DNA from: Chloroflexota bacterium
GTDB taxonomy: Bacteria; Chloroflexota; UBA11872
DNA: 64,000 bases
Reading direction: 5' to 3'
Assembly: GCA_963667925.1 (NCBI GenBank)
Contig: OY764080.1
Coordinates: 85,990-149,989, forward strand
The notes under the pieces were generated by a model, which was not told the DNA's origin, made no database searches, and worked only from the letters and a program-made list of their open reading frames with translations. Shown in pieces: positions 1 to 64,000 of this stretch; the stretch's first letter is position 1, and every line of letters begins with the position of its first letter. The position numbers and the translations under genes are program-made.

Positions 1-258
1 GCACGTGGAGTCACCGAGGTTCGCGCGGCCATGGGCGGGGTGTTCGTAGCCCTCGGTCTGGCGCCCCTAATTCTCCGAAGGCCGGCCGAGCGCGTCCTTG
101 GTCTGGTCTATCTGGCCATTGCCGTGGTGCGCGCACCGTTCATGTTCGCGGACGGTTCCGAGGCCGAGCAGTCAAACTGGATCAGCCTGGCATTTGAAGT
201 CGCGGCGGCGGCCATCCTCTTGGCCGGAAGGTCGCGGAAGCCCACCTCGCGGGCCTGA
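1..258 (+). CDS. Small membrane protein, DUF4345-like; 5' end lies outside the window
   Basis: Frame is open from base 1 (ARGVTEVRAAMGGVF...). 'EVRAxxGG' is followed by three hydrophobic segments. Confidence 0.6.
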   Translation, partial: ARGVTEVRAAMGGVFVALGLAPLILRRPAERVLGLVYLAIAVVRAPFMFADGSEAEQSNWISLAFEVAAAAILLAGRSRKPTSRA

Positions 259-315
259 CGCCATGATTCGCAGTACACGGTCACCGATCCGCCGGCGGTC
301 GCCGGGCAGCGACCG

Positions 316-1107
316 ATGACGGACCCATGGCTGCTGGGTGGCGCAGCGGCGGTCATCGCGGTCAGCATGACCCTGGTGTGGCTGCTGAGCCTGGCGCTTC
401 GCAACGCCGGAATCGTGGATGTGTTCTGGGGGCTCGGGTTCACCATTCTGGCCGGCGCAGGCGTTTGGCTGGGATCGGGCGACGTGGCACGAAGCGCGCT
501 GACCCTGGTTCTGGTGGCGGTCTGGGGTGTTCGCCTGGCGGCGCACATTGGCTGGCGCAACCGTGGTAAGCCGGAGGACTTCCGGTATCAGCAGTTTCGT
601 CGCAACGCCGGCCCCGCCTTCTGGTGGCGCAGCTATTTCACCGTGTTCCTGTTGCAAGGCACCGTCATGTGGGTGGTCGCGCTACCGCTGCTTGCCGCGC
701 TGACCACTCCGGAACCACCGGCCTTCGGCCCGTGGGACGTCATGGCTGTGGTTCTGTGGCTTGCGGGATTTGCCTTTGAAGCCGGGGGCGATCTGCAGTT
801 GGCGCGCTTCAAGGCCAACTCGGCGAACCGTGGCCGGGTGCTGTCCAGTGGATTCTGGGGACTCACGCGCCATCCCAACTACTTTGGCGATGCGCTGATC
901 TGGTGGGGCTTCGGCTGCCTGGGGCTGGCGGTAGGGGCCTGGTGGGCGCTGCTTAGTCCCATAGTCATGACCTTCCTGCTGTGGCGCGTTTCGGGCGTCG
1001 CAATGCTGGAGCGCACGATGGTGGATACGAAGCCCGGCTACCGCGAGTACGTGGAGTCGACGCCGGCTTTCTTCCCCCGCCTTCCCGGATTGAAACGCCG
1101 TGACTGA
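316..1107 (+). CDS. DUF1295 / steroid 5-alpha-reductase-like membrane protein
   Basis: Motifs 'NAGIVDVFWG', 'EDFRY', 'GDLQLARFK' and 'TRHPNYFGD'; multiple TM helices. Confidence 0.9.
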   Translation: MTDPWLLGGAAAVIAVSMTLVWLLSLALRNAGIVDVFWGLGFTILAGAGVWLGSGDVARSALTLVLVAVWGVRLAAHIGWRNRGKPEDFRYQQFRRNAGPAFWWRSYFTVFLLQGTVMWVVALPLLAALTTPEPPAFGPWDVMAVVLWLAGFAFEAGGDLQLARFKANSANRGRVLSSGFWGLTRHPNYFGDALIWWGFGCLGLAVGAWWALLSPIVMTFLLWRVSGVAMLERTMVDTKPGYREYVESTPAFFPRLPGLKRRD

Positions 1108-2125
1108 GGAGCGAGCCTGGTTCGAACGCTTGGTGGCGCGCGGGCTGGCGCCCGACGGCCTTCTGCGAGTCGGGGTGCGCCTCGCACTGCGGCGGAGGCT
1201 GCGGTCTCTGGACCTCGCCGACGTGCGGCGACCTACGCAACAGCTACAGGATGGACCAGTCGCCGTTGAAACCGAGGCCGCCAACCGTCAGCACTATGAG
1301 GTGCCGACGGAGTTCTTTCGCCTGGTCCTGGGTCCGCGGCTCAAGTACAGCAGCGCGCTCTGGCCGCGAGACGATCTGACGCTGGCCCAGGCGGAGGACG
1401 CCATGTTGGACGTGACGGCTCAGCGCGCGCAGCTGGCAGACGGGCAGCGGGTGCTGGACCTGGGGAGCGGCTGGGGCGCATTCTCGCTGTGGGCGGCCGA
1501 ACGATTCCCGACCGCGAGCTTCACGGCGCTGAGCAACTCGAGAACGCAGCGCGAATTCGTCGCGGCTGAGGCCACCAGGCGCGGCCTAGCGAACGTGCGG
1601 GTCGTTGCCGGTAACGCCGCCGCGCTGGAGATTCCGGATCGCTTCGACCGCATCGTCAGCATCGAGATGCTGGAGCACGTGCGCAACCACGGGCCGTTGA
1701 TGTCTCAACTGGCCGCCGCGCTGGCTCCGGGCGGGCGCATCTTTGTTCACGTCTTCAGCCACAAGCGGCACACCTACACCTTCGAGCCGGCGGACGGGTG
1801 GATGGCGCGCAGGTTCTTCAGCGGCGGCACGATGCCGAATATTGAGCTTTTCGACGAGTGCGCGCCTGCGGTCAGGACCGTCGACCGTCACGTGGTCAAC
1901 GGCCGCCACTATGCGCGGACCCTGCGGGCCTGGCTACGCAACCTTGACCGGCGTCGCGGCGACGTGCGCAAGTTGTTTCGCCCGGTCTACGGGGAAGACT
2001 CGGCTGACCTTTGGATCGCGCGCTGGCGCCTGTTCTTCATCGCCTGCGAGGAATTGTTTGCCTATCGCGGCGGACGCGAGTGGGTGGTCGCACATCACCT
2101 GCTCGAACCTGCCAGGCCGACGTAG
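1100..2125 (+). CDS. SAM-dependent methyltransferase, cyclopropane-fatty-acyl-phospholipid synthase (CMAS) family
   Basis: 'ANRQHYEVP..FF..VLGPRLKYS', SAM motif 'VLDLGSGWG', and 'FDRIVSIEMLEH'. Overlaps the upstream stop. Confidence 0.9.
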   Translation: MTEERAWFERLVARGLAPDGLLRVGVRLALRRRLRSLDLADVRRPTQQLQDGPVAVETEAANRQHYEVPTEFFRLVLGPRLKYSSALWPRDDLTLAQAEDAMLDVTAQRAQLADGQRVLDLGSGWGAFSLWAAERFPTASFTALSNSRTQREFVAAEATRRGLANVRVVAGNAAALEIPDRFDRIVSIEMLEHVRNHGPLMSQLAAALAPGGRIFVHVFSHKRHTYTFEPADGWMARRFFSGGTMPNIELFDECAPAVRTVDRHVVNGRHYARTLRAWLRNLDRRRGDVRKLFRPVYGEDSADLWIARWRLFFIACEELFAYRGGREWVVAHHLLEPARPT

Positions 2126-2138
2126 AGGGGCTGCCGTC

Positions 2139-3380
2139 ATGCACATCGCCGTCGTCGGAGCCGGCGTTTCAGGGCTGGTTGCGGCGCGTGAGTTGGCGCC
2201 GCATCACCAGGTCACGATCTTCGAGGCCGGCAGCGCACCCGGCGGCCACGCACACACCGTGGACGTGGCCTGCGGCGAGCGCACCTATGCCGTGGATACG
2301 GGGTTCGTGGTCTTCAATCACCGTACGTACCCGGAGTTGCGGCGCCTTCTGGGCGAGTTACGCGTTCCGACTCAGCCCTCCGAGATGAGCTTCTCCGTGC
2401 GCTGCGACCGGAGCGGGGTTGAATACAGCGGCGCTTCGTTGAACTCCGTGTTTGCCCAGCGCCGAAACCTGGTGCGACCGGCGTTTCTGCGCCTGCTGTT
2501 CGACTATCTCCGATTCAACCGGCTGGCGACTGGACTTCTCGGCCCCGGCGAACGACGCACCCTGGGCGAATACCTGAACGACGCCGGATTCTCGCGCGTG
2601 TTCAGGGACCTCTACCTGGTGCCGATGGGATCGGCCGTCTGGTCGGCCGATCCATCCAAGTTCAGTCGCATACCCGTGCGCACCTTTGCGCGATTCTTCT
2701 ACAACCACGGGCTGCTGGGAATCTCGGGCAAGCCGCGCTGGCTATCGATCGTCGGCGGCGCCCGTCGGTATGTGGAGGCGCTGATCCAGCCGTTTCGCGA
2801 CCGCATCCATGTGCGCGCGCCCGTGGTTGGGGTCAGGCGGTCAGGCGACCACGTAACGGTGGCGGTGGCGGGGGCCGGCGAGACGCGGTTTGATCACGTC
2901 GTATTCGCGAACCACAGCGACCAGGCACTGGGTACGTTGCGGGATCCCAGTCGCCAGGAACGGGAGGTGCTGGGGGCCATCGAGTACCAGGCCAACGATG
3001 TGGCGCTGCACACCGATACCAACGTGCTTCCTCATCGACACCGGGCCTGGGCCTCGTGGAACTACCGCATTCCAAAGGACCACGCGGACGGCGTGCCGGC
3101 GACGTACATCATGAACCGCCTGCAGCGCCTGAACGCGCCGCAGACGTTTTGCGTCACACTGAATCAGACCGACTGCATTGACGACCGGACCGTCATCAGT
3201 CGTCTCCGGTACCAGCATCCGGTCTTCAACCAGGCGGCGATCGACGCTCAGGATCGTTGGGGTGAGATCAACGGTGCGCGCCGAACCTGGTATGCGGGGG
3301 CGTACTGGCGCTACGGCTTTCACGAGGATGGGGTGGTCAGCGGCCTGCGCGCGGCGCGGGCGCTGCTGGCCAGCGCATGA
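2139..3380 (+). CDS. FAD-dependent oxidoreductase (amine-oxidase-like; UfaD-type fatty-acid desaturase family)
   Basis: ATG at 2139 gives the dinucleotide fold 'MHIAVVGAGVSGL'. Also 'VDTGFVVFNHRTYP', 'AWASWNY' and 'GAYWRYGFHEDG'. Confidence 0.9.
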   Translation: MHIAVVGAGVSGLVAARELAPHHQVTIFEAGSAPGGHAHTVDVACGERTYAVDTGFVVFNHRTYPELRRLLGELRVPTQPSEMSFSVRCDRSGVEYSGASLNSVFAQRRNLVRPAFLRLLFDYLRFNRLATGLLGPGERRTLGEYLNDAGFSRVFRDLYLVPMGSAVWSADPSKFSRIPVRTFARFFYNHGLLGISGKPRWLSIVGGARRYVEALIQPFRDRIHVRAPVVGVRRSGDHVTVAVAGAGETRFDHVVFANHSDQALGTLRDPSRQEREVLGAIEYQANDVALHTDTNVLPHRHRAWASWNYRIPKDHADGVPATYIMNRLQRLNAPQTFCVTLNQTDCIDDRTVISRLRYQHPVFNQAAIDAQDRWGEINGARRTWYAGAYWRYGFHEDGVVSGLRAARALLASA

Positions 3381-4129
3381 ACGAGGCGAGCGCCCTCTAC
3401 ACGGGACACGTCACGCATGACCGGCGGGATCCAGTGGCCCACGGGTTTCGCTTCGACCTCTTCATGGTCTACCTGGATCTGGGCGAGTTGCCGGGGCTGT
3501 TCGACGGCCGGCTGCTTTGGTCGGCGCGGCGTCCGGCCCCGGCCTGGTTCTGTCGCGCCGATCACTTCGGCAATCCGAACATGCGGCTGGACGACGTTGT
3601 GCGCTCGAAGGTCGCCGAGGTGACTGGACGGCGGCCCGAGGGTCCGGTTCGGCTGCTGACTCATCTGCGCTACTTCGGCTACGTGATGAACCCGATCAGC
3701 GTCTACTACTGTTTCACGCCCGATGAATCCCGGGTGCAGGCGCTTGTGGCCGAAGTGACCAACACACCCTGGGGCGAGCGGCACGTCTATGTCGTTGAAC
3801 CTGAGCCGGACGTCCCCGGAGGGCGGCTGCGCGCCAGCTTTGCCAAGGCGCTGCATGTGTCGCCCTTCATGCACATGGACCAGAGCTATCAGCTAACAGC
3901 CACGATTCCGGGCGAGCAGCTGAACGTACAGATAGATGTGGCGCGTGGCGGGTCGCCGCTCTTCGAGGCGAATCTGGCGCTGCGCCGCCGTCCGCTCACG
4001 AGCCGATTCCTGAACCTGGCGCTGATTGGCTACCCGTTCTTGACCGCGCGCGTGGCCGCGGCCATTTACTGGCACGCGCTGCGGCTCTGGCTGAAACGGG
4101 TGCCATTCGTCCCACATCCGGGGCACTGA
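3377..4129 (+). CDS. DUF1365 family protein (UfaO-like)
   Basis: 'GYVMNPISVYYC', 'AEVTNTPWGERHVY', 'KALHVSPFM' and 'IYWHALRLWLK'. ATGA overlap with the upstream gene. Confidence 0.9.
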   Translation: MNEASALYTGHVTHDRRDPVAHGFRFDLFMVYLDLGELPGLFDGRLLWSARRPAPAWFCRADHFGNPNMRLDDVVRSKVAEVTGRRPEGPVRLLTHLRYFGYVMNPISVYYCFTPDESRVQALVAEVTNTPWGERHVYVVEPEPDVPGGRLRASFAKALHVSPFMHMDQSYQLTATIPGEQLNVQIDVARGGSPLFEANLALRRRPLTSRFLNLALIGYPFLTARVAAAIYWHALRLWLKRVPFVPHPGH

Positions 4130-4202
4130 CCCGGGCGGAACTATCGGCGCGGCCCGTAAGCTGGCGCGTCACGTCCCAGCCGCCCAAGGTGACAGTCCCG
4201 CC

Positions 4203-5636
4203 ATGACGACCCGCTATGAACCCAACTGGCGCTCCTTGCGCGAGCACCGCACGCCACGCTGGTTCACCGACGCCAAGTTCGGCATCTATACCCACTGGGG
4301 CATCTACAGCGTGCCGGCGTGGGGCCCCAACGCCACCTGGTATCCGTATCGGATGTACCGGCAGGGGGAGCCACACTACGCGCACCACGTGAAGACTTAC
4401 GGGCATCCCGGTGAGTTCGGCTACAAGGACTTCATTCCGGAGTTCAACGGGGCGAACTTCGACGCCGACGCATGGGCCGATCTGTTCAAGCGGGCCGGGG
4501 CGCAGTTCGCGGGACCGGTAGCGGAGCACCACGACGGTTTCGCCCTCTGGGACAGCGCGCACACCGAGTGGAACGCGGCCCGCATGGGGCCGAAGCGTGA
4601 CGTGGTGGGCGAACTGGCGCAGGCCGTTCGGCGTCACGGCATGCGCTACATGGTGGCCATGCACCACGCGGAAAATTGGTGGTTCTTCCCGCACTGGCGG
4701 ACGGACTTCGACACGTCCGATCCTCGCTATGCCGGCTTGTACGGCGAGCCGCACAACTTGGACTTCCCGCTGCGGGACGTCGAGTGGGACGAGCAGGACA
4801 AGCCGAGCAGGGCGTTCCTCGATTCCTGGAAGGCCAGGCTGGTCGAAGTCGTGGACAAGTACGAGCCGGACTACATCTGGTTCGACTTTGGCCTGAAGGC
4901 CGTGCACGAGCAGTACAAGCAAGACTTCCTGGCCTACTACTACAACAAGGAAGCCGAATGGGGCCGCGGCGTGGTGGTGACCTACAAGTGGGACAACCTG
5001 CCGCCGGGCGTGGGCGTGCTGGACATCGAGCTGGGCAAGATGCCGGATCAGGCCTACCACGAGTGGATTACCGACACGACGGTGGACGACGGCTCGGGCT
5101 GGGGCTACCTCCGGGAGACCACGTACAAGTCGGCCACCGAACTGGTGCAGTACCTGGTGGACAACGTCAGCAAGAACGGGCTGATGCTCTTGAACGTGGG
5201 CCCAAAGCCCGACGGAACGATCCCTGACGAGGCGGTGTCGGCGCTGGAAGGCATCGGCGACTGGCTGCGCGTCAACGGCGAGGCGATCTACGCGACCACG
5301 CCCTGGTGGACCTACGGCGAAGGGCCTACCGAGATGTCGGTATCAGGGGCCTTCAGCGACACCAAGGAGAAGCTGGCGTACCAGGGCAGCGACATCCGGT
5401 TCACGGTGAAGGGCAACGTGCTCTACGCAATCTGCCTGGACTGGCCGGAGCCGACCTTCACGATCGAGTCGCTGAAAACGCTGTATCCGAACGAGATCCG
5501 GTCGGTGGAATTGCTGGGTGCTGACGGCGAGCTTTCGTGGCGCACGACGGCTGAGGGGCTGGAGATCCAGCGGCCCAAGCGTCGGCCCTGCGAACACGCC
5601 TACGCGTTCAAGATCACGCGGAATACGTCGATGTAG
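4203..5636 (+). CDS. Alpha-L-fucosidase, GH29
   Basis: 'WFTDAKFGIYTHWGIYSVP', 'EHHDGFALW', nucleophile region 'IWFD' and 'SKNGLMLLNVGPKPDGTIP'. Confidence 0.93.
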   Translation: MTTRYEPNWRSLREHRTPRWFTDAKFGIYTHWGIYSVPAWGPNATWYPYRMYRQGEPHYAHHVKTYGHPGEFGYKDFIPEFNGANFDADAWADLFKRAGAQFAGPVAEHHDGFALWDSAHTEWNAARMGPKRDVVGELAQAVRRHGMRYMVAMHHAENWWFFPHWRTDFDTSDPRYAGLYGEPHNLDFPLRDVEWDEQDKPSRAFLDSWKARLVEVVDKYEPDYIWFDFGLKAVHEQYKQDFLAYYYNKEAEWGRGVVVTYKWDNLPPGVGVLDIELGKMPDQAYHEWITDTTVDDGSGWGYLRETTYKSATELVQYLVDNVSKNGLMLLNVGPKPDGTIPDEAVSALEGIGDWLRVNGEAIYATTPWWTYGEGPTEMSVSGAFSDTKEKLAYQGSDIRFTVKGNVLYAICLDWPEPTFTIESLKTLYPNEIRSVELLGADGELSWRTTAEGLEIQRPKRRPCEHAYAFKITRNTSM

Positions 5637-5657
5637 GGCAGCGCGTTCGGTCGTCGA

Positions 5658-5686
5658 CGGCGGGCGCCTGCGCTTCGAGCCCGCCG
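5658..5686. terminator. GC-rich hairpin between convergent genes
   Basis: 8-bp inverted repeat CGGCGGGC...GCCCGCCG with no U-tract, so support is weak. Confidence 0.35.
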
Positions 5687-6658
5687 CTAGCCGCGCCCCT
5701 GAAGCCAGCGCCAGATCCAGCGCACCTGTTCGTCGCGGTGGGTTGACGTGCTGGAGTGGTCGAGAAACGGAAATACGTTGATGTCACGGGGTTCGCAGGT
5801 GAGCCGGTTGAACGCTCCGAATACCGTGGACGGCGGGCAGATGTCGTCCCACAAGCCCACGCTCACCAGCGTCGGGCAGCTGATGCGCGGCGCCAGGTTG
5901 ACCACGTCGAAGTAACTGAGGGTGCGAAAGGTCTCGTCGTAGCGGTCGGGGAAAGCGCGGCAGTAGGCGGGAATCTCGCCGTAGATCGTCTTTACGAGGC
6001 CCGGTGGGCCGGCGATCTGGACCGCGCGCGGAAAGTCGCAGAGGTAGGGAACCTCCGGCATGGCCAGCGCAACGCTTGGTTCCAGGGCCGCCGTCGCCAG
6101 GGTCAGCCCGCCGCCCTGGCTGATGCCGGTGCAGCCGACACGGTCAGCGAGCACGCGGGGAAGTGACTGGACATATCGCACGGCTCGCACGCAGTCCACG
6201 TAGACCCGACGGTAGTAATAGGTGTCGGGCGACTGGATGCCCTGGGTCATCCAACCCAGGGCGTGGCCGCGGGGATCGGCGTCGGGGTCGGTGCTGTAGC
6301 CGGTCTGTCCGCGCACGTCGACTGCGAAGACTACGAAGCCCTGCAGCGCCCAGGCCGCGGCGTCGAATACGGATCCGCGGTTGCCGGTGTAGCCGTGGAA
6401 GATCACCAGGCCAGGGAGTTCGGTGTCGCCGTCGGGGATCAGAAGCGAGCCGGCCACGCGACCCTGACCGTAGCCGGCGATGGTGACCTCCTGAACGGTT
6501 AGGCCATCGACTGGATAGTCCACGGGAGCCGCGATGTCATCGAACGGGTGGTCCTGTTCGGCCAGGGTTTGGGCCCAAAATTCGTCCAGGTCGTCGGGGG
6601 CTGTGGGCGGCGGGACATAGACGCGCAGTTCCTCGAGTGGCCAGTCAATACTTGGCAT
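5687..6658 (-). CDS. Acetyl xylan esterase / cephalosporin-C deacetylase (CE7)
   Basis: 'PDDLDEFW', 'FHGY', 'DVRGQ', nucleophile 'GISQGGG', 'GLWDDICPPSTVF' and a C-terminal His. Confidence 0.92.
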   Translation of the reverse strand: MPSIDWPLEELRVYVPPPTAPDDLDEFWAQTLAEQDHPFDDIAAPVDYPVDGLTVQEVTIAGYGQGRVAGSLLIPDGDTELPGLVIFHGYTGNRGSVFDAAAWALQGFVVFAVDVRGQTGYSTDPDADPRGHALGWMTQGIQSPDTYYYRRVYVDCVRAVRYVQSLPRVLADRVGCTGISQGGGLTLATAALEPSVALAMPEVPYLCDFPRAVQIAGPPGLVKTIYGEIPAYCRAFPDRYDETFRTLSYFDVVNLAPRISCPTLVSVGLWDDICPPSTVFGAFNRLTCEPRDINVFPFLDHSSTSTHRDEQVRWIWRWLQGRG

Positions 6659-6698
6659 CAGGCTTCACCGTGCCCTTTCTCGTAGTGACAGATGTCTG

Positions 6699-7142
6699 CT
6701 AGCCGTGGGCGGCTTCGTGCTGGGCGATCAGTTGCTCTGGCGTAATGCGGGCGATGACCTCGCCGATCAGGTCCAACGCCGCGGCCTCGGCCCTGGGAAA
6801 GCGGACGCAGGACTTGCCCATGTTGAGCCGCTTGCCCGACTGCTTGTAGGCATCCACGAACCACTCGGTCAGCTCGGGGTCTGCGTAGAGGCCGTGCAGA
6901 TAAACGGAGATGTGGCGCTTCTGCGCCGCCAGCGCGGCCACGCCCAGGGCCTGCCCGTTGTAGGTGTTGGGGAAGTCTTCGAGCGGGATGGCGTATCCGA
7001 TCATTCCGTACTGCATGCACTCCTCGAAGCCGTCCGGCAGGTTAGCCAGGATGACCTCGCAGACCTGCTGGATGTCGGCCCGCCGGTTCTCGGGGAGCTC
7101 GGCCAGGTACTGCTCAACCGTTGCAGCTTTGCTGGAGACCAT
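6699..7142 (-). CDS. DUF1801 domain protein
   Basis: 'TVEQYLAELP', 'MQYGMIGY', 'LAAQKRHISVY' and 'MGKSCVRF'. Confidence 0.85.
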   Translation of the reverse strand: MVSSKAATVEQYLAELPENRRADIQQVCEVILANLPDGFEECMQYGMIGYAIPLEDFPNTYNGQALGVAALAAQKRHISVYLHGLYADPELTEWFVDAYKQSGKRLNMGKSCVRFPRAEAAALDLIGEVIARITPEQLIAQHEAAHG

Positions 7143-7160
7143 TGGCTGATTCCTTTCGGG

Positions 7161-7922
7161 CTAGAGGCCGATGGCCATGCGGGTGGTGAGGGCGCCGTCG
7201 ACGTAGAGGGTCGTTCCGTTGACGTAGGAGGCCTCATCGGAGGCGAGATAAACGACGGCGGCGGCGATTTCCGGTGGCTGGCCGACGCGACCGGCCGGGA
7301 TTGTGGCGCCGATGGAGGAGGCGTCCATGTTCTGGTCGGCATAACGGTCGACCTGGATGGCGCCGGGGGCGATGACGTTACAAGTGACCCCGTGCGGGGC
7401 GAGCGCCAGGGCCAGGGCACGGGAGAAACCGTTGATCCCGCCCTTGGTGGAGGCGTAGACGACGTTTTGGACGAGGTGTACGTAGCCATGGACGGAACTG
7501 ATGTTGATGATGCGGCCGGATCCGCGCTCGACCATGTGGCGGGCGGCTTCCTGGCTGCCGGTGATCATGGCGATCAGGTTGATGTTGAAGATATCCAGCC
7601 AGTTCTGGGTGTTGCCTTCGAGGAAGTCCTCGCTCAGGGTCCAGCCGGCGTTGTTGACCAGGATGTCCAGTTGGCCGTAGCGCTCGATCGCGCCGGTCAC
7701 GACGCCGCGGGCGGTGTCGGGGTCGCGGAAGTCGGCCTGCGTGATTTCGACTTCAGCGCCGTCGGCCCGCAACTCATCGCGTAGCTCTTCGGCCCCGGTG
7801 AAGCTGTTTGAGGCCGACACCACCAGGCGGCAGCCTTCCGCCGCCAGCCGCCGCGCAATGCCCTTGCCGATGCCGGTTCCACCGCCGGTAACGACGGCGA
7901 CGCGTCCTCGCAAGTCTGCCAT
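7161..7922 (-). CDS. SDR family NAD(P)-dependent oxidoreductase
   Basis: ATG at 7922 (MADLRGRVAVVTGGGTGIG); 'LVNNAG'; catalytic 'YASTK'. Confidence 0.92.
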   Translation of the reverse strand: MADLRGRVAVVTGGGTGIGKGIARRLAAEGCRLVVSASNSFTGAEELRDELRADGAEVEITQADFRDPDTARGVVTGAIERYGQLDILVNNAGWTLSEDFLEGNTQNWLDIFNINLIAMITGSQEAARHMVERGSGRIINISSVHGYVHLVQNVVYASTKGGINGFSRALALALAPHGVTCNVIAPGAIQVDRYADQNMDASSIGATIPAGRVGQPPEIAAAVVYLASDEASYVNGTTLYVDGALTTRMAIGL

Positions 7923-8071
7923 GGTCTCGCTCGCTTGAAGTGCCGCTGGTGATTGCGCGCATTTTGGCATTGAGTGCGGGGCTGTGAACCGTTCGCGGAG
8001 AGGTGTGACAAGCTTCGGCCAGCCAGACTGCGACGATGGCCTGTGCCGGCTACCAGGAGATGGGGTGCCGA

Positions 8072-8824
8072 ATGACCCGAGCGGGGGCTTGGCTGGCACG
8101 GTGGGCGCTGCTGGCGGTGCTGCTACTGGCGGCGTGCGGGGAAGCGGCGGACGAAGCGCCGGCGGCCGATAACGACGGAGCTTTCGCTGAGCGGCGGGCG
8201 CAGTTGATGGCGGAGATTCGCGCGTCGGACCGCGAGATATCGGAGCCGGTGCTGGCGGCGGTGGAGCGGGTGGACCGGCACCGGTTTGTGCGGCCGGAGA
8301 ACGTGGACGAGGCCTATGAGAACCGGCCGCTGCCGATTGGCGAGGGGCAGACGATCTCGCAGCCGCTGATCGTGGCGATGATGACGGAGGCGCTGGGGAT
8401 CTCGCACGGTGACCGGATTCTTGAGATCGGAACGGGATCGGGCTACCAGGCGGCGGTGCTGGCGGAGATGGGCGCGACGGTCTATAGCGTGGAGATCATC
8501 CCGCCGCTGGCCGAGTGGTCCGAGGAGAACCTGCGCGGCGCGGGCTACGGGAACGTCGTGCAGCGCACGGATGACGGCTACTTTGGCTGGGAAGCGGAGG
8601 CGCCCTTTGACGGCATCATCGTCACGGCGGCGCCGGATCACGTGCCGCAGCCGCTAATCCGGCAACTCAAGGTGGGCGGGCGGATGATCGTGCCGGTGGG
8701 TCCGCCGGGGTTCTATCAGACGCTCTGGCAGATCGAGCGTGCGGAGGAGGGCGTGGTGGCGACGAACCTGGGGCTGGTTCGTTTCGTTCCGCTTACCGGG
8801 GAGATGTCGGCCGAAGATCCCTAG
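8072..8824 (+). CDS. pcm: Protein-L-isoaspartate O-methyltransferase with predicted lipoprotein signal peptide
   Basis: 'PLPIGEGQTISQP', 'LEIGTGSGYQAAVL' and 'APFDGIIVTAA'. N-terminus MTRAGAWLARWALLAVLLLAA-C carries a lipobox. Confidence 0.92.
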   Translation: MTRAGAWLARWALLAVLLLAACGEAADEAPAADNDGAFAERRAQLMAEIRASDREISEPVLAAVERVDRHRFVRPENVDEAYENRPLPIGEGQTISQPLIVAMMTEALGISHGDRILEIGTGSGYQAAVLAEMGATVYSVEIIPPLAEWSEENLRGAGYGNVVQRTDDGYFGWEAEAPFDGIIVTAAPDHVPQPLIRQLKVGGRMIVPVGPPGFYQTLWQIERAEEGVVATNLGLVRFVPLTGEMSAEDP

Positions 8825-11132
8825 CGCGCCAGAGCGGCACCGCGGCGGCGTAGGCGAGGGCCGCGCCGAGTAGCGTCCAGGCGAAGCCGATGGACACGAT
8901 CAGGATGGCGGCCACGAAGGCGGCGGCGACCGAGGCGGTCCCGTTGACGGCCCAGGCCCAGGAGATGGCCGACCGGTTCTTGGCCAGCGCGCGGATGGCG
9001 GACGGCATGACGGTTCCCAGGGCCAGGGAGGGCATGGCCGCCAGCACGCCGATGAGCACGCGAACGGCAAGCGGCGCGCCCAGGGCCAGTGGCGCCGCCA
9101 GCAGCAGCCCGCCCAGGATGAACACGCTCATTGCGGCCATGCCGGCGGCTGTTTGCGGGTGAGGCTGCCACCAGCGCAAGGACAGGCTGCCGAGGCCGGC
9201 CCAGGCGAGCATGGCGGCGATGCCGGTGGCGAAGGCGACGGTTGGGGCGTCGAGCACCAGGATGAGGCGTTGCAGCAGGGCGATCTGGGTTGCCGTGAAG
9301 GCAACTCCAGCGGCGGCGACGTAGGCGAGACGGCGAAGCCCAACGCGGCTTGCGCCACGGCGACGGCGCCCCATGAGCGGCGCGACCATGGTGAGCGCGG
9401 CGGCTCCGGTGGCGAGGGCAGCCAGCGGGACCAGCACCAGGAAGCCGGCGCCGCCGAAGGGCTGCCAGGTTCGACCTGTGGTGGACAGGACTTCGCGCCA
9501 CTGGGTCCAGTCAAAGTAGTGGAAGAAGTAGGGGCGGTCGTCGGTGACGGATGTCCACGAAGCCGGTGTGGGATCGCCCTGGACGACGGTTCGGAAGGCA
9601 CGGTGGAGCGAGGTGTCAGGCAAGCGGTTGAAGCGGTTCGACTCGGCTTCCTGAAGTTGCACGTGAAACACCCAGTCGAACCCGTCGCGCTCGAGGCCGT
9701 TCGCCAGCGCCTGGCGTTCGGCCGCCGTAAAGGGCGTTGGACTGGCGACCATGGTGACGACTTCCAGCGAACGCCACGCGAGGACGTGAGCGGCCGGGTC
9801 GTGGATGCCTGCCAGTCGGAGGGCGTCGAGCAGGGATGCCCACATGCGCACGGACTCGGACGGGGTGGCTTGCAGCCAGCGGGTGACGACCAGGCGGCCG
9901 TCGGGCGTGAGGGCGCGCCAGCCGTCGGCGAGGGCATCGCGGGTGAGCGCATAGGTCTCACGAAGGCCGAAGGTGCCGGCGGCAACACCCTGGAAGGACT
10001 CGCGGAGGGGCCAGACCACCAGGTCGTAGGTGGCGGCTGACTCCAAGGCCGAGCGGACGCCTTGATCGAGGATGCGGACGCGGTCGTCGTTCAGCACGGT
10101 GGTCTCGGCGGCGTCCTGCCAGGCTTGACGAATCGCCGCGTCGGGCTGGACGAGGTCGATAGCGCCGACCCCGGCGCGGACCAACACGGCGGCGTCGAAT
10201 GCGCCGATGGGGTCGAGTAGCAGGGCCGAGTTGGACGGGCGACTACGGACGGCATGGGCGAGCGGGACGTGGTCGAGGGCCTCGGTCAGTGGGATGTCCA
10301 GCGCCGCGGCGTTAGCACCGTCCACGGTAAGGCCGATGTGGGGCCTGGGAATCGGGCCTGCGTAGTTCAGGCTCAGGCCGGTGGCGTTGCGGAAGCCGGC
10401 GTTCTCGAGGATGTCCACGCGTGAGTTTGTGGAGAGCTTCGTGTCGAGATGACGCGCGTCGGGTCGTTGCAGCGCCTGGGCGAGCTGCGAGTGGACGGAG
10501 ACGCGCGGACCTGACGGGGCAATGACAATGGCTGCGGCGATTAGGGCCAGACCCAACAGGCCCGCGCCCGATGCAGGCAGCCGCGGCGCCACAACCAATG
10601 GCGCGGCCACCGCCAGCGCCGCGGCCAGCAGGATCGTCGCGGCCGATCCAACAAGCGCAAGGAGCGGTACGGCCAGGGCCGCGCCGGCGGCGGACCCGGC
10701 CAGACTCGCGCCGTAGGTCGTGCCGGCGCCGGCCGGTCGATGTCGCAACACGGCAACGACGGCGACGCCGGCGCAGGTGAACGGTACGGCGGCCACAATG
10801 AAAAAGAGCGCGAGCCACGCAAGCTGGCTGGCGTCGGCACCGATGCGGTAGGTGTCCAGCGGAATGCGGTCGGCCGTGACGTAGGCGCCAACGGCGGTGA
10901 GGGCAAAAAGCGCGCCAGCCCAACTGATCGCGAATTGCGGTGCGGCTTGCGCTACACGCGTTGAAGTTGCCGTGAGGGTCCCGGCCGCGCCGATACCGAG
11001 CAGGGCCATGGCGATCGCGACGAAGGCGAAGTGGTGGCCCTGGGCAATGGCGTACACGCGGGTGAGCGCGATCTCGAACAGCAAGCTGGCTGCCGAAACC
11101 AGGATCAGACCTGCGGTGAGCCTGTACTTCAC
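8793..11132 (-). CDS. Polytopic membrane protein with spermidine-synthase-like (class I SAM methyltransferase) domain
   Basis: N-terminal TM bundle 'SAASLLFEIALTR', central Rossmann-like domain, 'TDDRPYFF', and C-terminal TMs with 'WAWAVNGTASV'. GTG at 11132 has a GAGG RBS; the ORF is open to 11225. Confidence 0.8.
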   Translation of the reverse strand: MKYRLTAGLILVSAASLLFEIALTRVYAIAQGHHFAFVAIAMALLGIGAAGTLTATSTRVAQAAPQFAISWAGALFALTAVGAYVTADRIPLDTYRIGADASQLAWLALFFIVAAVPFTCAGVAVVAVLRHRPAGAGTTYGASLAGSAAGAALAVPLLALVGSAATILLAAALAVAAPLVVAPRLPASGAGLLGLALIAAAIVIAPSGPRVSVHSQLAQALQRPDARHLDTKLSTNSRVDILENAGFRNATGLSLNYAGPIPRPHIGLTVDGANAAALDIPLTEALDHVPLAHAVRSRPSNSALLLDPIGAFDAAVLVRAGVGAIDLVQPDAAIRQAWQDAAETTVLNDDRVRILDQGVRSALESAATYDLVVWPLRESFQGVAAGTFGLRETYALTRDALADGWRALTPDGRLVVTRWLQATPSESVRMWASLLDALRLAGIHDPAAHVLAWRSLEVVTMVASPTPFTAAERQALANGLERDGFDWVFHVQLQEAESNRFNRLPDTSLHRAFRTVVQGDPTPASWTSVTDDRPYFFHYFDWTQWREVLSTTGRTWQPFGGAGFLVLVPLAALATGAAALTMVAPLMGRRRRGASRVGLRRLAYVAAAGVAFTATQIALLQRLILVLDAPTVAFATGIAAMLAWAGLGSLSLRWWQPHPQTAAGMAAMSVFILGGLLLAAPLALGAPLAVRVLIGVLAAMPSLALGTVMPSAIRALAKNRSAISWAWAVNGTASVAAAFVAAILIVSIGFAWTLLGAALAYAAAVPLWRARDLRPTSPR

Positions 11133-11265
11133 CGAACCTCGACTGACGCGATGTTCTGCTCGGTAGATCGTCACACGCGAGGTGGCCATTGCCCGCGCAT
11201 GGTCAAACGACTCGAGCTCGCTCAATCGGCACGAGCCTTGCCCACCTCACCCTCACGTGCCGGCG

Positions 11266-13875
11266 CTAGCCGCCTCCTTCAGCGCATCTGAGTTCAATCT
11301 GGTGCCTGCCGGCCGAAACCCGGATGCTGACGGTCGTGGGCGTACATTGCACGCCGGCGTCAGGGTCTTGGAGATCGTGGATTCGATCGTTGACGACGAG
11401 CGTTTGCGGCCGTTTCGCATGCCGATCCAGGGTCACGTCGGCGTCCACGCCGTCGGGAAGTTCGGCAGTCAGCACCAGGCTCGTCGCGGTTCGTTCCCAG
11501 GCCGCCTTGAGGTCGCCGTGGGGCGTGGGAACTACGCCCCTGGCCCAGTTCAGCACGCCGGGCCGAGGACGGATCCGGCAGGTCTGAAACCCCGGACCGG
11601 TTGGGGTTACGCCCAGGAGGTCGGTGGTAAGCACCACGCCGGCTCCCACCGCGCCCATATGCGTGAGGCTGCGCGGCGCCGCCCGACGCATCTGGTGGCG
11701 CGTGGCCACCTGATCGTCCGAGGTGATGGGGTTGTGATGCGAAAGAAAAGGACCCCAGGCTTCCCAGACCGTGGGGTTGTCCATGAGTTCGAGCATGGGT
11801 CGATAACGCTCGCGCACCCCGTTCAGGGCCTGCTCCGACAGCCCGCCGCGCAGCAGCGCGGTGAGAACGTCGCCGTAGTACGCGGGACTTGCTGGCGCCA
11901 GCGACGGATCCTGCGCGTGGAGCCTGGAAGCGATCCGCTCGGCCTGTTTGGAGGTCGACAAGCCGTGGATCACGGCAAGCGCGTTGCCGTGTTCGCTGGC
12001 AATCCCCGTCAGCGCCCCGTGGTGGTGACTGTCTTCGAACAGGCCGCGCTCGGGGTTCCAAAAGACGCGGCGTATCTGTGCCCGAACCGATTGAGCGATT
12101 CGCTTCCAGCGGCGCGCGTCCGCCGACCGATCCAGTTGCTCGGCCAGCCAGGCGGCGGCCTCCAGGCCAATGGCGTAGAAGATGTTGGTGGCCAGGTTGG
12201 CGCCGCGCAGGTCCACGGGCGCCCAGTCAAGCCAGTTCCAGCCGGGCAGGTCTCGCAGCAGGCCCAGACCGTCTCGGTACGGTTCGTACCAGTCGATCTG
12301 CCGCTGCACGCTGGGGTACAGGTGTATGGCGACGTCGCGTCGCCCCGTGTAGAGGTAGTGCTCACGCGCGTTGAGGCTCCAGGCCAGCAGGTGCTGGGGG
12401 ATGAAGGTGCGCGGATCGCTTCGGGCCGGCGGAAAGTTGATCGCAAGCTTGCCGTCGCCATGATCCGTGGCGGGAAAGGTTCGTAGCAGTCGGTCGGCCA
12501 GCGGCAGGTCGCCGTAGGCGACGTACATGCCGGCGATGCCATGACGCGGGTCGCCGGCGGCATATTGCACGCGCTCGCGCCAGGCGTCGGCCGTTAGCGT
12601 GTCCTCCATGTTCAGATAGACGGTGTCGGCGCAGGCCGTCCACAGCTTGGTGAGCAGGCGATCGGCGCAGGCGAATGCGCCGCGGCGCTCGGCCGGGTAC
12701 TCGTACGCGTCGAGCGAGATGCCGCTGATGCGGACCGGGGTGTCGGGGCTGCGGAGGGTGAGGTGCAGGTAGCGAAACTGGCGGTAGGTCGCCACCTCCC
12801 AAACCTGCTCACCGGCGCGGGTCAGGTAGCGGTCCGCAAGCGCGAGCCTGGATGGTACGCGGTTGTCGACCAGCAGTTGGTCGTAGGTCAGGTCCAGCTT
12901 GGCGCCCGGTTGGGCGTCCAGCCGTATACGTGGAAATCCGAAGACCTGGCGACCAAAGTCGAGCACCAGGAAGGGCTGGCGGATGCCGTGCCCGGCGACA
13001 AGGGCGCCCTGGAACACGGCGGCGGTGTCGTCGCCGCTGAGGACGGCTTCCGGCCGCTCCGCACAGGCGTGTTCCAGGGGAAGCCGGAGCTCGGCGGCCA
13101 GGAGGCGCGCCACGTCTAGTCTGGATCGTCGCCGCTGTTTCGTGGGCGGAGCGTAGGGGAACGCTGGCGGTTCCTGGTCGATCACCTCGCCAACCGTCAC
13201 CAGCCGGACGGGCAGCACCTCGCGCTCCCGCAGCAGCGGTGTCGATCGCGGCTCCAGCAGGAACCAGTCCAGTTCGCGGGGCGGAATCTCCCAGGCCGGA
13301 GCCCAGGCCGAGTCGTCGAATTCCACCCGCATCCAGTCGGGCGGGTCGGCGCTGGCGTCGTAGACCTCGGGGCTACCGAAGGTTCCCTCGAGCGGCGGCA
13401 CATCCCGATTCCAGGCCGTGGCCGGTAGCAGCTTCCAGTGGGAGTCAGATCCCAGCACGTCACACGTGCCGTCCGGCCGTGTGATCTCCAGTTCTGCCCA
13501 CAGGCCGGCGCGTTCGCCCACGGCGTAAGCGTTACCGCTCTGCGAGTGCCAGCCGTCGCCCTGATCCGCCGCGCCGTAGTGGTAGGCGCGCACCGCGATG
13601 GCGTTTGCTCCGGACCTGAGTTGGGAGGCCACGTCGTACGAGTCGTAGCTCTTGCGCCTGGGGTCGCTGCGCGCCGGGCCTCGGCCCACATAGGCCCCGT
13701 TGACGTACAAGGCGTAGCGATCCGACGCCGTGACGTGCAGGCGGGCCCGGCTGGGCTGCTGGGCGAGCGTGAAGCAGCGGCGGGCGTACAGATAAAAGTG
13801 ATAGGGCTTGGGCTCACCCTGGCACCAAATCCAGACCCCGGCTCGGTGACTCGACGGGGACACCCTGGCCCTCAT
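11266..13875 (-). CDS. GH78-like alpha-L-rhamnosidase family protein
   Basis: N-terminal 'TASDRYALYVNG..VGRGP', 'LDFGRQVFG', 'D..RER..Y.GD', 'TVWEAW' and 'VPTPHG'. GGAGG RBS precedes the ATG at 13875. Confidence 0.85.
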   Translation of the reverse strand: MRARVSPSSHRAGVWIWCQGEPKPYHFYLYARRCFTLAQQPSRARLHVTASDRYALYVNGAYVGRGPARSDPRRKSYDSYDVASQLRSGANAIAVRAYHYGAADQGDGWHSQSGNAYAVGERAGLWAELEITRPDGTCDVLGSDSHWKLLPATAWNRDVPPLEGTFGSPEVYDASADPPDWMRVEFDDSAWAPAWEIPPRELDWFLLEPRSTPLLREREVLPVRLVTVGEVIDQEPPAFPYAPPTKQRRRSRLDVARLLAAELRLPLEHACAERPEAVLSGDDTAAVFQGALVAGHGIRQPFLVLDFGRQVFGFPRIRLDAQPGAKLDLTYDQLLVDNRVPSRLALADRYLTRAGEQVWEVATYRQFRYLHLTLRSPDTPVRISGISLDAYEYPAERRGAFACADRLLTKLWTACADTVYLNMEDTLTADAWRERVQYAAGDPRHGIAGMYVAYGDLPLADRLLRTFPATDHGDGKLAINFPPARSDPRTFIPQHLLAWSLNAREHYLYTGRRDVAIHLYPSVQRQIDWYEPYRDGLGLLRDLPGWNWLDWAPVDLRGANLATNIFYAIGLEAAAWLAEQLDRSADARRWKRIAQSVRAQIRRVFWNPERGLFEDSHHHGALTGIASEHGNALAVIHGLSTSKQAERIASRLHAQDPSLAPASPAYYGDVLTALLRGGLSEQALNGVRERYRPMLELMDNPTVWEAWGPFLSHHNPITSDDQVATRHQMRRAAPRSLTHMGAVGAGVVLTTDLLGVTPTGPGFQTCRIRPRPGVLNWARGVVPTPHGDLKAAWERTATSLVLTAELPDGVDADVTLDRHAKRPQTLVVNDRIHDLQDPDAGVQCTPTTVSIRVSAGRHQIELRCAEGGG

Positions 13876-13998
13876 TCGCAATCCTCCAGGTAGCTGCGAC
13901 TGCGGCCGACGGCGCTAAACATAGAGCATGGCGGCGACGTCCGCCCGGAGCGGGCGGGTGTGACAAGCTGCGAATTACAGGCTCCCGACGGCTACGGA

Positions 13999-14658
13999 TT
14001 GCGCGTGTTTTGGAAGCGGCGGCGTGGGCGCGAGAAGCTGATGGCCGAGATCCGGCGGGCCGGGATCGTGCACTCGGAGCCGGTGCTGCAAGCAATCCAG
14101 CGAGTGGAGCGTCGCCACTTCGTCAGGCCCGGCGATGCGAGCGAGGCCTACGACAACGCGCCGCTGCCCATAGGCCGGGGGCAGACCATTTCGCAGCCGC
14201 TGGTGGTGGCGCTGATGTCGGAGGCACTGTCGATTGGTCCCGGCGACCGTGTGCTGGAGATTGGAACCGGGTCGGGATACCAGGCCGCCGTGCTGGCGGA
14301 GCTGGGCGCCGAGGTCTTTAGCGTCGAGATCATTCCGCAACTGGCGGCGTGGTCGGCAGCAAACCTGAGCAACGCGGGATATCGGAGTGTCCAGCTGCGC
14401 ACCGCCGACGGATTCTTCGGCTGGGACGAGCACGCGCCCTACGACGCCATCATTGTCACGGCGGCCGCCATTCGGATTCCACGGACGCTGATTCCGCAGT
14501 TGCGGATCGGCGGTCGACTGGTGGTGCCCGTGGGTTCGAACGCCTGGGATCAAACCTTATGGGTCGTGGAGCGGACCGAAGAGGGCGAGACGTCAACCAA
14601 CCTCGGCCCGGTGCGCTTCGTGCCGCTGACCGGCGACGGGCAAACCGCGGCGGGTTGA
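13999..14658 (+). CDS. pcm: Protein-L-isoaspartate O-methyltransferase, second copy, no signal peptide
   Basis: 'PLPIGRGQTISQP', 'LEIGTGSGYQAAVL' and 'APYDAIIVTAAA'. Start uncertain (13960, 13999, 14005 or 14041). Confidence 0.9.
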   Translation: MRVFWKRRRGREKLMAEIRRAGIVHSEPVLQAIQRVERRHFVRPGDASEAYDNAPLPIGRGQTISQPLVVALMSEALSIGPGDRVLEIGTGSGYQAAVLAELGAEVFSVEIIPQLAAWSAANLSNAGYRSVQLRTADGFFGWDEHAPYDAIIVTAAAIRIPRTLIPQLRIGGRLVVPVGSNAWDQTLWVVERTEEGETSTNLGPVRFVPLTGDGQTAAG

Positions 14659-14678
14659 AACTTCAGCCCAACTGCTGG

Positions 14679-15887
14679 TCAGACTCCCGGCTCGTCGCCG
14701 AAGCGGTCGTGCTCCTGGGGCGGGCCGTCGAACTCCAGCGCGATCACCGTATCGATGGGATCGGGAGCATAGGCCGGCAGGCCGCGCAGCCAGACGCGGT
14801 GGCCTTGCTGCTCCACGTCGACCGGAGCGTCTGATCCGAGCAGGCGCGCGCCGAGGATGCGTCCGCCGACGCCGCCCACCACGATCTCCTCGCCCGGCCA
14901 GCGCCAGCAGTGCAGGTAGAGCGTGTTGCCGATCTTGGTGTGGGTTCGGCCCGCGCTGCTGATGCGCAGCCGGTCGGCGGTTGGCTCGCTGCCGTAGATC
15001 GACTCGCCGTACACGTCCAGCCAGCGGCCCATGGCGCGCAGCCGCTCGACGGACTCGAATGGGATGCGGCCATCGGGGTCGGGTCCCACGTTCAGCAGGT
15101 AATTGCCGCCGCCGTTGGCCGCGGTGACAAGGTAGTGGATGAGCTGCCGCGGGGACTTCCACTCGCGGTCGATGGTGGAGTAGCCCCAGGTCGTGTTCAT
15201 GGTCATGCAGCTTTCCCACAGCCGATCCGGCGAGGGTGTGACGTGCTGCTCCGGCGTGTCGAAGTCCTCCGGCTGCATTGAGCGGTTGTTGATGAGGATG
15301 TCGGGATGCAGGCGCCGGACTTCGGCGTTGAGCGGGGTCGAGTTCCAGTCCTCGGGCGTGTAGGGCCAGCCGCCGTCGTACCAGAGCACCGAGAGGTCGC
15401 CGTACTCGGTGCACAGCTCCAGCACCTGGGCGTGCACGTAGTCCAGGAACTCGGCCCAGCCGTCCGGGTCGCGGGCCTTGCCGCGAAAGTAGGCCGGGTA
15501 GCGCCAGTCCAGCAGCGAGTAGTAGAACCCGTAGCGCATACCGCGCTTCTCGCAGGCATTGACGAACTCGGCCAGCAGATCGCGCTTGGCGGCGGTCTTG
15601 GGGGCCGTGAAGTCGGAGACCTGGGAGTCCCAGAGGCTGAAGCCTTCGTGGTGACGCGAGGTCAGGATCATGTAGCGCATGCCCGCGTCCTGGGCCAGCG
15701 CCACCCACTCCTCGGGGTTGTAGTGCTGGGGATCGAAGCGGTCGGCCAGTCCGCGGTATTCCTCGGGCGGAATGCTCTCTTGGTACATCGTCCACTCGTG
15801 ACGGGCCAGGAGGGAGTAGAGCCCCCAATGGATGAACATGCCGAAACGGGCGTCGTGCCACCAGGAAAGCGCGGCTTGGGTTGGCAT
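14679..15887 (-). CDS. Alpha-L-fucosidase, GH29, second copy
   Basis: 'WWHDARFGMFIHWGLYS', 'RHHEGFSLWDS', 'LWYDG' and 'GGNYLLNVGPDPDG'. AAGGA RBS precedes the ATG at 15887. Confidence 0.92.
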   Translation of the reverse strand: MPTQAALSWWHDARFGMFIHWGLYSLLARHEWTMYQESIPPEEYRGLADRFDPQHYNPEEWVALAQDAGMRYMILTSRHHEGFSLWDSQVSDFTAPKTAAKRDLLAEFVNACEKRGMRYGFYYSLLDWRYPAYFRGKARDPDGWAEFLDYVHAQVLELCTEYGDLSVLWYDGGWPYTPEDWNSTPLNAEVRRLHPDILINNRSMQPEDFDTPEQHVTPSPDRLWESCMTMNTTWGYSTIDREWKSPRQLIHYLVTAANGGGNYLLNVGPDPDGRIPFESVERLRAMGRWLDVYGESIYGSEPTADRLRISSAGRTHTKIGNTLYLHCWRWPGEEIVVGGVGGRILGARLLGSDAPVDVEQQGHRVWLRGLPAYAPDPIDTVIALEFDGPPQEHDRFGDEPGV

Positions 15888-16030
15888 TGGGGCTTCCTTA
15901 GATTGCGGAAATGAACGTTCCGCAGGATGCGACGGTTTGGCCGGTTTGGGCAACGGCGGCATGGCCTCCCGTTGTCGGTAGTGGCCTGCGGTAGCCTCGG
16001 AGACGACTAGCTCCGTCATTCGGCCGACCA

Positions 16031-16306
16031 ATGTCTGACCGTCCGTCTCGCCTCACCAGACCGCTCAACCCAATGCCTCCCGAGGTCGAACGCGCCCTTG
16101 AGGACGCCGGCGTGATGGCGGCCTACCGAGCCCGCCCGCCGTACCAGCGCAACGACTACCTGGGCTGGATCGACCGAGCCAAGCGCCCCGAAACCAGGGC
16201 CCGCCGGTTGCAGCAGATGCTGGACGAACTGGAGCAGGGGGACGTGTACATGAAGATGGCCTGGCGGGCGCGTAACGACGGTGGAACCAGGCGCCCGGCT
16301 GTCTAA
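16031..16306 (+). CDS. YdeI/OmpD-associated family protein
   Basis: 'YRARPPYQRNDYLGWIDRAKRPETRARRLQQMLDEL'. Confidence 0.85.
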   Translation: MSDRPSRLTRPLNPMPPEVERALEDAGVMAAYRARPPYQRNDYLGWIDRAKRPETRARRLQQMLDELEQGDVYMKMAWRARNDGGTRRPAV

Positions 16307-16333
16307 GCGGGGCGCCCGCTCACCTCAGCCCGC

Positions 16334-16367
16334 TTGACACTCGTACCGGTACACGACACACTCACGT
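16334..16367 (+). promoter_or_regulatory. Sigma70-type promoter of higBA with palindromic operator; probably leaderless
   Basis: TTGACA (16334-39), a 17-nt spacer, then CACACT (16357-62). The palindrome GTACCGGTAC (16343-52) lies in the spacer, and the GTG start is 5 nt after the -10. Confidence 0.6.
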
Positions 16368-16646
16368 GTGATTCGGAAGTTCCGCCACCGTGGGCTCAGG
16401 CGGCTATATGACCGGGGCGATGCCAGCAGGCTGCGAGCGGATCAGGTTGGTCGGATCAGGATCGCTTTGTCAGACCTCGACTCAGCGCGTTCACCGCGTG
16501 ACCTGTCAATGCCGGGGTACCGGCTCCACCAACTGAGGGGGAACCTGCAAGGGTTCTGGAGCATCAGGATCACAGGTAACTGGCGGATCGTATTTCGATT
16601 CGAAGGGGACGACGTGTACGACGTCGACTTAGTCGACTATCACTAA
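16368..16646 (+). CDS. higB: Type II toxin, HigB/RelE family
   Basis: '[13 protein letters not shown]', '[10 protein letters not shown]', '[15 protein letters not shown]' and C-terminal 'DYH'. Confidence 0.93.
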
Positions 16647-16662
16647 AGCGAACAGGGGATCG

Positions 16663-16965
16663 ATGGCAATGAAGAATCCGCCGCATCCCGGTCGAAGCAT
16701 CCAGGAGAACTGCCTGGAGCCGCTCGGTCTCAGCGTTACCGAAGCGGCGAAGGGGCTCGGTGTGGCGCGGCACACGCTGTCGCGCGTGCTGAACGGTCAT
16801 TCGGCGATTTCGCCGGTGATGGCAATTCGACTCGAAAAGGCCGGCTGGTCGAATGCCGAGTTTTGGCTGCGTCTCCAGACCGCCTACGACCTGGCGCAGG
16901 CGCGCCAGCGTGAGGATCAGATCAGGGTTGAGGCTTCGCCGCTTGATACCCGGCTCGCTAGCTGA
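16663..16965 (+). CDS. higA: HigA family HTH antitoxin
   Basis: 'MKNPPHPG', HTH '[23 protein letters not shown]' and '[11 protein letters not shown]'. Toxin-first gene order. Confidence 0.93.
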
Positions 16966-17157
16966 CGGCAAATGCACGAGTTCGAATCCGGCGGTTACCC
17001 TCCCGGATTGCGGCCAACTACGTTGGCCCCAGTGTCGGTGCGCAGCCGACGACAGAGAGCTACCGTACCGCCCCAACCGCACGATCTTCGGGCCGAGGGA
17101 ACGAATTTCGCCGTGCATGCGTAATCTCTACAGACGGACCACTGTTTCCTGAATCGG

Positions 17158-20100
17158 ATGATGCGTATTCGTCAGCCGATGCATGCTCGGCGGCGCGGCT
17201 GGCTCAAGGCTCTGGGGCCTCTGATTGCAGCGGCGACTCTTGTGCTGGTTGCGGCGGTGCAGCCCGTGGCGCAGGCCCAGGGACCGACACCCGGCCCGGC
17301 GCTGCTGCCAACAGTTGCTGCTGAACCGCCGAAGCCGGACCAGCGGTTCGCGATGGTGAGCAGCGGCAACTTCCATACCTGCGCGCTGCGCGCCAATGGC
17401 CAAGTCTTGTGTTGGGGTGCCGGGCCGCCAGGCGAGACGGCCGCATTCGGCTCGGTCGACCTCGGCCAGGCGTCGCCGCCGGACGGGGAACGATTCGTGG
17501 CCATCAGTAGTGGCGGCTTTCACACCTGCGGCCTGCGGGACGAAGGAACCGTCGCGTGCTGGGGCGCCGGCCGCGATGACTGGTCGGAGAGCCTGGGCCA
17601 GGTTGGATTCGGCCAGACCTCCCCTCCGGTTGGCGAGGTCTTCACCGCCATCAGCGGCGGCGCTGGGCATACGTGCGGGCTGCGCGAGGACGGCTCGGTG
17701 GCCTGCTGGGGGAACGACGAGTTCGGCCAGGCCACGCCGCCGGACGGCGAGACATTTAAATTCATCACCAGCGGCGCCAGTCACTCCTGCGGCCTTCGAG
17801 AAGACGGCTTGGTCGTGTGCTGGGGACCGGAGCCGCGTCCGGGTCCGTTTGGCGGCTGGGAAGCCCCACCGGAAGCAGAGTTCGCGTCGATCGACGCGGC
17901 ACGCGGGTATACGTGCGGCGTGCCGCTGGAGGGCCCGCCGTTCTGTTGGGGGAGCTACTCGGAGACTCCCAACCTCGCGCGGTATCCGCCAGCGGATCTG
18001 TGGCTCATCGCTGTCAGCGGGGGCGGGGGGCACGCCTGCGGTCTGCAGAAGGACGGAACGGCGGTGTGCTGGGGCGATCTGGCGGACGGGCCACCGCCAG
18101 GGCAGCGGTTCGCGTCGCTCAGTAGCGGCGTCGGGCATACCTGCGGGCTGCGCGCCGACGACGGCACGGTGGCCTGCTGGGGCGACGACACATATGGACA
18201 GGCGTCGCCGCCCGCTGGTGCGCGATACCTCGGGTCCGAGCCCAGCCCACCCGATCCCTCCGACCCGGGGGCGCCGCTGACCGCGCTCAGCAGCGGCGCT
18301 GATCATCTCTGCGGCATCACGAGCGAAGGCTTCGCCTGGTGCGTTGGCGGTGACTCATTCGGTCAGTCATCGCCGCCGCCTGGGATGAAATTCGCGTCCA
18401 TCAGTGCCGGCTGGTTTCACACCTGCGGCATTCGCCTGGATGGCGTGGCGGTCTGCTGGGGCGACGACGAGGACGGTGAATCTTCGCCACCGCCTGGGGA
18501 GCGGTTCGTGGAGATCAGCAGCGGCACAGGCCGCACCTGCGCGCTGCGCGAGGACGGAACGCCGGTCTGCTGGGGCGGCGAGAGCGCTGAAGAGACGGCG
18601 GCCGTGGAGGACGAGCAATTCACCACCATCAGTGTCGGCTGGTCCCACGCTTGCTCGTTGCGGGCCGACGGCACGGCTGTTTGCTGGGGTACCGACTGGG
18701 ATGGCCGGGCCACGCCGCCGGAGGGTGAGAAGTTCAAGGCCATCAGCAGCAGCTGGCAGCACACCTGCGGGGTGCGCGAGGACGGGACCGCGGTGTGCTG
18801 GGGCCGCGACAGGGACGGGCAGGCCTCGCCGTCCGATTACGAGCGCCTTGTGGACATCAGCACGAACCTCTATCACACCTGCGCGCTTCGAGAAGACGGC
18901 ACGCCTGTGTGTTGGGGCGCCGCTCGCCCTGGGGCGGATTACGGTCAGGCTTCACCGCTCCCCGGCGACGAGTTCGTGGACTTGAGTAGCGGAGTCGAGT
19001 TCACCTGCGGCCTGCGCGCGGATGGTACGTACAGGTGCTGGCGCTTCGGCCCCACGAAGCTCGGGTTCGACCTCGAGACCGTCGGCCGCGACGGATTCAG
19101 AGCGGTGCGGGACCGCGCGCTGACCGAAATCAGCAGCGGCAAGCGGCACACCTGTGCGATCGATGTGGACGGCGCGCTGCTGTGTTGGGGTCTGAACGAC
19201 TACGGCCAGGCCTCCCCGCCGGAGGACGGAACCTTTATTGCGGTCAGCAGCGGGGAACGACACGCCTGCGCCCTGCGCGACAACGGCGAAGCGATCTGTT
19301 GGGGCGACGCGGCGGACGGCCGGACCGAGCCGCCGGCCGACGAGCGATTCGTGGCGATCAGCAGCGGCTGGGCCTATACCTGTGCGCTGCGCGAGGACGG
19401 TGCAGCCGCGTGTTGGGGTCAGGATCATGATGGACAGGCATCACCGCCCGCGGATGAGCGCTTTAGTGCGATCAGCAGCGGGCCAACGCACGCCTGCGCG
19501 CTACGCCAGGACGGCTCGGCGGTGTGCTGGGGCCAGGATGACGACGGTCGGGCCTCGCCGCCGGCCGACGCACGATTCACCGCCATCAGCAGTGGCTGGG
19601 ATTACACCTGTGCTCTCCACCATGACGGCAGCCCCTTCTGCTGGGGCGATCCCGATAACGAGGCGGCGAGGCCGCCATTTGTCGACCGCTTCGTCTCGAT
19701 CAGCAGTGGTTCCGATCACGCGTGCGGACTACGCGCCGACGGCACGCCGGTTTGCTGGGGCGAACGGAATGCGGTCGCTCCGCCGGGCAAGTACTTCAAG
19801 GCCATCAGCATTGGCCTGGGGCACACCTGCGGATTGAGCCAGGACGGTCGGCCGATCTGCTGGGGCAGCGGTTACTTAACTCAGACTGAGTCGGCCAAGC
19901 GCTCACAGTTCGAGACGGTCAGCGCTCAGAGCTTTGTTTCCATCAGCAGCGGCTACGCGCACGTCTGCGCGCTGCGTGAGGACGGGTCGGCGGTCTGCTG
20001 GGGCTCGAGCGGAGCTGGACAGACCGCGGCGCCGCATGGCGAGACGTTTTCTTGGCTGTCCAGCGGCGGCTCTCACACGTGCGGGTTACGGTCGAATGGA

Positions 20101-23100
20101 GAGGCGGTCTGCTGGGGCTACAACGAGCAGGGTCAGGCGTCGCCGCCCGACGGCGAGCGGTTCATGGCGCTCACCAGCGGTAGCTATCACACGTGCGGGC
20201 TTCGTAGCGACGGCACCGCAATTTGCTGGGGGAGGGACGACAGCGGTGAGGCGTCGCCGCCCGAGGGCGTGCAGTTCATGGCGCTGAGCTCCGGCGAGCG
20301 CCACACCTGCGGCTTGCGCACCGATGGCCTGGCGCAGTGCTGGGGGGACGACGAGCACGGCAAGTCGACGCCAACCCAGGCCGAGAGATTCGTTGCCGTG
20401 ACCAGCGGCGAGGAGCACACCTGCGCGCTGCGCGCCGATGGCACGCCGGTTTGCTGGGGCGTGGCCGGAATCGTGACGTCACCGCCGCACGGCGTGGCAT
20501 TTGCCGCGCTGAGCAGCGGCAGACAGCACACGTGTGGATTGCTGGCGGACGGGACGCCGGTCTGCTGGGGCTCAAACGCCGGCGGTCATGAAACCCCTGG
20601 CGGGCGAGCCTTGGCGCCGCACGGCGAGAAACTCAGCGCGGTGAGCAGCGGCGGCGACTTTACGTGCGGCCTCCGCACGAACGGCACGCCGGTTTGCTGG
20701 GGCGGGCGCTTCGAGTCCGGCGCGCCGCGCTATCCGCCTATCGCCGGCGGCCCATTCGTTGCCGTCAGTAGCGGGGAACTGCATACCTGCGCGCTGCGTG
20801 AGGACGGCACGCCGCTTTGCTGGGGCGACGACTCCCACGGTCAGGCGTCGCCGCCAGCGGACGAGCGCTTTGTGGCCGTGAGCAGCGGTGAGCAACACAC
20901 CTGCGCGCTGCGCGAGGACGGTCGTGCGGAGTGTTGGGGATCTAATCGCAACGGGCGGTCAACGCCGCCGGAGGGTGAACGATTCGAGTACCTCAGCAGC
21001 GGCTCAAACCATAGTTGCGCGTTGAGGTCGGATGGATCCGCAGCGTGCTGGGGGCGCAACGACCAGGGGCAGGCCTCGCCGCCAGAAGCCGAAACGTTTG
21101 TAGCGATCGGCAGCGGCGGCGAGCATACCTGCGGCCTACGCGATGACGGGTCCACCTTCTGCTGGGGCTCTGAAGACCGATCCAGCAGCCGGGACAAGCC
21201 CTGGCCGCCGGAGGACGAGCGCTTTGTCGCCCTGAGTGTTGGACCGAACCATACCTGTGCGCTGCGAGCGGATGGCACGTTCTGGTGCAGCACGGACTTC
21301 GGTCAATGGTCCGGGGTGTTCGAGGGCGAGCGGTTCGTTTCCATCAGCAGCGCCCGCGAGCGCCTGTGTGGCCTTCGGGACGACGGTTCGGTCGCCTGCT
21401 TTGGCGACTTTCGAATCTACCTTCCGGTCGATCAGCCGTTCGTGTCGCTTAGCACTGGGGCCCGGCACACCTGTGGGCTGCGCGAGGACGGCGCCATCCT
21501 GTGCTGGGGTCAGAACAGCCGAGGCCAGGCTTCGCTTCAGGAACGGCAGCGAACGTCCTGGCGTGGCGAGCGGCTCACGGCCGTGAGCGCCGGCGGCCGC
21601 GTCGCCTGCGCGCTTCGCCAGGACGGGACGCCGGTGTGCTGGGTAGCGCCCGATTCCAGGTGGTCGTCACCACGCGACATTCCGGAGCCTCCAGACGAGC
21701 GGCTGAATACAGTCAGCGCCGGGTCCGGGTACGTCTGCGGTCTTCGCGACGACGGCACCCCTGTTTGCTGGGGACAGGACTGGAACGGTCGAGCCGTGCC
21801 GCCGGACGGCGAGGTGTTCAAGACCATTAGCAGTGGCTCCGGGCACACCTGCGCGTTGCGTCCGGACGGCACGCCCGTGTGCTGGGGGAGCAACGATGAT
21901 GGATACGGTCGGCAGGCCGGTCGGGCGTCGCCGCCGGAGGGCGAGCGCTTCACGACCATCAGCGTGGGCGCCTTCCACACCTGCGCGCTGCGCGAGGACG
22001 GAACCCCCGTGTGCTGGGGTAGCAACGAGGACGGGAACGGCAACCCGGTTGGTCAGGCTTCACCGCCCGGTGGCGAGCGGTTCACGGCCCTCAGCAGTGG
22101 ATCGCTCCACACCTGTGCCTTGCGCGGGGACGGGACGGCCGTCTGCTGGGGTGAGAACCACGACGGCCGGTCGTCGCCGCCGGAGAACGAGTCGTTCGTC
22201 GCGATCGACAGCGGCGCCGAACACACCTGTGGTGTCCGCGCCGACGGCTCCGCCGTCTGTTGGGGACAGAACTGGAACGGCCAGGCCTCGGCACCCGTGG
22301 GCGAGGACATTGCAGCTATCGGCAGTGGCCAGGATTTCAGTTGCGCCCTGCGCCAGGATGGAACCGCGACGTGCTGGGGCGAGGGGTACCCCCGCCCGCC
22401 TGATGTGACACCCCCGTACACACCGCTGGCGCCGCCGCTGCCCAGCCCGCTGCCAGAGTTCGTGGCCGTCAGTTGCGGCAGCTTCCACACTTGTGCGCTC
22501 AGCGTGGACGGTCAGGCGATTTGCTGGGGCAGCCGGTCCGGTCTTCGGCCGGTGTGGCCGCCGGAGGGTGAGCGGTTTGTCGCGCTCACCAGCGGGTGGA
22601 GCCACACGTGCGGGCTACGCGACGACGGAATGGCCGTGTGCTGGGGTGTTGGCGTCGCGGTCAACGAGTCGCCGCCTGCTGGGGAAACATTCGCCGCGCT
22701 GAGCAGCGGCTCGAGCCACACGTGCGGCCTGCGCGAAGACGGGACCGCTGTGTGTTGGGGCTTCGACGACGACGGTCGAACCTCGCCGCCGACCAGCGAG
22801 CGCTTCACGATGCTCAACAGTGGTGGCGGTCACACCTGCGGCCTGCGCGAAGACGGGACCGCCGTCTGCTGGGGACGAGACGACGAAGGCCAGGCCTCGC
22901 CGCCCGCCGACGAGCGGTTTACGGCACTTGGCAGCGGCGGCAATCATACGTGCGGGCTGCGTGCCGATGGGACTGTCCTCTGCTGGGGCGATAAGTCAGC
23001 CCCTCACGCGACACCGCCGATCGGCGAGACCTTTGTAGCCATCAGCAGCGACGCCTACCGGACCTGTGGGCTGCGTAGCGATGGGACTGTGGTGTGTTGG

Positions 23101-23253
23101 GGATCCGTTCGAGCCGGCGAATCCACATCACCCGACGACGTGCGGGTCACCACCATCAGCATGGGTAACGCACACACCTGTGGACTGCGCGCGGACGGAA
23201 CCGTCGCTTGCTGGGGGTCCGATGACGAGGGCCAGGTGTGGCCGCCGCGATGA
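17158..23253 (+). CDS. Secreted giant RCC1/BLIP-II repeat protein (49 repeats, predicted seven 7-bladed propellers)
   Basis: Signal peptide (...VQPVAQA), then 49 copies of FxAxSxGxxHTCxLRxDGxxxCWG counted by eye. Confidence 0.9.
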   Translation: MMRIRQPMHARRRGWLKALGPLIAAATLVLVAAVQPVAQAQGPTPGPALLPTVAAEPPKPDQRFAMVSSGNFHTCALRANGQVLCWGAGPPGETAAFGSVDLGQASPPDGERFVAISSGGFHTCGLRDEGTVACWGAGRDDWSESLGQVGFGQTSPPVGEVFTAISGGAGHTCGLREDGSVACWGNDEFGQATPPDGETFKFITSGASHSCGLREDGLVVCWGPEPRPGPFGGWEAPPEAEFASIDAARGYTCGVPLEGPPFCWGSYSETPNLARYPPADLWLIAVSGGGGHACGLQKDGTAVCWGDLADGPPPGQRFASLSSGVGHTCGLRADDGTVACWGDDTYGQASPPAGARYLGSEPSPPDPSDPGAPLTALSSGADHLCGITSEGFAWCVGGDSFGQSSPPPGMKFASISAGWFHTCGIRLDGVAVCWGDDEDGESSPPPGERFVEISSGTGRTCALREDGTPVCWGGESAEETAAVEDEQFTTISVGWSHACSLRADGTAVCWGTDWDGRATPPEGEKFKAISSSWQHTCGVREDGTAVCWGRDRDGQASPSDYERLVDISTNLYHTCALREDGTPVCWGAARPGADYGQASPLPGDEFVDLSSGVEFTCGLRADGTYRCWRFGPTKLGFDLETVGRDGFRAVRDRALTEISSGKRHTCAIDVDGALLCWGLNDYGQASPPEDGTFIAVSSGERHACALRDNGEAICWGDAADGRTEPPADERFVAISSGWAYTCALREDGAAACWGQDHDGQASPPADERFSAISSGPTHACALRQDGSAVCWGQDDDGRASPPADARFTAISSGWDYTCALHHDGSPFCWGDPDNEAARPPFVDRFVSISSGSDHACGLRADGTPVCWGERNAVAPPGKYFKAISIGLGHTCGLSQDGRPICWGSGYLTQTESAKRSQFETVSAQSFVSISSGYAHVCALREDGSAVCWGSSGAGQTAAPHGETFSWLSSGGSHTCGLRSNGEAVCWGYNEQGQASPPDGERFMALTSGSYHTCGLRSDGTAICWGRDDSGEASPPEGVQFMALSSGERHTCGLRTDGLAQCWGDDEHGKSTPTQAERFVAVTSGEEHTCALRADGTPVCWGVAGIVTSPPHGVAFAALSSGRQHTCGLLADGTPVCWGSNAGGHETPGGRALAPHGEKLSAVSSGGDFTCGLRTNGTPVCWGGRFESGAPRYPPIAGGPFVAVSSGELHTCALREDGTPLCWGDDSHGQASPPADERFVAVSSGEQHTCALREDGRAECWGSNRNGRSTPPEGERFEYLSSGSNHSCALRSDGSAACWGRNDQGQASPPEAETFVAIGSGGEHTCGLRDDGSTFCWGSEDRSSSRDKPWPPEDERFVALSVGPNHTCALRADGTFWCSTDFGQWSGVFEGERFVSISSARERLCGLRDDGSVACFGDFRIYLPVDQPFVSLSTGARHTCGLREDGAILCWGQNSRGQASLQERQRTSWRGERLTAVSAGGRVACALRQDGTPVCWVAPDSRWSSPRDIPEPPDERLNTVSAGSGYVCGLRDDGTPVCWGQDWNGRAVPPDGEVFKTISSGSGHTCALRPDGTPVCWGSNDDGYGRQAGRASPPEGERFTTISVGAFHTCALREDGTPVCWGSNEDGNGNPVGQASPPGGERFTALSSGSLHTCALRGDGTAVCWGENHDGRSSPPENESFVAIDSGAEHTCGVRADGSAVCWGQNWNGQASAPVGEDIAAIGSGQDFSCALRQDGTATCWGEGYPRPPDVTPPYTPLAPPLPSPLPEFVAVSCGSFHTCALSVDGQAICWGSRSGLRPVWPPEGERFVALTSGWSHTCGLRDDGMAVCWGVGVAVNESPPAGETFAALSSGSSHTCGLREDGTAVCWGFDDDGRTSPPTSERFTMLNSGGGHTCGLREDGTAVCWGRDDEGQASPPADERFTALGSGGNHTCGLRADGTVLCWGDKSAPHATPPIGETFVAISSDAYRTCGLRSDGTVVCWGSVRAGESTSPDDVRVTTISMGNAHTCGLRADGTVACWGSDDEGQVWPPR

Positions 23254-26200
23254 GGCTGGGGAACGTGCTAATGGCCGGCCCTAAAGTCAGCCGCGCTGTC
23301 GCTCATCGGGCGGGCCGGCGACTCTTGTCGTCATGTTCAGCTCCAGCGATGCGGCTGATGCCAGGCCTTCGTCGATCAAGAGGCAGATCGAGGCCAGTGC
23401 CCGGACAGCTGCGGCCTCTCACCGCAAGACGTGGGTCCCGAGGTCTGGCGCCGCCACTGCGTTTCGTCGCGCTGGCCGCGGTGCTGATTGCACTCGGTGT
23501 GGGCCTTACGACCACGCCGGCGCATGCCCACAGCCGCATTCCGCCGTGCGAGAGTTTCGGTCTCCGCGGCTTACACGTGATGAATTCCCAGAACTCCGTG
23601 CAATGGAAGCCGGGTGGCTCCGAACTGCTCTTCATCCACCACGACCAGCTCTACCAGGCGACGGTGGACGGGACACGCGTGCACGGCACGTTTGCGGTGC
23701 CGTACGAGGCCCACATCGAGTCGCGGTCGTATCTCAAGGTCTACCTGACCCACGCCGACGTCTCCCCTGACGGGACCCGGGTGGCGTACTCCGTCTGCTG
23801 GGACTCCTTTACGTTCTGGGACAGTCCGCCAAGGGAACCGCCGGATGAAGAGTCCCGCGCGGTCGACGTTCCGATCGGCACAGTTTTCTTTGAAGTCGCC
23901 GTCTGGGATGCGACCACCGACGAGGTGGATTACCTGGCCGTTGGCAGTGTGCCGGTGTGGTCGCCCGACGGTAGCCGCATTGCGTTCTTGTCCGATTACA
24001 ACTACGCCAACCCGCCGGACGGCCGACGGACACGCGTCGAGGCCGACCCGGGGCTCTTCAGCATGGCCGCGGACGGCTCCGACATCCAACGCCTGGCGCC
24101 GGCGGACCCTGGGGACGTCGGCCTTCCGCCCCGCTGGTCGCCGGACGGGCAGCACCTGGCCTTTGTGCGAGGCGTGGGTTTGGCGGAGCAGGCGGTGTAC
24201 ACGGTGGGCGCCGACGGATCCGATCCCAGGCAGATCTCCGCCGCGGCCAGTCTTCCCTCCTGGTCGCCGGACGGCGCGCGGCTGGCGCTGGCGTTGCCCG
24301 ACGGCGAAGAAGTGGCGCTGTACACCATTGCGGCGGACGGCTCGGACCCGCGGCGGCTGACGACGATCGAGGGCTGGCAGAGCCAGGGGTGGAACGAAGA
24401 GTCGTACACGGAAGATCCGTCGGTTGCCTGGATCGAGACGGTGGCCTGGTCGCCGGACGGATCGAAGATCCTCTACACGTGCGGATGGGGGTCGGTCTGC
24501 GTGGTCGACTTGGACGGAAATCCCGTCGGATCATCGCCTGAGAACTTCGGGGAGCCACACGGACCGGCCTGGTCGCCTGACGGGTCGCGAATCGCGATTG
24601 GTCTAGGCGCTGAATTGGACCGCTATTCGCGGCGCGTTCCCGAGGTTCTCTACACGATGCGGCCCGATGGCTCCGACCCGCAGGTCGTTGTGACGCTGGG
24701 CGTCGGGCTGGTGGCCGAGAGCGTCAGAGAGGCCGACCTTGCAACGCGATACGCGGCCTGCACCGCCGGATACGTAGTCCCCGAGCCCGGCGCGAGTCCC
24801 GGCCTGGTGAGCGACTGCCAGACGCTGACGAATCTGCGTGATTGGCTCTTCGGTGGCGTGACCACGAACTGGAATGCCGGGACGCCGATCGACCAGTGGG
24901 TGGGACTGACCATCGAGGGCTCGCCGCGGCGGGTGACGGGGCTGAGGGTGGGAACCGGCAGATACGGCGATGCCGTAACGGCAGGCGTTATCCCGCCTGA
25001 ACTCGCGGACCTGCCCAAGCTGCGGAGGCTCGAGCTTGCCGGCAACCAGATTTCGGGCAACATTCCGCCGGTGCTCGGTCGACTCGCCGAGTTGGAGACG
25101 CTGGACGTCGCCCACAATCAACTCTCGGGGTTGATTCCAGCCGAGCTTGGCAATCTGAGCTCGCTGCGGAGCTTGAACCTGTCGGGTAACCGGCTCTACG
25201 GGGAGATTCCACCGGAACTGGGCCAGCTGACGAGCCTTGAACTCCTGGATCTTGCCGGGAACGATCTGACCGGCGAGATTCCAGCGGAGCTGGGCAACCT
25301 CGGCAGTCTGCAGCGGCTTCTCCTTCGGGAAAACGAGTTCGGCGGGGGAATTCCGAGCGAAATCGGCCAACTTGTTGGCCTGGTGGTGCTGGACCTCGCC
25401 GAGAGCGGTGTCGCGGGCAGCATTCCGCCTGAAATCGGCGGTCTGGCCGGGCTCGAGACGCTGGACCTCTCCAACAATGAGCTGACGGGTGACATTCCGC
25501 CCGAACTCGGCGGGCTGCGAAACCTGAAGGGGTTGAATCTCAGCCAAAACCACCTGACGGGCGGCATCCCCTGGGAACTGGGCTGGCTGACGAAGCTCAC
25601 GGACCTGCAGTTCGGGGGCAACCAACTCACCGGGCGAGTCCCGGTGGCCGTGGGGTCGATGTACGACTTGTGGTCGCTGGGACTGTGGGGCAATCAACTC
25701 GAAGAGTGCCTCCCCTTCCACCTGAACAGACGTGAGCCGCCGTACGTCAGCCCGCGCGAATGGGCGACCTGCGAGGCCGGTTCGTATGCCTTCAACATTC
25801 GCGACGACGCGTCGCCCGGGGCCAGCGTGGGCCGGGTCTACATCCCCGGCCGGCTGGCGGACACGGTCGGATATGTGATCGCGGCCGGTAACGAGGCCGG
25901 GGCGTTCGCCATCGACTCGGGCAGCGGCCACATTACCGTTGCCGGTGAACTGGACGCTTCAGCGGTCGATGCCTATGTGCTGACGGTCGTGGCGAGTGAT
26001 GGACTCGGCGACCCGGTACGCGTGGCGATCCGGGTCAATCCAGCGCCGTCGCCGCCGACCTGCGCCAGCGGAATCGCCGTGCCGAATCCGCAGGAGAATC
26101 CCGGGCTGGTGAACGACTGCCGGATCCTGCTCGAAGCGCGGGAAGTTCTGGTCGGGCGGTCCTGGCTGAATTGGAGCGCCGAGGCACCGATGGAGCAGTG

Positions 26201-26645
26201 GGAAGCGATCGAACTTGGTGGCACACCGCGACGCGTCCTGGCGCTGGAGATTCAAGGGCCCCACGGCGGCCGGCGCATCCCGCCCGAGCTTGGAGGCCTG
26301 AGCGCTCTGCGGCGACTGGTGCTCTTTAACAACCGACTGTGGGGCACCATACCGAGCGAACTAGGCCAACTGAGCGAGTTGCGCGAACTCGATCTGTCGA
26401 ACAACGCCTTCTCGGAAGCGATACCGCCGGAACTGGGTCAGCTCGACAACCTGACGAGACTTAACCTCTCGGTTAATCGACTGGCAGGGTCAGTCCCAGT
26501 GGAACTCGCACAATTGACTAGCCTGCGCGAACTGCAGCTCGACTCGAACTACTACTTGGCACAGTGCCTGCCGCCCGGACTGGCCGTGCGAGCGCGGGAC
26601 GGTGTCGCGTTGCCCGACTGGCCGACGTGCGAGGCGGACAGCTAG
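23250..26645 (+). CDS. Exported multidomain protein: TolB-like (PD40) propeller, LRR, cadherin-like domain, second LRR
   Basis: Signal ending 'PAHA', repeated 'WSPDG', 10+4 copies of the 24-aa GxIPxELGxLxxLxxLxLxxNxL repeat, and cadherin-like 'YVIAAGNEAGAFAIDSGSGHITV'. The ATG at 23250 overlaps the upstream stop; the true start could be later. Confidence 0.88.
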   Translation: MRLGNVLMAGPKVSRAVAHRAGRRLLSSCSAPAMRLMPGLRRSRGRSRPVPGQLRPLTARRGSRGLAPPLRFVALAAVLIALGVGLTTTPAHAHSRIPPCESFGLRGLHVMNSQNSVQWKPGGSELLFIHHDQLYQATVDGTRVHGTFAVPYEAHIESRSYLKVYLTHADVSPDGTRVAYSVCWDSFTFWDSPPREPPDEESRAVDVPIGTVFFEVAVWDATTDEVDYLAVGSVPVWSPDGSRIAFLSDYNYANPPDGRRTRVEADPGLFSMAADGSDIQRLAPADPGDVGLPPRWSPDGQHLAFVRGVGLAEQAVYTVGADGSDPRQISAAASLPSWSPDGARLALALPDGEEVALYTIAADGSDPRRLTTIEGWQSQGWNEESYTEDPSVAWIETVAWSPDGSKILYTCGWGSVCVVDLDGNPVGSSPENFGEPHGPAWSPDGSRIAIGLGAELDRYSRRVPEVLYTMRPDGSDPQVVVTLGVGLVAESVREADLATRYAACTAGYVVPEPGASPGLVSDCQTLTNLRDWLFGGVTTNWNAGTPIDQWVGLTIEGSPRRVTGLRVGTGRYGDAVTAGVIPPELADLPKLRRLELAGNQISGNIPPVLGRLAELETLDVAHNQLSGLIPAELGNLSSLRSLNLSGNRLYGEIPPELGQLTSLELLDLAGNDLTGEIPAELGNLGSLQRLLLRENEFGGGIPSEIGQLVGLVVLDLAESGVAGSIPPEIGGLAGLETLDLSNNELTGDIPPELGGLRNLKGLNLSQNHLTGGIPWELGWLTKLTDLQFGGNQLTGRVPVAVGSMYDLWSLGLWGNQLEECLPFHLNRREPPYVSPREWATCEAGSYAFNIRDDASPGASVGRVYIPGRLADTVGYVIAAGNEAGAFAIDSGSGHITVAGELDASAVDAYVLTVVASDGLGDPVRVAIRVNPAPSPPTCASGIAVPNPQENPGLVNDCRILLEAREVLVGRSWLNWSAEAPMEQWEAIELGGTPRRVLALEIQGPHGGRRIPPELGGLSALRRLVLFNNRLWGTIPSELGQLSELRELDLSNNAFSEAIPPELGQLDNLTRLNLSVNRLAGSVPVELAQLTSLRELQLDSNYYLAQCLPPGLAVRARDGVALPDWPTCEADS

Positions 26646-26648
26646 CGA

Positions 26649-27395
26649 TCAGACCATGAGCTCGCCGCCGGTGATGTCGAGGGCGGCGCCGGTGATGTAG
26701 GCGGCGCGGTCGGAGGCGAGGAAGCAGACGAGTTCGGCGACTTCGGCGGGTTTGCCCATACGGTTGAGGGGAATGGACGGGATGTATTCCTGGATGCGTT
26801 CCTCGGACCAGGCGACGCGCAGCATGTCGGTGTCGATCATGCCGGGACAGACGGCGTTGACGGTGATGCCGTAGGGGGCCAGCTCCTTGGCGGCCGCACG
26901 CGTGAGGCCGAGCACGGCGGCCTTTGAGGTCGTGTAGGACGCGCCGCCGACGGTGCTGACGTTCTTGCCGGCGGTGGACGAGAAGTTGACGATGCGTCCG
27001 TAATTGTTGGCCTGCATGGCCGGGATGACGGTCTGGGTGCAGAAGAAGACGCCATTGACGTTGACGTCCAGCACGCGCCGCCACTCGGACTCCTGGATGG
27101 ACTCGAACGCGGTTGGCGAGACGATACCGGCGTTGTTGACGAGGATGTCCAGGCGGCCGAAGCGCGCGGTTACGGCGGCGACCATGGCGTCCACGGACGA
27201 CTTGTCGGCCACGTTGGCGGGGAAGGCGGCAACGTCCGCGCCGAGTTCGGACGCGACGGCTTCAATCTGTTCGGCATTGACGTCGTTGACGGCGACCTGC
27301 GCGCCGCCGGCCAGCAGGCGCTCGGCGGTTGCGCGGCCCATGCCGCGTCCGGCTCCGGTTACCAATGCGACACGGCCCTGGAACTCAGCGGTCAT
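26649..27395 (-). CDS. SDR family oxidoreductase (FabG-like)
   Basis: 'VALVTGAGRGMG', 'LVNNAG', 'YTTSKAA' and 'NAVCPG'. Confidence 0.92.
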   Translation of the reverse strand: MTAEFQGRVALVTGAGRGMGRATAERLLAGGAQVAVNDVNAEQIEAVASELGADVAAFPANVADKSSVDAMVAAVTARFGRLDILVNNAGIVSPTAFESIQESEWRRVLDVNVNGVFFCTQTVIPAMQANNYGRIVNFSSTAGKNVSTVGGASYTTSKAAVLGLTRAAAKELAPYGITVNAVCPGMIDTDMLRVAWSEERIQEYIPSIPLNRMGKPAEVAELVCFLASDRAAYITGAALDITGGELMV

Positions 27396-27458
27396 CTGGG
27401 CAATCTCCTCTGGCGACTCGTCGGGTGGTTCTGAAGCGTCATCCTGCCAGCAATTGGC

Positions 27459-28304
27459 TCATCTGACCGCGACATCGAACCACAAGCCCCAGTGATCTGA
27501 GGCGTAGAGGTCGCCGTCGCGATGCGCGGTTCCAAAGCGGCGCTCGGCGACGATCTTCAGCGGTGAGTTCGACTTTGAGCGGACCAGCAGGTGGTCGATT
27601 CGGATTGGTGGCGCCTGCGGATGGATGGGTGCGCCGATGCCATCGTCCAGGGCCTGGCGGTTGCTCATGGCATTGCTGGTGGGATAGGTCGGCGGCGCGC
27701 GGTCGAGCGGCGGCGCCGACTCAAATTCCAGGGCCCGCATGAGTCGGTAGAGCAAGGAGTTGTGGGGCATGAGGTTCAGGTCGCCAACGAGAACCAGGAG
27801 GTCGGCGTATTCGGTCATCGGCTGCATGACCTCAATGAGGCTCCTGACCGAGGCGTCGAGCGCGTCGGCCAGTCCCGATCTCGGCAAGTGCGTGCTCGCC
27901 ACGACCAGGCGTGATCCCTGGATGTCCCAGTCGGCGGTCAGAAGCCAGGGTTCGTGGTAGCCGAGATTCGCGACCGTGGTTCGGTCGGCGAGCTGGAAGC
28001 GCGACGTCTTGACTGGTTGTTGTCTCGCCAGAAGAGCGGGCCCCATGCGGGTGTCCGGGTGGGACGTTGGAGCATCGATCCAGTCGACCACGGACAGGCC
28101 GGAATCGGCCGCGACCTGCGCGGGCGTGGACTGGCCGTTCTCCCAGGAGCGCCGGGCGCCGCGGGCCTCGTGAAGGAAGACTGCATCGGGCCTGAGATCC
28201 GCTAGTTCAGCCGCCACGAGGGGACGGCGGCGTAGCCACTCCCAGGAAAATCCCCAGATGTTCCAGCAGGCGATGCGGAGGTTGCCGCAAGCACGGGGCG
28301 TCAC
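27459..28304 (-). CDS. Endonuclease/exonuclease/phosphatase (EEP) family protein
   Basis: 'RIACWNI', 'DAVFLHE', 'STHL', 'VGDLN', 'RIDH' and 'SDH'. Confidence 0.85.
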   Translation of the reverse strand: MTPRACGNLRIACWNIWGFSWEWLRRRPLVAAELADLRPDAVFLHEARGARRSWENGQSTPAQVAADSGLSVVDWIDAPTSHPDTRMGPALLARQQPVKTSRFQLADRTTVANLGYHEPWLLTADWDIQGSRLVVASTHLPRSGLADALDASVRSLIEVMQPMTEYADLLVLVGDLNLMPHNSLLYRLMRALEFESAPPLDRAPPTYPTSNAMSNRQALDDGIGAPIHPQAPPIRIDHLLVRSKSNSPLKIVAERRFGTAHRDGDLYASDHWGLWFDVAVR

Positions 28305-28333
28305 CGCGCGCCGGTGTGAAGCAAGGGCCGCGG

Positions 28334-29014
28334 TCAGGCCTTAATCGCGGATAGACGGCCTTCGAACAGAAACCGGTCAAATAGGTCATCCAGGTTCATG
28401 CTCGAGACGTCCTGGAGCACGTCGTCGGCCGCGCGCGTGCGCAGGCGGCCCAAAGTCAACGACAGGGCCTCCGCAATCCCGTCCGCCGCGAGCGTTTGCT
28501 GAAGGCCCACGAGCGCGGCCAGTTCCAGCGCGCCCAGAGGCAGGAAGGTCAGGCCCGTGTGGCGGTAGCCACCCTCGCCATTGACCGCGCGAACGGCGAA
28601 CTGGGTGACGCGACGCCGCTCCTCGTACTCAAGTTCAATCACGTCAACAACGCGGCCTTCGCTCGCGCCCTCGGCGACCACGAACACGCAGTTGTTGGAG
28701 CCTTGCGACGGCTGGAAGTCGGCAGCCGGCTGCAGCGGGTGTTCGGCTACAAGGATTTCGACTTCCTCGGAGCGCGGAACAGCCTGCAGCAAGTCATGTA
28801 CCTCACCATGACCCGCGTTCCGATCCTGGACCCGCACGTCCGATGCCTCTGGCACGGAGTCCGCATCGGATGTAATGACCGTGATGTCGTCCGCGCCGAT
28901 TTCGCGCAGCCGCTCGATGGTGGCGTCCAGCGGCGCACCGCCGTCGCCCGTCGTGGCCGCCCCGTCCGCCGTGAGTCCGTTGCCGACAAAGATCACGCCC
29001 CGCAAGTCAGCCAT
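28334..29014 (-). CDS. Hypothetical protein with degenerate nucleotidyltransferase (GT-A-like) fold
   Basis: 'LRGVIFVGNG', then 'PLDATIERLREIGADDITVIT' and 'HTGLTFL' echo NTP_transferase proteins, but the GxGxR motif is absent. Confidence 0.5.
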   Translation of the reverse strand: MADLRGVIFVGNGLTADGAATTGDGGAPLDATIERLREIGADDITVITSDADSVPEASDVRVQDRNAGHGEVHDLLQAVPRSEEVEILVAEHPLQPAADFQPSQGSNNCVFVVAEGASEGRVVDVIELEYEERRRVTQFAVRAVNGEGGYRHTGLTFLPLGALELAALVGLQQTLAADGIAEALSLTLGRLRTRAADDVLQDVSSMNLDDLFDRFLFEGRLSAIKA

Positions 29015-29120
29015 AGCACCGCCGTAATGCGCCGTTCACGCGGCATACAGTACGGCATATCGGCAATACCGCCAGAAAAAATCAACGCCGAGCCTCAGCG
29101 CAGGGCGGCTTTGCGGCGAT

Positions 29121-29936
29121 TTAGCCGATGTTCGATCCGGCGGGCAGCAGGTGAGCCAACCGCAGCCTCAGGTTGTCCGGCGCCTCGTCGTAAACCTCGC
29201 GGGGCAGGTCTTCCACGAACGAGTCGATCCCGTCACCGACAATCACCTGGCGCTCTACGTGGCCGCGTCGCGTCGGGTTGAGGTTCAACCACCACGGCGC
29301 GAAGCGGACGACCACGGTCACGCGATCCTGCTCGGTCGTGTTGGGTGAGACCGCGTGCCAGAGGCGGCTGTCCACGATGGCAACCGAGCCGGCCTTGCCC
29401 AGCAGGCGGGCTTCGTCGTCGCGTGGCGCCATCCAGTCGCCGAGTGGGCTGCCGGGGCGTGGGTGATCCTGCTGGCGGTGGCTGCCCGGCACCACGTACG
29501 TCGCGCCATTCTCGGGCGTGAAGTCGGTCAGCATCCAGAACGTCGTCAGGTGCATCGGCACGTCCGGGTAAGGAGCGGGGATATGGGCCAGGTTGCGCTG
29601 GTTGTAGGGAAAGTCCGCGTGCCAGATGTCACGGTCGGTTCCGGGGCCCGTGACGTAGCCGGTCACATAGGAGATGCGCCAATGGGGTCCTAGGACGCCC
29701 TGGGTGACGGTATTCACGTCCTCGTCGCCGAGGTGGGGCAGCAGCGCCTGGTCGAAGCGCAGCAGGTTGGACACGCCGTAGCGCGGGGCGGGGGAGCGTG
29801 AGTTTTCGATGATGGATGCCGACACCTTCTCGCGAACTTCGCTGAGGGCCGGCTCCGAGATGATGTCGGGGATTACGCACCAGCCGCGTGTACGCAGGTC
29901 GTCCACGTGGGCTTCAAGGCCGTTGCTTGCGTTCAT
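29121..29936 (-). CDS. Phytanoyl-CoA dioxygenase (PhyH) family Fe(II)/2-oxoglutarate enzyme
   Basis: 'WHAD' (HxD), 'LTDFTPENGATYVVPGSH' and distal 'LWHA..N....R'. Confidence 0.92.
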   Translation of the reverse strand: MNASNGLEAHVDDLRTRGWCVIPDIISEPALSEVREKVSASIIENSRSPAPRYGVSNLLRFDQALLPHLGDEDVNTVTQGVLGPHWRISYVTGYVTGPGTDRDIWHADFPYNQRNLAHIPAPYPDVPMHLTTFWMLTDFTPENGATYVVPGSHRQQDHPRPGSPLGDWMAPRDDEARLLGKAGSVAIVDSRLWHAVSPNTTEQDRVTVVVRFAPWWLNLNPTRRGHVERQVIVGDGIDSFVEDLPREVYDEAPDNLRLRLAHLLPAGSNIG

Positions 29937-30125
29937 TCTGATCTCCGCCGGCGGACGCGTCGGCCCGGCCGTTCGTGCGTTCGCCTGCTCCGGGCAGGCA
30001 ACGACTGCGATTTAGGGAATGCTAGCAACGCCAACGGGCGGCGGTGTCCACCGACTCGGCGGAGCGGGGCAACGCAGCGATGGGTGCCGCAGTGGCCCAG
30101 AGGTGCAATCTGGCCTAGCGTCTCG

Positions 30126-30317
30126 CTAGCAGCTGGTCCCCAGGTTGCCGCAGCGGGACCGTGGGTCCTTGACGGGGAAGGGGTCGTCGCGGGTACCCGC
30201 AGTCGAACCGTCGTCGCCGCAGGCCGGGCCAAGGCCGACGGCCATGACCGTGAATGCGCCGAGCAGGGCTCCGGCAAACCGTCGTCGGGTGAGCGGCCGC
30301 CTGGTCCGTCTGTCCAT
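30126..30317 (-). CDS. 63-aa predicted Tat-exported lipopeptide with C-terminal Cys pair (copy B)
   Basis: AGGAG RBS; 'LTRRRFAG', hydrophobic core, lipobox 'LGPA-C'; tail 'RCGNLGTSC'. Paralogue of 30409..30600. Confidence 0.8.
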   Translation of the reverse strand: MDRRTRRPLTRRRFAGALLGAFTVMAVGLGPACGDDGSTAGTRDDPFPVKDPRSRCGNLGTSC

Positions 30318-30348
30318 AGCGACGTCTCCTGACGGTTCGGCCGCGACC

Positions 30349-30377
30349 ACTAGAGCGGGTGCGGGAGGTGTCCGCAA
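30349..30377 (-). promoter_or_regulatory. Promoter-like element upstream of peptide B
   Basis: TTGCGG, 17 nt, TCTAGT; same position and spacing as the element upstream of peptide A. Confidence 0.5.
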
Positions 30378-30408
30378 GCTGGCCGATTGCCGGTGACCGA
30401 CGGTACCG

Positions 30409-30600
30409 CTATCCGCACGTCACGTTGCCGCAGCGGGCGTTTGGGTCCTTGTACGGGAACGGATCGTCGCGGGTTCCTGCGGTTCCGCCCGAATCACCGC
30501 CGCACGCCGGGCCGAGGCCGACGGCCACTACCGTCAACGCGCCAAGCAGCGCTCCGCCGAATCGGCGTCGGGTCAGGGACCGCCGGGGCCGTTTGTCCAT
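30409..30600 (-). CDS. 63-aa predicted Tat-exported lipopeptide with C-terminal Cys pair (copy A)
   Basis: 'LTRRRFGG', hydrophobic core, 'LGPA-C', 'TAGTRDDPFPYKDP' and tail 'RCGNVTCG'. Confidence 0.8.
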   Translation of the reverse strand: MDKRPRRSLTRRRFGGALLGALTVVAVGLGPACGGDSGGTAGTRDDPFPYKDPNARCGNVTCG

Positions 30601-30633
30601 TGCGCCATTCCCATGACTGTTCGGGCCGTGACC

Positions 30634-30662
30634 ATTAGAACGGCTGCGGTCGACTTAGGCAA
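30634..30662 (-). promoter_or_regulatory. Promoter-like element upstream of peptide A
   Basis: TTGCCT, 17 nt, TCTAAT; the downstream leader sequence is also conserved with copy B. Confidence 0.5.
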
Positions 30663-30728
30663 ACAGGCAGTCCCGGTGGATGCCCCAAAGCGAGCCCTTG
30701 CCTTGGCAAGCACCCACTCAGCCGCGAC

Positions 30729-31709
30729 TCACCACTGAAACACCGTGCCCATGAGCTGCGACGAATCGTCGCGCAGCCTGGCGTAGATCCCAGGAGCTTC
30801 CGCTGCTGGAACCACGTCCTGGATAAGCGGTTCGACCTGCACCAGGCCCCGGCCGACCAGCCGGCAGAGGTTCCGCAGATCGTCGCGGTCGAAGTGGCTG
30901 TTCTGCTTGATGGTGATCTCCTGGCCCTGGCCGGTCCTGAAGGTGTAATTCACCTCCCAGCGGCCCGCGACCAGAATCACGCGTCCCTGCAGGCGGACGG
31001 ACATGATCAGCCTGTCTTCCATCCCCGGCACGCCCGCAAAGTCAATGACCGCGTCAAAGGCGCCCTCGCCGATGTCCCGGTCCCAGCCATCGCCGGAAAC
31101 GTCCACGACCGCTTCAGCGGCGCCGATTGTTCGCGCAAGCTCCAGCCGCCGCCCGGCGACGTCGCCGATAGTCACGCCCGCGCCCATGACTGAAGCGATT
31201 TGCGCCGCCATCTGCCCGATGCACCCGGCCCCGCCGACAATCAGCAGACGCTCGCCCATACGCAGCTCGGCGTTGCGGCAGCTGCGCATCGCCACGCCGC
31301 CCATGCCGAATAGGGTGGCGTGGACCGGGTCGATGTCGTTGGGCAGCTTCAGAACCAGGTCGTCCTCGGCGATCGTGACAAACTCCGCGTGGCCGGCCGG
31401 GCTGCGTTGCGTTCCGCTGTGAGCGCCGATGAAGACCAGGTCGCCAAGGTTCAGATCCGAGACGTCGGGGCCCAGTGCAATCACCTCGCCGACGCTCTGG
31501 TAGCCCTCGTTCGATGGCAACTCGTGGTCGGGGCGCGAGTAGTTGCCGCCCAGCATGTTGTTGCGTTCGGTGCCGTTGGTGACCCCGCTGTAGATCGTGC
31601 GGGTCTTGACCTCGTTGGCTCGGAGCGGTTCCGTGTACTCAGGCCAGTCGTCGACCAACCGCTTGCCACGCCGTCCGTCGGCTTCCAGAACGGTTACAAG
31701 CGCGCGCAT
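30729..31709 (-). CDS. Zinc-binding (MDR) alcohol/sugar dehydrogenase family protein
   Basis: 'YSGVTNGTE', 'GYQSVGEVIALG' and Rossmann 'IVGGAGCIGQ'. GGAGG RBS precedes the ATG at 31709. Confidence 0.85.
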   Translation of the reverse strand: MRALVTVLEADGRRGKRLVDDWPEYTEPLRANEVKTRTIYSGVTNGTERNNMLGGNYSRPDHELPSNEGYQSVGEVIALGPDVSDLNLGDLVFIGAHSGTQRSPAGHAEFVTIAEDDLVLKLPNDIDPVHATLFGMGGVAMRSCRNAELRMGERLLIVGGAGCIGQMAAQIASVMGAGVTIGDVAGRRLELARTIGAAEAVVDVSGDGWDRDIGEGAFDAVIDFAGVPGMEDRLIMSVRLQGRVILVAGRWEVNYTFRTGQGQEITIKQNSHFDRDDLRNLCRLVGRGLVQVEPLIQDVVPAAEAPGIYARLRDDSSQLMGTVFQW

Positions 31710-31731
31710 GGCAATCCCTCCTAACCCTCGG

Positions 31732-32382
31732 CTAGAGCGCTCCCGCGGCCCAGCGGATGCCGCGGTGCAACACGGTTCGAAAGCCGGGGTCGGCATAGGC
31801 GGCGTTGTCGTGGCCCGACTGGTAGCAAAACACACGGGCATTGCCGAACCGACGCGTCCAGGCCAGCGTTCGCACGCTCAGCGCGTGGTCGGTGGTCAGC
31901 AGGATGCGGCTGCCTTCGCCGGCCTCGTGCATCGTGTAGGTCTCGTCCGGCAGCACCCAATCCGCCAGCCCGGCCGTGATCGGATGGTCTGGATCGGCCA
32001 CCTGGACCGGGACCTGCTGGTCCATGTGGTATCCAAACCTGCGCTCGTCGATGCCGCAGATCTCCGACCAGCGCGGCCATTCGGGAAAGGCCAGCAGCGC
32101 GTGATGCAGGACCACGATGCCTTGCTCACTCTCGCCCAGCGATTCCAGCGCCGCGGCCGTCCGCTCGTCCGGCGCCGGGCGATGGAAGTTGTAGAAGACC
32201 AGCACGTCGTACGCGTCCCGCACCCCGCCCAGGTCGGCAGCGAAGTTGTCCAGGTCCTGCGCATACACCTCAACATCCGGCATGCTCCGGAACGCCGCCT
32301 GGAATCCCGGAACATCGAACCGGTGCTCGCCGGTGATCACCGCGGCCGTGATCGTGTTGTCGTCCTTCGGTAGGAGTCCCAC
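31732..32382 (-). CDS. ThuA-like domain protein
   Basis: 'YDVLVFYN', 'GIVVLHHA', 'DHPITAGL..W...DETY' and 'GRVFCYQSGHD'-like C-terminus (NARVFCYQSGHD). Confidence 0.85.
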   Translation of the reverse strand: MGLLPKDDNTITAAVITGEHRFDVPGFQAAFRSMPDVEVYAQDLDNFAADLGGVRDAYDVLVFYNFHRPAPDERTAAALESLGESEQGIVVLHHALLAFPEWPRWSEICGIDERRFGYHMDQQVPVQVADPDHPITAGLADWVLPDETYTMHEAGEGSRILLTTDHALSVRTLAWTRRFGNARVFCYQSGHDNAAYADPGFRTVLHRGIRWAAGAL

Positions 32383-32428
32383 GCGAGACCTCTCAGACGG
32401 GCATGGCGCGGCCGGCTGCTGCCGGCAT

Positions 32429-33259
32429 CTAGCCCTTGGCCGCTTTCAAGGCCTCCACCTGCTCCCGGATGCCCACCTCGGTCGGCAGGCGTTCAATGCT
32501 GGAGGCGCCAAAAAACCCGGCCACGCCTTCGGTGTTTGCCAGGACGTGCCGCACGTCGTCGGGATCGGCGATCGGTCCGCCGTGACAAAGCACCACCGAG
32601 TCCGGCTTCTCGGCCACGGCGGCGTCGTGAATGGCCTGCACGCTGGCCACCGCGTCGTCCAGCGTCAGCGCGGTCGTGGCGCCAATCGAGCCCTTGGTCG
32701 TCAGGCCCATGTGCGGCACCAGCACGTCCGCGCCCGCCCGGCTCATGGCCACGGCCTGGTCGGGATCGAACACGTACGGGCAGGTCAGCATGTCCAGCGC
32801 ATTGGCCTGCCGGATCAGGTCCACCTCCAGGCCAAAGCCCATGTTCGTTTCTTCCAGGCCCTGGCGGAAGATGCCGTCGATCAGCCCCACCGTCGGGAAG
32901 TTCTGCACGCCGTCGAAGCCCATGGCCTTCAGCTGCTTCAGGAAGGTCGGCATCAGCCGGAACGGGTCGGTCCCGCAGACCCCCGCCAGCACCGGCGTGT
33001 TCTGCACCACCGGCAGCACCTCCGACGCCATGTCCACCACGATCGCGTTGGCGTCGCCGAACGGCATCATTCCCGACAGCGACCCGCGGCCCGCCATCCG
33101 GAAGCGGCCCGAGTTGTAGATGATGATTAGGTCCGCGCCGCCCTGCTCGGCGAACTTGGCGGTGATACCGGTACCGGCGCCGCAGCCGATGATCGGCTGA
33201 CCCGCGTCCAGCGTGGCCCGCAGGCGCCGCAGCGCCTCAGCGCGTGGGATATACGGCAT
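32429..33259 (-). CDS. Phosphoenolpyruvate hydrolase-like TIM-barrel protein (homologue of the Tm-1 C-terminal domain)
   Basis: '[37 protein letters not shown]', '[12 protein letters not shown]' and '[12 protein letters not shown]'. Confidence 0.92.
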
Positions 33260-33345
33260 GCGCGTGTTCCTCTCGTTCGTGTGAAGGTCTGCTGGCAGAC
33301 CTGTGCATTACGTCCCTCGTCCTCAAAGCTGCGGCCGCTCTTTCT

Positions 33346-33378
33346 CCCTCTCCTTCTGGGAGAGGGTTGGGGTGAGGG
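33346..33378. repeat. REP-like palindromic element (CCCTCACCCCAACCCTCTCCC...GGAGAGGG type)
   Basis: The minus strand reads CCCTCACCCCAACCCTCTCCCAGAAGGAGAGGG, with hairpin CCCTCTCC/GGAGAGGG, in an intergenic gap. Confidence 0.65.
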
Positions 33379-33445
33379 TCTTCCGGGCACCCGCCCCCGA
33401 TTACACAGAGTTCTCTCCTGAGCGGCCCGGTGTGGCTGCGCATCG

Positions 33446-34651
33446 TCAACCCAGGTACTCCAGCAGCTTGTCGGTCACGGCGTCGGCAAAGACCTCGTCA
33501 TTGACGTTCAGGTCGAGCTCATAGACGGGAATGTCGTCACGAATGTGCCGCTTGACGGCGTCGAACAGCGCCTGGTCCGCCTCCGGCCAGTGGAACTCTT
33601 CGCCCGGCGCCCCCAGCAGCGACAGGCCCTTCAGCGGCAGGAAGATCGCCGTTGGCGCCGACGATCCATTGGCCTTCTCGGCCAGGATCCGGCCCAGTTC
33701 CGCGTTCTCCGCGGGGTCCGTCCGCATCAGCGACACGTTCGGGTTCCAGTAGTGGAAACGACGGCCCTCGAACTTGTCCGGAATCGTCGCCGGCGCCTGG
33801 AAGTTCACCATGTCCAGGCAGCCCGGCGCGATCACCTGCGGGACCCCCTGCGCCGCCGCCGCGTCCATCCGGTTGGGACCGGCCGCCATCACGCCGCCCA
33901 CCAGTTCGTCGGCCCACTCGGTCGTCGTCACGTCCAGCACGCCGCTCGCGAACCCGCCCGCAATCACGTCTTCCATCGTGCGGCCGCCCGTGCCCGTGGC
34001 GTGAAACACCAGCACCTCGTAGCCCAGCCCGTCCAGCCGCTCGCGGCAGCGCTCCACCGCCGGCGTCGTGTTGCCGAACATCGAGGCCGCGATCAGCGGC
34101 TTGTCCTCGATCTCCGGCGCGGCCGTCTCCACCATCCCCACCACCGCGCCCACCGCGTTGGCGTAAATGCGCGCGCTGATCCGGTTCACCCCTGCCACGT
34201 CCACGATCGAGGGCACCATCACCACGTCCTTGGTGTCCACGTAGCCGCTCGTATCGCCTGACGCGACGGTGCTCACCATCACCTTCGGCACGCCCACCGG
34301 CAGCGCCCGCATGGCCGCCGTGCCTACGGCGGTTCCCGCGCTGCCCCCCATGCTCAGCACCCCGTCGATCCGGCCCGCCGCGTGCAACTCCCGCACGATC
34401 GCCGCGCCGCCCTCGGCCATCACGCCAACCGCCGTCCCGCGGTCGCCGTGTTCCCGCAACTCCGCCAGGCCGGTCCCACCCGCTTCCGCGACCTCGCCGG
34501 CCGGGATGTCGGGCTCGAATCCCGGTTCGCTGATCACCCCGCTATCGATCACCAGCGCCCGGTGACCGCGACGCTCGATCTCGCGCCGCACAAAGGCGAA
34601 CTCGTCGCCCTTCGTATCCAGCGCGCCAATCACGGCGATGGTCTTCGACAT
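33446..34651 (-). CDS. UPF0261 / Tm-1-like ATP-binding domain protein
   Basis: 'GALDTKGDE', 'MRALPVGVPKVMVST', 'SIVDVAGVN', 'SMFGNTTP' and 'VFHATGTGG'. Confidence 0.93.
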   Translation of the reverse strand: MSKTIAVIGALDTKGDEFAFVRREIERRGHRALVIDSGVISEPGFEPDIPAGEVAEAGGTGLAELREHGDRGTAVGVMAEGGAAIVRELHAAGRIDGVLSMGGSAGTAVGTAAMRALPVGVPKVMVSTVASGDTSGYVDTKDVVMVPSIVDVAGVNRISARIYANAVGAVVGMVETAAPEIEDKPLIAASMFGNTTPAVERCRERLDGLGYEVLVFHATGTGGRTMEDVIAGGFASGVLDVTTTEWADELVGGVMAAGPNRMDAAAAQGVPQVIAPGCLDMVNFQAPATIPDKFEGRRFHYWNPNVSLMRTDPAENAELGRILAEKANGSSAPTAIFLPLKGLSLLGAPGEEFHWPEADQALFDAVKRHIRDDIPVYELDLNVNDEVFADAVTDKLLEYLG

Positions 34652-34729
34652 CCCGTCCCTCCTCCGCGCACCCGGCCAGGGCGCGCCGCCGCCGGCTACC
34701 CCGCTACCTTAACCCGCCGACCTGAAATC

Positions 34730-35356
34730 TCACGAGTTCGAGGCCAGATCGTCCACCACCAGCCGCGCGGCGTTCAGCGCCAGCGCGGTCAACGCGTCGT
34801 GCCGAACGGGCCAATCCGGCGGCAGCATGGCAAATGCGGCGTAGGTGCCCGGACTGACTGGTTGCACAACCAGCGCGTGTCCAAGCGCGACCGCCTGAAT
34901 CGAACGCCAGGCGGCGCCGTCAAGCCGGTAGACGCCGGCGGATCCGGCGCCTGGCTGGATGAACGTCAATCGAGCCGCGGGCGAGAGCGCAATGTCCCGC
35001 CCGCCGGCATCTCGCGCCGTGATCGTCATCGCCGGCGAGATGCGCACCAGGTTCGGCCCGGCGTTAGGTAGTGCCACATAGGTTGGTTGGGCCAACAGCG
35101 TGATATCGGCGCCACTCGCCAGTGTGCGGTCGTCCTCATCTAGCGTGGCGCTCGAGAGGCGCAGCGTGACTGTGGCCGAAGTCTGGCTCGGCCCTGGCGG
35201 CGGACCCGCGGCGGGCGAGGTCGATGCTGGTTCTCGCAGCCGCACATCTGGAGCCGTCTGTGCTTTGGCGAGCGGCGGAGATGACGGCAGGAGGGCCGCG
35301 ACCGCCAGCAGCACAATGAGTGCCGCGGCGGCGCCGACCGACAGCCAGCGGATCAT
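34730..35356 (-). CDS. Exported hypothetical protein with Pro/Ser/Thr-rich linker
   Basis: The ATG at 35356 overlaps the upstream stop; signal-like N-terminus; beta-rich domain. Confidence 0.6.
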   Translation of the reverse strand: MIRWLSVGAAAALIVLLAVAALLPSSPPLAKAQTAPDVRLREPASTSPAAGPPPGPSQTSATVTLRLSSATLDEDDRTLASGADITLLAQPTYVALPNAGPNLVRISPAMTITARDAGGRDIALSPAARLTFIQPGAGSAGVYRLDGAAWRSIQAVALGHALVVQPVSPGTYAAFAMLPPDWPVRHDALTALALNAARLVVDDLASNS

Positions 35357-36894
35357 GGCGTGCTCACGGGACGCAGAGTTGCGAGGACATCGGCTGAGCG
35401 GAGGCCTCTTGCCTCGATGTCCACGGCCCAAAGAGGCCGCTGTACTGGCCATTTGCCGGCGGCCAACGGACTCGTTGGTGATGCGTCCGTTGGTAGACCG
35501 GCCTGCCGGCCAAGCGATTCCCGGTACCAGTCGAACTGCCAGAGGCGGCGATCGAGGACCGTCACGTCGGTCCGTCCGCCGGGTGCGTAACGCGTATACC
35601 AGAGGGGAAATGTCGCGCGGTCGTCCTCGGTGACCAGCACACTGCCGGGCTCGGCCTGAGCAATAGCCGCGTGTGCGAACGCCTCGGCGTGCGTGGCGTC
35701 GCGCATGGAGACTTCAGGGGCAAGCTCGGTGCCGCGAATGACTGCCGTGGTGATCAGCAGTGTCGGGAGGATTGCGGCAACAAGACGACCGATGCCAGCC
35801 CCGGCCGCGGTAGTCAGTCGTGCGACCTCATCGACGCCCACCAGTGACCACACGGCAGCCACAGACAGCACTGGCAGGATGAGCACCTCGTCGTCGCGCG
35901 AGTTGTAGAGGGCGCCTACGGCCAGCGCGCTTACCGCCAGCCACGCCGTAGCGAGCGCGACAGGCCCATGTCGCCTGGTTAGGGCCGCGCCGCCAGCCGC
36001 CAGTAACGGCAGCAGGAACCACGTCAGTTGGCGTACGGGTTCGCCAAGCAGCCAGACCGCCTTTGACGCCGCTGACCCGATATCACTTGCGCCCAGGCGG
36101 GAGCGGTAGATCTCGCCGCTGACGACCGACCAGAACCGCTCGGGACTCGTTGGGTCGCCCCAGTTGATCGGCGGGTCAAGCGCCGCCGCGACTGGCAGAT
36201 AAACGAAGACCGCGCAGCCCGCGGCAATGCCAGCAGCCGCCATCGCCGCCGTCCGCCAGCACTGACGGGACCGCCGACGTCCCAGAAGCAGGATGGCCGC
36301 CAATGCTGGCCCACCCAGTAATACGGTGACGTGTGCGCCGATCCCGAGGCCAAGCAGGACTCCAGACGCAGCCGCCCACCTGGACCCGTAGTGACCGGCG
36401 CCGTCGCCAGCCCGCGCACGCAGCGCAGCGTAAACCGAACTCCAGAGCAGCAGGCTGGTGAGCGCGTAGACCTCTAAGACGATTGCGTTCGACCAGACCA
36501 GCGGGGCAAATCCGTAGACGGTCAATACGGCGGCTCCCGCTGCCGCTCTGGGCAAGGGCATCGGCACACCGGCCGTGGGACGAAGCCGCGCGGCCAGCAA
36601 TCCGAGCGGAATCAGCGATGCCGCCGCCGCGAGCGCGGTCAGGACATTCAGCCGTAGCGCCAGGTCGCCCAACGGGATTGCGCGCGCGGCTAGTCCAATC
36701 AGCATCAGCGTCGGGTAGCCGGTGGGATGCGGCACGCCGCCCACTGCCACCGCAGCCGCCAGATCGCCGCTGTCAATCCCCGCTCCAGACCACACTACCC
36801 CTGGCGCCAGGGTCAGCAGGTAGGCAGCCAGCACACCCGAGGACGCGCCGAGCCCGACGGCGGCGCCCACGTATCGGTCGGTAATACGCGGCAC
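35353..36894 (-). CDS. DUF2723 membrane glycosyltransferase (GT-C, TMEM260-like protein O-mannosyltransferase family)
   Basis: 'TLAPGV....DSGDL......GVPHPTGYP', 'WSNAIVLEVY', 'INWGDP' and 'DRATFPLWY'; many TM helices. Confidence 0.85.
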   Translation of the reverse strand: MPRITDRYVGAAVGLGASSGVLAAYLLTLAPGVVWSGAGIDSGDLAAAVAVGGVPHPTGYPTLMLIGLAARAIPLGDLALRLNVLTALAAAASLIPLGLLAARLRPTAGVPMPLPRAAAGAAVLTVYGFAPLVWSNAIVLEVYALTSLLLWSSVYAALRARAGDGAGHYGSRWAAASGVLLGLGIGAHVTVLLGGPALAAILLLGRRRSRQCWRTAAMAAAGIAAGCAVFVYLPVAAALDPPINWGDPTSPERFWSVVSGEIYRSRLGASDIGSAASKAVWLLGEPVRQLTWFLLPLLAAGGAALTRRHGPVALATAWLAVSALAVGALYNSRDDEVLILPVLSVAAVWSLVGVDEVARLTTAAGAGIGRLVAAILPTLLITTAVIRGTELAPEVSMRDATHAEAFAHAAIAQAEPGSVLVTEDDRATFPLWYTRYAPGGRTDVTVLDRRLWQFDWYRESLGRQAGLPTDASPTSPLAAGKWPVQRPLWAVDIEARGLRSADVLATLRPVSTP

Positions 36895-36906
36895 GCTAGG
36901 GAGGAC

Positions 36907-38721
36907 CTAGGTCAATGCCCGGCGACGAAAAACCCGGCCCAGGTGTGTGAGGTCTGAGCGGGCGTCCGGCACTTCAAGCAATGAGATTCCGGCAAACATG
37001 GTGAAGATTGGGTCGGGGATGCCGTGGTCCGCGAAGACGAACCAGCGTTCAACGCCCAACTGCTGGCCGCGCGCTTCCAGCCAGTCCAGCGCCTCGCCCA
37101 GAAAGGTCTCAATCAGGTCTGCGCGGAAGCGGCCCGCAGGGGCGACCAGTTGCTCGCCGGCAGCCCCGATCTCGATGCGCCAGTCGTCGAAGCCCCAGAT
37201 GATGGCGAACTCGGTCAGCCAGATGGGGCGGCCGCGGTGGGCCGGAATCGCATCCAGGTAAGCCCGCAGACCCTCCAACTGCACTTGCATGACGGAGGCG
37301 TCGGTCATCGGCGGATCGATCCAGTCAATCTCGTAAGCGTGGATGCCCCAGATGTCGATCGGCGGCTCTGTGCCTCGCAATTCCCGGTAGGCCGCTCGGA
37401 ATGCGTCGATCCACTCCCTTCCGGCCAGGTCCGTGCCGGCGCAGCCACGGCAGCGGAAGTCGAAATTGAGCGTGTTGGGGGCGACAATGCGGGCGGTTGG
37501 GTCGCCTGACCGAATGGACCGGACGACCCGGTCAAAGAAGGCCGCATAGGCGCGCGGACTCAGGTTGTCCTGGAGGCCGGTGTTGGGCTCATTGCCAATC
37601 GCCCAGGCCGCGCCCGGATGCCGATTGGCCTGCGCTCGCAACTCGGCGGCTGAGGGTTCGTTGGCCGGCCGCACCACAGCCAACTTGTCGGTCCCCGGCG
37701 GGACGTCGTCCAGGTTAGCGGTGTAGTCCAGGAAGCTGTGGGCGCCGGTTCTTCTAAGGACATTCCGCACGCCCCCTGCAACGTGCTGGTGCAGAGAAAT
37801 GACGCCGTAGCGAGGGTCGCCCGCCAGCGGCCAGTCCGCTGATTCGTTCGCTGACCTGAAGGCATGCGTGAGGTCAGTGCCTCGGAGTGCGGCGGGGCGC
37901 CGTGTGTCCAGCGGCCGGCCGGGTGCGTATTGCCGGAGCAGGGGGTTGGCGAAGGCAGCTGCGGCCAAGCTCGGGCTCAGACGGTCTCCGGTAATGAGCG
38001 ACTTGAGATGGTCGCCCAACAGCAGCCCACCGGTGGAGCCTGTGGAGGCGTCAAAGTGCATCACGCCCCGCTGGAATCGCTGATAGATGAAGCTGGTATT
38101 GGCCGGATCGGGTTGCGGGCGGCTTAGCGGCAGTCCCCAGATTTCCAGCGCCGCGAGTTCGCGTAGATGCGCTGGAGTATCGGCCGGCGCGGCCGCCAGG
38201 TACTCCCGCAGGAAGCCCACATTGTCTTCTTGCCAGCGATCCGGGACGTTCTTTCGAACAAAGGCGCGAACGGCCTGGGCGTAATTCGTCGAGCCCACTT
38301 TCGGTGCGCCCGCAAGCAGGTCGTTGTCGACTGCCGGAATGGTCAGGCCGCCGAAGTTGCGATAGTCCAGGTACGGCGCCTGCAGGATGTTCAGGCCGCG
38401 CGGCGAGCCGTTCGGTCCGATCTGAATGACCTGACGCTGAAAGAACTGAACGTCGAGCCCGTAGAGTCTAAAGACGTTGCTAATCGGGAACCCAAGGGTC
38501 TCCACGCCGCCGCGTGTCTCGAAGTAGCTGCGGATCTCGGGATTCCAGACCCCGAATCCTGTTTCAGAGAAGTAGAACGCGTCGGACCCGTCGGCTCGGG
38601 CAGAGTCTGTTGGCAAGACGGCCACCAGCGCCATCGCGATAATCAAGGTCATCCATGCCCGCCACTGACGTCCCCATTCGCGGCGGCTACACGGAGCAGC
38701 CGGACGTCTGCTGCCTATCAC
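36907..38721 (-). CDS. Exported protein: Chloroflexota-type surface module plus clan GH-A glycoside hydrolase domain
   Basis: Signal peptide; 'YFSETGF...YFETRGGVETLGFPIS...QFFQR'; catalytic-like 'WAIGNEPN' and 'IWLTEF'. Confidence 0.75.
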   Translation of the reverse strand: MIGSRRPAAPCSRREWGRQWRAWMTLIIAMALVAVLPTDSARADGSDAFYFSETGFGVWNPEIRSYFETRGGVETLGFPISNVFRLYGLDVQFFQRQVIQIGPNGSPRGLNILQAPYLDYRNFGGLTIPAVDNDLLAGAPKVGSTNYAQAVRAFVRKNVPDRWQEDNVGFLREYLAAAPADTPAHLRELAALEIWGLPLSRPQPDPANTSFIYQRFQRGVMHFDASTGSTGGLLLGDHLKSLITGDRLSPSLAAAAFANPLLRQYAPGRPLDTRRPAALRGTDLTHAFRSANESADWPLAGDPRYGVISLHQHVAGGVRNVLRRTGAHSFLDYTANLDDVPPGTDKLAVVRPANEPSAAELRAQANRHPGAAWAIGNEPNTGLQDNLSPRAYAAFFDRVVRSIRSGDPTARIVAPNTLNFDFRCRGCAGTDLAGREWIDAFRAAYRELRGTEPPIDIWGIHAYEIDWIDPPMTDASVMQVQLEGLRAYLDAIPAHRGRPIWLTEFAIIWGFDDWRIEIGAAGEQLVAPAGRFRADLIETFLGEALDWLEARGQQLGVERWFVFADHGIPDPIFTMFAGISLLEVPDARSDLTHLGRVFRRRALT

Positions 38722-39884
38722 GAACCAACCCCAACCTGGCGGTTGGCCGCCAGCATGGCGAAGAATTCTCGACCGATCGGTCGGATCGTGACTTCACCTG
38801 TGGCGTCGTTCATCCGGAGCTTCAGATACTGGAAATACTGATCGGTGTAGCCAGGCGCCGCAGCCTGCGACTCCGTGATTGGATAACCGAGCACGTTGGC
38901 CCCGCCCAGTGAAAGAAACCGATCGAGGAACGGGCCACTTACGTTGTGTCCGGTCTGTGGGAAATATCGTCCCTCGCCTGAGTTGGCCACCGGAGGATCA
39001 GGGCCGACGTAGGCTCCGTTCTCTCCGCGAATCCAGTGCGTGGCGAGCACGGGCTGAATCTCGTAGCCAGTTCCGGCCAGTTCCGGGTGATAGCCCAGCA
39101 CACCATTGGTGCAGATCTGGATGTATAACCCGGAACCCGTTGGCGCCTCGATGATTGTTCCGACCGGACTTACCGAGGCAAAGAACCCCTCCGTAAGGCA
39201 TGGTCCCCAGGTAGCCCTTCCACCGGTCGTCGCGTAGAAGTCGGCAAGCTCGGGAATCACCGGTTTGGCGGGCGTTCCCACGACGAACGCGCCGGGCTCT
39301 GTAAACACGAACTCCACGCATGCCTGGAAGCGGTTCATTTCAGCCTTGATCAGGCGACCCGGGTTTACGACCAGCGAATCCAGGTCTATCCCGGGCGGCT
39401 GCATGACAGTCGGCAGGCAGAGTCTCGCGAGCTGCGCGCGTGTGAGCGATCGCGGCAGCGTGCCGCGGCCCGTGGCGCCAATCTCAATTTCAACGCCGAT
39501 CAGCGGTTGCCCACCCTGCGTCGCCTCGATGAATTGATCGGCGGCCGAGGGAGTCGACTGTGGCAGACGCCGGAGAGTCGGAGTCGACTCTAGCGTCGAG
39601 ACGTCAAAAATCCGTGCAGCGGATCCCGAGCGTTCGAAGTTTTCATCGTGGCCCGCGAATGGTCCGACGGACACCACGATGTCGCCCGGAGGCGGCGCTG
39701 GTGAGGGGGGCGGCGGGGTGAGCGCGGGCCCGGTTTGACCGATCGCCGCTTCGGGCCTAGACGTGAGGAGCATCGCCGCGACGCCCAGCGCTATCGCAAT
39801 TGTGATCCATCCGGCAAGCGCAGAGATGTCACGCAACGGAATCTCGGCCTGCCGCGAGTCGTCGCTCGTTGCGCTACGGCGCAT
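38718..39884 (-). CDS. Exported/membrane-anchored protein with C-terminal 'YFPQTGH' surface module
   Basis: TM/signal segment, poly-Pro linker and 'RYFPQTGHNVSGPFLDRF...GGANVLGYPITE...QYFQ'. Start uncertain; the ORF is open to 40004. Confidence 0.7.
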   Translation of the reverse strand: MRRSATSDDSRQAEIPLRDISALAGWITIAIALGVAAMLLTSRPEAAIGQTGPALTPPPPSPAPPPGDIVVSVGPFAGHDENFERSGSAARIFDVSTLESTPTLRRLPQSTPSAADQFIEATQGGQPLIGVEIEIGATGRGTLPRSLTRAQLARLCLPTVMQPPGIDLDSLVVNPGRLIKAEMNRFQACVEFVFTEPGAFVVGTPAKPVIPELADFYATTGGRATWGPCLTEGFFASVSPVGTIIEAPTGSGLYIQICTNGVLGYHPELAGTGYEIQPVLATHWIRGENGAYVGPDPPVANSGEGRYFPQTGHNVSGPFLDRFLSLGGANVLGYPITESQAAAPGYTDQYFQYLKLRMNDATGEVTIRPIGREFFAMLAANRQVGVGS

Positions 39885-40713
39885 GTGACGCTGCTTGTCT
39901 GGGTTCAGGCTGACTGAGCCGCTGGACCAGGGATTGGCCCCAGCCGGGGTCGGATTGACCGCTCCAAACCAGAGCGAGGGTGAGTACGGTCCGCGCACGA
40001 ACAATGGTCCATTGCTCGACGACGGTCTTGGTTATGCTTCCGTCGAGGGCAACGAACCAGCCGTTTTGCCTGAAGTGGGTCGCGGGCGTTTCGGGTGCGA
40101 GGTCTCGACTGGAGGGACGAGATCCTTTCAACGCCGCCTTCAGGCCGAGCGGGATCGGTCTGCCACCGGTCGCCGGCAGGTGCTGGCTCGCGGCAGCGCT
40201 AATCTCCGCAACGAAGCGGGCTGCGGACTCGCCGGTTGGATGGACGGTTAGTCGCGCGACTGCAGCAAGGGGCCCGTCGCGTTCAATCCGTTCGTCGCGC
40301 AGCTTGGCCCTCTCACTGAAGCCGAAGGCAACCAGGGCAGCAGTTGTTGGTCCGTCGTGCCGCTTGCCAGGAATCTGGTTGGACAGATTGGTAAACAGCT
40401 CGAAGTAGTTTGGGCCCAAGTCTTCGGCGACAGGGAGTCGCAACGGGACTGCGGATGTGGTGTCGGGCGCGAACATCGAGTCGTCTGCTGCGGGCGATGG
40501 CTCACTTCGTCTCGCGTGAGAGGGGGCCGTCGGAGGCACCAGTCCTGTCGGGCGCTGGGAGAGGGTGCGCTGCGGAGCCGCCGTCGTAGTCTCCAAAGCC
40601 GCAGCCATCGTCGGGCTGAGTGGCGGACTGGGCGTTGTTGAAGCACACGCCGTCAGCAGCGCGAGTGCGCCCGCGGTGACGAGGAGGCGGCGGAGGTGAA
40701 TCCACTGGATCAT
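39874..40713 (-). CDS. Hypothetical lipoprotein
   Basis: Lipobox 'LLTA-C' followed by an S/T/P-rich linker; start overlaps the upstream stop. Confidence 0.65.
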   Translation of the reverse strand: MIQWIHLRRLLVTAGALALLTACASTTPSPPLSPTMAAALETTTAAPQRTLSQRPTGLVPPTAPSHARRSEPSPAADDSMFAPDTTSAVPLRLPVAEDLGPNYFELFTNLSNQIPGKRHDGPTTAALVAFGFSERAKLRDERIERDGPLAAVARLTVHPTGESAARFVAEISAAASQHLPATGGRPIPLGLKAALKGSRPSSRDLAPETPATHFRQNGWFVALDGSITKTVVEQWTIVRARTVLTLALVWSGQSDPGWGQSLVQRLSQPEPRQAASHAP

Positions 40714-42536
40714 TGGTGCGGGCTCCTGAGCGTCAGGTCGGTTTCCAAGCGTCCGTCGAAGATCAGCCGCTGCGGGATCTCAATCACGACTCGGTGCCCA
40801 TCGGTTCCCGGCTGTTTGAAAACCTGTAGCGCGTAGCCGTTGGCGCTCCATCGGGCTGGCAGGCGCGGGGGGAGCCAGTACTGGATCGCCACGCGCTGCC
40901 GTGCGCCGGCGGGAAGCTCCAGAAAGCCAGCAAACTCGGTTAGCCCATCAACCTGGCGTGCCGGCTGCGCATCGATGAGCCCCGCTATCCACGAGAGCCG
41001 GCTCCCGGCCGGGACGTACACCCGCAAGTAGTCCGCCAGGCGGCCATCGGGGTCGGTGCGCGAATTGTTGTTGACGTAGTCAATCGTCAGCGTCGCCCGA
41101 CCAGTGTTGGGTTCCAGGTGATAGCTGATGGTCTGGTCGATCGATCGGAACGGCGCGCCGTGGACCACCTGCGCGTCCACGAGGTAGAGCAGGTCGTCCG
41201 GTGTCGTCGGCACGCGTCCGCCGGCGCCAACGTGCTCCGCCAGGCTTTGCAGGTCGGCGTTCTCGAACGCGGCGAGCAGGTGCTTCTCGGCAACCATCGC
41301 CTGGACGGCGCCAATGACCGCCCGCGGATCAGTCCGAAGGCGTTCGGTAGTCGCCTTCACCAGGGTGCTGGTCAGCGCGGCATAGAACGGTCGCGAACTG
41401 AACCAAGCACGCCGGTCGCCGGTGGAGTGGGCAAAGTGTTCCAGCACCGTGTAGGCGTTGGCCGTGGTCACGCGCACGTCGTGGCCCGGAACCTCAATCG
41501 GGCCAATGGCGGCCAGCAGGATGCCGAGCGCCTGCTGGTCGAAAGCAAGCACGCCGTCCACCGGCTCCACGCCGTTCAGCGCCAGGAACCGTTGGATCTC
41601 GTCGGCGGAAGTCCGAAAGTCCGGATACCAGTTGGCGTCGCGCAGATTCCAATCGCGCATGTCCTGGTAGCGGCGAAAGGGCGGCGGCGCAGGGACTCGA
41701 GGCCGGGTCGGGTCCTCGACCAGGTAGCTGCGCAAATACGTCAGGTCGCGCGCTTCGCCGTCCGCGAGCGTCACGAACGCGACGTTGCCGATGAAGCCGC
41801 CGGTCGGCCGCAGTTCGTCGCTCTTTTGCGCCAGCAACAAGTAGCGCTGCGGCGTTGGCGATCCGAGCGCACTTGGACCCAAAAGAGCGGCCTGGAGCGC
41901 GATGCGCTGGGTCTCAATCGCCTCCTGAAGCGCCGCCGTCCACTGCTCGTCGAGGAGACTGCCCGCGGCAATGGACATGGCGTCCAGTCGCCGGCTGGCG
42001 CGCTCGACGTTGGCGAGTTGATATCGAATCGTCTCGCGCTCGGCGTTGAGGGCGGCAACCAGCGCTGGAAGCGGCTCGTTCGACGAGTCGCCTCCGCTCG
42101 TCAGCCGGTCCACAAGTCCTGCCGCAAGGCGCAACGAGTATGCGGCGGCCGAGCCGAGTTCTGAGTAGATGGCCAACAGGCCGTGGGCTTCCTCAATCCG
42201 GCGCCCGACCGGCGGAATGAGGGACGCAAGCCTCAGCGCGGGTCCGTAGCGGTTCAGTCCGCGCTCAACCTCGGCCAGCCGCGCCGCCGCGGACTCCAGC
42301 GTGTTGCTGCCGGCGCGCAAGTCGGCGATATCGGTGGCGCTGCCGTCGACCTTCCAGCGGACATCGGCAATCGAATCGACGGCGTCCCGGGCTTCCAAGG
42401 TGAGGCGGATGAGGTCGACTGTGGCGAGAGTGAGAAGCAAAAGAGCGGTAGCCATCGTCACCGGCACCAGCCGCGGGTAAAGAGGCGCACCGGTGGCATC
42501 TGCGGCGAGCTCCCGTGCAGGTTTAGGCGGCGCCAC
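40710..42536 (-). CDS. DUF4012 domain protein
   Basis: 'YLLLAQKSDELRPTGGFIG', 'LRDANWYPDF', 'DYLRVYVPAG' and 'KQPGT'. Start uncertain (42536 or 42455). Confidence 0.85.
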   Translation of the reverse strand: MAPPKPARELAADATGAPLYPRLVPVTMATALLLLTLATVDLIRLTLEARDAVDSIADVRWKVDGSATDIADLRAGSNTLESAAARLAEVERGLNRYGPALRLASLIPPVGRRIEEAHGLLAIYSELGSAAAYSLRLAAGLVDRLTSGGDSSNEPLPALVAALNAERETIRYQLANVERASRRLDAMSIAAGSLLDEQWTAALQEAIETQRIALQAALLGPSALGSPTPQRYLLLAQKSDELRPTGGFIGNVAFVTLADGEARDLTYLRSYLVEDPTRPRVPAPPPFRRYQDMRDWNLRDANWYPDFRTSADEIQRFLALNGVEPVDGVLAFDQQALGILLAAIGPIEVPGHDVRVTTANAYTVLEHFAHSTGDRRAWFSSRPFYAALTSTLVKATTERLRTDPRAVIGAVQAMVAEKHLLAAFENADLQSLAEHVGAGGRVPTTPDDLLYLVDAQVVHGAPFRSIDQTISYHLEPNTGRATLTIDYVNNNSRTDPDGRLADYLRVYVPAGSRLSWIAGLIDAQPARQVDGLTEFAGFLELPAGARQRVAIQYWLPPRLPARWSANGYALQVFKQPGTDGHRVVIEIPQRLIFDGRLETDLTLRSPHQ

Positions 42537-43131
42537 GGCGGGAGAGGACGGTGGGGATGGTGCGCAGGAGGATGGCCAGGTCAAGCGCGAGAGATTGCCG
42601 CCGGATATACAGCAGGTCCGTCGCCACCAGCCGGCGAAACGACGCACATCCGCGGGAGGTCACCTGCTGGAGGCCGGTGATTCCGGGTCGAACCGCGAGG
42701 CGACGCTTGGCTCGGGCGTCATAGTGCTGGAACTCGTAGGTGAGCGGCGGTCGCGGTCCCACCAGGCTCATTTCGCCCCTGAGTACGTTTACCAGCTGCG
42801 GGATCTCGTCCAGGCTTGAAGCGCGAAGCAGCCGACCAACGCGGGTTAGGCGCGGGTCATTTCGCAACTTGCCTGAGACCTGGATTCCTCGGACATACTG
42901 GGCGGCGAAAGACTCGTGAGCGGCCGTGGAGACCCCGGCCCGCATAGTTCGGAACTTGTAATACCTGAATCTTCGGCAACCTAGACCATGCACCCAGGCG
43001 CTGTAGAGAACCGGGCCGCGGGAGTCGATCTTGATGAGGCCTGCGATCAGCAGCCAAAGCGGCAGGCCAGCGACCAGCAGGAGTAGCGCGAGGCCTATAT
43101 CCAGCGCGCGTTTGTAACGTTCGTACGGCAC
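42523..43131 (-). CDS. Bacterial sugar transferase (priming polyprenyl-phosphate glycosylphosphotransferase)
   Basis: 'KRALDI', 'KFRTM', '[35 protein letters not shown]' and 'RPGITGL'. Confidence 0.93.
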
Positions 43132-43143
43132 TTGCGGGCGGCC

Positions 43144-43396
43144 TGCGGGCGCGGTGGGCTTTCACCGCGGCTCGCACGGGGTGCGGGTTCGGCCACCCGT
43201 ACATCCCTGTTGGATGTTGCCCTGAACCTGTCGGGTCCGAGATCAGTGTCTCACATGCAAGGGGCCGATGCTCAAGACTGACCGGGCATCGAATGTCCCA
43301 AGAGGAACTGGGACCGGGCAGAGTAAGCATGGCCGTCGGCAGGATCCGACGGGATATCGACGACCTAACGTCAACCGGGAGCACCCGGCTGGACGT
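43144..43396. ncRNA. Candidate structured RNA or leader (eight consecutive hairpins); family unknown
   Basis: Back-to-back inverted repeats in a non-coding gap, detailed in the findings. I recognise no known RNA family motif. Confidence 0.35.
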
Positions 43397-43671
43397 CACA
43401 CGCAACGTTAGCAGTGAACGAGGACAGGGTGCCTAGTGTGGATCCAGTGCCAGCCTGCCTATGGTGCTAGCCTGCGGCATCGAATGCGTTTTGGTATGCC
43501 AGTCGTTCTGACCAAGCCATCGATACTTGGCAGTTCGAAGTTTCATAGTCCCGGGCGTTGTTTGTATGCGCTCATAGCAGACTGCAAGCAAACTTCGGTT
43601 GCGCGTCAGATTTCAATGCTGCAAGCTTATGTCGTGTTCGAGTTTTCGTATCGTCGCTAGGAGGACGATTG

Positions 43672-43935
43672 ATGAAGCTTAAGGAAGTCGTGGCAGGTGG
43701 CGAATGGGCGAGCCGCCCGCAGCGGATGCGGCGTGTGAGCCCTGAGATCAGGGAGATAGTTCGTGCTGCCGGACGTAGCAAGGCCGGTCAATGGGTCGTC
43801 GTGAGCCTGACCGATGACGAAAAGAAGCGTCAGCCGACGCTGCGCGGTCGAATTCAGGCCGCCGCCGTCCAAGCCGGGTTCAAAGTGAAATTCGAGATGC
43901 GCAACGGCGACCTCGGAGTTCAGAAGGAGAGCTAG
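43672..43935 (+). CDS. Small basic hypothetical protein (87 aa), possibly nucleic-acid binding
   Basis: AGGAGG RBS at 43659-64; K/R-rich alpha/beta sequence; has its own terminator. Confidence 0.75.
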   Translation: MKLKEVVAGGEWASRPQRMRRVSPEIREIVRAAGRSKAGQWVVVSLTDDEKKRQPTLRGRIQAAAVQAGFKVKFEMRNGDLGVQKES

Positions 43936-43946
43936 TCGCTCATTCC

Positions 43947-43990
43947 GATGGCAAAAGGTCGCGCCTAGAGCGCGACCTTTTGCCATCTTT
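43947..43990. terminator. Bidirectional intrinsic terminator
   Basis: Perfect 18-bp stem GATGGCAAAAGGTCGCGC/GCGCGACCTTTTGCCATC with a 5-nt loop and A/T tracts in both arms, between convergent genes. Confidence 0.88.
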
Positions 43991-44011
43991 GCGAATTACC
44001 GACGAGTAGCT

Positions 44012-44458
44012 TCAGGCATCCCGCCAGAGTTTGCCCATGGTCCGCACGCGCGCAAGTCGCGAATCATCGAACGCAGGCAGTTCAAAACCTAGAGGTTGCG
44101 GTGGGCTGTCAATGCCAAGAGATGCCTGGACGTCAGGCCTTGTGTAGTACGCGTTGTATGTCTGCTTCACAAGCTCAGAAAACGGCTGGGGATTCGAACT
44201 CTCTACCTGGCGAAGTACTTTCACACGCCCGCTCGTATCCAGCTCAGAGAAGGATGTCTCTCCGGCAGAGACTTCAATTACGCGCAGTACGGTCAGAATT
44301 AGCCGTCGCAGCTGCGGCTGCTCGGCGAGGTAAGCGTCAACAGTCAGGGCCGCACCCAGTGTCCCGGCCGCTGGAAGGTCGCCGTACGCTGGAATCAGCT
44401 CATCCTGGACCACTGTCAGCAGCGCCGACTCCGCCGGGGTAAGGACGCGCATTGTCAT
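44012..44458 (-). CDS. Gluconate 2-dehydrogenase subunit 3-like protein
   Basis: 'LTAVQDELIP'-type start (LLTVVQDELIP..GDLPAAG), 'FSEL' and 'YNAYYTRPDV...LG'; translationally coupled to the GMC gene. Confidence 0.75.
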   Translation of the reverse strand: MTMRVLTPAESALLTVVQDELIPAYGDLPAAGTLGAALTVDAYLAEQPQLRRLILTVLRVIEVSAGETSFSELDTSGRVKVLRQVESSNPQPFSELVKQTYNAYYTRPDVQASLGIDSPPQPLGFELPAFDDSRLARVRTMGKLWRDA

Positions 44459-46071
44459 GCCGCCACTTCTTGGTAGTTTCGGCCCAGCCAGTCGGCACAG
44501 CGTAGTGCGACAGCTTGAATCGTGCTGGTCGGGTTTACAGCGGCGGACGTGGTGAACGTACTTCCGTCAATAACGAACAGGTTTGGGCACTCATGCGCCT
44601 GGCCCCATCCGTTGACGACCGAACGCTCGGGGTCGTTGCCCATCCGGCATGTGCCCATCAGGTGCCAACCGGACTCCCGAACTAGTGGGTCGACCAGAAT
44701 CTCCACAGCATCGGCGGCTTCCAAGAGTTCCCGCGCACGCGCAGTGCCGAATTCGAGCATGCGCTGGCTGTTCTCGCCTAGCCGATACTCGATCATCGGC
44801 GCCGGAATGCCGTGCGCGTCCGTCAAGACTGGATCCAGCCTGACGCGATTCTCAGGTTCTGGGAGATCTTCCAGCATTACGGTCGTCGTCATCGTATGTG
44901 CGTAGCGCGATCGCAAGGCTTCGTGGTGCTCATGACCCCAGGGCACGGGGTGCCCGAGGATTCCGCCAATCGCAACTGAGAGAGGTCCAACATTGCGACT
45001 GAGCTGGAGCTCAAAGCCTCGTACGAAGCCTCGCGAGACATCGGTTTCGTAGAACTCCTGGCAGTTCATCAATCCGCCAAGGGGTCCACGCTGTCCGTTG
45101 ACCACTTCCTCAAACACGCCGCTGACCAACGCGACGGGATGAAACATCAAATAAGCGCCGACAAGGCCGGAATTGTTCGCCAGGCCATTCGGAAAGAGCG
45201 CTGACGTTGAATTGAGCAGTAGCCGAGGAGTGCCGACGCCGTTGGCGGCCATCACGACAACGCCTGCCGTGTGACTTCGGCGCACACCGTGCTCGTCGTA
45301 GTAGAGTGCGCCGGTTGCTCGGCCGGCCCGGTCCACCGTGATCTGCTCAACGCGTGCGTGGGTGATTAGTTGCACGCCTTGGGCCAGGGCCTTCGGCCAA
45401 TACGTCACGTGGGCGCTGGACATCGCGCCTATCGGGCACCCAATGTCGCAGGGTCCGCAGCAGTTGCAGGGCGAACGATTCTCGCCGAAGGGCTCCGATA
45501 TCAACGCGTTGTCGCACGGCCACCAGTGCCAGCCCAACTTCTCCAAGCCCCGCAGATACGCCTCGCATCCGGCATCAAAGGCCAGCGGCGGCGTCTGTCG
45601 GGGGCTACGCGGCGGATTGCCGGGATCGCCGGCCAAACCCGAGACGCCCACCATGGAGTCGTTCAGATCGTAGAAGGGCTCCAGGTCCCAGTACGTGAAT
45701 GGCCAGTCGTCGGCCACCCCGTCCAACGTTTGCACCCGGAAGTCAGACGGCCGCATTCGCGGGAAGTGCCCGCTCCAATGCACCGTACTGCCGCCGACGG
45801 CGTTGACCATTAGCGGGTAAATTGGTGTCCCGCTGTTGTTGATGGGATAGTCCTCGGCCCAGCCACGAACATTGGGGTCCTTGGCGAACGAGGTCTGGCG
45901 AGCGAGTTCGTAGTCGGGACGCGAGTGCGCGTACTCGGATGTATCGACCCAGCGTCCCTGTTCCAGGCAGGTCACGCGCAAGCCCCGGCGTGCCAGCGAC
46001 CAGGCTGCCGCGGCGCCAGACGCGCCGGAACCAACGATTAGGACATCGGAGTCAAGTTCCAGCTCAGTCAT
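44455..46071 (-). CDS. GMC family flavoprotein oxidoreductase
   Basis: 'DVLIVGSGASG', 'VGGSTVHW', 'CNCCGPCDIGC', 'HLMGTCRMG' and 'NPTSTIQAVALR'. Confidence 0.93.
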   Translation of the reverse strand: MTELELDSDVLIVGSGASGAAAAWSLARRGLRVTCLEQGRWVDTSEYAHSRPDYELARQTSFAKDPNVRGWAEDYPINNSGTPIYPLMVNAVGGSTVHWSGHFPRMRPSDFRVQTLDGVADDWPFTYWDLEPFYDLNDSMVGVSGLAGDPGNPPRSPRQTPPLAFDAGCEAYLRGLEKLGWHWWPCDNALISEPFGENRSPCNCCGPCDIGCPIGAMSSAHVTYWPKALAQGVQLITHARVEQITVDRAGRATGALYYDEHGVRRSHTAGVVVMAANGVGTPRLLLNSTSALFPNGLANNSGLVGAYLMFHPVALVSGVFEEVVNGQRGPLGGLMNCQEFYETDVSRGFVRGFELQLSRNVGPLSVAIGGILGHPVPWGHEHHEALRSRYAHTMTTTVMLEDLPEPENRVRLDPVLTDAHGIPAPMIEYRLGENSQRMLEFGTARARELLEAADAVEILVDPLVRESGWHLMGTCRMGNDPERSVVNGWGQAHECPNLFVIDGSTFTTSAAVNPTSTIQAVALRCADWLGRNYQEVAA

Positions 46072-46125
46072 CGCATCCTCACCGCCAGTCGGCCGCGTGA
46101 AGTGTACGAGCCATGGATCGGACTG

Positions 46126-46803
46126 TTAGTCCTTGATCGTGAGCCCGCCAAACAGCACCGTGTCCCGAAGACTCACCGTCGCCTCGCTGTCGGCACTCGG
46201 ATCTCGACGTTTGTCATCCACGCCCCCAAACAACGCCAGCACGTCGTTGTGAATGGACCAGTCCTCCGGTATACGCAACTCCACGCCGCCGAACACGCAA
46301 GTCACGTCAATGACCGCCGGCGGACGTTCGACGTGCGCCTCACGCAGGTCGTAGTCTGCGCCGCCGAAGAGCGTCGTGGTCTGCAGTCCTGTGAATGGCC
46401 CTACCACGTCGTCGTTCACGCTGTTGAATACGGCAACGTCATTCAGCCCGCTGCCGGAGCGACGGGCGCCGGGCTCGCCACCACCGAACGACGTTCGGGT
46501 CAATATGAGAAACACTCCCGCACCAATAATCAACACCGGCCAAGTGGCCCCGCGAATGACGTCGGGAACCTCGTCCACAACTGACAGTTGAATCGCAACG
46601 CCCACGCCGATCAAAATCCAGGGACCGGCTGAGCCGCGAAAGCCGCTGCGAATCAGAGCCCAAAGACCCAGCACGATAAGAATTGATGGGGCGTATTCCC
46701 ACGGGCTGAAGTCCCCGATCCCGAGGTTGCCAAGCAGCAGCAGCACTCCGACCGTCACGACTATCACGCCGATCAGAACGCGGCCCGAGCCGCCGCTCCT
46801 CAT
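46126..46803 (-). CDS. LiaF-like cell-wall-active antibiotic response protein (DUF5668/DUF2154-type)
   Basis: Four TM helices, then 'LFGGADYDLREA', 'VFGGVELRIP.DW' and 'LFGGLTIK'. Confidence 0.8.
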   Translation of the reverse strand: MRSGGSGRVLIGVIVVTVGVLLLLGNLGIGDFSPWEYAPSILIVLGLWALIRSGFRGSAGPWILIGVGVAIQLSVVDEVPDVIRGATWPVLIIGAGVFLILTRTSFGGGEPGARRSGSGLNDVAVFNSVNDDVVGPFTGLQTTTLFGGADYDLREAHVERPPAVIDVTCVFGGVELRIPEDWSIHNDVLALFGGVDDKRRDPSADSEATVSLRDTVLFGGLTIKD

Positions 46804-46879
46804 TGGAACCTCCTCAGGGGCTCGATTCCGGTCGTCCTCAGAACTCGACGGCTGGCTGAGGTCAAGAATCGGACCGCCG

Positions 46880-47854
46880 TCAGTTCCACCGGTGCACCTC
46901 GGGATCTATGGACGAGGACGGCACGGTCTCCAGTTCCTCCCAGAGTTCGTCGGGGATCTCGAACGCGGCCAAGACGAGCGTTTTCTCAATCCGGTCTGGT
47001 CGGCTGGCGCCCACGATCGTTGAAACAATGCGCGAGTCCTTTAGCGAAAACTGGAGCGCGGCCGCCGCTAGCGGGATTCCATAGCGCTCGCAGATGGCAT
47101 CGAGGCGTCGCGCACGATTCACCATCTCGGTTGGGGCGGCCTGGTACGCGTAACGTGGATACGAATCGGGACCCCGCGACAGGATGCCGCTCCCGTACGG
47201 CGCCGCGTTGAGCACAGCCACGTTGCGCATGGCCGCAATTTCCAATAGCGGTTCGGCCGAGCGGTTGAGCAGTGTGTAGCGGTTATGTGTGACCACCACC
47301 TCAAAGCAGCCAGTTTCGACGTAGCGGATTTCCTGGTCGATCGGCCCGCCGGCCACGCCCAGGTGCCCGATTAGACCCTCCGCCTTCAACTCAAGCAGCA
47401 CCTCAAGCGGGCCTCCAGGCGCGGTTATTTCGTCAAAGGTCGAGTGCTCCGGATCATGCAGATGTAAGAGTTGAAGACAGTCCAGTCCCAGCAGGTCCAG
47501 ACTTCGCTCAACCGAACGGCGCATCTGCGCGCCACTGAATTCGCCCGTGGTCAGGTCGCGGTCGGCTTTGGTTCCAACCACATAGCCCTCGGGGATTCCA
47601 CCGCGTTCACGAAGTACGACACCGATGCGCCGTTCGCTCTCGCCATCGCCGTACGATGCTGCCGTATCGATGAAGTTGATTGAACTGTCGAGCGTTGCCC
47701 GCATGGCTGCCAGCGCGTCGTCTTCGGCCACCGAGTACGCGAACGTCTCAGGCATATCGCCAAGCGCCGCCGTGCCAATGCACAACGGCGTTACCCGCAG
47801 CCCAGTCGTGCCCAGCGTGCGAAGCGAAAAGTAATCGCCCGGCACAGACGTCAC
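46880..47854 (-). CDS. Aldo/keto reductase
   Basis: 'LGTTGLRVTPLCIGT', 'FIDTAASYG.GESE', 'GTK' and 'LHLHDP'. The GTG at 47854 overlaps the upstream stop. Confidence 0.92.
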   Translation of the reverse strand: MTSVPGDYFSLRTLGTTGLRVTPLCIGTAALGDMPETFAYSVAEDDALAAMRATLDSSINFIDTAASYGDGESERRIGVVLRERGGIPEGYVVGTKADRDLTTGEFSGAQMRRSVERSLDLLGLDCLQLLHLHDPEHSTFDEITAPGGPLEVLLELKAEGLIGHLGVAGGPIDQEIRYVETGCFEVVVTHNRYTLLNRSAEPLLEIAAMRNVAVLNAAPYGSGILSRGPDSYPRYAYQAAPTEMVNRARRLDAICERYGIPLAAAALQFSLKDSRIVSTIVGASRPDRIEKTLVLAAFEIPDELWEELETVPSSSIDPEVHRWN

Positions 47855-48105
47855 GGCGGCCCTGCGATTGACGAGCGCGAATTGCAAACAACTCGACTTG
47901 GCTCGCGCCCGGGCGTCGTTCGACGACCCTCGATAACTTCCATAGCGATCAGCACCGTTGCGTAGGCCTCGCTCGCCACTTGGCCGTCGTCGTTGGCAAA
48001 TGACGACGGTAAGCGCGCGTAGTCGCCGTCGGCCATCTGATCGACGCGCCGCCGCAGCCAGCTTCGCAGACGTTCCCAGGACTCGCCAGCATCAGTGCGA
48101 GGCAT
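47851..48105 (-). CDS. Small hypothetical protein (84 aa)
   Basis: AGGAG RBS before the ATG at 48105; overlaps both neighbours in operon fashion. Confidence 0.6.
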   Translation of the reverse strand: MPRTDAGESWERLRSWLRRRVDQMADGDYARLPSSFANDDGQVASEAYATVLIAMEVIEGRRTTPGREPSRVVCNSRSSIAGPP

Positions 48106-49489
48106 TGTGCGCTCCTGATTCCATGGCTTCGGCCGCCTCGGTGTGGCGCCGAACGAAGGCTTCGGCGAGGATCCTGGCGGCTTCCACGTCATTCGGCTCC
48201 AGTTCGCCGTCCAAAACCAAGTCCAGCAAGTATTGCTTGATCGGCTTGATCCACACGCCCGGCGGGCGGTCAAAAAGCTCCATGAGCGCGTGGCCATCCA
48301 GCGGCGAGTCCAGCGCAGCCACGTCGCGCTCGGCCTGCAAGTGCTCACAGCGCGCCTGCAGTTCGGCCACGCGCGCCAGACCCGCCTCGACACGCCGCGG
48401 TCGATAGCTGGTTATGTCGGCGCGTGACAGGGCTATCAGCGCATCAAGGTCTTCGCCAGCTTCCAGGATGAATCGTCGAACCGCCCCGTCGGTCCATCCG
48501 GGATCATAGGCGTTCGCACGCATGTGTAGGCGAACGATGTGGGTCACGCGCTCTGTTAGTCGACTATCGAATTTAAGCCGGCGAAGTACTCGCCGGGCCA
48601 TTCGCGCGCCAACTTCCTCATGGCCAAAAAACCGGATGCGTCGGTTGCGGATGGACTTGGTCTGAGGCTTGCCGACGTCGTGCAGCAGCGCGGCCCAGCG
48701 GATCTCGGGCTCGGGCCGAGTCGTGGAAAGGACGCGCATGGTGTGGGCAAATACATCCTTGTGTTGCCGCCGCTCTTCCTGCTCGGTCTGCTGCAGGGGA
48801 ATCAGTTCGGGCATCACCAGGCCAAGCACCCCAATCTCCAGGAGCGTGATCAGGGCGCGACCGGGTTCCGGCGACAGCAGCGTCAAGTTGAGCTCGGCGC
48901 CGATGCGCTCGGCGCTGACGTGGCGAAGTTCGCCGGCCGTGCGCCGTGCCGCCGCCAGCGTGCCCGCCTCAATGTCGAACCCGAGCTGGGCCGCAAAGCG
49001 CACACAGCGCAAGATCCGCAACGGATCTTCGCTAAAGCGGTCGTCGGCAACGCCCACCGCCTGAATCCGCCCAGCAACGAGGTCGGCCAAACCGCCGTGG
49101 GGATCGACGATGCGTCCGCTCAGCACGTCCTGCGCCATGGCGTTCATGGTGAAGTCACGCCGGCTGAGGTCGGCTTCCAGCGAGTCGCCAAATTGGACGT
49201 CAGGCTTGCGCGACCCGGGACGGTAGGACTCCGCGCGAAACGTCGTGATTTCGACGGGACTACCTTCAAACACGGCCCCGATAGTCCCGAACCGCTCACC
49301 AACAGTGAAGATGCTTGTGGCGCCCGCGCGGCGCGCCAGCACCTTCACACGATCAGGATGCGCTCCGGTCGTGAAGTCCAGATCGCTTGACGATCGCCCA
49401 ATGATGCGATCGCGGACTGGCCCGCCAACGAGGTAGAGGTCGAAGCCAGCCTGTCGAAAGATGCGCGCGAGGCGCCCGGTGGGATTCAT
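48092..49489 (-). CDS. cca: CCA tRNA nucleotidyltransferase / poly(A) polymerase family with HD domain
   Basis: 'LYLVGGPVRD', 'DLDF', 'DLSRRDFTMNAMA', 'EDPLRILR' and 'LLHDVGK'. Confidence 0.88.
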   Translation of the reverse strand: MNPTGRLARIFRQAGFDLYLVGGPVRDRIIGRSSSDLDFTTGAHPDRVKVLARRAGATSIFTVGERFGTIGAVFEGSPVEITTFRAESYRPGSRKPDVQFGDSLEADLSRRDFTMNAMAQDVLSGRIVDPHGGLADLVAGRIQAVGVADDRFSEDPLRILRCVRFAAQLGFDIEAGTLAAARRTAGELRHVSAERIGAELNLTLLSPEPGRALITLLEIGVLGLVMPELIPLQQTEQEERRQHKDVFAHTMRVLSTTRPEPEIRWAALLHDVGKPQTKSIRNRRIRFFGHEEVGARMARRVLRRLKFDSRLTERVTHIVRLHMRANAYDPGWTDGAVRRFILEAGEDLDALIALSRADITSYRPRRVEAGLARVAELQARCEHLQAERDVAALDSPLDGHALMELFDRPPGVWIKPIKQYLLDLVLDGELEPNDVEAARILAEAFVRRHTEAAEAMESGAHNASH

Positions 49490-49510
49490 GAGATAGAGGC
49501 GTCGCCGCGT

Positions 49511-52153
49511 TCAGGCGGTGCGAGAGATTGGCCAGTGCAGGCGCCGCAGCGCGCCGGGCGCCGCACGCAATGATCTTACACGCTCGGCTATCCGGTCCCG
49601 AATCTCTCGCGGGCGTCCAACCAGGCGTCGAACTCCGATGTCCGCCACAAATGCCAGCAGAGCCATGGTCAGCAACTGCGACCAGCCAAGCTGCGTGGCG
49701 CCGTCGCCGCGTAATGCCAGCGCGGCCAGATCGCCGCTTGACTCGATGGTCACGCCACCGGTTAACGCTGCCGCTCGCCGCAACACGCGGTGATCCGGCT
49801 CGATGTGACCAACTTCCGCTGCTATTGGAACGACGAGGCCAGAAGTGGCCGTGCGCTCGGCCCCGGTGTCGTCACGCTGGGTCACCAGAACTTCGTAAAC
49901 CCCCGGGGTCAAGCCAGCCAGGCTGCCCTGGTAGCGACCGGGTCCCACCTGCTCGGCGGTCAGCGCGTGAGCGGTCCCCTGTGGACCGACGAAGTTAACG
50001 CTTGTCGCAAGCCCGTTCAGAAATCGCCCGTCAGCGTCGACCGTGTCGACCTCAATCGCCGCAAGCCCGTCCGCATAACTGACCTCAACTCGAGGACTGT
50101 CGCCAAGGCCACCCGATAGTGGACTGACCCATTGAACCGCCTGGCGAAGAAACGGCGCAAAGCTGTCCCAGCCCAGCCAATCCTCAGCCCAGTCCAAACC
50201 GGCGTCAGACGTCCAGGCAATGGCGCGACCGCGGCCGTATTGCCATTGCGCCAGAATCGGATCGTTGTTGTCGGAGCTCAGCACTACCTCGGCCGTAGGT
50301 TTGGCGCGTGTTCGCACGTAGCCTCGAAGGTCGGGCAATTCCTGCCCCGCGAGTCCGCCAGCAAAGACCGGGCTTGCCGCATCCATTCGCGGCTGGAACT
50401 CCCGCTCCACCACCGCGAATTCGCCGGCCGTTAGCGTTTCCTGGGTCAGCACCCGCGGAATCGAACGCGGATCTGGCACGTAGTAGTAGCGGCCGTTGCC
50501 GTTGCGGGCGATTCGCTCCAACAGTTCCTGGTCGGACTCCTCGCCAATCGCAATCGACGAGACCGTGATATCGCGCCGACGCAGTGAGCGAGCCAGACCA
50601 TCGAAGTCGCCGTAATGGGCGCGTCCGTCGGTAAGTAGAACCACGTGCTTGACCGAGGCGCTGACCTGATTCAGGCGAGACCTCGCGAAGAACATGGCGC
50701 GCGCGAGATCGGTGGAGGTCCCAATCTGAATGCCACGGATGCGACTAATCGCTGACGACACGTCCGCCGCCGAGGTCAGCTCGCGCGGCGGCACGACCCA
50801 CTGTGCATCGATGTCGAACGTCATCACGCCGAGAATGTCGCCCTCTTCCAGCAGATCCACGGCGTCCACCGCCGCCTCGATCGCCATGTCGATCTTGGCG
50901 GCGCCTTCGCTGGCGCCCTCGGCCATGCTGGACGACCGGTCGATCACCAGCACGAGCGCCAGCCGAGGTTCAGGCGATTCCTCAGTTGGGTCCGACCACA
51001 CGGGCAATGCTTCGTCAATGGCGGTGCCTTGGTAGCCGCCGGCGGCAAAGCTGTCGGGACCTCCCAGTACCACCAAGCCGCGACCGTCCGCCACATGCGC
51101 GCGCAATGCTTCGAGCGCGTCGGACTCAAAGGCTTCGGCCGGGACGTTGGAAACCACGACGGCTTCGAACTGCGTGAGATCGACATTGCCGAGCGCGCGT
51201 GGCGCCACTTCCCTAACCTCAAAGTCTGCAGCCCGCAACACCGCCCGGACCTGAGACGCTTCGCCGATGGTGAGCACTCGACCGGGCTCGACCACACGCA
51301 TGAATGCCTCGGCAACGTTGTTGGCGAGGCGCGGGTCGGCATCCTCGAGCAGCTCAGCTCGCAGTCGGTGGAATCCGGGTGACAGGCCAGCCAGCTCCAC
51401 GCCGTACGTGCGTGTGCCGGTGGCAACGACGATTGGGCCGTCGCTGATCAGGCGTTCACCATCCCAGAGGCGCAAGCGCGCCGTGGTGCGTCGCTGCGAG
51501 GCGATACGAACGCGCGCCTGAAGCGGCACGCTGCCGTGGACGATGTCCGGAACGTCGACGGCCTGCACCACGAGGTCTGCGCCGCGCGTCGTCGCGGCGG
51601 GTAGGACGGAAATCGGCACGCCGCGGGCGGCGGCGGTCTGAATGGCTGACTCGAGCCCGTGTCCGGCGCCCGCGCCGTCGGAAAGGAGCACGAGCTGCCC
51701 GCCGGCGTCGGGATCGAGCATGCCGAGCGCGGTCAGAATCCCCGCCTCATAGTTGCTGTCGCTTCCGGGAAGCTCGGAGCGTAGCGGTGGGGCTTCGTCC
51801 AGGCGCTGGGGCGCGGCCAACACCGCGGTGCTCGCACCGAATTGGACGACCCCCACAGGAGTGTCGGCCCCGAACGCACGAACAAAAGAGTCGATAATGG
51901 CGTGGGCATTTGCCCGCTCGGCCAAGAGCACGCTGTCGGACGTATCGACCACAAAGACCGTGGCGGGTCGGGAATCTCGTCCGAAGGCGAAGCCGGCCAG
52001 AGCAAGCACGATTGCGGTCAGACCGACCAGGCGCAGTAGGGTCGCTAGCCCCAGGCGGATTGGGGAAAGCCGTGCGGCGCTGAGTGACGTCAGCCAGATC
52101 GCCGCAGGAAGCACTGCCAGCAAGACGAGCAGCCACGGTCGTTCCAGAACCAC
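49511..52153 (-). CDS. Membrane-anchored double-VWA protein with GATase-like domain
   Basis: MIDAS motifs 'VDTSDS' and 'IDRSSSM', 'LLTDG', 'GGPDSFAAGGY' and 'WQYGRGRAIAWTSD'. Confidence 0.88.
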   Translation of the reverse strand: MVLERPWLLVLLAVLPAAIWLTSLSAARLSPIRLGLATLLRLVGLTAIVLALAGFAFGRDSRPATVFVVDTSDSVLLAERANAHAIIDSFVRAFGADTPVGVVQFGASTAVLAAPQRLDEAPPLRSELPGSDSNYEAGILTALGMLDPDAGGQLVLLSDGAGAGHGLESAIQTAAARGVPISVLPAATTRGADLVVQAVDVPDIVHGSVPLQARVRIASQRRTTARLRLWDGERLISDGPIVVATGTRTYGVELAGLSPGFHRLRAELLEDADPRLANNVAEAFMRVVEPGRVLTIGEASQVRAVLRAADFEVREVAPRALGNVDLTQFEAVVVSNVPAEAFESDALEALRAHVADGRGLVVLGGPDSFAAGGYQGTAIDEALPVWSDPTEESPEPRLALVLVIDRSSSMAEGASEGAAKIDMAIEAAVDAVDLLEEGDILGVMTFDIDAQWVVPPRELTSAADVSSAISRIRGIQIGTSTDLARAMFFARSRLNQVSASVKHVVLLTDGRAHYGDFDGLARSLRRRDITVSSIAIGEESDQELLERIARNGNGRYYYVPDPRSIPRVLTQETLTAGEFAVVEREFQPRMDAASPVFAGGLAGQELPDLRGYVRTRAKPTAEVVLSSDNNDPILAQWQYGRGRAIAWTSDAGLDWAEDWLGWDSFAPFLRQAVQWVSPLSGGLGDSPRVEVSYADGLAAIEVDTVDADGRFLNGLATSVNFVGPQGTAHALTAEQVGPGRYQGSLAGLTPGVYEVLVTQRDDTGAERTATSGLVVPIAAEVGHIEPDHRVLRRAAALTGGVTIESSGDLAALALRGDGATQLGWSQLLTMALLAFVADIGVRRLVGRPREIRDRIAERVRSLRAAPGALRRLHWPISRTA

Positions 52154-52156
52154 GAG

Positions 52157-53995
52157 TCAGCGGACTCCCCGTACCCGGTGAAAGACCCACCACTCGACAA
52201 CCAGGAACGTCAGCGCCAACGCGGCCAGCCACGGCCACAGCTCAATCTGACTCTGGATCACCTGGGCCGAGTCGTCCGCGGCGATGGCTCCGGCGGGAGC
52301 GACGGCTTGTCCGGTCCGAGCCACCAAACCCGGGGCAAAGTCGATCGACGTTTGAGCCACCAGCTCTTGGCCCACGAACTGGCGAACCGTATAGGCGCCG
52401 GGGCCTGTCACATCGAGGACTGCCGGCTGCGGCACCGTGAATTCGATCGAGTCTCCACCCGGACTCGTAACAGTCAGTCGATCGGCTCGCGGATGCGGGA
52501 CCAGTCGTGCCGGTCGCCCGGGCTCCAGCTGGGCTCCGTCGGGCAAGGGCGCGAATGGATCGGCCCAACGCACGACATTCGACCAGAACACGGGATACCA
52601 GGGCGCCTGGCTGACGCCAGGACCGGCCACATCAAATCCGATCACGGCGGTGCGCCGACCATTAACGACTCCGTGTGCGAGCAGGGCACGGGCGCCAATG
52701 CTCAGGTCAACCTGCGCCCAGTCCGGCGGCCTGTAGGTCACATCCGAGCCGGACACCAGGTCGCCAACGTCGATCGATGTCAGGAGCGGGCTGTTCGCCA
52801 CCGCCAGCGGACGTGTCTCGGCATTGGTCGGCGCATCAAGCTCTAGGGCCGGAACAGCGGGAGGCTGGACGAACACGGCGGAGGCCGGGGGCAGTAGCTC
52901 GGGCGCAAAACCCTGAAACACGTAGAAATCCGCGGAACTGCTTGCGTGGTCGTACGAGTCGATGGCTATGGCCTGCGCTGTCACCGCGGGTACGGCTTGC
53001 AGTGCCCGAACGATTGGCCAGGGCTCATTGCCCACGACAACGACCGAGAGTTGCGATGGCTCGTTCAGCGAGGCAAATGCCAGGTTGTCGGCTGAGAGGC
53101 TGTCATCGGGTGCGCGAACCTCGGCCCGATAGCCCGCCGCAACCGGCAGGTCATCGAAGACCAGGATTTCCCGCGCTCCCGCCGGCAGGTTGACAGCTCT
53201 GCTTGTCGGCGGGTCGCGGCCAGCGGTCAACAGGACCTGGGCTGCCGCATCCGAGGTACCTTCGTTTCGGGCTGCGATCACGCCCTGCGCCGTGTCGGGT
53301 CTATCGAGGCGTCGCCTCACCTGAAATGACGCCAGGGCAACGTTTGACGCCGGTTCACCCACGACAACGGCCTGGACCCCGGCGTACGCGGGACTCGCAT
53401 CCGCGAGTGGCGCTTGATCCGTAAAGAGCGCCACGATGCCGCCCGCCGCCGGATTTGCCAGCGAGCGCGCCATGTCCAACGCCGCCTCGAGACGCCCGGA
53501 CGAGACCTCAGGCTCGATTCCACTGAGCAGACGGGTCACATCGGCGCGGTCGCTCGACTGCGCCACGAGGGTTCGCGGAACGGCGCCAGCGGTAATCAAC
53601 GACACTCTCCGTTCGTCGCCAAGGGAATTCACAAACGCGCCGGCCTCGTCGCGGGCACGCGCCATCCGCGGTATCCCGCTGTTGTCGGTTATCGCCATGG
53701 ACGCTGAAACGTCCATCACCACCGCAACGGGAGGTCCTAGTTCGAGCATTGCCAGACGCTCGGGTCGCGCCAGCGCCAGGGCGAAGATCGCGATAGTCAG
53801 CAACTGAAGCAGAAGAAGGGCATGCCGGCGTAGCCAGGCCAGCCAGGAGTCGTCGGCCCGTGCGCGAATCGTGCGACGCCACACGAACAGCGAGGCCACG
53901 ACAATGCGCTGACGGCGCGGACGCAGCAGAAAGAACGCCAGCACCGCGAGGGTCAGACTCGCCCACCCAAAGGCGAGCGGCGCTGCCCAGGTCAC
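52157..53995 (-). CDS. BatA-N/VWA domain membrane protein
   Basis: 'VASLFVW...LLLLQLL...ALARP', MIDAS 'MDVSASM' and C-terminal 'LWPWL...LVVEWW'. Confidence 0.88.
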   Translation of the reverse strand: MTWAAPLAFGWASLTLAVLAFFLLRPRRQRIVVASLFVWRRTIRARADDSWLAWLRRHALLLLQLLTIAIFALALARPERLAMLELGPPVAVVMDVSASMAITDNSGIPRMARARDEAGAFVNSLGDERRVSLITAGAVPRTLVAQSSDRADVTRLLSGIEPEVSSGRLEAALDMARSLANPAAGGIVALFTDQAPLADASPAYAGVQAVVVGEPASNVALASFQVRRRLDRPDTAQGVIAARNEGTSDAAAQVLLTAGRDPPTSRAVNLPAGAREILVFDDLPVAAGYRAEVRAPDDSLSADNLAFASLNEPSQLSVVVVGNEPWPIVRALQAVPAVTAQAIAIDSYDHASSSADFYVFQGFAPELLPPASAVFVQPPAVPALELDAPTNAETRPLAVANSPLLTSIDVGDLVSGSDVTYRPPDWAQVDLSIGARALLAHGVVNGRRTAVIGFDVAGPGVSQAPWYPVFWSNVVRWADPFAPLPDGAQLEPGRPARLVPHPRADRLTVTSPGGDSIEFTVPQPAVLDVTGPGAYTVRQFVGQELVAQTSIDFAPGLVARTGQAVAPAGAIAADDSAQVIQSQIELWPWLAALALTFLVVEWWVFHRVRGVR

Positions 53996-54889
53996 GCCAG
54001 TGTTCCGTGCTCACGCAGGCGTCGCAGCACGACATCCTCCACGGCCCAACTCGATCGGATCGGCACATAACGCACGTGCCGGCGGTGGCAGAACCGCTGC
54101 AGGTCGTTCGTCCAGTCGGCGATGGCCTGACGGTAGGCGCGCAAGAGCTCCACGTCGCCGAGCACTTCCACGGCATCACCACCCTCGGCGTCCACCAATT
54201 CAACCTCATCGGCAAACGCTGGATTGACGAACTCTTCGTCAAGCACATGGATCACCGTCACCTCGTGCCCGCGCTGGGCAAGCGCCCCAATGGCTCGAGG
54301 CGCGTCAGGCGCGAGGAGATCGGAAGCCAGCACCGCCACTCCGTGGGGAAGGGCGCGGGCGTTGTAGGAGGACGCGGCGCGCGCGAGCGCGGTTTGGCCC
54401 GACGGCTGTTGGCGCTGAAGGAACTCGAACAAACGGGCGACGTAGGCTTCTCCCTGCCGCGGCGCGAAGGTCTGGACGAGGTCGTCGCCGAGCGCAGCTC
54501 CCGCAACTACGTCGCGACTGGCAAGTGCGGTCCAGCCGAGCGCGGCCAGCACGGCCCGTGCCGCCTCGAACTTCGCGGGTGCGCCGGACGCCATCGAACC
54601 GCTGACATCTAGCAGCAGGTGGACGACTAGCGTCTCTTCCGACTCGCGGACCTTTACGAACAGCTCGTTGGTGCGGGCATAGATGTTCCAGTCGATCTGC
54701 CGGTAGTCGTCGCCCGGGCTGTACGACCGGTGGTCGGCGAATTCAAGCGATGAGCCGGTTGCCCGGCTACGCCGCCCCCCGGTGTGCAAGTGGCCGTGCG
54801 GGCGCTGGGAGACAAACGAAAGGTTGGCCAGCTTGGCGCGGAGCGCCGGATCCGGCGCAAACGCCGGCAGCGCCGCGCCAGCCGTCCGG

Positions 54890-54897
<8 letters not shown>
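53992..54897 (-). CDS. DUF58 domain protein
   Basis: 'GSSLEFADHRSYSPGDDYRQIDWN.YAR' and 'LLDVSGSM'. The GTG at 54897 overlaps the end of the MoxR gene. Confidence 0.92.
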
Positions 54898-55899
<1,002 letters not shown>

Positions 55900-55903
<4 letters not shown>

Positions 55904-57417
55904 GGTTCGCTGAAGTAACGATCCAACATTGGCAGCATATCGAGCGGGACGCTGCGACCGACGTCTGGCCGCCCAACCGCGTATCCGCGGTCGCCGGCCG
56001 AGGCCTCGAATCCGGACGATCCGCCGGGACCAAGTTCCAGAATTGGACGCTCGATCATTTCGGCGCCCTCCTCGGTCGGTTTGATTTCCACAATCTCGAG
56101 TTGGCCGTCCACGTTTAGTCGCTGCTCGGGCGCCAGAGTCTCCAGCGTGCCCTCCAGCGCGCGTCCGCTGGCGACGGAATCGCCGCCCCCCTGCGATCCG
56201 GCGGCCGCCGCGGCACCCACCTCAGCCTGCGCGGCGGCGGCCGCCGCGCTCGCCGCCGCGTCTGCGCTCGAGTCGCCATCGGCGCCGGGCGCGTTTGCTC
56301 CGGCCGACGCCTCGGCTGCGGCAAGTTGCCGCGCAAGTTGATCGAGTTGCGCTTCGACTCCGCGGTCAGCATTGACCGTGGCTCCAACGGCTTCAATTTC
56401 CTCGGCCAGTTGGGCCAGCGCGCTTCGGGCGTCAGCCAGTTGCCCACGCTCCAAGGCTTCGGCTGCCGCGCGCAATTGATTTGCCAGTCCCTCGTCCAGA
56501 CCTTCGGCGCGTTCCGACGCTTCTCGCAAGCCTGCCGCCAACTCATCCTGGCGCGTGCTGTTCATCCCGGAGATTTGCCCGCCCAGTTCCCGCGCTTCGC
56601 CCGCAGCGGCCTGGAAGTCGCCGCTGTCGAGAGCGCGCCCAAGACGCCGACCTTCGGCTGTCCGTCGCAACGCCTCACCCGCGGCCTGAGCGGCCACTGC
56701 GGCGGGCGCGGCCTCGGGATCGCGCTGGCGTTCAAGCTCAGCCATGGCGGCGCGAATCTGGTCGATCTGGGCCAGCACTGCTGGATCCGCGAGCACCGGC
56801 GCGGTCGCGTCGGCTGCGGTGCCCAGGTTCTCCGCGAGCGACGAGACCTGCCCTTGTCCGCCAACGCCAGGCAGTATGTCGGCGGTCACGGCCAGCAGAC
56901 CGACAGCCAGGCCCGCGGCGGCGATTGCCAGAACTCCCAGTTCGCCGCGGGGCACCCGGTAGGGAAAGGCGAGACTCGCGTTCACTCCGGCAAGGGCCCG
57001 CAACGCATCCTGCCGCTGTAGATCGCGCATGTGTTCGTCGGCTGGCGAGCCGACGACAGCCGTGGACAGGCGCTCGAACATCGCAAGCCGCCGGTCGTAG
57101 GCGAGAGCCGCGCTCAGCGGTGGCGGCGCTACCAGGGCTCGCGCTACCAAGACCACTATTGGAACCAAGACCGCGACCAGAGCCAGGCTAAGCGCGAGTC
57201 GCGACAGTCCCAGCGCCGTGGCGCCGAGAACCACGAGCAGTGCAAGACCAAAGCTGATCGCCAGCATCCGCGGTGCAGACTGCAGGGTTCGGTGGCGCTG
57301 CCATCGCCGGGCCAGGGGGATCAGACGCTGCCCGAAGGCATCGGACTCATACGCCGTTGGGCGGAAGGCCGGCCATGAACCGCCACGGGGAATCAGGGAC
57401 GCAATTTCAGCTCGCAT
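55900..57417 (-). CDS. Membrane-anchored coiled-coil protein of the MoxR-VWA operon
   Basis: TM pair, 'DRRL...ERLSTA', long Ala/Glu/Gln coiled coil and C-terminal 'VP......DRYF'. Start is 57417 or 57453. Confidence 0.7.
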
Positions 57418-57568
57418 GAATCTGCCCGGCGAGCCTAGGCGGCCCCACGGCACACCTGCGAAGCGGGCGAACTTGGGTCCCGCCGTCGCGCCGGCGGCCG
57501 GTCATCACACCGCTCAGGTGTCGCAGAACCGACGCCGAGGCCGACCGCTGTCGGGTCCATTCGGACAA

Positions 57569-59284
57569 TCATGCATCGTGCTTCCAGGATCGAGCTGCGG
57601 CCATCAGATCGCGAGCCACCCGCCGACCGGCGGTGGTCGATGCTCCACTCATGGCGGCGATTTCCTCCACGACTTGGTTCCCATCCACCCGTGAGACGCC
57701 GGTTCTTGTTTCTCCCTGTAAATCTGACTTCGCCACAACGAAGTGCGCATCGCCGAACGCCGCCACGGGAGCAAGGTGCGTGATGCAAAGAACTTGGCGC
57801 CAGGCGGCCAGCGCCGCAAGCTTTTGGCCAACAATGTCGCCGGCCCGTGGACCCACGCCGACATCGATTTCGTCGAAGACGAGAGTGGGCGTCTGATCAA
57901 CCTGCGCCAGGACCACTTTCAGCGCCAACAAGACTCGCGAACGCTCCCCTTCGGAAGCAACGTCAGCCAGCGGCCGCAGCGGCTGGCCGATATTCACGCT
58001 TAGCAGGAACTCGACCTGGTCGATGCCCGACTCATCGAACGCGACTGGCTCGGATTCACCCTTGAGCGGAAGTCCTTCTGGGTCAGGCTGGCGACGAAGC
58101 ATGACCTGGAACTCGGCCGAGGGCATGTTCAGATCAGCTAATTGGGCAGCCACGGCGTCCGCCAAGTCCGAAGCCGCCCGCTGACGTTCCGCCGACAATG
58201 TAGCCCCGGCGGGGATCAGGCGGTCCCGCAGCCTGGCGGCGTGCTCGTGCAGATCCTCGATTCGCGCGTCGCCGCGATCGAGTTCCTCCAGCCGTGCACG
58301 CGCCGTCTCACCGTAAGCGATGACGTCAGCCGGAGTGTCACCGTACTTTCGGATCAGCGCCTCGATCTGGTTGAGGCGATCGTCGATCTGCCGTAGACGC
58401 GCCGGGTCGGCCTCCACGTTCTCGGCGTACGACTGAAACGACAGCGAGAGGTCTGATGCCAACTCCTGCAGTTGCGCAGCCTGTTCGGCCAACGGTCGCA
58501 GGCTCGGATCCAGAGTTGCCATTTCGTCTGCCGCCTGGCGGGTCGATCCGAAAATGTCGGGCACTGGATCCAGAGTCTCGCCCTGCAGTTGGGCAGCGGC
58601 TTGACTAGCGAGACCCTGCAAGCGCTCCGCATTAGCTAACAGCAGCCGCTCAGCCCGCAGTCGCTCATCCTCACCCTCCGTAAGTCCCGCCGAGTCAATC
58701 TCGTCGACTTGAAACGTCAGCAGATCAATCTCGCGCGCGGTCTCCCTGGCGTTGCGCTGAAGCTCATCCGCTTCGCGACAAGTGGCCCGCAGTTCGCGCG
58801 CCAGGACGGCTACTGCGGTGCGTTGCGGCGTCAGTCCGGCAAAGCGGTCCAGGTACTCGAGCTGCTGCGAACGACGAAACAGCGACTGGTGTTCGCTCGG
58901 CCCGTGTACGTCAACCAACGTGCGGCCCAACTCAGCCAGAGCGCGTACCGGGACGGCGCGCCCGTTGATTCGCGCAGTCGATCGACCGGCGCCGCGGACT
59001 TCGCGCGACACAATTAACGACTCGTCAACGTCGACGCCGTAGGAGTCCAAGACTGCAACGGCCTGATCCGGCGTCGTGTCGAAAACGGCTTCTATAAATG
59101 CGCTGGGAGCACCCGAGCGGACATCGGCCGGATGAGCTCGACGCCCCAGTACAAGCGCCAGCGCGTCGATCAGGATTGACTTTCCGGCGCCCGTCTCCCC
59201 GGTCAATACGTTCAATCGGGGCTCCAGCGCCACATCCACCGCATCGATGAGCGCGAAGTCCCGAACGCTGACGTGCCTGAGCAC
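57569..59284 (-). CDS. recN: DNA repair protein RecN
   Basis: 'LTGETGAGKS', 'LVDVHG..EHQ', 'LVFDEID.G' and 'QVLCITHL'. Confidence 0.95.
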   Translation of the reverse strand: MLRHVSVRDFALIDAVDVALEPRLNVLTGETGAGKSILIDALALVLGRRAHPADVRSGAPSAFIEAVFDTTPDQAVAVLDSYGVDVDESLIVSREVRGAGRSTARINGRAVPVRALAELGRTLVDVHGPSEHQSLFRRSQQLEYLDRFAGLTPQRTAVAVLARELRATCREADELQRNARETAREIDLLTFQVDEIDSAGLTEGEDERLRAERLLLANAERLQGLASQAAAQLQGETLDPVPDIFGSTRQAADEMATLDPSLRPLAEQAAQLQELASDLSLSFQSYAENVEADPARLRQIDDRLNQIEALIRKYGDTPADVIAYGETARARLEELDRGDARIEDLHEHAARLRDRLIPAGATLSAERQRAASDLADAVAAQLADLNMPSAEFQVMLRRQPDPEGLPLKGESEPVAFDESGIDQVEFLLSVNIGQPLRPLADVASEGERSRVLLALKVVLAQVDQTPTLVFDEIDVGVGPRAGDIVGQKLAALAAWRQVLCITHLAPVAAFGDAHFVVAKSDLQGETRTGVSRVDGNQVVEEIAAMSGASTTAGRRVARDLMAAARSWKHDA

Positions 59285-59290
59285 GGGCGC

Positions 59291-60154
59291 CTAACCGGAC
59301 CCGTGAATCGGACGCGGCATCTCTCGCGGAACACGCCAGCGCATTTTCTCGGCCAGCGTGGCGTAGAAGTAGTCGCTCTCACGAAACCTCGCAAAGCGGG
59401 CCAGGTGTTCCGACGCTCGGCAGACCACGCGGTCGCCAGAGGCCAGCAATTGGTCGGTCTGGCCGTCGATTGAGAGCGTCGCCTCGTGGGTCGTATGCGT
59501 CGTCAATTCGACTCGCTCGTCATGACCGACAACGATTGCGTTCGCGGGCGTAAGGAATGGAACCAGCGGGGTCATCACCAGGTCGCGCACTTCCGGGTGC
59601 AGCACTGGACCGCCGGCGGCCTGCACGTATCCGGTGGTACCCGTCGGGGTGGCCACGATCACGCCGTCGGAGGTGTAGGTCGTGAGCACCACGCCGTTGA
59701 TGCGCACCTCCACCTCGACCACTCGAGCCATTCGGCCCCGACCAACCACCACATCGCCTGCGGCCAGGCCCGATCCGACGACGCTGTTCGCGCTGTGGTG
59801 TGTCCATTCGATCAGGATCCGTTCCTCAAGCCAGTAGCCACCGTCCAAGACTTCATCCAGGCGCGCGTCGAATTCGTCGGGCGTGAATTCGGTCAGGAAC
59901 CCAAGGCGCCCGTAGTTGACGCCGATGCAAGTCGCCTTGTGCGGCGCCGCCGCGCGCGCGGCCCGAAGCAGCGTGCCGTCGCCCCCGAACGTAACCACGA
60001 GATCGGCGCCCGCCAGATCTTCCGGTCGCTCGGTGATCTCCCACGACGACACGCACCAGGCATTCAGACTTCGACACTGGAGCCGTTGCTGGGTACGCTG
60101 CGCATGGGCGACGGATGCGGCAATGCGCGGCTGAAACAGCAAGGCAACCCGCAT
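59291..60154 (-). CDS. nadK: NAD(+)/NADH kinase
   Basis: 'FGGDGTLL', 'GRLGFL' and 'DGVIVATPTG.T.Y...AGGP'; conserved tlyA-nadK-recN gene order. Confidence 0.92.
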   Translation of the reverse strand: MRVALLFQPRIAASVAHAQRTQQRLQCRSLNAWCVSSWEITERPEDLAGADLVVTFGGDGTLLRAARAAAPHKATCIGVNYGRLGFLTEFTPDEFDARLDEVLDGGYWLEERILIEWTHHSANSVVGSGLAAGDVVVGRGRMARVVEVEVRINGVVLTTYTSDGVIVATPTGTTGYVQAAGGPVLHPEVRDLVMTPLVPFLTPANAIVVGHDERVELTTHTTHEATLSIDGQTDQLLASGDRVVCRASEHLARFARFRESDYFYATLAEKMRWRVPREMPRPIHGSG

Positions 60155-60954
60155 CAGCCACTCGCTACATCACCATCGCCCTTATGATAGTCGCTACGTA
60201 GCGTCGGCCACGGCGGCCGCAGTAACACGAAGGTCTCTCGGTTGCCATCGCCTCCTGAAAGCGCGCTGGCCACCGATCCGGCAACGCAAATGCCCTGACG
60301 CGTCGCCCAGGCAAGGAAATCGTGAAAGACGCCGTTCCGTACCCGCGCATCCTTAATCACGCCGTCACGAGGCACGTGCTGTCCCGGTAGCTCGAACTGC
60401 GGCTTGAGCAGGATCAGGGCCCATCGGGCGTGCGGTGCCGCGGTTAGCACGGCGGGCAGCACGTCCCGCAGGCGAACGAAGGAGACGTCAACCACCACAA
60501 CTTCGGGCGACCGGTCAAGCCGTGGCAGGGCACGGGCGTCCGTGCGCTCAAGCAGGCAGACTCTGGAGTCAGCCCTCAGGCTCGGCGCAAGCTGACCTCT
60601 CCCCACGTCCACCGCCGTTATGTGCTGCGCGCCTGCTTGCAGAAGGCAGTCGGTGAACCCGCCAGTCGACGCTCCAACGTCCAGGGCAATGGCCCCGTCC
60701 ACCGCAAGCCCAAAATGCTCAAGGGCCGCCGCCAGCTTTCGTCCGCCACGGCCGACATAACCGACCTCGTGCCCGCGCAATTCGATCTGTGCACTGACGT
60801 CAGCGCGCCGGCCCGGCCGCGTTTCAACCAGTCCGGCGATTATCACCAAACCGTCCTTGACCAGTTGACGGGCTGAACTGCGGCTACGCGCCAGACCGCG
60901 GCGCACCAGCAAGTGGTCAAGACGACGGCGGCGATCAGCGGATTGATCGCCCAC
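60154..60954 (-). CDS. tlyA: TlyA family rRNA 2'-O-methyltransferase
   Basis: S4 domain 'RLDHLLV.RGLA.SR', 'DVGASTGGFTDCLLQ', 'DVSF' and 'KPQFE'. Confidence 0.94.
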   Translation of the reverse strand: MGDQSADRRRRLDHLLVRRGLARSRSSARQLVKDGLVIIAGLVETRPGRRADVSAQIELRGHEVGYVGRGGRKLAAALEHFGLAVDGAIALDVGASTGGFTDCLLQAGAQHITAVDVGRGQLAPSLRADSRVCLLERTDARALPRLDRSPEVVVVDVSFVRLRDVLPAVLTAAPHARWALILLKPQFELPGQHVPRDGVIKDARVRNGVFHDFLAWATRQGICVAGSVASALSGGDGNRETFVLLRPPWPTLRSDYHKGDGDVASG

Positions 60955-60955
60955 G

Positions 60956-61555
60956 TCAGTCGGTCAGCGTGCCCTTTGTGCTGGGCACGGCGCCGGCCCG
61001 GCGCGGATCCAGCGCCGTTGCCTGGTCCAGGGCCCGCGCCAGGGCTTTGAAGATGGCCTCGGCCTTGTGGTGGTCGTCTTCACCGGCCAGCACGCGGACG
61101 TGGATCGCCGCCCCCAGGTGCCGGGCCAGCGACCCGATGATGTGCGGCAACAGGCTGGTCTCCAGACCGCCAATCCGGTCCTGCTTGAATTCGCCATTGA
61201 AGGCCGCGAAGTCGCGTCCTGCCAGATCCACCGCTACGTGCGCCAGCGCCTCGTCCATTGGCACGGTGGCGTCGCCCATGCGCTGAATGCCTTGCCGGTC
61301 GCCCAGAGCGTCGCTGAACGCTCGGCCCAGCACGATCGCCACGTCTTCGGCAGTGTGATGCGCGTCAATGTGAAGGTCGCCCGTGGCGTTCACCTCGATG
61401 TTGAACAGGCCATGCCGTGCGAGCTGAGCCAGCATGTGATCCAGAAACCCAATGCCCGTGGCGCCGTGAAAGTCGCCGTTGCCGTCAATCGCGACCGTAG
61501 CGTCAACTTCAGTCTCGGACGTGGTTCGCGTGACGCTGGCGCGTCGGTCAGCCAT
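60956..61555 (-). CDS. hisB: Imidazoleglycerol-phosphate dehydratase
   Basis: 'TGIGFLDHML', 'DAHHTAED', 'PMDEAL', 'DHHKAEAIFKA' and 'PSTKG'. Confidence 0.96.
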   Translation of the reverse strand: MADRRASVTRTTSETEVDATVAIDGNGDFHGATGIGFLDHMLAQLARHGLFNIEVNATGDLHIDAHHTAEDVAIVLGRAFSDALGDRQGIQRMGDATVPMDEALAHVAVDLAGRDFAAFNGEFKQDRIGGLETSLLPHIIGSLARHLGAAIHVRVLAGEDDHHKAEAIFKALARALDQATALDPRRAGAVPSTKGTLTD

Positions 61556-61591
61556 GGAAATCTCGCCTCGACGGGAATCGCGGCATTGTAG

Positions 61592-62941
61592 TCAGGACGA
61601 AGCCCGGCGTTCGGCCGCTCGTGCGTGGCCGTCCAGTCCCTCGGCCCGGGCGAGGCGCGCAGCCGCCGGAGCCAACGACGCCGCCCGGTCTGCCGACAAG
61701 CGCACGACGGAGACTGTCTTCAGGAACGAACGCACACCCACGGGGGAAGCGAAGCGGGCCGTTCCGCCCGTTGGCATGATGTGGCTCGGCCCCGCCAAGT
61801 AGTCGCCCAGCACCTCGGGCGAGGCGCTGCCCAGGAACACGCCGCCCGCGTGCCGCACCTGCGGCAACAACGCTTCCGGGTCGTCCACCAGCAGGCACAA
61901 GTGTTCCGGCGCGTAGGCGTTGGATAATTCGACGGCCTCCACCAGATCGTCCACCACCCCCACCCCGCCGCGCCGCTCGAAACTGTCCCACGCCACCTCC
62001 GCGCGCGGCAGCGTGGCCAGTTGCGCCGCAACTTCCTGCGCCACCTCGGCGGCCAAGACCGAGTCGGTCGTCAGAGCAACCGGACTGGCCGGTCCCCCGT
62101 GCTCGGCCTGCGCAATCAAGTCGGCGGCCACTTCCGCGGCGTCGGCCGAAGCGTCCGCAATCACCAGCGTCTCGGTTGGCCCCGGCAGCAGGTCGACGCC
62201 AACCACCCCGTAGAGCGCCCGCGTCGCCAGCATGACCCACGCATTCCCGGGTGCCACCACCACATCGCAGCGCGGCACGCTCTGCGTCCCCAGCGCCAGC
62301 GCCGCGATGGCCTGCGCGCCGCCCAATCCAAAAACACGATCCACGCCGGCCACTTCAGCCGCCGCGGCCAGGGCCGGTGCTATGCCCGCTGATCTCACCG
62401 GCGTCGTTACGACGATTTCGTCCACGCGCGCCACGCGCGCCGGTACTGCGGACATCAACAGGCTGGAAACCAGCGGCGCCGCCTGTCCCGGTACGTGCAA
62501 ACCCGCCCGTTCGACCGGAATCCACCGCTGCCCGACACCCAGCTCAGGCATGTCGAATCCGCTGGGCATTTCTCGCTCGTGATAGGCACGAATCCGCTCC
62601 GCCGCGAGTTCAATGTCCGCACGCAGCGCCGAATCGACCTGGCGCCCGGCCTCCGCCAACTCCTCCCGTTCAATCTCGAACGCTGGCCCGACGTGGTCGC
62701 CCAGCGCCCCGGCAATACGACGCACTGCGACGTCGCCCTCGTCCCGAACTTCCTGAATCACACGTTCGACGAAGGCAACGGGCGTCAGCGTCTCGCCAAA
62801 CACTCGAGAGGCAGCCCGCACTGCCGACTGGTCGATCGTGACCAGATCCGGCGATCGCGCCAACAGCGTGCGCCGAACCTCGTCGCTCCCGCGCACAATC
62901 CGCACCGAGTGTCCACTGGACCGGTCGGTCGAATCGGTCAT
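61592..62941 (-). CDS. hisD: Histidinol dehydrogenase
   Basis: 'GGAQAIAALA.GT', 'PGNAWV', 'GPTE', 'DLIAQAEH', 'APEHL' and 'GDYLAGPSHIMPT'. Confidence 0.96.
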   Translation of the reverse strand: MTDSTDRSSGHSVRIVRGSDEVRRTLLARSPDLVTIDQSAVRAASRVFGETLTPVAFVERVIQEVRDEGDVAVRRIAGALGDHVGPAFEIEREELAEAGRQVDSALRADIELAAERIRAYHEREMPSGFDMPELGVGQRWIPVERAGLHVPGQAAPLVSSLLMSAVPARVARVDEIVVTTPVRSAGIAPALAAAAEVAGVDRVFGLGGAQAIAALALGTQSVPRCDVVVAPGNAWVMLATRALYGVVGVDLLPGPTETLVIADASADAAEVAADLIAQAEHGGPASPVALTTDSVLAAEVAQEVAAQLATLPRAEVAWDSFERRGGVGVVDDLVEAVELSNAYAPEHLCLLVDDPEALLPQVRHAGGVFLGSASPEVLGDYLAGPSHIMPTGGTARFASPVGVRSFLKTVSVVRLSADRAASLAPAAARLARAEGLDGHARAAERRASS

Positions 62942-62950
62942 ATCCGTCCC

Positions 62951-63418
62951 CTAGGCCTGTCGCCGCGGCGTTCGGCGGTCGTGGCTGTCGATGACGATCG
63001 TCACTGGCCCATCGTTCACCAGTCCGACCTCCATCTCGGCCTGAAATTTCCCCGTCGCCACGGACACACCGCGATCCCGCAGCGCTTCCTCCAGGTCCTC
63101 GAGCAGGGAAGCCGCCCGTTCCGGCGACTCGGCCCCCACGAAACTGGGGCGCCGGCCCTTGCGTGTATCGGCAATCAGTGTGAACTGCGACACGAGCAAC
63201 ACCTCGCCGCCCGTATCGAGCACCGATCGATTCATCCGGTCTGCGTCGTCGGCCAGTACCCGCAGATTGGACACCTTGTCGGCCAAGTACGACACATCCG
63301 CTTCGTCGTCACCCCGTGCGACCCCCGCCAGCACGACAAACCCGGGCCCAATGGATGCATGCTCACGACCACCAATGCAGACGCAGGCCTTCGTGACACG
63401 CTGGATGACCGCCCGCAT
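62951..63418 (-). CDS. dtd: D-aminoacyl-tRNA deacylase
   Basis: 'MRAVIQRV', 'VSQFTL', 'KGRRPSF' and 'NDGPVT'. Confidence 0.96.
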   Translation of the reverse strand: MRAVIQRVTKACVCIGGREHASIGPGFVVLAGVARGDDEADVSYLADKVSNLRVLADDADRMNRSVLDTGGEVLLVSQFTLIADTRKGRRPSFVGAESPERAASLLEDLEEALRDRGVSVATGKFQAEMEVGLVNDGPVTIVIDSHDRRTPRRQA

Positions 63419-63446
63419 CTCCGGGCTTAGGGCTGCGCCAAGCCGG

Positions 63447-63800
63447 CTAGCTGGTCTTGCCGCCGGAGTCCGGGGACTTGTCGGACCCGCCTGCGGCGGC
63501 GCCCGCCTTGCTGGAGCCTTCGCTCTCGCGGCCGTTGCTCTTGGCCCCGTCGGACTTCACGGGCTTGGAATCCGACGACTCCGAGGGCTTGCCGTCGTCC
63601 TTGAATTTCTTCCGTTCGGACTCTGACCGGCTATCGGTGGCGTACCAGCCACTGCCCTTGAAAATGATCCCCGCCGGGTGAAAGACCTTCTTCAAGGTCC
63701 CGGCGCATTCCTCACAGGTCGTGAGCGGCGCATCTTGAAAGCTCCGAAAGACCTCAAACCGATGACCGCAATCCGAACACTCGTACTCGTAAGTCGGCAC
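63447..63800 (-). CDS. FmdB family zinc-ribbon protein with low-complexity tail
   Basis: GTG at 63800 gives 'PTYEYECSDCGHRFE...CEECAG' and 'FKGSGWYATD'; GGAG RBS. Confidence 0.9.
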   Translation of the reverse strand: MPTYEYECSDCGHRFEVFRSFQDAPLTTCEECAGTLKKVFHPAGIIFKGSGWYATDSRSESERKKFKDDGKPSESSDSKPVKSDGAKSNGRESEGSSKAGAAAGGSDKSPDSGGKTS

Positions 63801-64000
63801 GAAACCACTTCTCCCGGACGTGACGAGTTGGCGCACACTGAATCGACCCGCGCCCAGCTTGAGTATACGAATGCGGACCCCAGCGCTGCCCCACCGCCAG
63901 TTTCGGACACCGCACATGCTCAGGTCATCCTGGCGTTCGACCTGGGCCGGTCTGGTGCTAGCATGACTCAACGCCTGTAACCCACTGGTCAGACCGGAGC

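Follow-up and report, generated by a model that had tools for sequence, protein, structure and literature searches.

Gene content of the locus

The window, a stretch of 64,000 nucleotides from a Chloroflexota bacterium (GCA_963667925.1 OY764080.1:85990-149989), contains two convergent genes whose 3' ends overlap. On the plus strand, the open reading frame 8036-8824 includes pcm1 (8072..8824), which starts with an ATG at 8072 and encodes a lipoprotein-type protein-L-isoaspartate O-methyltransferase (PIMT) of 250 aa plus stop. On the minus strand, a gene that starts with a GTG at 11132, with GAGG a few nucleotides upstream, and ends at 8793 (8793..11132) encodes the membrane partner, a protein of 779 aa that is modelled as an MFS fold with an inserted, outward-facing spermidine-synthase-like domain; most of its database orthologues are likewise 779 aa long. 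The two reading frames share 32 nt (8793..8824), from the stop codon of the membrane gene (TAA, 8793-8795) to that of pcm1 (TAG, 8822-8824). The original prediction, made from the sequence alone, had described a PIMT with intact motifs and a lipoprotein signal (LLAVLLLAA-C), overlapping by 32 nt a convergent polytopic membrane protein of about 780 aa, whose MTase-like domain has a degenerate glycine loop and lies between two TM bundles; these features were all recovered in the analyses presented here.

The assignment of Pcm1 to the PIMT family is based on full-length profiles. It matches PF01135 in a Pfam profile search (E 9.7e-59, 199.1 bits, cut-off 20.3) and exceeds the curated cut-offs of NCBIfam NF001453 (227.9 bits, cut-off 188) and TIGR00080 (202.1 bits, cut-off 159.05). 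In PIMTs, motif I binds S-adenosylmethionine (SAM), an acidic residue is found in beta-2, and TISQP forms the substrate loop. Within the catalytic domain of Pcm1 (residues 38-250; 8183..8821, plus strand), the stretches LEIGTGSGY (117-125) and TISQP (T94-P98), together with E141, are invariant among 55 aligned exported homologues, including the window copy. Purifying selection is directly supported for both genes, with dN/dS values within the genus of 0.12-0.20 for pcm1 and 0.13-0.21 for the membrane partner. Among the 22 holders listed in a search of sequencing runs, none is recorded as RNA. The best reading of the sequence is that Pcm1 is a catalytically intact PIMT.

Export signal and start codon of Pcm1

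Lipoprotein signals consist of a positive n-region, a hydrophobic core and a lipobox, [LVI][ASTVI][GAS]C. Residues 1-22 of Pcm1 (8072..8137, plus strand), MTRAGAWLARWALLAVLLLAAC, conform to this pattern: two arginines (M-T-R...A-R) precede the hydrophobic core WALLAVLLL, which is followed by the lipobox L-A-A-C ending in Cys22. We therefore predict a signal peptide of 21 residues, after whose removal the mature protein would begin with a lipidated Cys22. Export signals were called throughout from hydropathy, the lipobox pattern and conservation rather than with a trained prediction program. Among the 55 aligned exported homologues, a set that was selected for having signals, at least 90% retain Cys22, and the signal features persist in homologues down to 50% identity. 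The genome encodes the lipoprotein-processing candidates Lgt (two PF01790 matches, best E 7.7e-54) and LspA (one PF01252 match, E 2.9e-26), and inspection of the signal sequence revealed no twin-arginine motif. An acidic linker rich in Ala, Pro and Asp (residues 23-37; 8138..8182, plus strand) would connect the lipid anchor to the catalytic domain, and homologues carry P/T/A-rich linkers of variable length at this position. Characterised PIMTs are cytoplasmic, where SAM is made; Pcm1 is predicted from these features to be located elsewhere.

A start at the downstream methionine of MAEIR (ATG at 8207), which would leave the protein without a signal peptide and had been named beforehand as the result that would undo the proposal, was considered and rejected. 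The 45-48 codons upstream of MAEIR evolve as coding sequence: all 15 genus pairs give a dN/dS of 0.21-0.53 for them, and their indels stay in frame. The Pcm profile matches begin at residue 38-42, before that methionine.

Architecture and fold of the membrane protein

Hydropathy and the AF2 model (pLDDT 89.1, pTM 0.91) divide the membrane partner into about seven helices in residues 1-206, about seven more in residues 562-769 and, between the two sets, a soluble domain (207-561). According to hydropathy, structural alignment with VIA-align and the distribution of K/R in the loops, residues 1-206 (10515..11132, minus strand) correspond to an N-terminal MFS half (TM1-6) and an extra helix, TM7, that leads outward, and residues 562-779 (8796..9449, minus strand) to a return helix, TM8, and the C-terminal MFS half (TM9-14). 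Between them, residues 207-561 (9450..10514, minus strand) form a class I Rossmann domain of the spermidine-synthase type that is predicted to be extracytoplasmic and to provide the docking surface for Pcm1.

The twelve core helices are modelled as an MFS transporter fold. The best VIA-align match of the model was VMAT2 (9kqa_A; Z 28.1 and rmsd 3.8 A over 331 aligned residues), followed by 6g9x_A (Z 27.4) and 8hpj_A (Z 27.1), all of them spanning model residues 1-779, and the top matches include several cation or drug:H+ carriers, namely VMAT2, VAChT, NorA, SotB and OCTN2. This fold surfaced only with exhaustive VIA-align; Foldseek with the whole model returned SpeE chains only. To look for an internal repeat of two parallel six-helix halves, residues 1-210 were compared with 590-779 by hhalign, which gave 160 collinear columns at an E of only 0.037 and a probability of 1.4%. 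At the sequence level, searches of Pfam and NCBIfam at E <= 0.01 gave no match for the window protein, and an MFS model was absent from the Pfam and NCBIfam matches of this protein and of 51 family members. The NCBIfam model that we take to be named "fused MFS/spermidine synthase" matched none of these 51 members at E <= 0.001, and weak matches to PRK00811 were confined to 16 of them. The family is large, with 7345 clusters at 50% identity and E <= 1e-30, and the neighbours in the ESM Atlas are all labelled "hypothetical protein". Polar residues predicted to be embedded in the membrane are widely kept among 69 members: E20 in 57, R25 in 68, E616 in 62, Q621 in 69, R691 in 68 and N730 in 69.

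The central domain of the model has the SpeE fold. The family profile matches the solved SpeE 1uir with an E of 1.2e-12, Foldseek matches it to many SpeE chains with a probability of 1.00 (TM-score about 0.5-0.6 on the target), and VIA-align superposes residues 213-561 on 1uir_A with a Z of 20.2 (260 residues aligned, rmsd 3.5 A). The K/R counts of the loops alternate across the family and, by the positive-inside rule, place this domain outside; loop 587-599, with a family mean of 4.2 K/R, falls on the cytoplasmic side. An outside location agrees with the usual N-in/C-in topology of MFS proteins. From this rule and the models we infer that the central domain faces the same side of the membrane as the lipoprotein Pcm1.

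Gene pairing across genomes

The pairing of the two genes was surveyed in 72 related loci with at least 700 nt of flank downstream of the membrane gene. A convergent pcm was present within 300 nt in 47 of them, with overlapping ORF ends in 35 of these 47; in six further loci the convergent pcm lies at a distance of 0.7-5 kb, in one a same-strand pcm lies upstream, and the remaining 18 lack pcm. When close kin of the window were removed, an adjacent convergent pcm was still found in 42 of 67 loci. The pairing loci come from several bacterial phyla, with Acidimicrobiia, Desulfobacterales and Nitrospirota among them, and from three MAGs labelled as archaea. Among 80 loci, pcm, together with its antisense shadow ORFs, is the sole recurrent neighbour of the membrane gene, and no esterase or 5'-nucleotidase was found there as a conserved third gene. 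The 17 loci without pcm whose downstream flank is 1200 nt or longer share no neighbour.

The pcm genes beside a membrane gene differ from the others in their N-termini. All 54 evaluable neighbouring copies at other loci encode a hydrophobic export or anchor segment, with a lipobox-type Cys in 43. In 80 genomes of the phylum that lack a full-length membrane gene, the best 30 of the 50 listed pcm matches were evaluated, and 29 of the 30 are signal-less; the single signal-bearing copy lies directly beside a truncated membrane gene where its contig ends. Twenty further copies, from genomes that have the membrane gene but not adjacent to it, include no clear signal and one ambiguous case, which brings the other copies examined to 50, of which 48 are clearly signal-less, one is ambiguous and one bears a signal. 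The co-occurrence of signal-bearing pcm with the membrane family, on which the original prediction had been staked, is thus strongly positive in both directions, and the link between pcm1 and the membrane gene is not a matter of local chance.

Phylogeny points in the same direction: all 56 exported pcm sequences fall in one clade (SH-aLRT 90), and the exported or cytoplasmic label changes three times on the tree, compared with a mean of 35 for shuffled labels. The window also carries pcm2 (13960..14658, plus strand, GTG at 13960), a signal-less and presumably cytoplasmic PIMT paralogue of 232 aa (PF01135, E 8.1e-60) whose orthologues have the same length and a conserved N-terminus. In this genus pcm1 and pcm2 are sister groups (SH-aLRT 100), and pcm2, a genus-specific duplicate that lost the signal, is the one further gene of this genome with a full-length match to Pcm.

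These data bear on the simplest alternative, namely that the N-terminal extension is unused, that Pcm1 starts at MAEIR as an ordinary cytoplasmic PIMT, and that its synteny with the membrane gene arose by chance. An in-frame ATG does exist at 8207, and the presence of a second pcm only 5 kb away might just reflect a region with many pcm genes. Nevertheless, the coding behaviour of the upstream codons, the profile match that begins within them and the retention of the signal at low identity are at odds with this explanation, as is a pairing that holds across phyla and in which the signal tracks adjacency (54 of 54 neighbours against one clear and one ambiguous case in 50 others). We consider it highly improbable.

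The dependence between the two genes appears to be one-sided. Among genomes with the membrane gene, eight possess only signal-less, non-adjacent pcm, and no pcm was detected at E <= 1e-25 in 11 of the 14 genomes of one family, in both genomes of another and in one additional genome. Since 18 of the 72 loci, and many genomes that encode the membrane family, have no exported pcm, supplying Pcm cannot be the only role of this family. This distribution implies that Pcm needs the membrane partner, while the partner does not need Pcm.

Predicted complex and motif changes in the window genus

Prediction of the complex between Pcm1 and the membrane partner gave an ipSAE of 0.66 (0.65, 0.68 and 0.66 in separate runs), whereas the best of three controls scored 0.00. 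The runs share at least 59% of their contacts, and the partner has a pLDDT of at least 78. Of 157 solved complexes, 116 attain the mark used for such predictions, as do 2 of 215 mismatched pairs; these counts apply only approximately here, because the alignments were self-supplied. All predicted contacts on the membrane partner lie within the central domain, so that Pcm1 appears, in these models, to dock onto the spermidine-synthase-like domain. On the side of Pcm1, the contact buries residues 91-92, 142-144, 170 and 189-191, at or beside the invariant motif stretches. The interface positions are not conserved more strongly than the others: mean entropy in paired members is 1.75 at the interface and 1.74 elsewhere in the domain, and unpaired members keep the same residues.

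Motif comparison revealed that the window genus departs from the rest of the family at near-invariant positions. The glycine loop, LVLEPGGGLDV in the family, reads LLLDPIGAFD (GGG->IGA), and the beta-2 region, VTAVExNP in the family, reads IDLVQPD, with the acidic E replaced by Q; further changes are P213V, Y214H, P251T and E616Q. The window-genus copy thus retains neither the cofactor loop nor the beta-2 acidic residue of spermidine synthases. Because these two elements and one membrane-embedded Glu are all changed, SAM binding by the window copy is doubtful; judging by its sequence, it may have lost both cofactor binding and the transport coupling expected of other family members, and in this genus the outer domain may be mainly a docking platform. 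Across the family, the integrity of the outer-domain motifs has no visible relation to pairing with pcm.

The loss of the cofactor-type motifs and of the membrane Glu, and the predicted burial of residues at or beside the invariant motifs of Pcm, would suit an exported Pcm1 without SAM turnover outside the cell, that is, an isoaspartate binder, a scaffold or a single-shot enzyme for which the membrane protein serves as anchor or receptor. To our knowledge, SAM is not known outside the cytoplasm, which is also in line with this explanation. On the other hand, LEIGTGSGY, E141 and TISQP remain invariant in the exported homologues under a low dN/dS, a combination that is hard to explain without catalysis, and export of a folded, cofactor-loaded Pcm1 is unlikely with a signal that has no twin-arginine motif. 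An exported Pcm1 that does not turn over SAM is therefore, in our estimation, rather improbable.

A candidate extracytoplasmic methylation module

We propose that the two proteins constitute an extracytoplasmic isoaspartate-methylation module to which the membrane partner supplies SAM, a reading that we give an even chance of being correct. The Sec-type lipoprotein signal would export Pcm1, and the lipidated Cys22 would hold it on the outside of the cytoplasmic membrane, where it would dock on the outward-facing domain of the 779-aa protein. The MFS part would then, most likely, transport SAM, which is an organic cation, to the docked Pcm1 on the other side of the membrane, and the partner could possibly also take S-adenosylhomocysteine away; isoaspartyl residues of extracytoplasmic proteins would in this way be methylated and repaired. 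The signal, the conserved one-sided pairing, the folds and the purifying selection, on which this scheme builds, are directly supported, and the complex, like the topology, is a prediction from rules and models. SAM as the transported substrate, and the repair targets, are what we infer from them.

The original prediction had tied an exported PIMT to a membrane neighbour of the SAM type that would serve its cofactor needs. The functional tie is supported, because the neighbour has a transporter fold, shares a side with Pcm1 and forms a predicted complex that passes the controls, and the co-occurrence agrees with it; the transport of SAM itself stays at the level of a proposal, and we know of no SAM transporter that belongs to the MFS. 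The nearby RCC1 protein (17158-23253, 2031 aa, 35 RCC1_2 repeats), which had been put forward as a repair target, contains 67 DG/NG dipeptides; apart from this content we found no connection to the pair, and among the loci compared it does not recur as a neighbour.

The extracytoplasmic module could also be real with a different cargo. The cargo of the MFS part might then be a polyamine, a peptide or a precursor of the envelope, to be modified by the SpeE-like domain and Pcm, with Pcm acting as the dedicated modifier of one substrate through methyl-ester/succinimide chemistry, as in some RiPP pathways. A membrane family that lives without pcm in many loci and genomes, and so has a function of its own, is what this alternative expects; the kinship of the outer domain with polyamine aminopropyltransferases and the sub-threshold matches of pcm1 to TIGR04364 and TIGR04188, two models of methyltransferases associated with RiPPs, also favour it. 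It leaves unexplained, however, where an exported, Sec-translocated Pcm obtains its SAM, and pcm1 scores above the canonical Pcm equivalog cut-offs. Moreover, neither a precursor-peptide gene nor any other is a conserved neighbour, and the genus duplicate pcm2, as the sole other full-length Pcm, fits ordinary PIMT chemistry. A cargo other than SAM consequently seems unlikely to us, if still worth keeping in view.

A broader form of the SAM-supply proposal, which we advance tentatively as possible, is that the MFS/SpeE-like family is a dedicated SAM exporter or presenter, and that the exported PIMT is one fully dependent client that repairs aged surface or periplasmic proteins. If this were true, many bacteria and some archaea would carry out methyl transfer on the outer surface of the cytoplasmic membrane. 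PIMT, known from textbooks for repairing spontaneous isoaspartate damage, is regarded as a cytoplasmic enzyme, since the cytoplasm is where its cofactor is synthesised. Extracytoplasmic proteins age too, and slow-growing cells cannot quickly re-synthesise them. A conserved exported PIMT that is never seen apart from a partner of transporter fold would imply that SAM is delivered or provided outside the cytoplasm, a new compartment for SAM chemistry. The pair offers a handle on the repair of envelope proteins and on the role of thousands of uncharacterised membrane-embedded spermidine-synthase-like proteins, and the one-way dependence and the predicted docking surface make it accessible to simple experiments.

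Comparison with known systems

An exported bacterial or archaeal PIMT, or an MFS/SpeE membrane protein, was not found in the literature searched, which does not extend to subscription journals; passages of PMC5705917 likewise contain nothing on either. Among the known systems, cytoplasmic Pcm shares with Pcm1 the full-length profile match and the invariant motif-I and TISQP stretches, but it has no counterpart of the lipoprotein signal and linker, of the separate exported clade or of the adjacent MFS/SpeE-like gene. Spermidine synthase (PF01564; Thermus thermophilus 1uir) has the same fold as the modelled central domain, which differs from it in being inserted between transporter halves, in its predicted outward orientation and in the changed glycine loop and beta-2 acid.

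The cation or drug:H+ carriers of the MFS (VMAT2 9kqa, VAChT 8zmr, NorA 28vj/7lo8, SotB 6kki, MdfA 4zp0) resemble the model with Z of 20-28 over about 330 residues, although the differences in Z among MFS subfamilies are too small for a subfamily assignment. Acidic and basic residues in TM1 and in its repeat partner are conserved in the membrane family, as in these carriers. Unlike them, the family has no match at the sequence level to MFS models, and a helix hairpin with an outer domain of 355 residues replaces the cytoplasmic loop.

The SAM transporters of obligate intracellular bacteria differ from the proposed system in being importers of another family, DMT/EamA, with no attached SAM-type domain and no link to a PIMT. 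That bacteria are able to move SAM across the cytoplasmic membrane is illustrated by CTL843 of Chlamydia (PMC3104491). A functional analogy, and no more than that, is offered by the AT3-SGNH O-acetyltransferases of the OafA/OafB type, which are described as coupling a polytopic membrane domain to an extracytoplasmic transferase domain, so that an activated donor from the cytoplasm is used outside (PMC7448272). Their folds are unrelated to those considered here, they transfer acetyl and not methyl groups, and their transferase is fused to the membrane domain, whereas Pcm is a separate, putative lipoprotein.

A putatively exported methyltransferase and its overlapping neighbor

The genome to which the window belongs is a single contig of 3.55 Mb, and its placement in the Chloroflexota comes from the names of the nearest database proteins. 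The pcm1 gene (ORF 8036-8824, + strand) encodes a protein-L-isoaspartate O-methyltransferase (PIMT or Pcm; PF01135, E 9.7e-59) of 250 aa, counted from an ATG at 8072 that has a GGAG 13 nt upstream; the product scores 227.9 bits against the Pcm equivalog NF001453, whose cut-off is 188. The Pcm profiles match from residue 38-42 onward. Before this point, the first 22 residues, MTRAGAWLARWALLAVLLLAAC, have two arginines ahead of a hydrophobic core and end in the lipobox L-A-A-C, with no twin-arginine motif, and are followed by an acidic, Ala/Pro-rich linker of 15 residues. An N-terminal hydrophobic segment ending in Cys, together with a Pro/Thr/Ala-rich linker, is found in most of the 120 best pcm1 homologues, and this pattern holds down to about 50% identity. 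The original prediction of a PIMT with a lipoprotein signal is thus upheld by a predicted signal that is kept among homologues, and genes for both Lgt (in two copies) and LspA are present in the genome.

Translation might instead start at the downstream Met of MAEIR, which would leave the enzyme without a signal. However, the 45-48 codons 5' of MAEIR evolve as coding sequence, with dN/dS values of 0.21-0.53 in all 15 pairs formed by the window and five loci of the genus, and the indels in this region are one and two codons long. The catalytic part is also intact, as had been claimed, since TISQP, LEIGTGSGY, and E141 are invariant across 55 exported Pcm homologues.

The membrane-protein gene occupies the opposite strand (ORF 8793-11225, - strand), with a GTG at 11132 preceded closely by GAGG; from this start it encodes 779 aa, the length of most of its database orthologues. 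The stop codons are TAG at 8822-8824 for pcm1 and TAA at 8793-8795 for the membrane gene, so the two frames overlap by 32 nt, in agreement with the convergent overlap and the length of about 780 aa first read from the DNA. The pair is flanked by a short-chain dehydrogenase gene (7161-8099, - strand), and its surroundings are rich in glycoside hydrolases: an alpha-L-rhamnosidase (11266-13881, - strand) and an alpha-L-fucosidase (14679-16031, - strand) assigned by Pfam, and an ORF at 4203-5636 (+ strand) that is fucosidase-like by eye only.

Conservation of the gene pair

A scan of one genome per species gave at least 581 relatives of the membrane protein. We kept the best 80 loci, and the counts refer to the 72 in which the flank behind the membrane gene spans at least 700 nt. 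In 47 of these 72 loci, an opposite-strand pcm lies within 300 nt of the membrane gene; when five close relatives of the window are removed, the adjacent pair is present in 42 of 67. The ORF ends overlap in 35 of the 47 adjacent pairs, by 4 to 172 nt, although the largest overlaps are uncertain, as an internal stop interrupts the membrane ORF in the six loci concerned. A convergent pcm is found 0.7-5 kb away in six loci, an upstream pcm on the same strand in one, and no pcm in 18. In the six loci with a distant pcm (L042, L044, L049, L059, L069, and L074), the gene is signal-bearing and lies behind the membrane gene, so that the partners are separated by inserted DNA.

The titles of the paired loci name Chloroflexota classes, Acidimicrobiia, Desulfobacterales, and Nitrospirota, and the pair is present in three of four archaea-labelled MAGs. 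Across the 80 loci, pcm is the only recurrent neighbor of the membrane gene. All 54 evaluable neighboring pcm genes encode an N-terminal hydrophobic segment, which in 43 carries a lipobox-type Cys; the others have near-lipobox motifs, plain signals, or membrane anchors. The co-occurrence of signal-bearing pcm with the membrane family, which the original prediction implied, is therefore found well beyond the window.

A tail-to-tail orientation with overlapping stop regions, seen across phyla (loci L009-L088), is unusual for a functionally linked pair. Its retention suggests that the genes are inherited or transferred as a unit, or that the 3' ends are subject to antisense regulation. In an Acidobacteria-labelled MAG (L058:5601-5753, with 948 nt of flank), a 50-residue C-terminal pcm fragment (46 bits) beside the membrane gene may represent a decayed or very divergent partner. 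Three pcm-less loci from Deltaproteobacteria/Syntrophaceae-labelled MAGs (L027, L032, and L068) have archease- and RtcB-like genes upstream, judged on N-terminal sequences only, and a lysine-rich ORF downstream of the membrane gene.

The association was also examined within the phylum, where a full-length membrane gene occurs in about 52 of 401 sampled genomes. Among the 51 such genomes searched for pcm, the adjacent convergent pair is present in all 15 of the window's family and in 11 further genomes of other families, while eight have pcm only elsewhere and 14 have no pcm at E <= 1e-25. Among 20 non-adjacent pcm copies from genomes with the membrane gene, no clear signal was seen, one copy being ambiguous. 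Eighty further genomes without a full-length membrane gene were searched, and pcm was found in 46, with one unpublished-flagged genome included in each of the two tallies of 401 and 80 (G227, G038), neither of which is the basis of any particular claim. Among the best 30 of the 50 pcm matches listed for these 80 genomes, 29 have no signal, and the single signal-bearing copy directly precedes a membrane gene that is truncated by the end of its contig. In this sample, exported pcm never occurs without its partner, whereas the partner often occurs without pcm.

Phylogeny of exported and signal-less pcm

A quick maximum-likelihood tree was built from 105 pcm rows, of which 56 count as exported and 49 lack a signal, leaving out hits with fewer than 110 bits or 170 aligned residues. 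One clade holds all exported copies (SH-aLRT 90), and the exported/signal-less label requires three changes on this midpoint-rooted tree of non-independent kin, against a mean of 35 under shuffling, a value as low being reached in none of 500 shuffles. The paralogue pcm2 (13960-14658, + strand), 5 kb from pcm1, has no hydrophobic N-terminus. Since the pcm2 of the genus falls inside the exported clade as sister to the pcm1 of the genus (SH-aLRT 100), pcm2 seems to have arisen by duplication of the exported enzyme within the genus and then to have lost the signal, and its product is now predicted to be cytoplasmic. Beyond pcm1 and pcm2, the only Pcm match in the genome is a partial one to PF01135 outside the window (G000:C1:2365303-2365713, locus L003; 113 bits, profile positions 54-190), which may belong to a different family with a PIMT-like methyltransferase domain.

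Fold and predicted topology of the membrane protein

No Pfam or NCBIfam family matches the membrane protein at E <= 0.01. Its own family is large, with 7345 clusters at 50% identity scoring E <= 1e-30, and the ESM Atlas clusters closest to it all bear the name "hypothetical protein". Some relatives at about 30-35% identity carry PF01564, and a profile of 51 family members matches solved spermidine synthases (1uir, E 1.2e-12). For the AlphaFold2 model (pLDDT 89.1, pTM 0.91), Foldseek gave matches only for the central domain, to spermidine synthases with probability 1.00. Under an exhaustive VIA-align search, the helices of both membrane blocks of the predicted model together adopt the major-facilitator (MFS) fold, the best match being VMAT2 (9kqa_A, Z 28.1, 331 residues, rmsd 3.8 A), followed by 6g9x_A (Z 27.4) and OxlT (Z 27.1), while residues 213-561 align with 1uir_A at Z 20.2. 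Several of the closest structural matches are carriers of organic cations. These matches point to an architecture in which TM1-6 and TM9-14 make up an MFS core and an additional hairpin of helices (TM7/TM8) bears a SpeE-like domain of 355 residues. Compared as profiles, the two membrane halves align collinearly but weakly (E 0.037).

The topology was read from the alternating K+R content of the loops by the positive-inside rule. The means over 51 family members are 0.10, 2.16, 1.47, 0.41, 0.04, and 1.27 before the domain, and 4.24, 0.12, 1.92, 0.04, 1.49, and 0.0 after it, with 1.90 in the C-terminal tail. This pattern points to an N-terminus inside, a central domain outside, and a C-terminus inside, in agreement with the usual N-in/C-in topology of MFS proteins. 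The SpeE-like domain is thus predicted to lie on the same side of the membrane as the lipoprotein Pcm. In three genomes of the phylum (G025:C2, G037:C351, and G049:C16), a second membrane-family paralogue is matched in two pieces (profile positions 6-563 and 614-801), which suggests a variant with an insertion or an altered linker after the outer domain.

Predicted complex and motif loss in the genus

One complex prediction was made, of the full membrane protein and Pcm residues 38-250, each with its own alignment, that of Pcm consisting of exported homologues. It gave an ipSAE of 0.66 (runs 0.65, 0.68, and 0.66), against 0.00 for the best of three controls; the runs share at least 59% of contacts, and the partner pLDDT is at least 78. 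In the calibration of the method, 116 of 157 solved complexes and 2 of 215 mismatched pairs attained this mark; these rates apply only roughly here, as our own alignments were used. The confident contacts on the membrane protein are all in the outer domain (213-224, 246-261, 379-381, 420-422, 456-457, 484, and 501-505), and those predicted on Pcm include 91-92, 142-144, 170, 189-197, and the C-terminal strands 209-235. The model supports binding of Pcm to the outer domain. Conservation adds no independent support for the predicted binding, since the interface positions vary no less than other positions of the domain and their residues are retained in unpaired members.

In the family consensus, LVLEPGGGLDV resembles motif I, and beta-2 is followed by an acidic residue (VTAVExNP); the GGG/E motifs are intact, for example, in the members at loci L017 and L053. 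Two glutamates are embedded in the membrane (E20 in 57 and E616 in 62 of 69 sequences), and R25, Q621, R691, and N730 are near-invariant. The window genus has LLLDPIGAFD, IDLVQPD, and Q616 at the consensus-motif positions, so the glycine loop noticed at the outset is indeed degenerate, and specifically in this lineage. The genus also has V213, H214, and T251, where paired members outside it have Pro (39 of 42), Tyr (41 of 42), and Pro (42 of 42), respectively. The gene remains under purifying selection in the genus (dN/dS 0.13-0.21), in which the outer domain may have come to serve chiefly for docking, and transport may have changed.

A possible role for the pair

The dependence of exported Pcm on its partner but not the reverse, the transporter fold, the outward SAM-type domain, and the likeness to cation carriers lead to the simplest and most likely reading, that the membrane protein supplies SAM, itself an organic cation, to a docked Pcm. 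The membrane protein would bring SAM to the outer face of the membrane, and Pcm, docked on the outer domain, would draw on this SAM for the methylation of isoaspartyl residues in envelope proteins. In members without Pcm, the enzyme would be the outer domain itself. The sequence features, the pairing counts, and purifying selection are direct observations; the folds, the topology, and the complex are predictions from models and rules, and the transported solute and the repair targets are proposals.

A reasonable candidate substrate is the RCC1 protein (17158-23253, + strand; 2031 aa), predicted to be secreted from its signal-like N-terminus and containing 35 RCC1_2 repeats. It was originally singled out as rich in DG and NG, and it does contain 67 such dipeptides, a density of 3.3 per 100 residues and about three times that of its neighbors (about 1). 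The RCC1 protein is not among the conserved neighbors of the pair at related loci, and nothing ties it to the pair.

Comparison with known systems

To our knowledge, characterised PIMTs are cytoplasmic, whereas the product of pcm1 is a predicted lipoprotein. Full-text searches of the openly accessible literature and passages of PMC5705917 yielded neither an exported PIMT from a prokaryote nor a membrane protein of the MFS/SpeE kind. The new elements are the predicted lipoprotein form, the convergent overlapping arrangement kept across phyla, the pairs in archaea-labelled MAGs, and the two-way association test of exported pcm and the membrane gene. To these are added a single exported clade with an apparently re-internalised duplicate, a complex prediction that passes, and the lineage-specific decay of the partner's motifs.

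Follow-up and report, generated by a model that had tools for sequence, protein, structure and literature searches.

Two very small open reading frames stand in tandem on the minus strand of the 64,000-nucleotide stretch of Chloroflexota DNA analysed here (the window), and the question raised by this locus is whether such frames are genes in their own right and, if so, what kind of product they could supply to the cell. The first part of the question has a plain answer: A and B, as the two frames are called below, are real, selected and previously unnamed small genes. For the second part, the best explanation as a whole, to which we assign a probability of about 0.6, is that each is transcribed on its own and encodes a tiny peptide destined for export.

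Duplication, promoters and selection

Peptide gene A (30409-30600, minus strand; 63 aa plus stop) was recognised from the ORF list, from its database and genome matches and from dN/dS, and peptide gene B (30126-30317, minus strand; 63 aa plus stop) from the ORF list, its likeness to A and 13 type-B genes. Both are present exactly as an earlier note on this DNA had quoted them, and they share 47 identities over 60 residues (78%, E=1e-24, BLASTP). Common to the pair are T-R-R-R-F, the core GTRDDPFP.KDP, an invariant Cys33 preceded by Ala, and, near the C-terminus, RCGN with a further Cys behind it.

The family to which they belong comprises 42 copies at 19 loci in 18 genomes, with all frames intact; the genomes are closely related, so that the 42 genes are not independent observations. 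Types A, B and C are represented by 20, 13 and 9 genes, respectively, arranged as single genes (3 loci), pairs (9 loci) or triplets (7 loci). Gene A is 98-100% identical to its database and genome matches and has orthologues in 19 of the 23 other genomes of the genus, and the family as a whole is distributed in this one Chloroflexota genus only. The suspicion that standard gene callers could miss such frames was not borne out, since the databases already contain 25 of these proteins, and NCBI lists two of the 25 as "hypothetical protein". The family is nevertheless a new one, and neither Pfam nor NCBIfam assigned a family to the peptides (0 Pfam families for 23 members at E<=10).

The subtypes are distinguished by their cysteine tails. 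In A the pair reads C57-G-N-V-T-C62 (30415-30432, minus strand), with C57, G58, N59 and C62 invariant across 23 aligned sequences, and in B it reads C56-G-N-L-G-T-S-C63 (30129-30152, minus strand), a tail that is identical in 13 of 13 type-B genes; the spacing is accordingly C-x4-C in A and C-x6-C in B. Type C has the spacing of type A and the tail H-C-G-N-D-G-C, in which His and Asp flank the cysteines in all nine genes.

The duplicated unit is larger than the reading frame: over about 285 bp, it takes in the promoter and the leader as well as the CDS. The promoter-like site of A (30634-30662, minus strand) is composed of the -35 hexamer TTGCCT (30662-30657), 17 nt and the -10 hexamer TCTAAT (30639-30634), and that of B (30349-30377, minus strand) of TTGCGG (30377-30372), 17 nt and TCTAGT (30354-30349). 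The pattern TTGCnn-N17-TCTA(A/G)T, claimed earlier to precede each ORF, thus stands where it was reported, and it was also found upstream of 41 of the 42 family genes (19 loci), 31-34 nt ahead of the start codon. The motif is more than chance, because it recurs in these 41 homologues with a spacer of 17 nt in every case and is counted only seven times in the whole 3.55-Mb genome. The claim in the note that either copy has a promoter to itself is thereby supported, and this promoter is conserved. A generic sigma-70 promoter scan and a terminator scan of the locus returned 0 and 0 sites, the former because it requires A at the second position of the -10 hexamer. Additionally, a Shine-Dalgarno sequence AGGAG precedes B (30326-30330, minus strand) and a weaker Shine-Dalgarno-like GGGAA precedes A (30608-30612, minus strand); a word of this kind lies at -4 to -18 in 37 of the 42 genes. 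The three Cys-tail subtypes arose by tandem duplication of whole transcription units.

Estimates of dN/dS for the family, a measure that the note had suggested as a check between the two copies, revealed purifying selection (about 0.24 overall). Within types the ratio was 0.24-0.26 (0.24 for type A), and in the mature part it was 0.22 (A), 0.045 (B) and 0.11 (C), with higher values in the signal part of all three types. In the 17 core codons, variable sites numbered 5, 6 and 14 at the first, second and third codon positions, and ATG, GTG or TTG occupied the homologous start position in 41 of the 42 genes.

A putative lipoprotein signal and an invariant core

The putative signal covers residues 1-32 (30505-30600 in A and 30222-30317 in B, both minus strand) and is followed by Cys33 (30502-30504 and 30219-30221, minus strand), with which the predicted mature peptide of 31 aa would begin (30412-30504 and 30129-30221, minus strand). 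The N-terminus M-D-K-R-P-R-R-S-L-T-R-R-R precedes 19 uncharged residues before the Cys, and R11-R13, A32 and C33 are invariant across the 23 sequences. The Tat consensus is an S/T-R-R-x-F-L-K-type motif before a weakly hydrophobic h-region; T10-R-R-R-F14, present in both peptides ahead of an h-region rich in Gly, Ala and Thr, conforms to this motif. Searches with the 23 members gave no Tat model in Pfam (E<=10) or NCBIfam (E<=1), the profiles concerned being presumably PF10518 (TAT_signal) and TIGR01409, and HMMER filters could conceal weak matches of this kind; the sub-threshold NCBIfam matches were only to signal regions of lipoprotein models. The genome does encode TatC (a match at 206 bits). 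The note had considered a Tat signal on so tiny a cargo unusual. This view could not be upheld: of the 99 large lipoprotein candidates encoded in this genome, 60 carry RR.[FLIVM] in their signals, so RR-type lipoprotein signals are its norm and the Tat-like signal of the twins is not special.

With a signal at the N-terminus and an invariant Cys directly behind it, a membrane-tethered micro-lipoprotein is the best reading of A and B. Of the corresponding claim in the note, the signal and the invariant Cys stood, and the genome encodes the processing enzymes (two matches to Lgt, PF01790, and one to LspA, PF01252, all above cut-off), but the lipobox proved atypical. The canonical pattern is [LVI][ASTVI][GAS]C, whereas the twins have G-P-A ahead of the Cys and other family members G-A-A, G-S-A, S-A-A, W-P-A or S-G-A; in the aligned signals, position -3 is G or S, -2 mostly P, -1 Ala and +1 Cys. 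Among the large lipoprotein candidates L-A-A accounts for 46 of 99, and G-P-A is absent from the 12 commonest lipoboxes listed. Because of this atypical box, cleavage by signal peptidase I, or a product that carries no lipid, is possible.

The mature peptide is predicted to be disordered, without a fold of its own: AlphaFold2, given the 23 sequences, returned a pLDDT of 55 with helix only at residues 11-28 and coil in the mature part. A PDB profile search brought up only a two-domain laccase, in a signal-like alignment that lacked significance (E=2.1), and the best score in the ESM Atlas (0.90) belonged to an unnamed cluster, with recognition below the mark, and gave no lead. What is conserved is a linear core, G42-T-R-D-D-P-F-P-Y-K-D-P53 in A (30442-30477, minus strand) and G41-T-R-D-D-P-F-P-V-K-D-P52 in B (30162-30197, minus strand), in which R44, D45, D46, P47, F48, P49, D52 and P53 (numbering of A) are invariant across the 23 sequences.

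This core is wider in its distribution than the cysteine tail. Paralogues that lack the tail have a single Cys, at +1, compared with one plus two in the twins, a parity that counts in favour of lipidation; they are homologous to the Cys-tail peptides and share with them the motif G[ST]RD[DN]PFPY. The alignment of the mature parts of the two groups by hhalign gave a probability of 98.5% (E=3.5e-15) against 41% (E=2.8e-4) for the reversed control. These paralogues have canonical lipoboxes (L-A-A, L-S-A, V-T-A), one type that keeps the core lacks the twin arginine in its signal, and their gene contexts differ from those of the twins. The relaxed pattern G[ST][RKQ][DENS][DEN]P.P was found at five sites in the genome, all in micro-ORFs that end 11-15 residues after the motif. 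Since the Cys-less paralogues keep the same core, its function would not need the cysteines; the core motif appears to be the functional unit common to the paralogues, and the Cys loop a putative subfamily-specific add-on.

The possibility that the peptides are N-terminal fragments of a longer lipoprotein, raised in the note as a refuting case, did not materialise: 0 of 624 longer candidates matched at E<=1, and an HMM search of 1.84 billion representative proteins gave 13 matches, of which 11 were micro-lipoprotein-like (53-108 aa as called) and two unrelated. The idea that DPF/NPF mimics eukaryotic endocytic motifs was dropped, as the more distant members have DPY or NPY in the motif and host cytosol is out of reach.

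For the tethered peptide we infer the following course. The precursor would carry a 32-residue RR-type signal in the usual lipoprotein style of this genome, ending in the invariant Ala-Cys, and would leave the cytoplasm through Tat or Sec; lipidation of Cys33 and cleavage ahead of it, the work of Lgt and LspA, would then yield a 31-residue peptide anchored on the outer face of the cytoplasmic membrane. Its mature part would consist of a variable acidic Gly/Ser/Asp linker, the invariant linear motif G-T/S-R-D-D-P-F-P-Y/V-x-D-P and a loop, C-G-N-x2-4-C, closed by two cysteines, and its most likely role would be that of a tethered ligand or a small accessory subunit of an envelope protein.

Cysteine chemistry, neighbouring genes and other readings

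The state of the two tail cysteines bears directly on the foremost alternative, a metal-binding or redox lipopeptide in which the reduced pair would hold a metal such as Cu or Zn, either within one peptide or bridging two, with the His and Asp of type C assisting and the RR signal serving Tat export of the loaded peptide. DsbA, DsbB, VKOR and Thioredoxin_4 had no match in the genome, and because no loop-closing enzyme was identified there, the thiols could instead bind metal. The invariance of C57 and C62, the constant His and Asp of type C, the agreement of T-R-R-x-F with the Tat consensus and the recurrence of RCG-x(2-6)-C tails elsewhere in the genome, on three further micro-lipoprotein ORFs, fit the same picture. 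We nevertheless consider it unlikely: a site built from just two thiols is weak, His is absent from types A and B, the core persists in the Cys-less paralogues, RR signals are generic in this genome, and the neighbours scanned include no gene for metal resistance or metal transport. Moreover, Cys counts in the large lipoprotein candidates are biased to even numbers (40 even against 22 odd), which suggests that disulfides form outside the cell. A complex prediction for two mature A peptides with Zn scored 0.03 and is evidence neither way.

A related and quite unlikely reading holds that the Cys-tail peptides are lipid-anchored, thiol-based, metal- or redox-active ribosomal peptides made without MNIO and exported by Tat because they are loaded or oxidised in the cytoplasm, in an organism for which neither a Dsb nor a VKOR gene was found; they may then be unmodified, or modified by an enzyme class not previously connected with RiPPs of the lipoprotein pathway, such as the adjacent PhyH-type dioxygenase. 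If true, few natural Tat cargos would be smaller, and functional peptides would have a new way of becoming membrane-bound.

The array is surrounded by genes for UPF0261, PEP-hydrolase-like, ThuA, Zn-ADH, PhyH, an unknown protein, EEP and SDR, and the PhyH gene, at 29121-29936 in the window, lies 3' of the array in 17 of 18 loci. It is this gene, encoding an Fe(II)/2-oxoglutarate dioxygenase that could hydroxylate Asp or Pro, that supplies a candidate enzyme for reading the peptides as RiPP precursors that use the lipoprotein pathway, with the core or the Cys pair modified in the cytoplasm before export, as in DAG-RiPPs. The nearly invariant core is indeed rich in Asp and Pro. RiPP precursors with SPII signals are known, and these lipoprotein-pathway RiPPs include "Cluster X", a group of MNIO-associated peptides, as yet uncharacterised, that combine such a signal with a conserved CxxxxC (PMC13056109). 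By description only, the peptides of types A and C resemble it in the short precursor, lipoprotein-type signal, +1 Cys and C-x4-C near the C-terminus, but an adjacent MNIO defines the Cluster X precursors as they are described there (PMC13056109). Here the entire genome, a single contig at 95% completeness, contained no match to MNIO (DUF692, PF05114), and neither a maturase adjoining the genes nor any radical-SAM, YcaO or lanthipeptide-type enzyme was detected among the neighbours scanned. The earlier comparison with bufferin-like, MNIO-modified peptides is thereby reduced to a resemblance, a conserved Cys motif in a signal-bearing precursor.

The adjacency of PhyH is not independent evidence, because the genomes that share the 17 syntenic loci are closely related, their neighbouring genes being 85-98% identical. 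In one genome (G002) a lone peptide gene stands between tRNA-Thr and NUDIX genes, about 1 Mb from the PhyH orthologue (74% identity), another (G019) has PhyH (70% identity) without a peptide gene, and these two cases weaken any link to the neighbouring genes. In addition, a conserved region of some 110 nt precedes PhyH itself, and the paralogues reside in other gene contexts. Modification as a RiPP is thus distinctly improbable.

The note had also proposed that the peptides are Tat carriers, which would pick up, in the cytoplasm, a folded protein that has no signal of its own and take it across the membrane. The RR-type signal on a very small cargo and the neighbouring enzymes, whose N-termini, read by eye, lack signal peptides, would suit such hitch-hiking, but it is very improbable given a mature part predicted to be disordered, the generic nature of RR signals here, the paralogue type that keeps the core without a twin arginine, and the solitary G002 copy with no conserved partner gene. 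Finally, it is hardly credible that the ORFs make no functional peptide, either as frames open by chance in a GC-rich sequence or as leaders or RNA elements that regulate the downstream PhyH operon: antisense ORFs of similar length do overlap A and B, no terminator-like site was found by the scan between B and PhyH, and GC3 of A (0.78) is only slightly above that of the antisense frames (0.68-0.74), but dN/dS lies far below 1 and is lowest in the mature part, variable sites are in excess at third positions of this very frame, the frames are open and the starts kept throughout the family as described, Rfam had no match at 29500-31200 (E<=1), and the G002 copy has no PhyH downstream.

Known small lipoproteins and the place of the family

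Entericidins A and B of Enterobacteria, a toxin/antidote pair of amphipathic helical peptides, are likewise very small lipoproteins whose two genes are paralogous and lie side by side. The mature part of the present peptides, unlike theirs, is Pro/Asp-rich and predicted to be coil, and none of the 23 members matched the Pfam entericidin family. In copy-number behaviour, the PEP3458 arrays of Leptotrichia, as far as the preprint describes them, come close by description only: tandem ORFs of 48-81 aa with lipoprotein signals, lineage-specific expansion and diversification, and macrophage activity (PMC13640731). They reach up to 44 copies, compared with one to three here, and combine 50% mean identity with a conserved predicted structure (PMC13640731), whereas the peptides of this genus are strongly conserved, with mature-part dN/dS of 0.05-0.22, and have no predicted fold. 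The mode of action proposed here, a foldless small lipoprotein as the tethered binding element of an envelope machine, would have its nearest parallel in LptM (YifL), a small lipoprotein described as disordered and as a binder of the LptD/E translocon (PMC10567701); LptM, in that description, is part of the LPS machinery of Enterobacteria (PMC10567701). The NCBIfam LptM model did not match the two window peptides at E<=1, and in other micro-lipoprotein ORFs it reached at most 20.8 bits (cut-off 27.7), on signal ends only.

About 25-30 other candidate micro-lipoprotein ORFs were noted in the genome; the list was hand-picked, because a general lipobox regex is noisy on short ORFs (255 matches against 189 in the reversed-genome control). 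An arom-x-F-P motif was seen in 20 of 35 filtered small candidates and 6 of 139 large ones, the filter having been picked post hoc, and a single superfamily on this motif including the twins was rejected, since hhalign against the LTRDDYSFPG family gave 0.3%, below the reversed control. Micro-lipoprotein genes lay within 5 kb of solute-binding lipoprotein genes in 9 of 22 cases (19% expected, p=0.015, with a post hoc threshold); the twins are 31 kb from such a gene.

On present evidence, the family is unannotated and lineage-specific. Small lipoproteins and microprotein arrays are a known and poorly understood class, to which it adds a clean conserved example, notable for a 31-residue mature part, an invariant linear motif, a Cys loop and three subtypes within one Chloroflexota genus. 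Its interest would rise if the peptides were Tat-dependent, metal-binding or enzymatically modified. Because of the other candidate ORFs in the same genome, this lineage may be a good place to study the roles of micro-lipoproteins.

Peptide genes, promoters and selection

Both ORFs put forward in the earlier note are present in the ORF list exactly as quoted, namely the 63-codon peptide genes A (30409-30600, minus strand) and B (30126-30317, minus strand). Their products are 78% identical (47/60, E=1e-24), and the similarity at the DNA level runs from ~75 nt 5' of the start codon through the stop codon, which indicates that a whole transcription unit of ~285 bp was duplicated. The claim that each copy has its own promoter held as well: the promoter-like pattern TTGCnn-17 nt-TCTA(A/G)T was read from the sequence upstream of A (30662-30657 and 30639-30634, minus strand) and of B (30377-30372 and 30354-30349, minus strand), and a purine-rich ribosome-binding site lies ahead of each gene. 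This pattern occurs only seven times in the entire genome. A generic sigma-70 scan called no sites at A/B, because it requires the second base of the -10 hexamer to be A, and an Rfam search at the peptide locus gave no match.

When 5.8 billion proteins were searched with word seeds, 25 relatives of the twins emerged, 23 of them 59-64 aa long and the other two being a 93-aa read-through form (608-bp contig) and a 44-aa late-start form. Two of the 25 carry the NCBI name "hypothetical protein [Chloroflexi bacterium]"; gene callers thus do find such genes, which the earlier note had considered easy for standard callers to miss. In six-frame searches, strong matches (E<1e-20) were obtained in 19 of the 23 other species genomes of the genus and in none of 16 genomes of the sister family. 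Eighteen loci fetched from 17 of these 19 genomes (all but G003 and G015, where they lie on short contigs; two of the loci come from G017) were combined with the window into a set of 42 genes at 19 loci, counts over which are not independent events since the genomes are close kin. Three types were distinguished by their tails: A (..PFPY-x-DP-x-x-R-CGNV-x-C(G), 20 genes), B (..PFPVKDPRSR-CGNLGTSC, 13 genes) and C (..PFPYKDP-x-AH-CGNDGC, 9 genes). The arrays consist of one gene in three loci, two in nine and three in seven; the family has expanded through tandem duplication of entire transcription units.

None of the 42 frames is interrupted, and 41 begin with ATG, GTG or TTG at the homologous position. 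The exception, a type-B copy in locus L029 (genome G016), has AGG instead of ATG with the rest of the frame intact, and may have lost its start recently or use another one. The promoter motif was found in 41/42 genes, always with a 17-nt spacer and 31-34 nt ahead of the start codon, and an SD-like word in 37/42. Nei-Gojobori dN/dS for the whole gene was 0.24-0.26 within types and 0.23 for the window's own pair, A versus B; it was 0.22, 0.045 and 0.11 in the mature part of types A, B and C, respectively, and 0.28-0.54 in the signal part. Variable sites in the 17 core codons numbered 5, 6 and 14 at codon positions 1, 2 and 3. Judged from these sequence patterns, the peptide ORFs are translated genes, and the constraint sits in the mature peptide.

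Export signal, core motif and cysteines

The precursor begins with a charged n-region containing T-R-R-R-F, followed by a Gly/Ala/Thr-rich h-region and Ala-Cys. Invariant in 23 sequences are R11-R13, A32, C33, A41, G42, R44, D45, D46, P47, F48, P49, D52, P53, C57, G58, N59 and C62. The genome has genes for TatC and LspA and two for Lgt. A regex for RR, h-region and lipobox matched 90 ORFs against 11 in the reversed-genome control, 52 of the 90 being longer than 250 aa, and the 99 large lipoprotein candidates of the genome contain RR.[FLIVM] in 60 cases and [ST]RR.[FLIV] in 30. The predicted Tat-type signal, which had been considered unusual on so small a cargo, is thus the house signal of this genome and not special to the twins. 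Their lipobox reads G-P-A before the Cys; L-A-A occurs in 46 of the same 99 candidates, and G-P-A is absent among the 12 commonest lipoboxes listed for them. With a lipobox this unusual, lipidation of the twins is likely, not certain.

Pfam gave no match to any family member with the threshold relaxed to E<=10, and all NCBIfam models stayed below their cut-offs, the weak matches being to signal ends of lipoprotein models. The AlphaFold2 model (23-sequence alignment, pLDDT 55) has a helix at residues 11-28 only, with the mature part as coil. An invariant Ser/Thr directly precedes the core motif, and a homologue of TMEM260-like protein O-mannosyltransferase is encoded ~5 kb away (35353-36894, minus strand).

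Three more small ORFs of the genome share the same plan of signal, Cys, acidic linker, G[ST]RD[DN]PFPY and 11-13 further residues, with no Cys past that at the signal end; in one paralogue type the signal lacks the twin arginine. All five sites found in a core-motif scan of the genome lie in such micro-ORFs. Alignment of the mature parts alone (hhalign, twins versus paralogues) gave 98.5% probability (E=3.5e-15) against 41% (E=2.8e-4) for the reversed control, by which the core motif is the older element, common to both, and the Cys tail a feature of the subfamily.

The twins have one plus two cysteines, the paralogues one plus none. Among the large lipoprotein candidates, Cys counts beyond +1 were even in 40, odd in 22 and zero in 37, and DsbA, DsbB, VKOR and Thioredoxin_4 had no match in this 95%-complete, single-contig genome. 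The cysteines of the twins are read here as a lipidated Cys and a small putative disulfide loop; a metal site on them, most plausibly in type C (H-C-G-N-D-G-C), is a live rival.

Neighbouring genes and the question of modification

The gene order, all on the minus strand, is UPF0261, PEP-hydrolase-like, ThuA, Zn-ADH, A and B, PhyH-type dioxygenase, an unknown 226-aa protein, EEP phosphatase/nuclease and SDR. The order ADH-peptides-PhyH is kept in 17/18 loci; the neighbours there are 85-98% identical, so this order reflects shared ancestry and not repeated association. Evidence that the peptide genes are independent of their neighbours comes from several sides. The most divergent copy, in genome G002, is solitary, following a tRNA-Thr gene and facing a NUDIX gene, with the PhyH orthologue (74% identity) ~1 Mb away; genome G019 has PhyH (70% identity) and no peptide; and ~110 nt upstream of the PhyH start codon (29937-30050, minus strand) are highly conserved in all genomes compared, whichever peptide type precedes. 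This stretch contains the inverted repeat GCCTGC-CCGGA-GCAGGC. Further upstream of PhyH, the segment CTGCGGCACCCATCGCTGC can be aligned to Cys-tail codons from a type-A gene; it may be the remnant of a copy since lost. The G002 copy (L041, 6694-7084), the sole one off the ADH-PhyH locus, lies 129 nt 3' of the tRNA-Thr(TGT) gene and is without the family's promoter motif. Elsewhere in the window, a 2031-aa protein of RCC1 repeats (27 stretches; 17158-23253, plus strand) precedes one of 1135 aa that has LRR, PD40 and cadherin domains (23238-26645, plus strand).

The closest published parallel is the DAG-RiPP class, in which RiPP precursors enter the lipoprotein pathway, among them the MNIO-associated "Cluster X" with an SPII signal and CxxxxC (PMC13056109). 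The architecture of the twins is alike; however, MNIO is the defining enzyme there, whereas no MNIO match was found in the genome of the twins, and the bufferin-like RiPP reading of the earlier note finds no support in the sequence data. The same is true of its suggestion that the peptides serve as Tat carriers.

Family range and other micro-lipoproteins

A profile of twins and paralogues gave 13 matches at E<=1e-3 in 1.84 billion representative proteins; 11 are micro-lipoprotein-like (53-108 aa as called), and the other two are an unrelated repeat protein and a signal-only match. None of 624 longer candidates scored as a longer relative. Across 98 genomes of the class, all matches better than 1e-7 fall within the genus, the best outside it (1.1e-5) covering the signal part only. 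In a phylum sample (401 genomes, 217 genera), matches at E<=1e-7 were confined to this genus (13/15 sampled, plus the window's own genome). The Cys-tail family is absent from four genomes within the genus, which are smaller (2.0-2.7 Mb).

By eye, ~25-30 other short ORFs of the genome have the same signal-Cys-acidic start with mature parts of 19-61 aa, for example at 2652281-2653399 (L081), 3030210-3032005 (L083), 326453-326930 (L082) and 2517909-2521930 (L084) of its contig C1; since the regex is prone to noise on ORFs this short, the list serves as a lead and no more. Among these ORFs are five genes in a tandem array (CGGDF[DE][YF]K.SGDR...QEQYQAK) and a cluster of three, LTRDDYSFPGAEKD. No Pfam or NCBIfam family matched them, one family is likewise limited to "hypothetical proteins" of Chloroflexi MAGs, and homology with the twins was unsupported by hhalign. 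An aromatic-x-aromatic motif occurs in 20/35 filtered small candidates against 6/139 large ones. Tandem arrays of lipoprotein-signal microproteins are described for Leptotrichia in PMC13640731, so gene arrays of this kind are already known.

The A/B family is a new, genus-restricted group of tiny exported peptides, predicted to be disordered and probably lipid-anchored, each of which carries an invariant linear motif together with two paired cysteines. In outline, the peptide would serve an envelope partner, either as a tethered ligand or as an accessory peptide.
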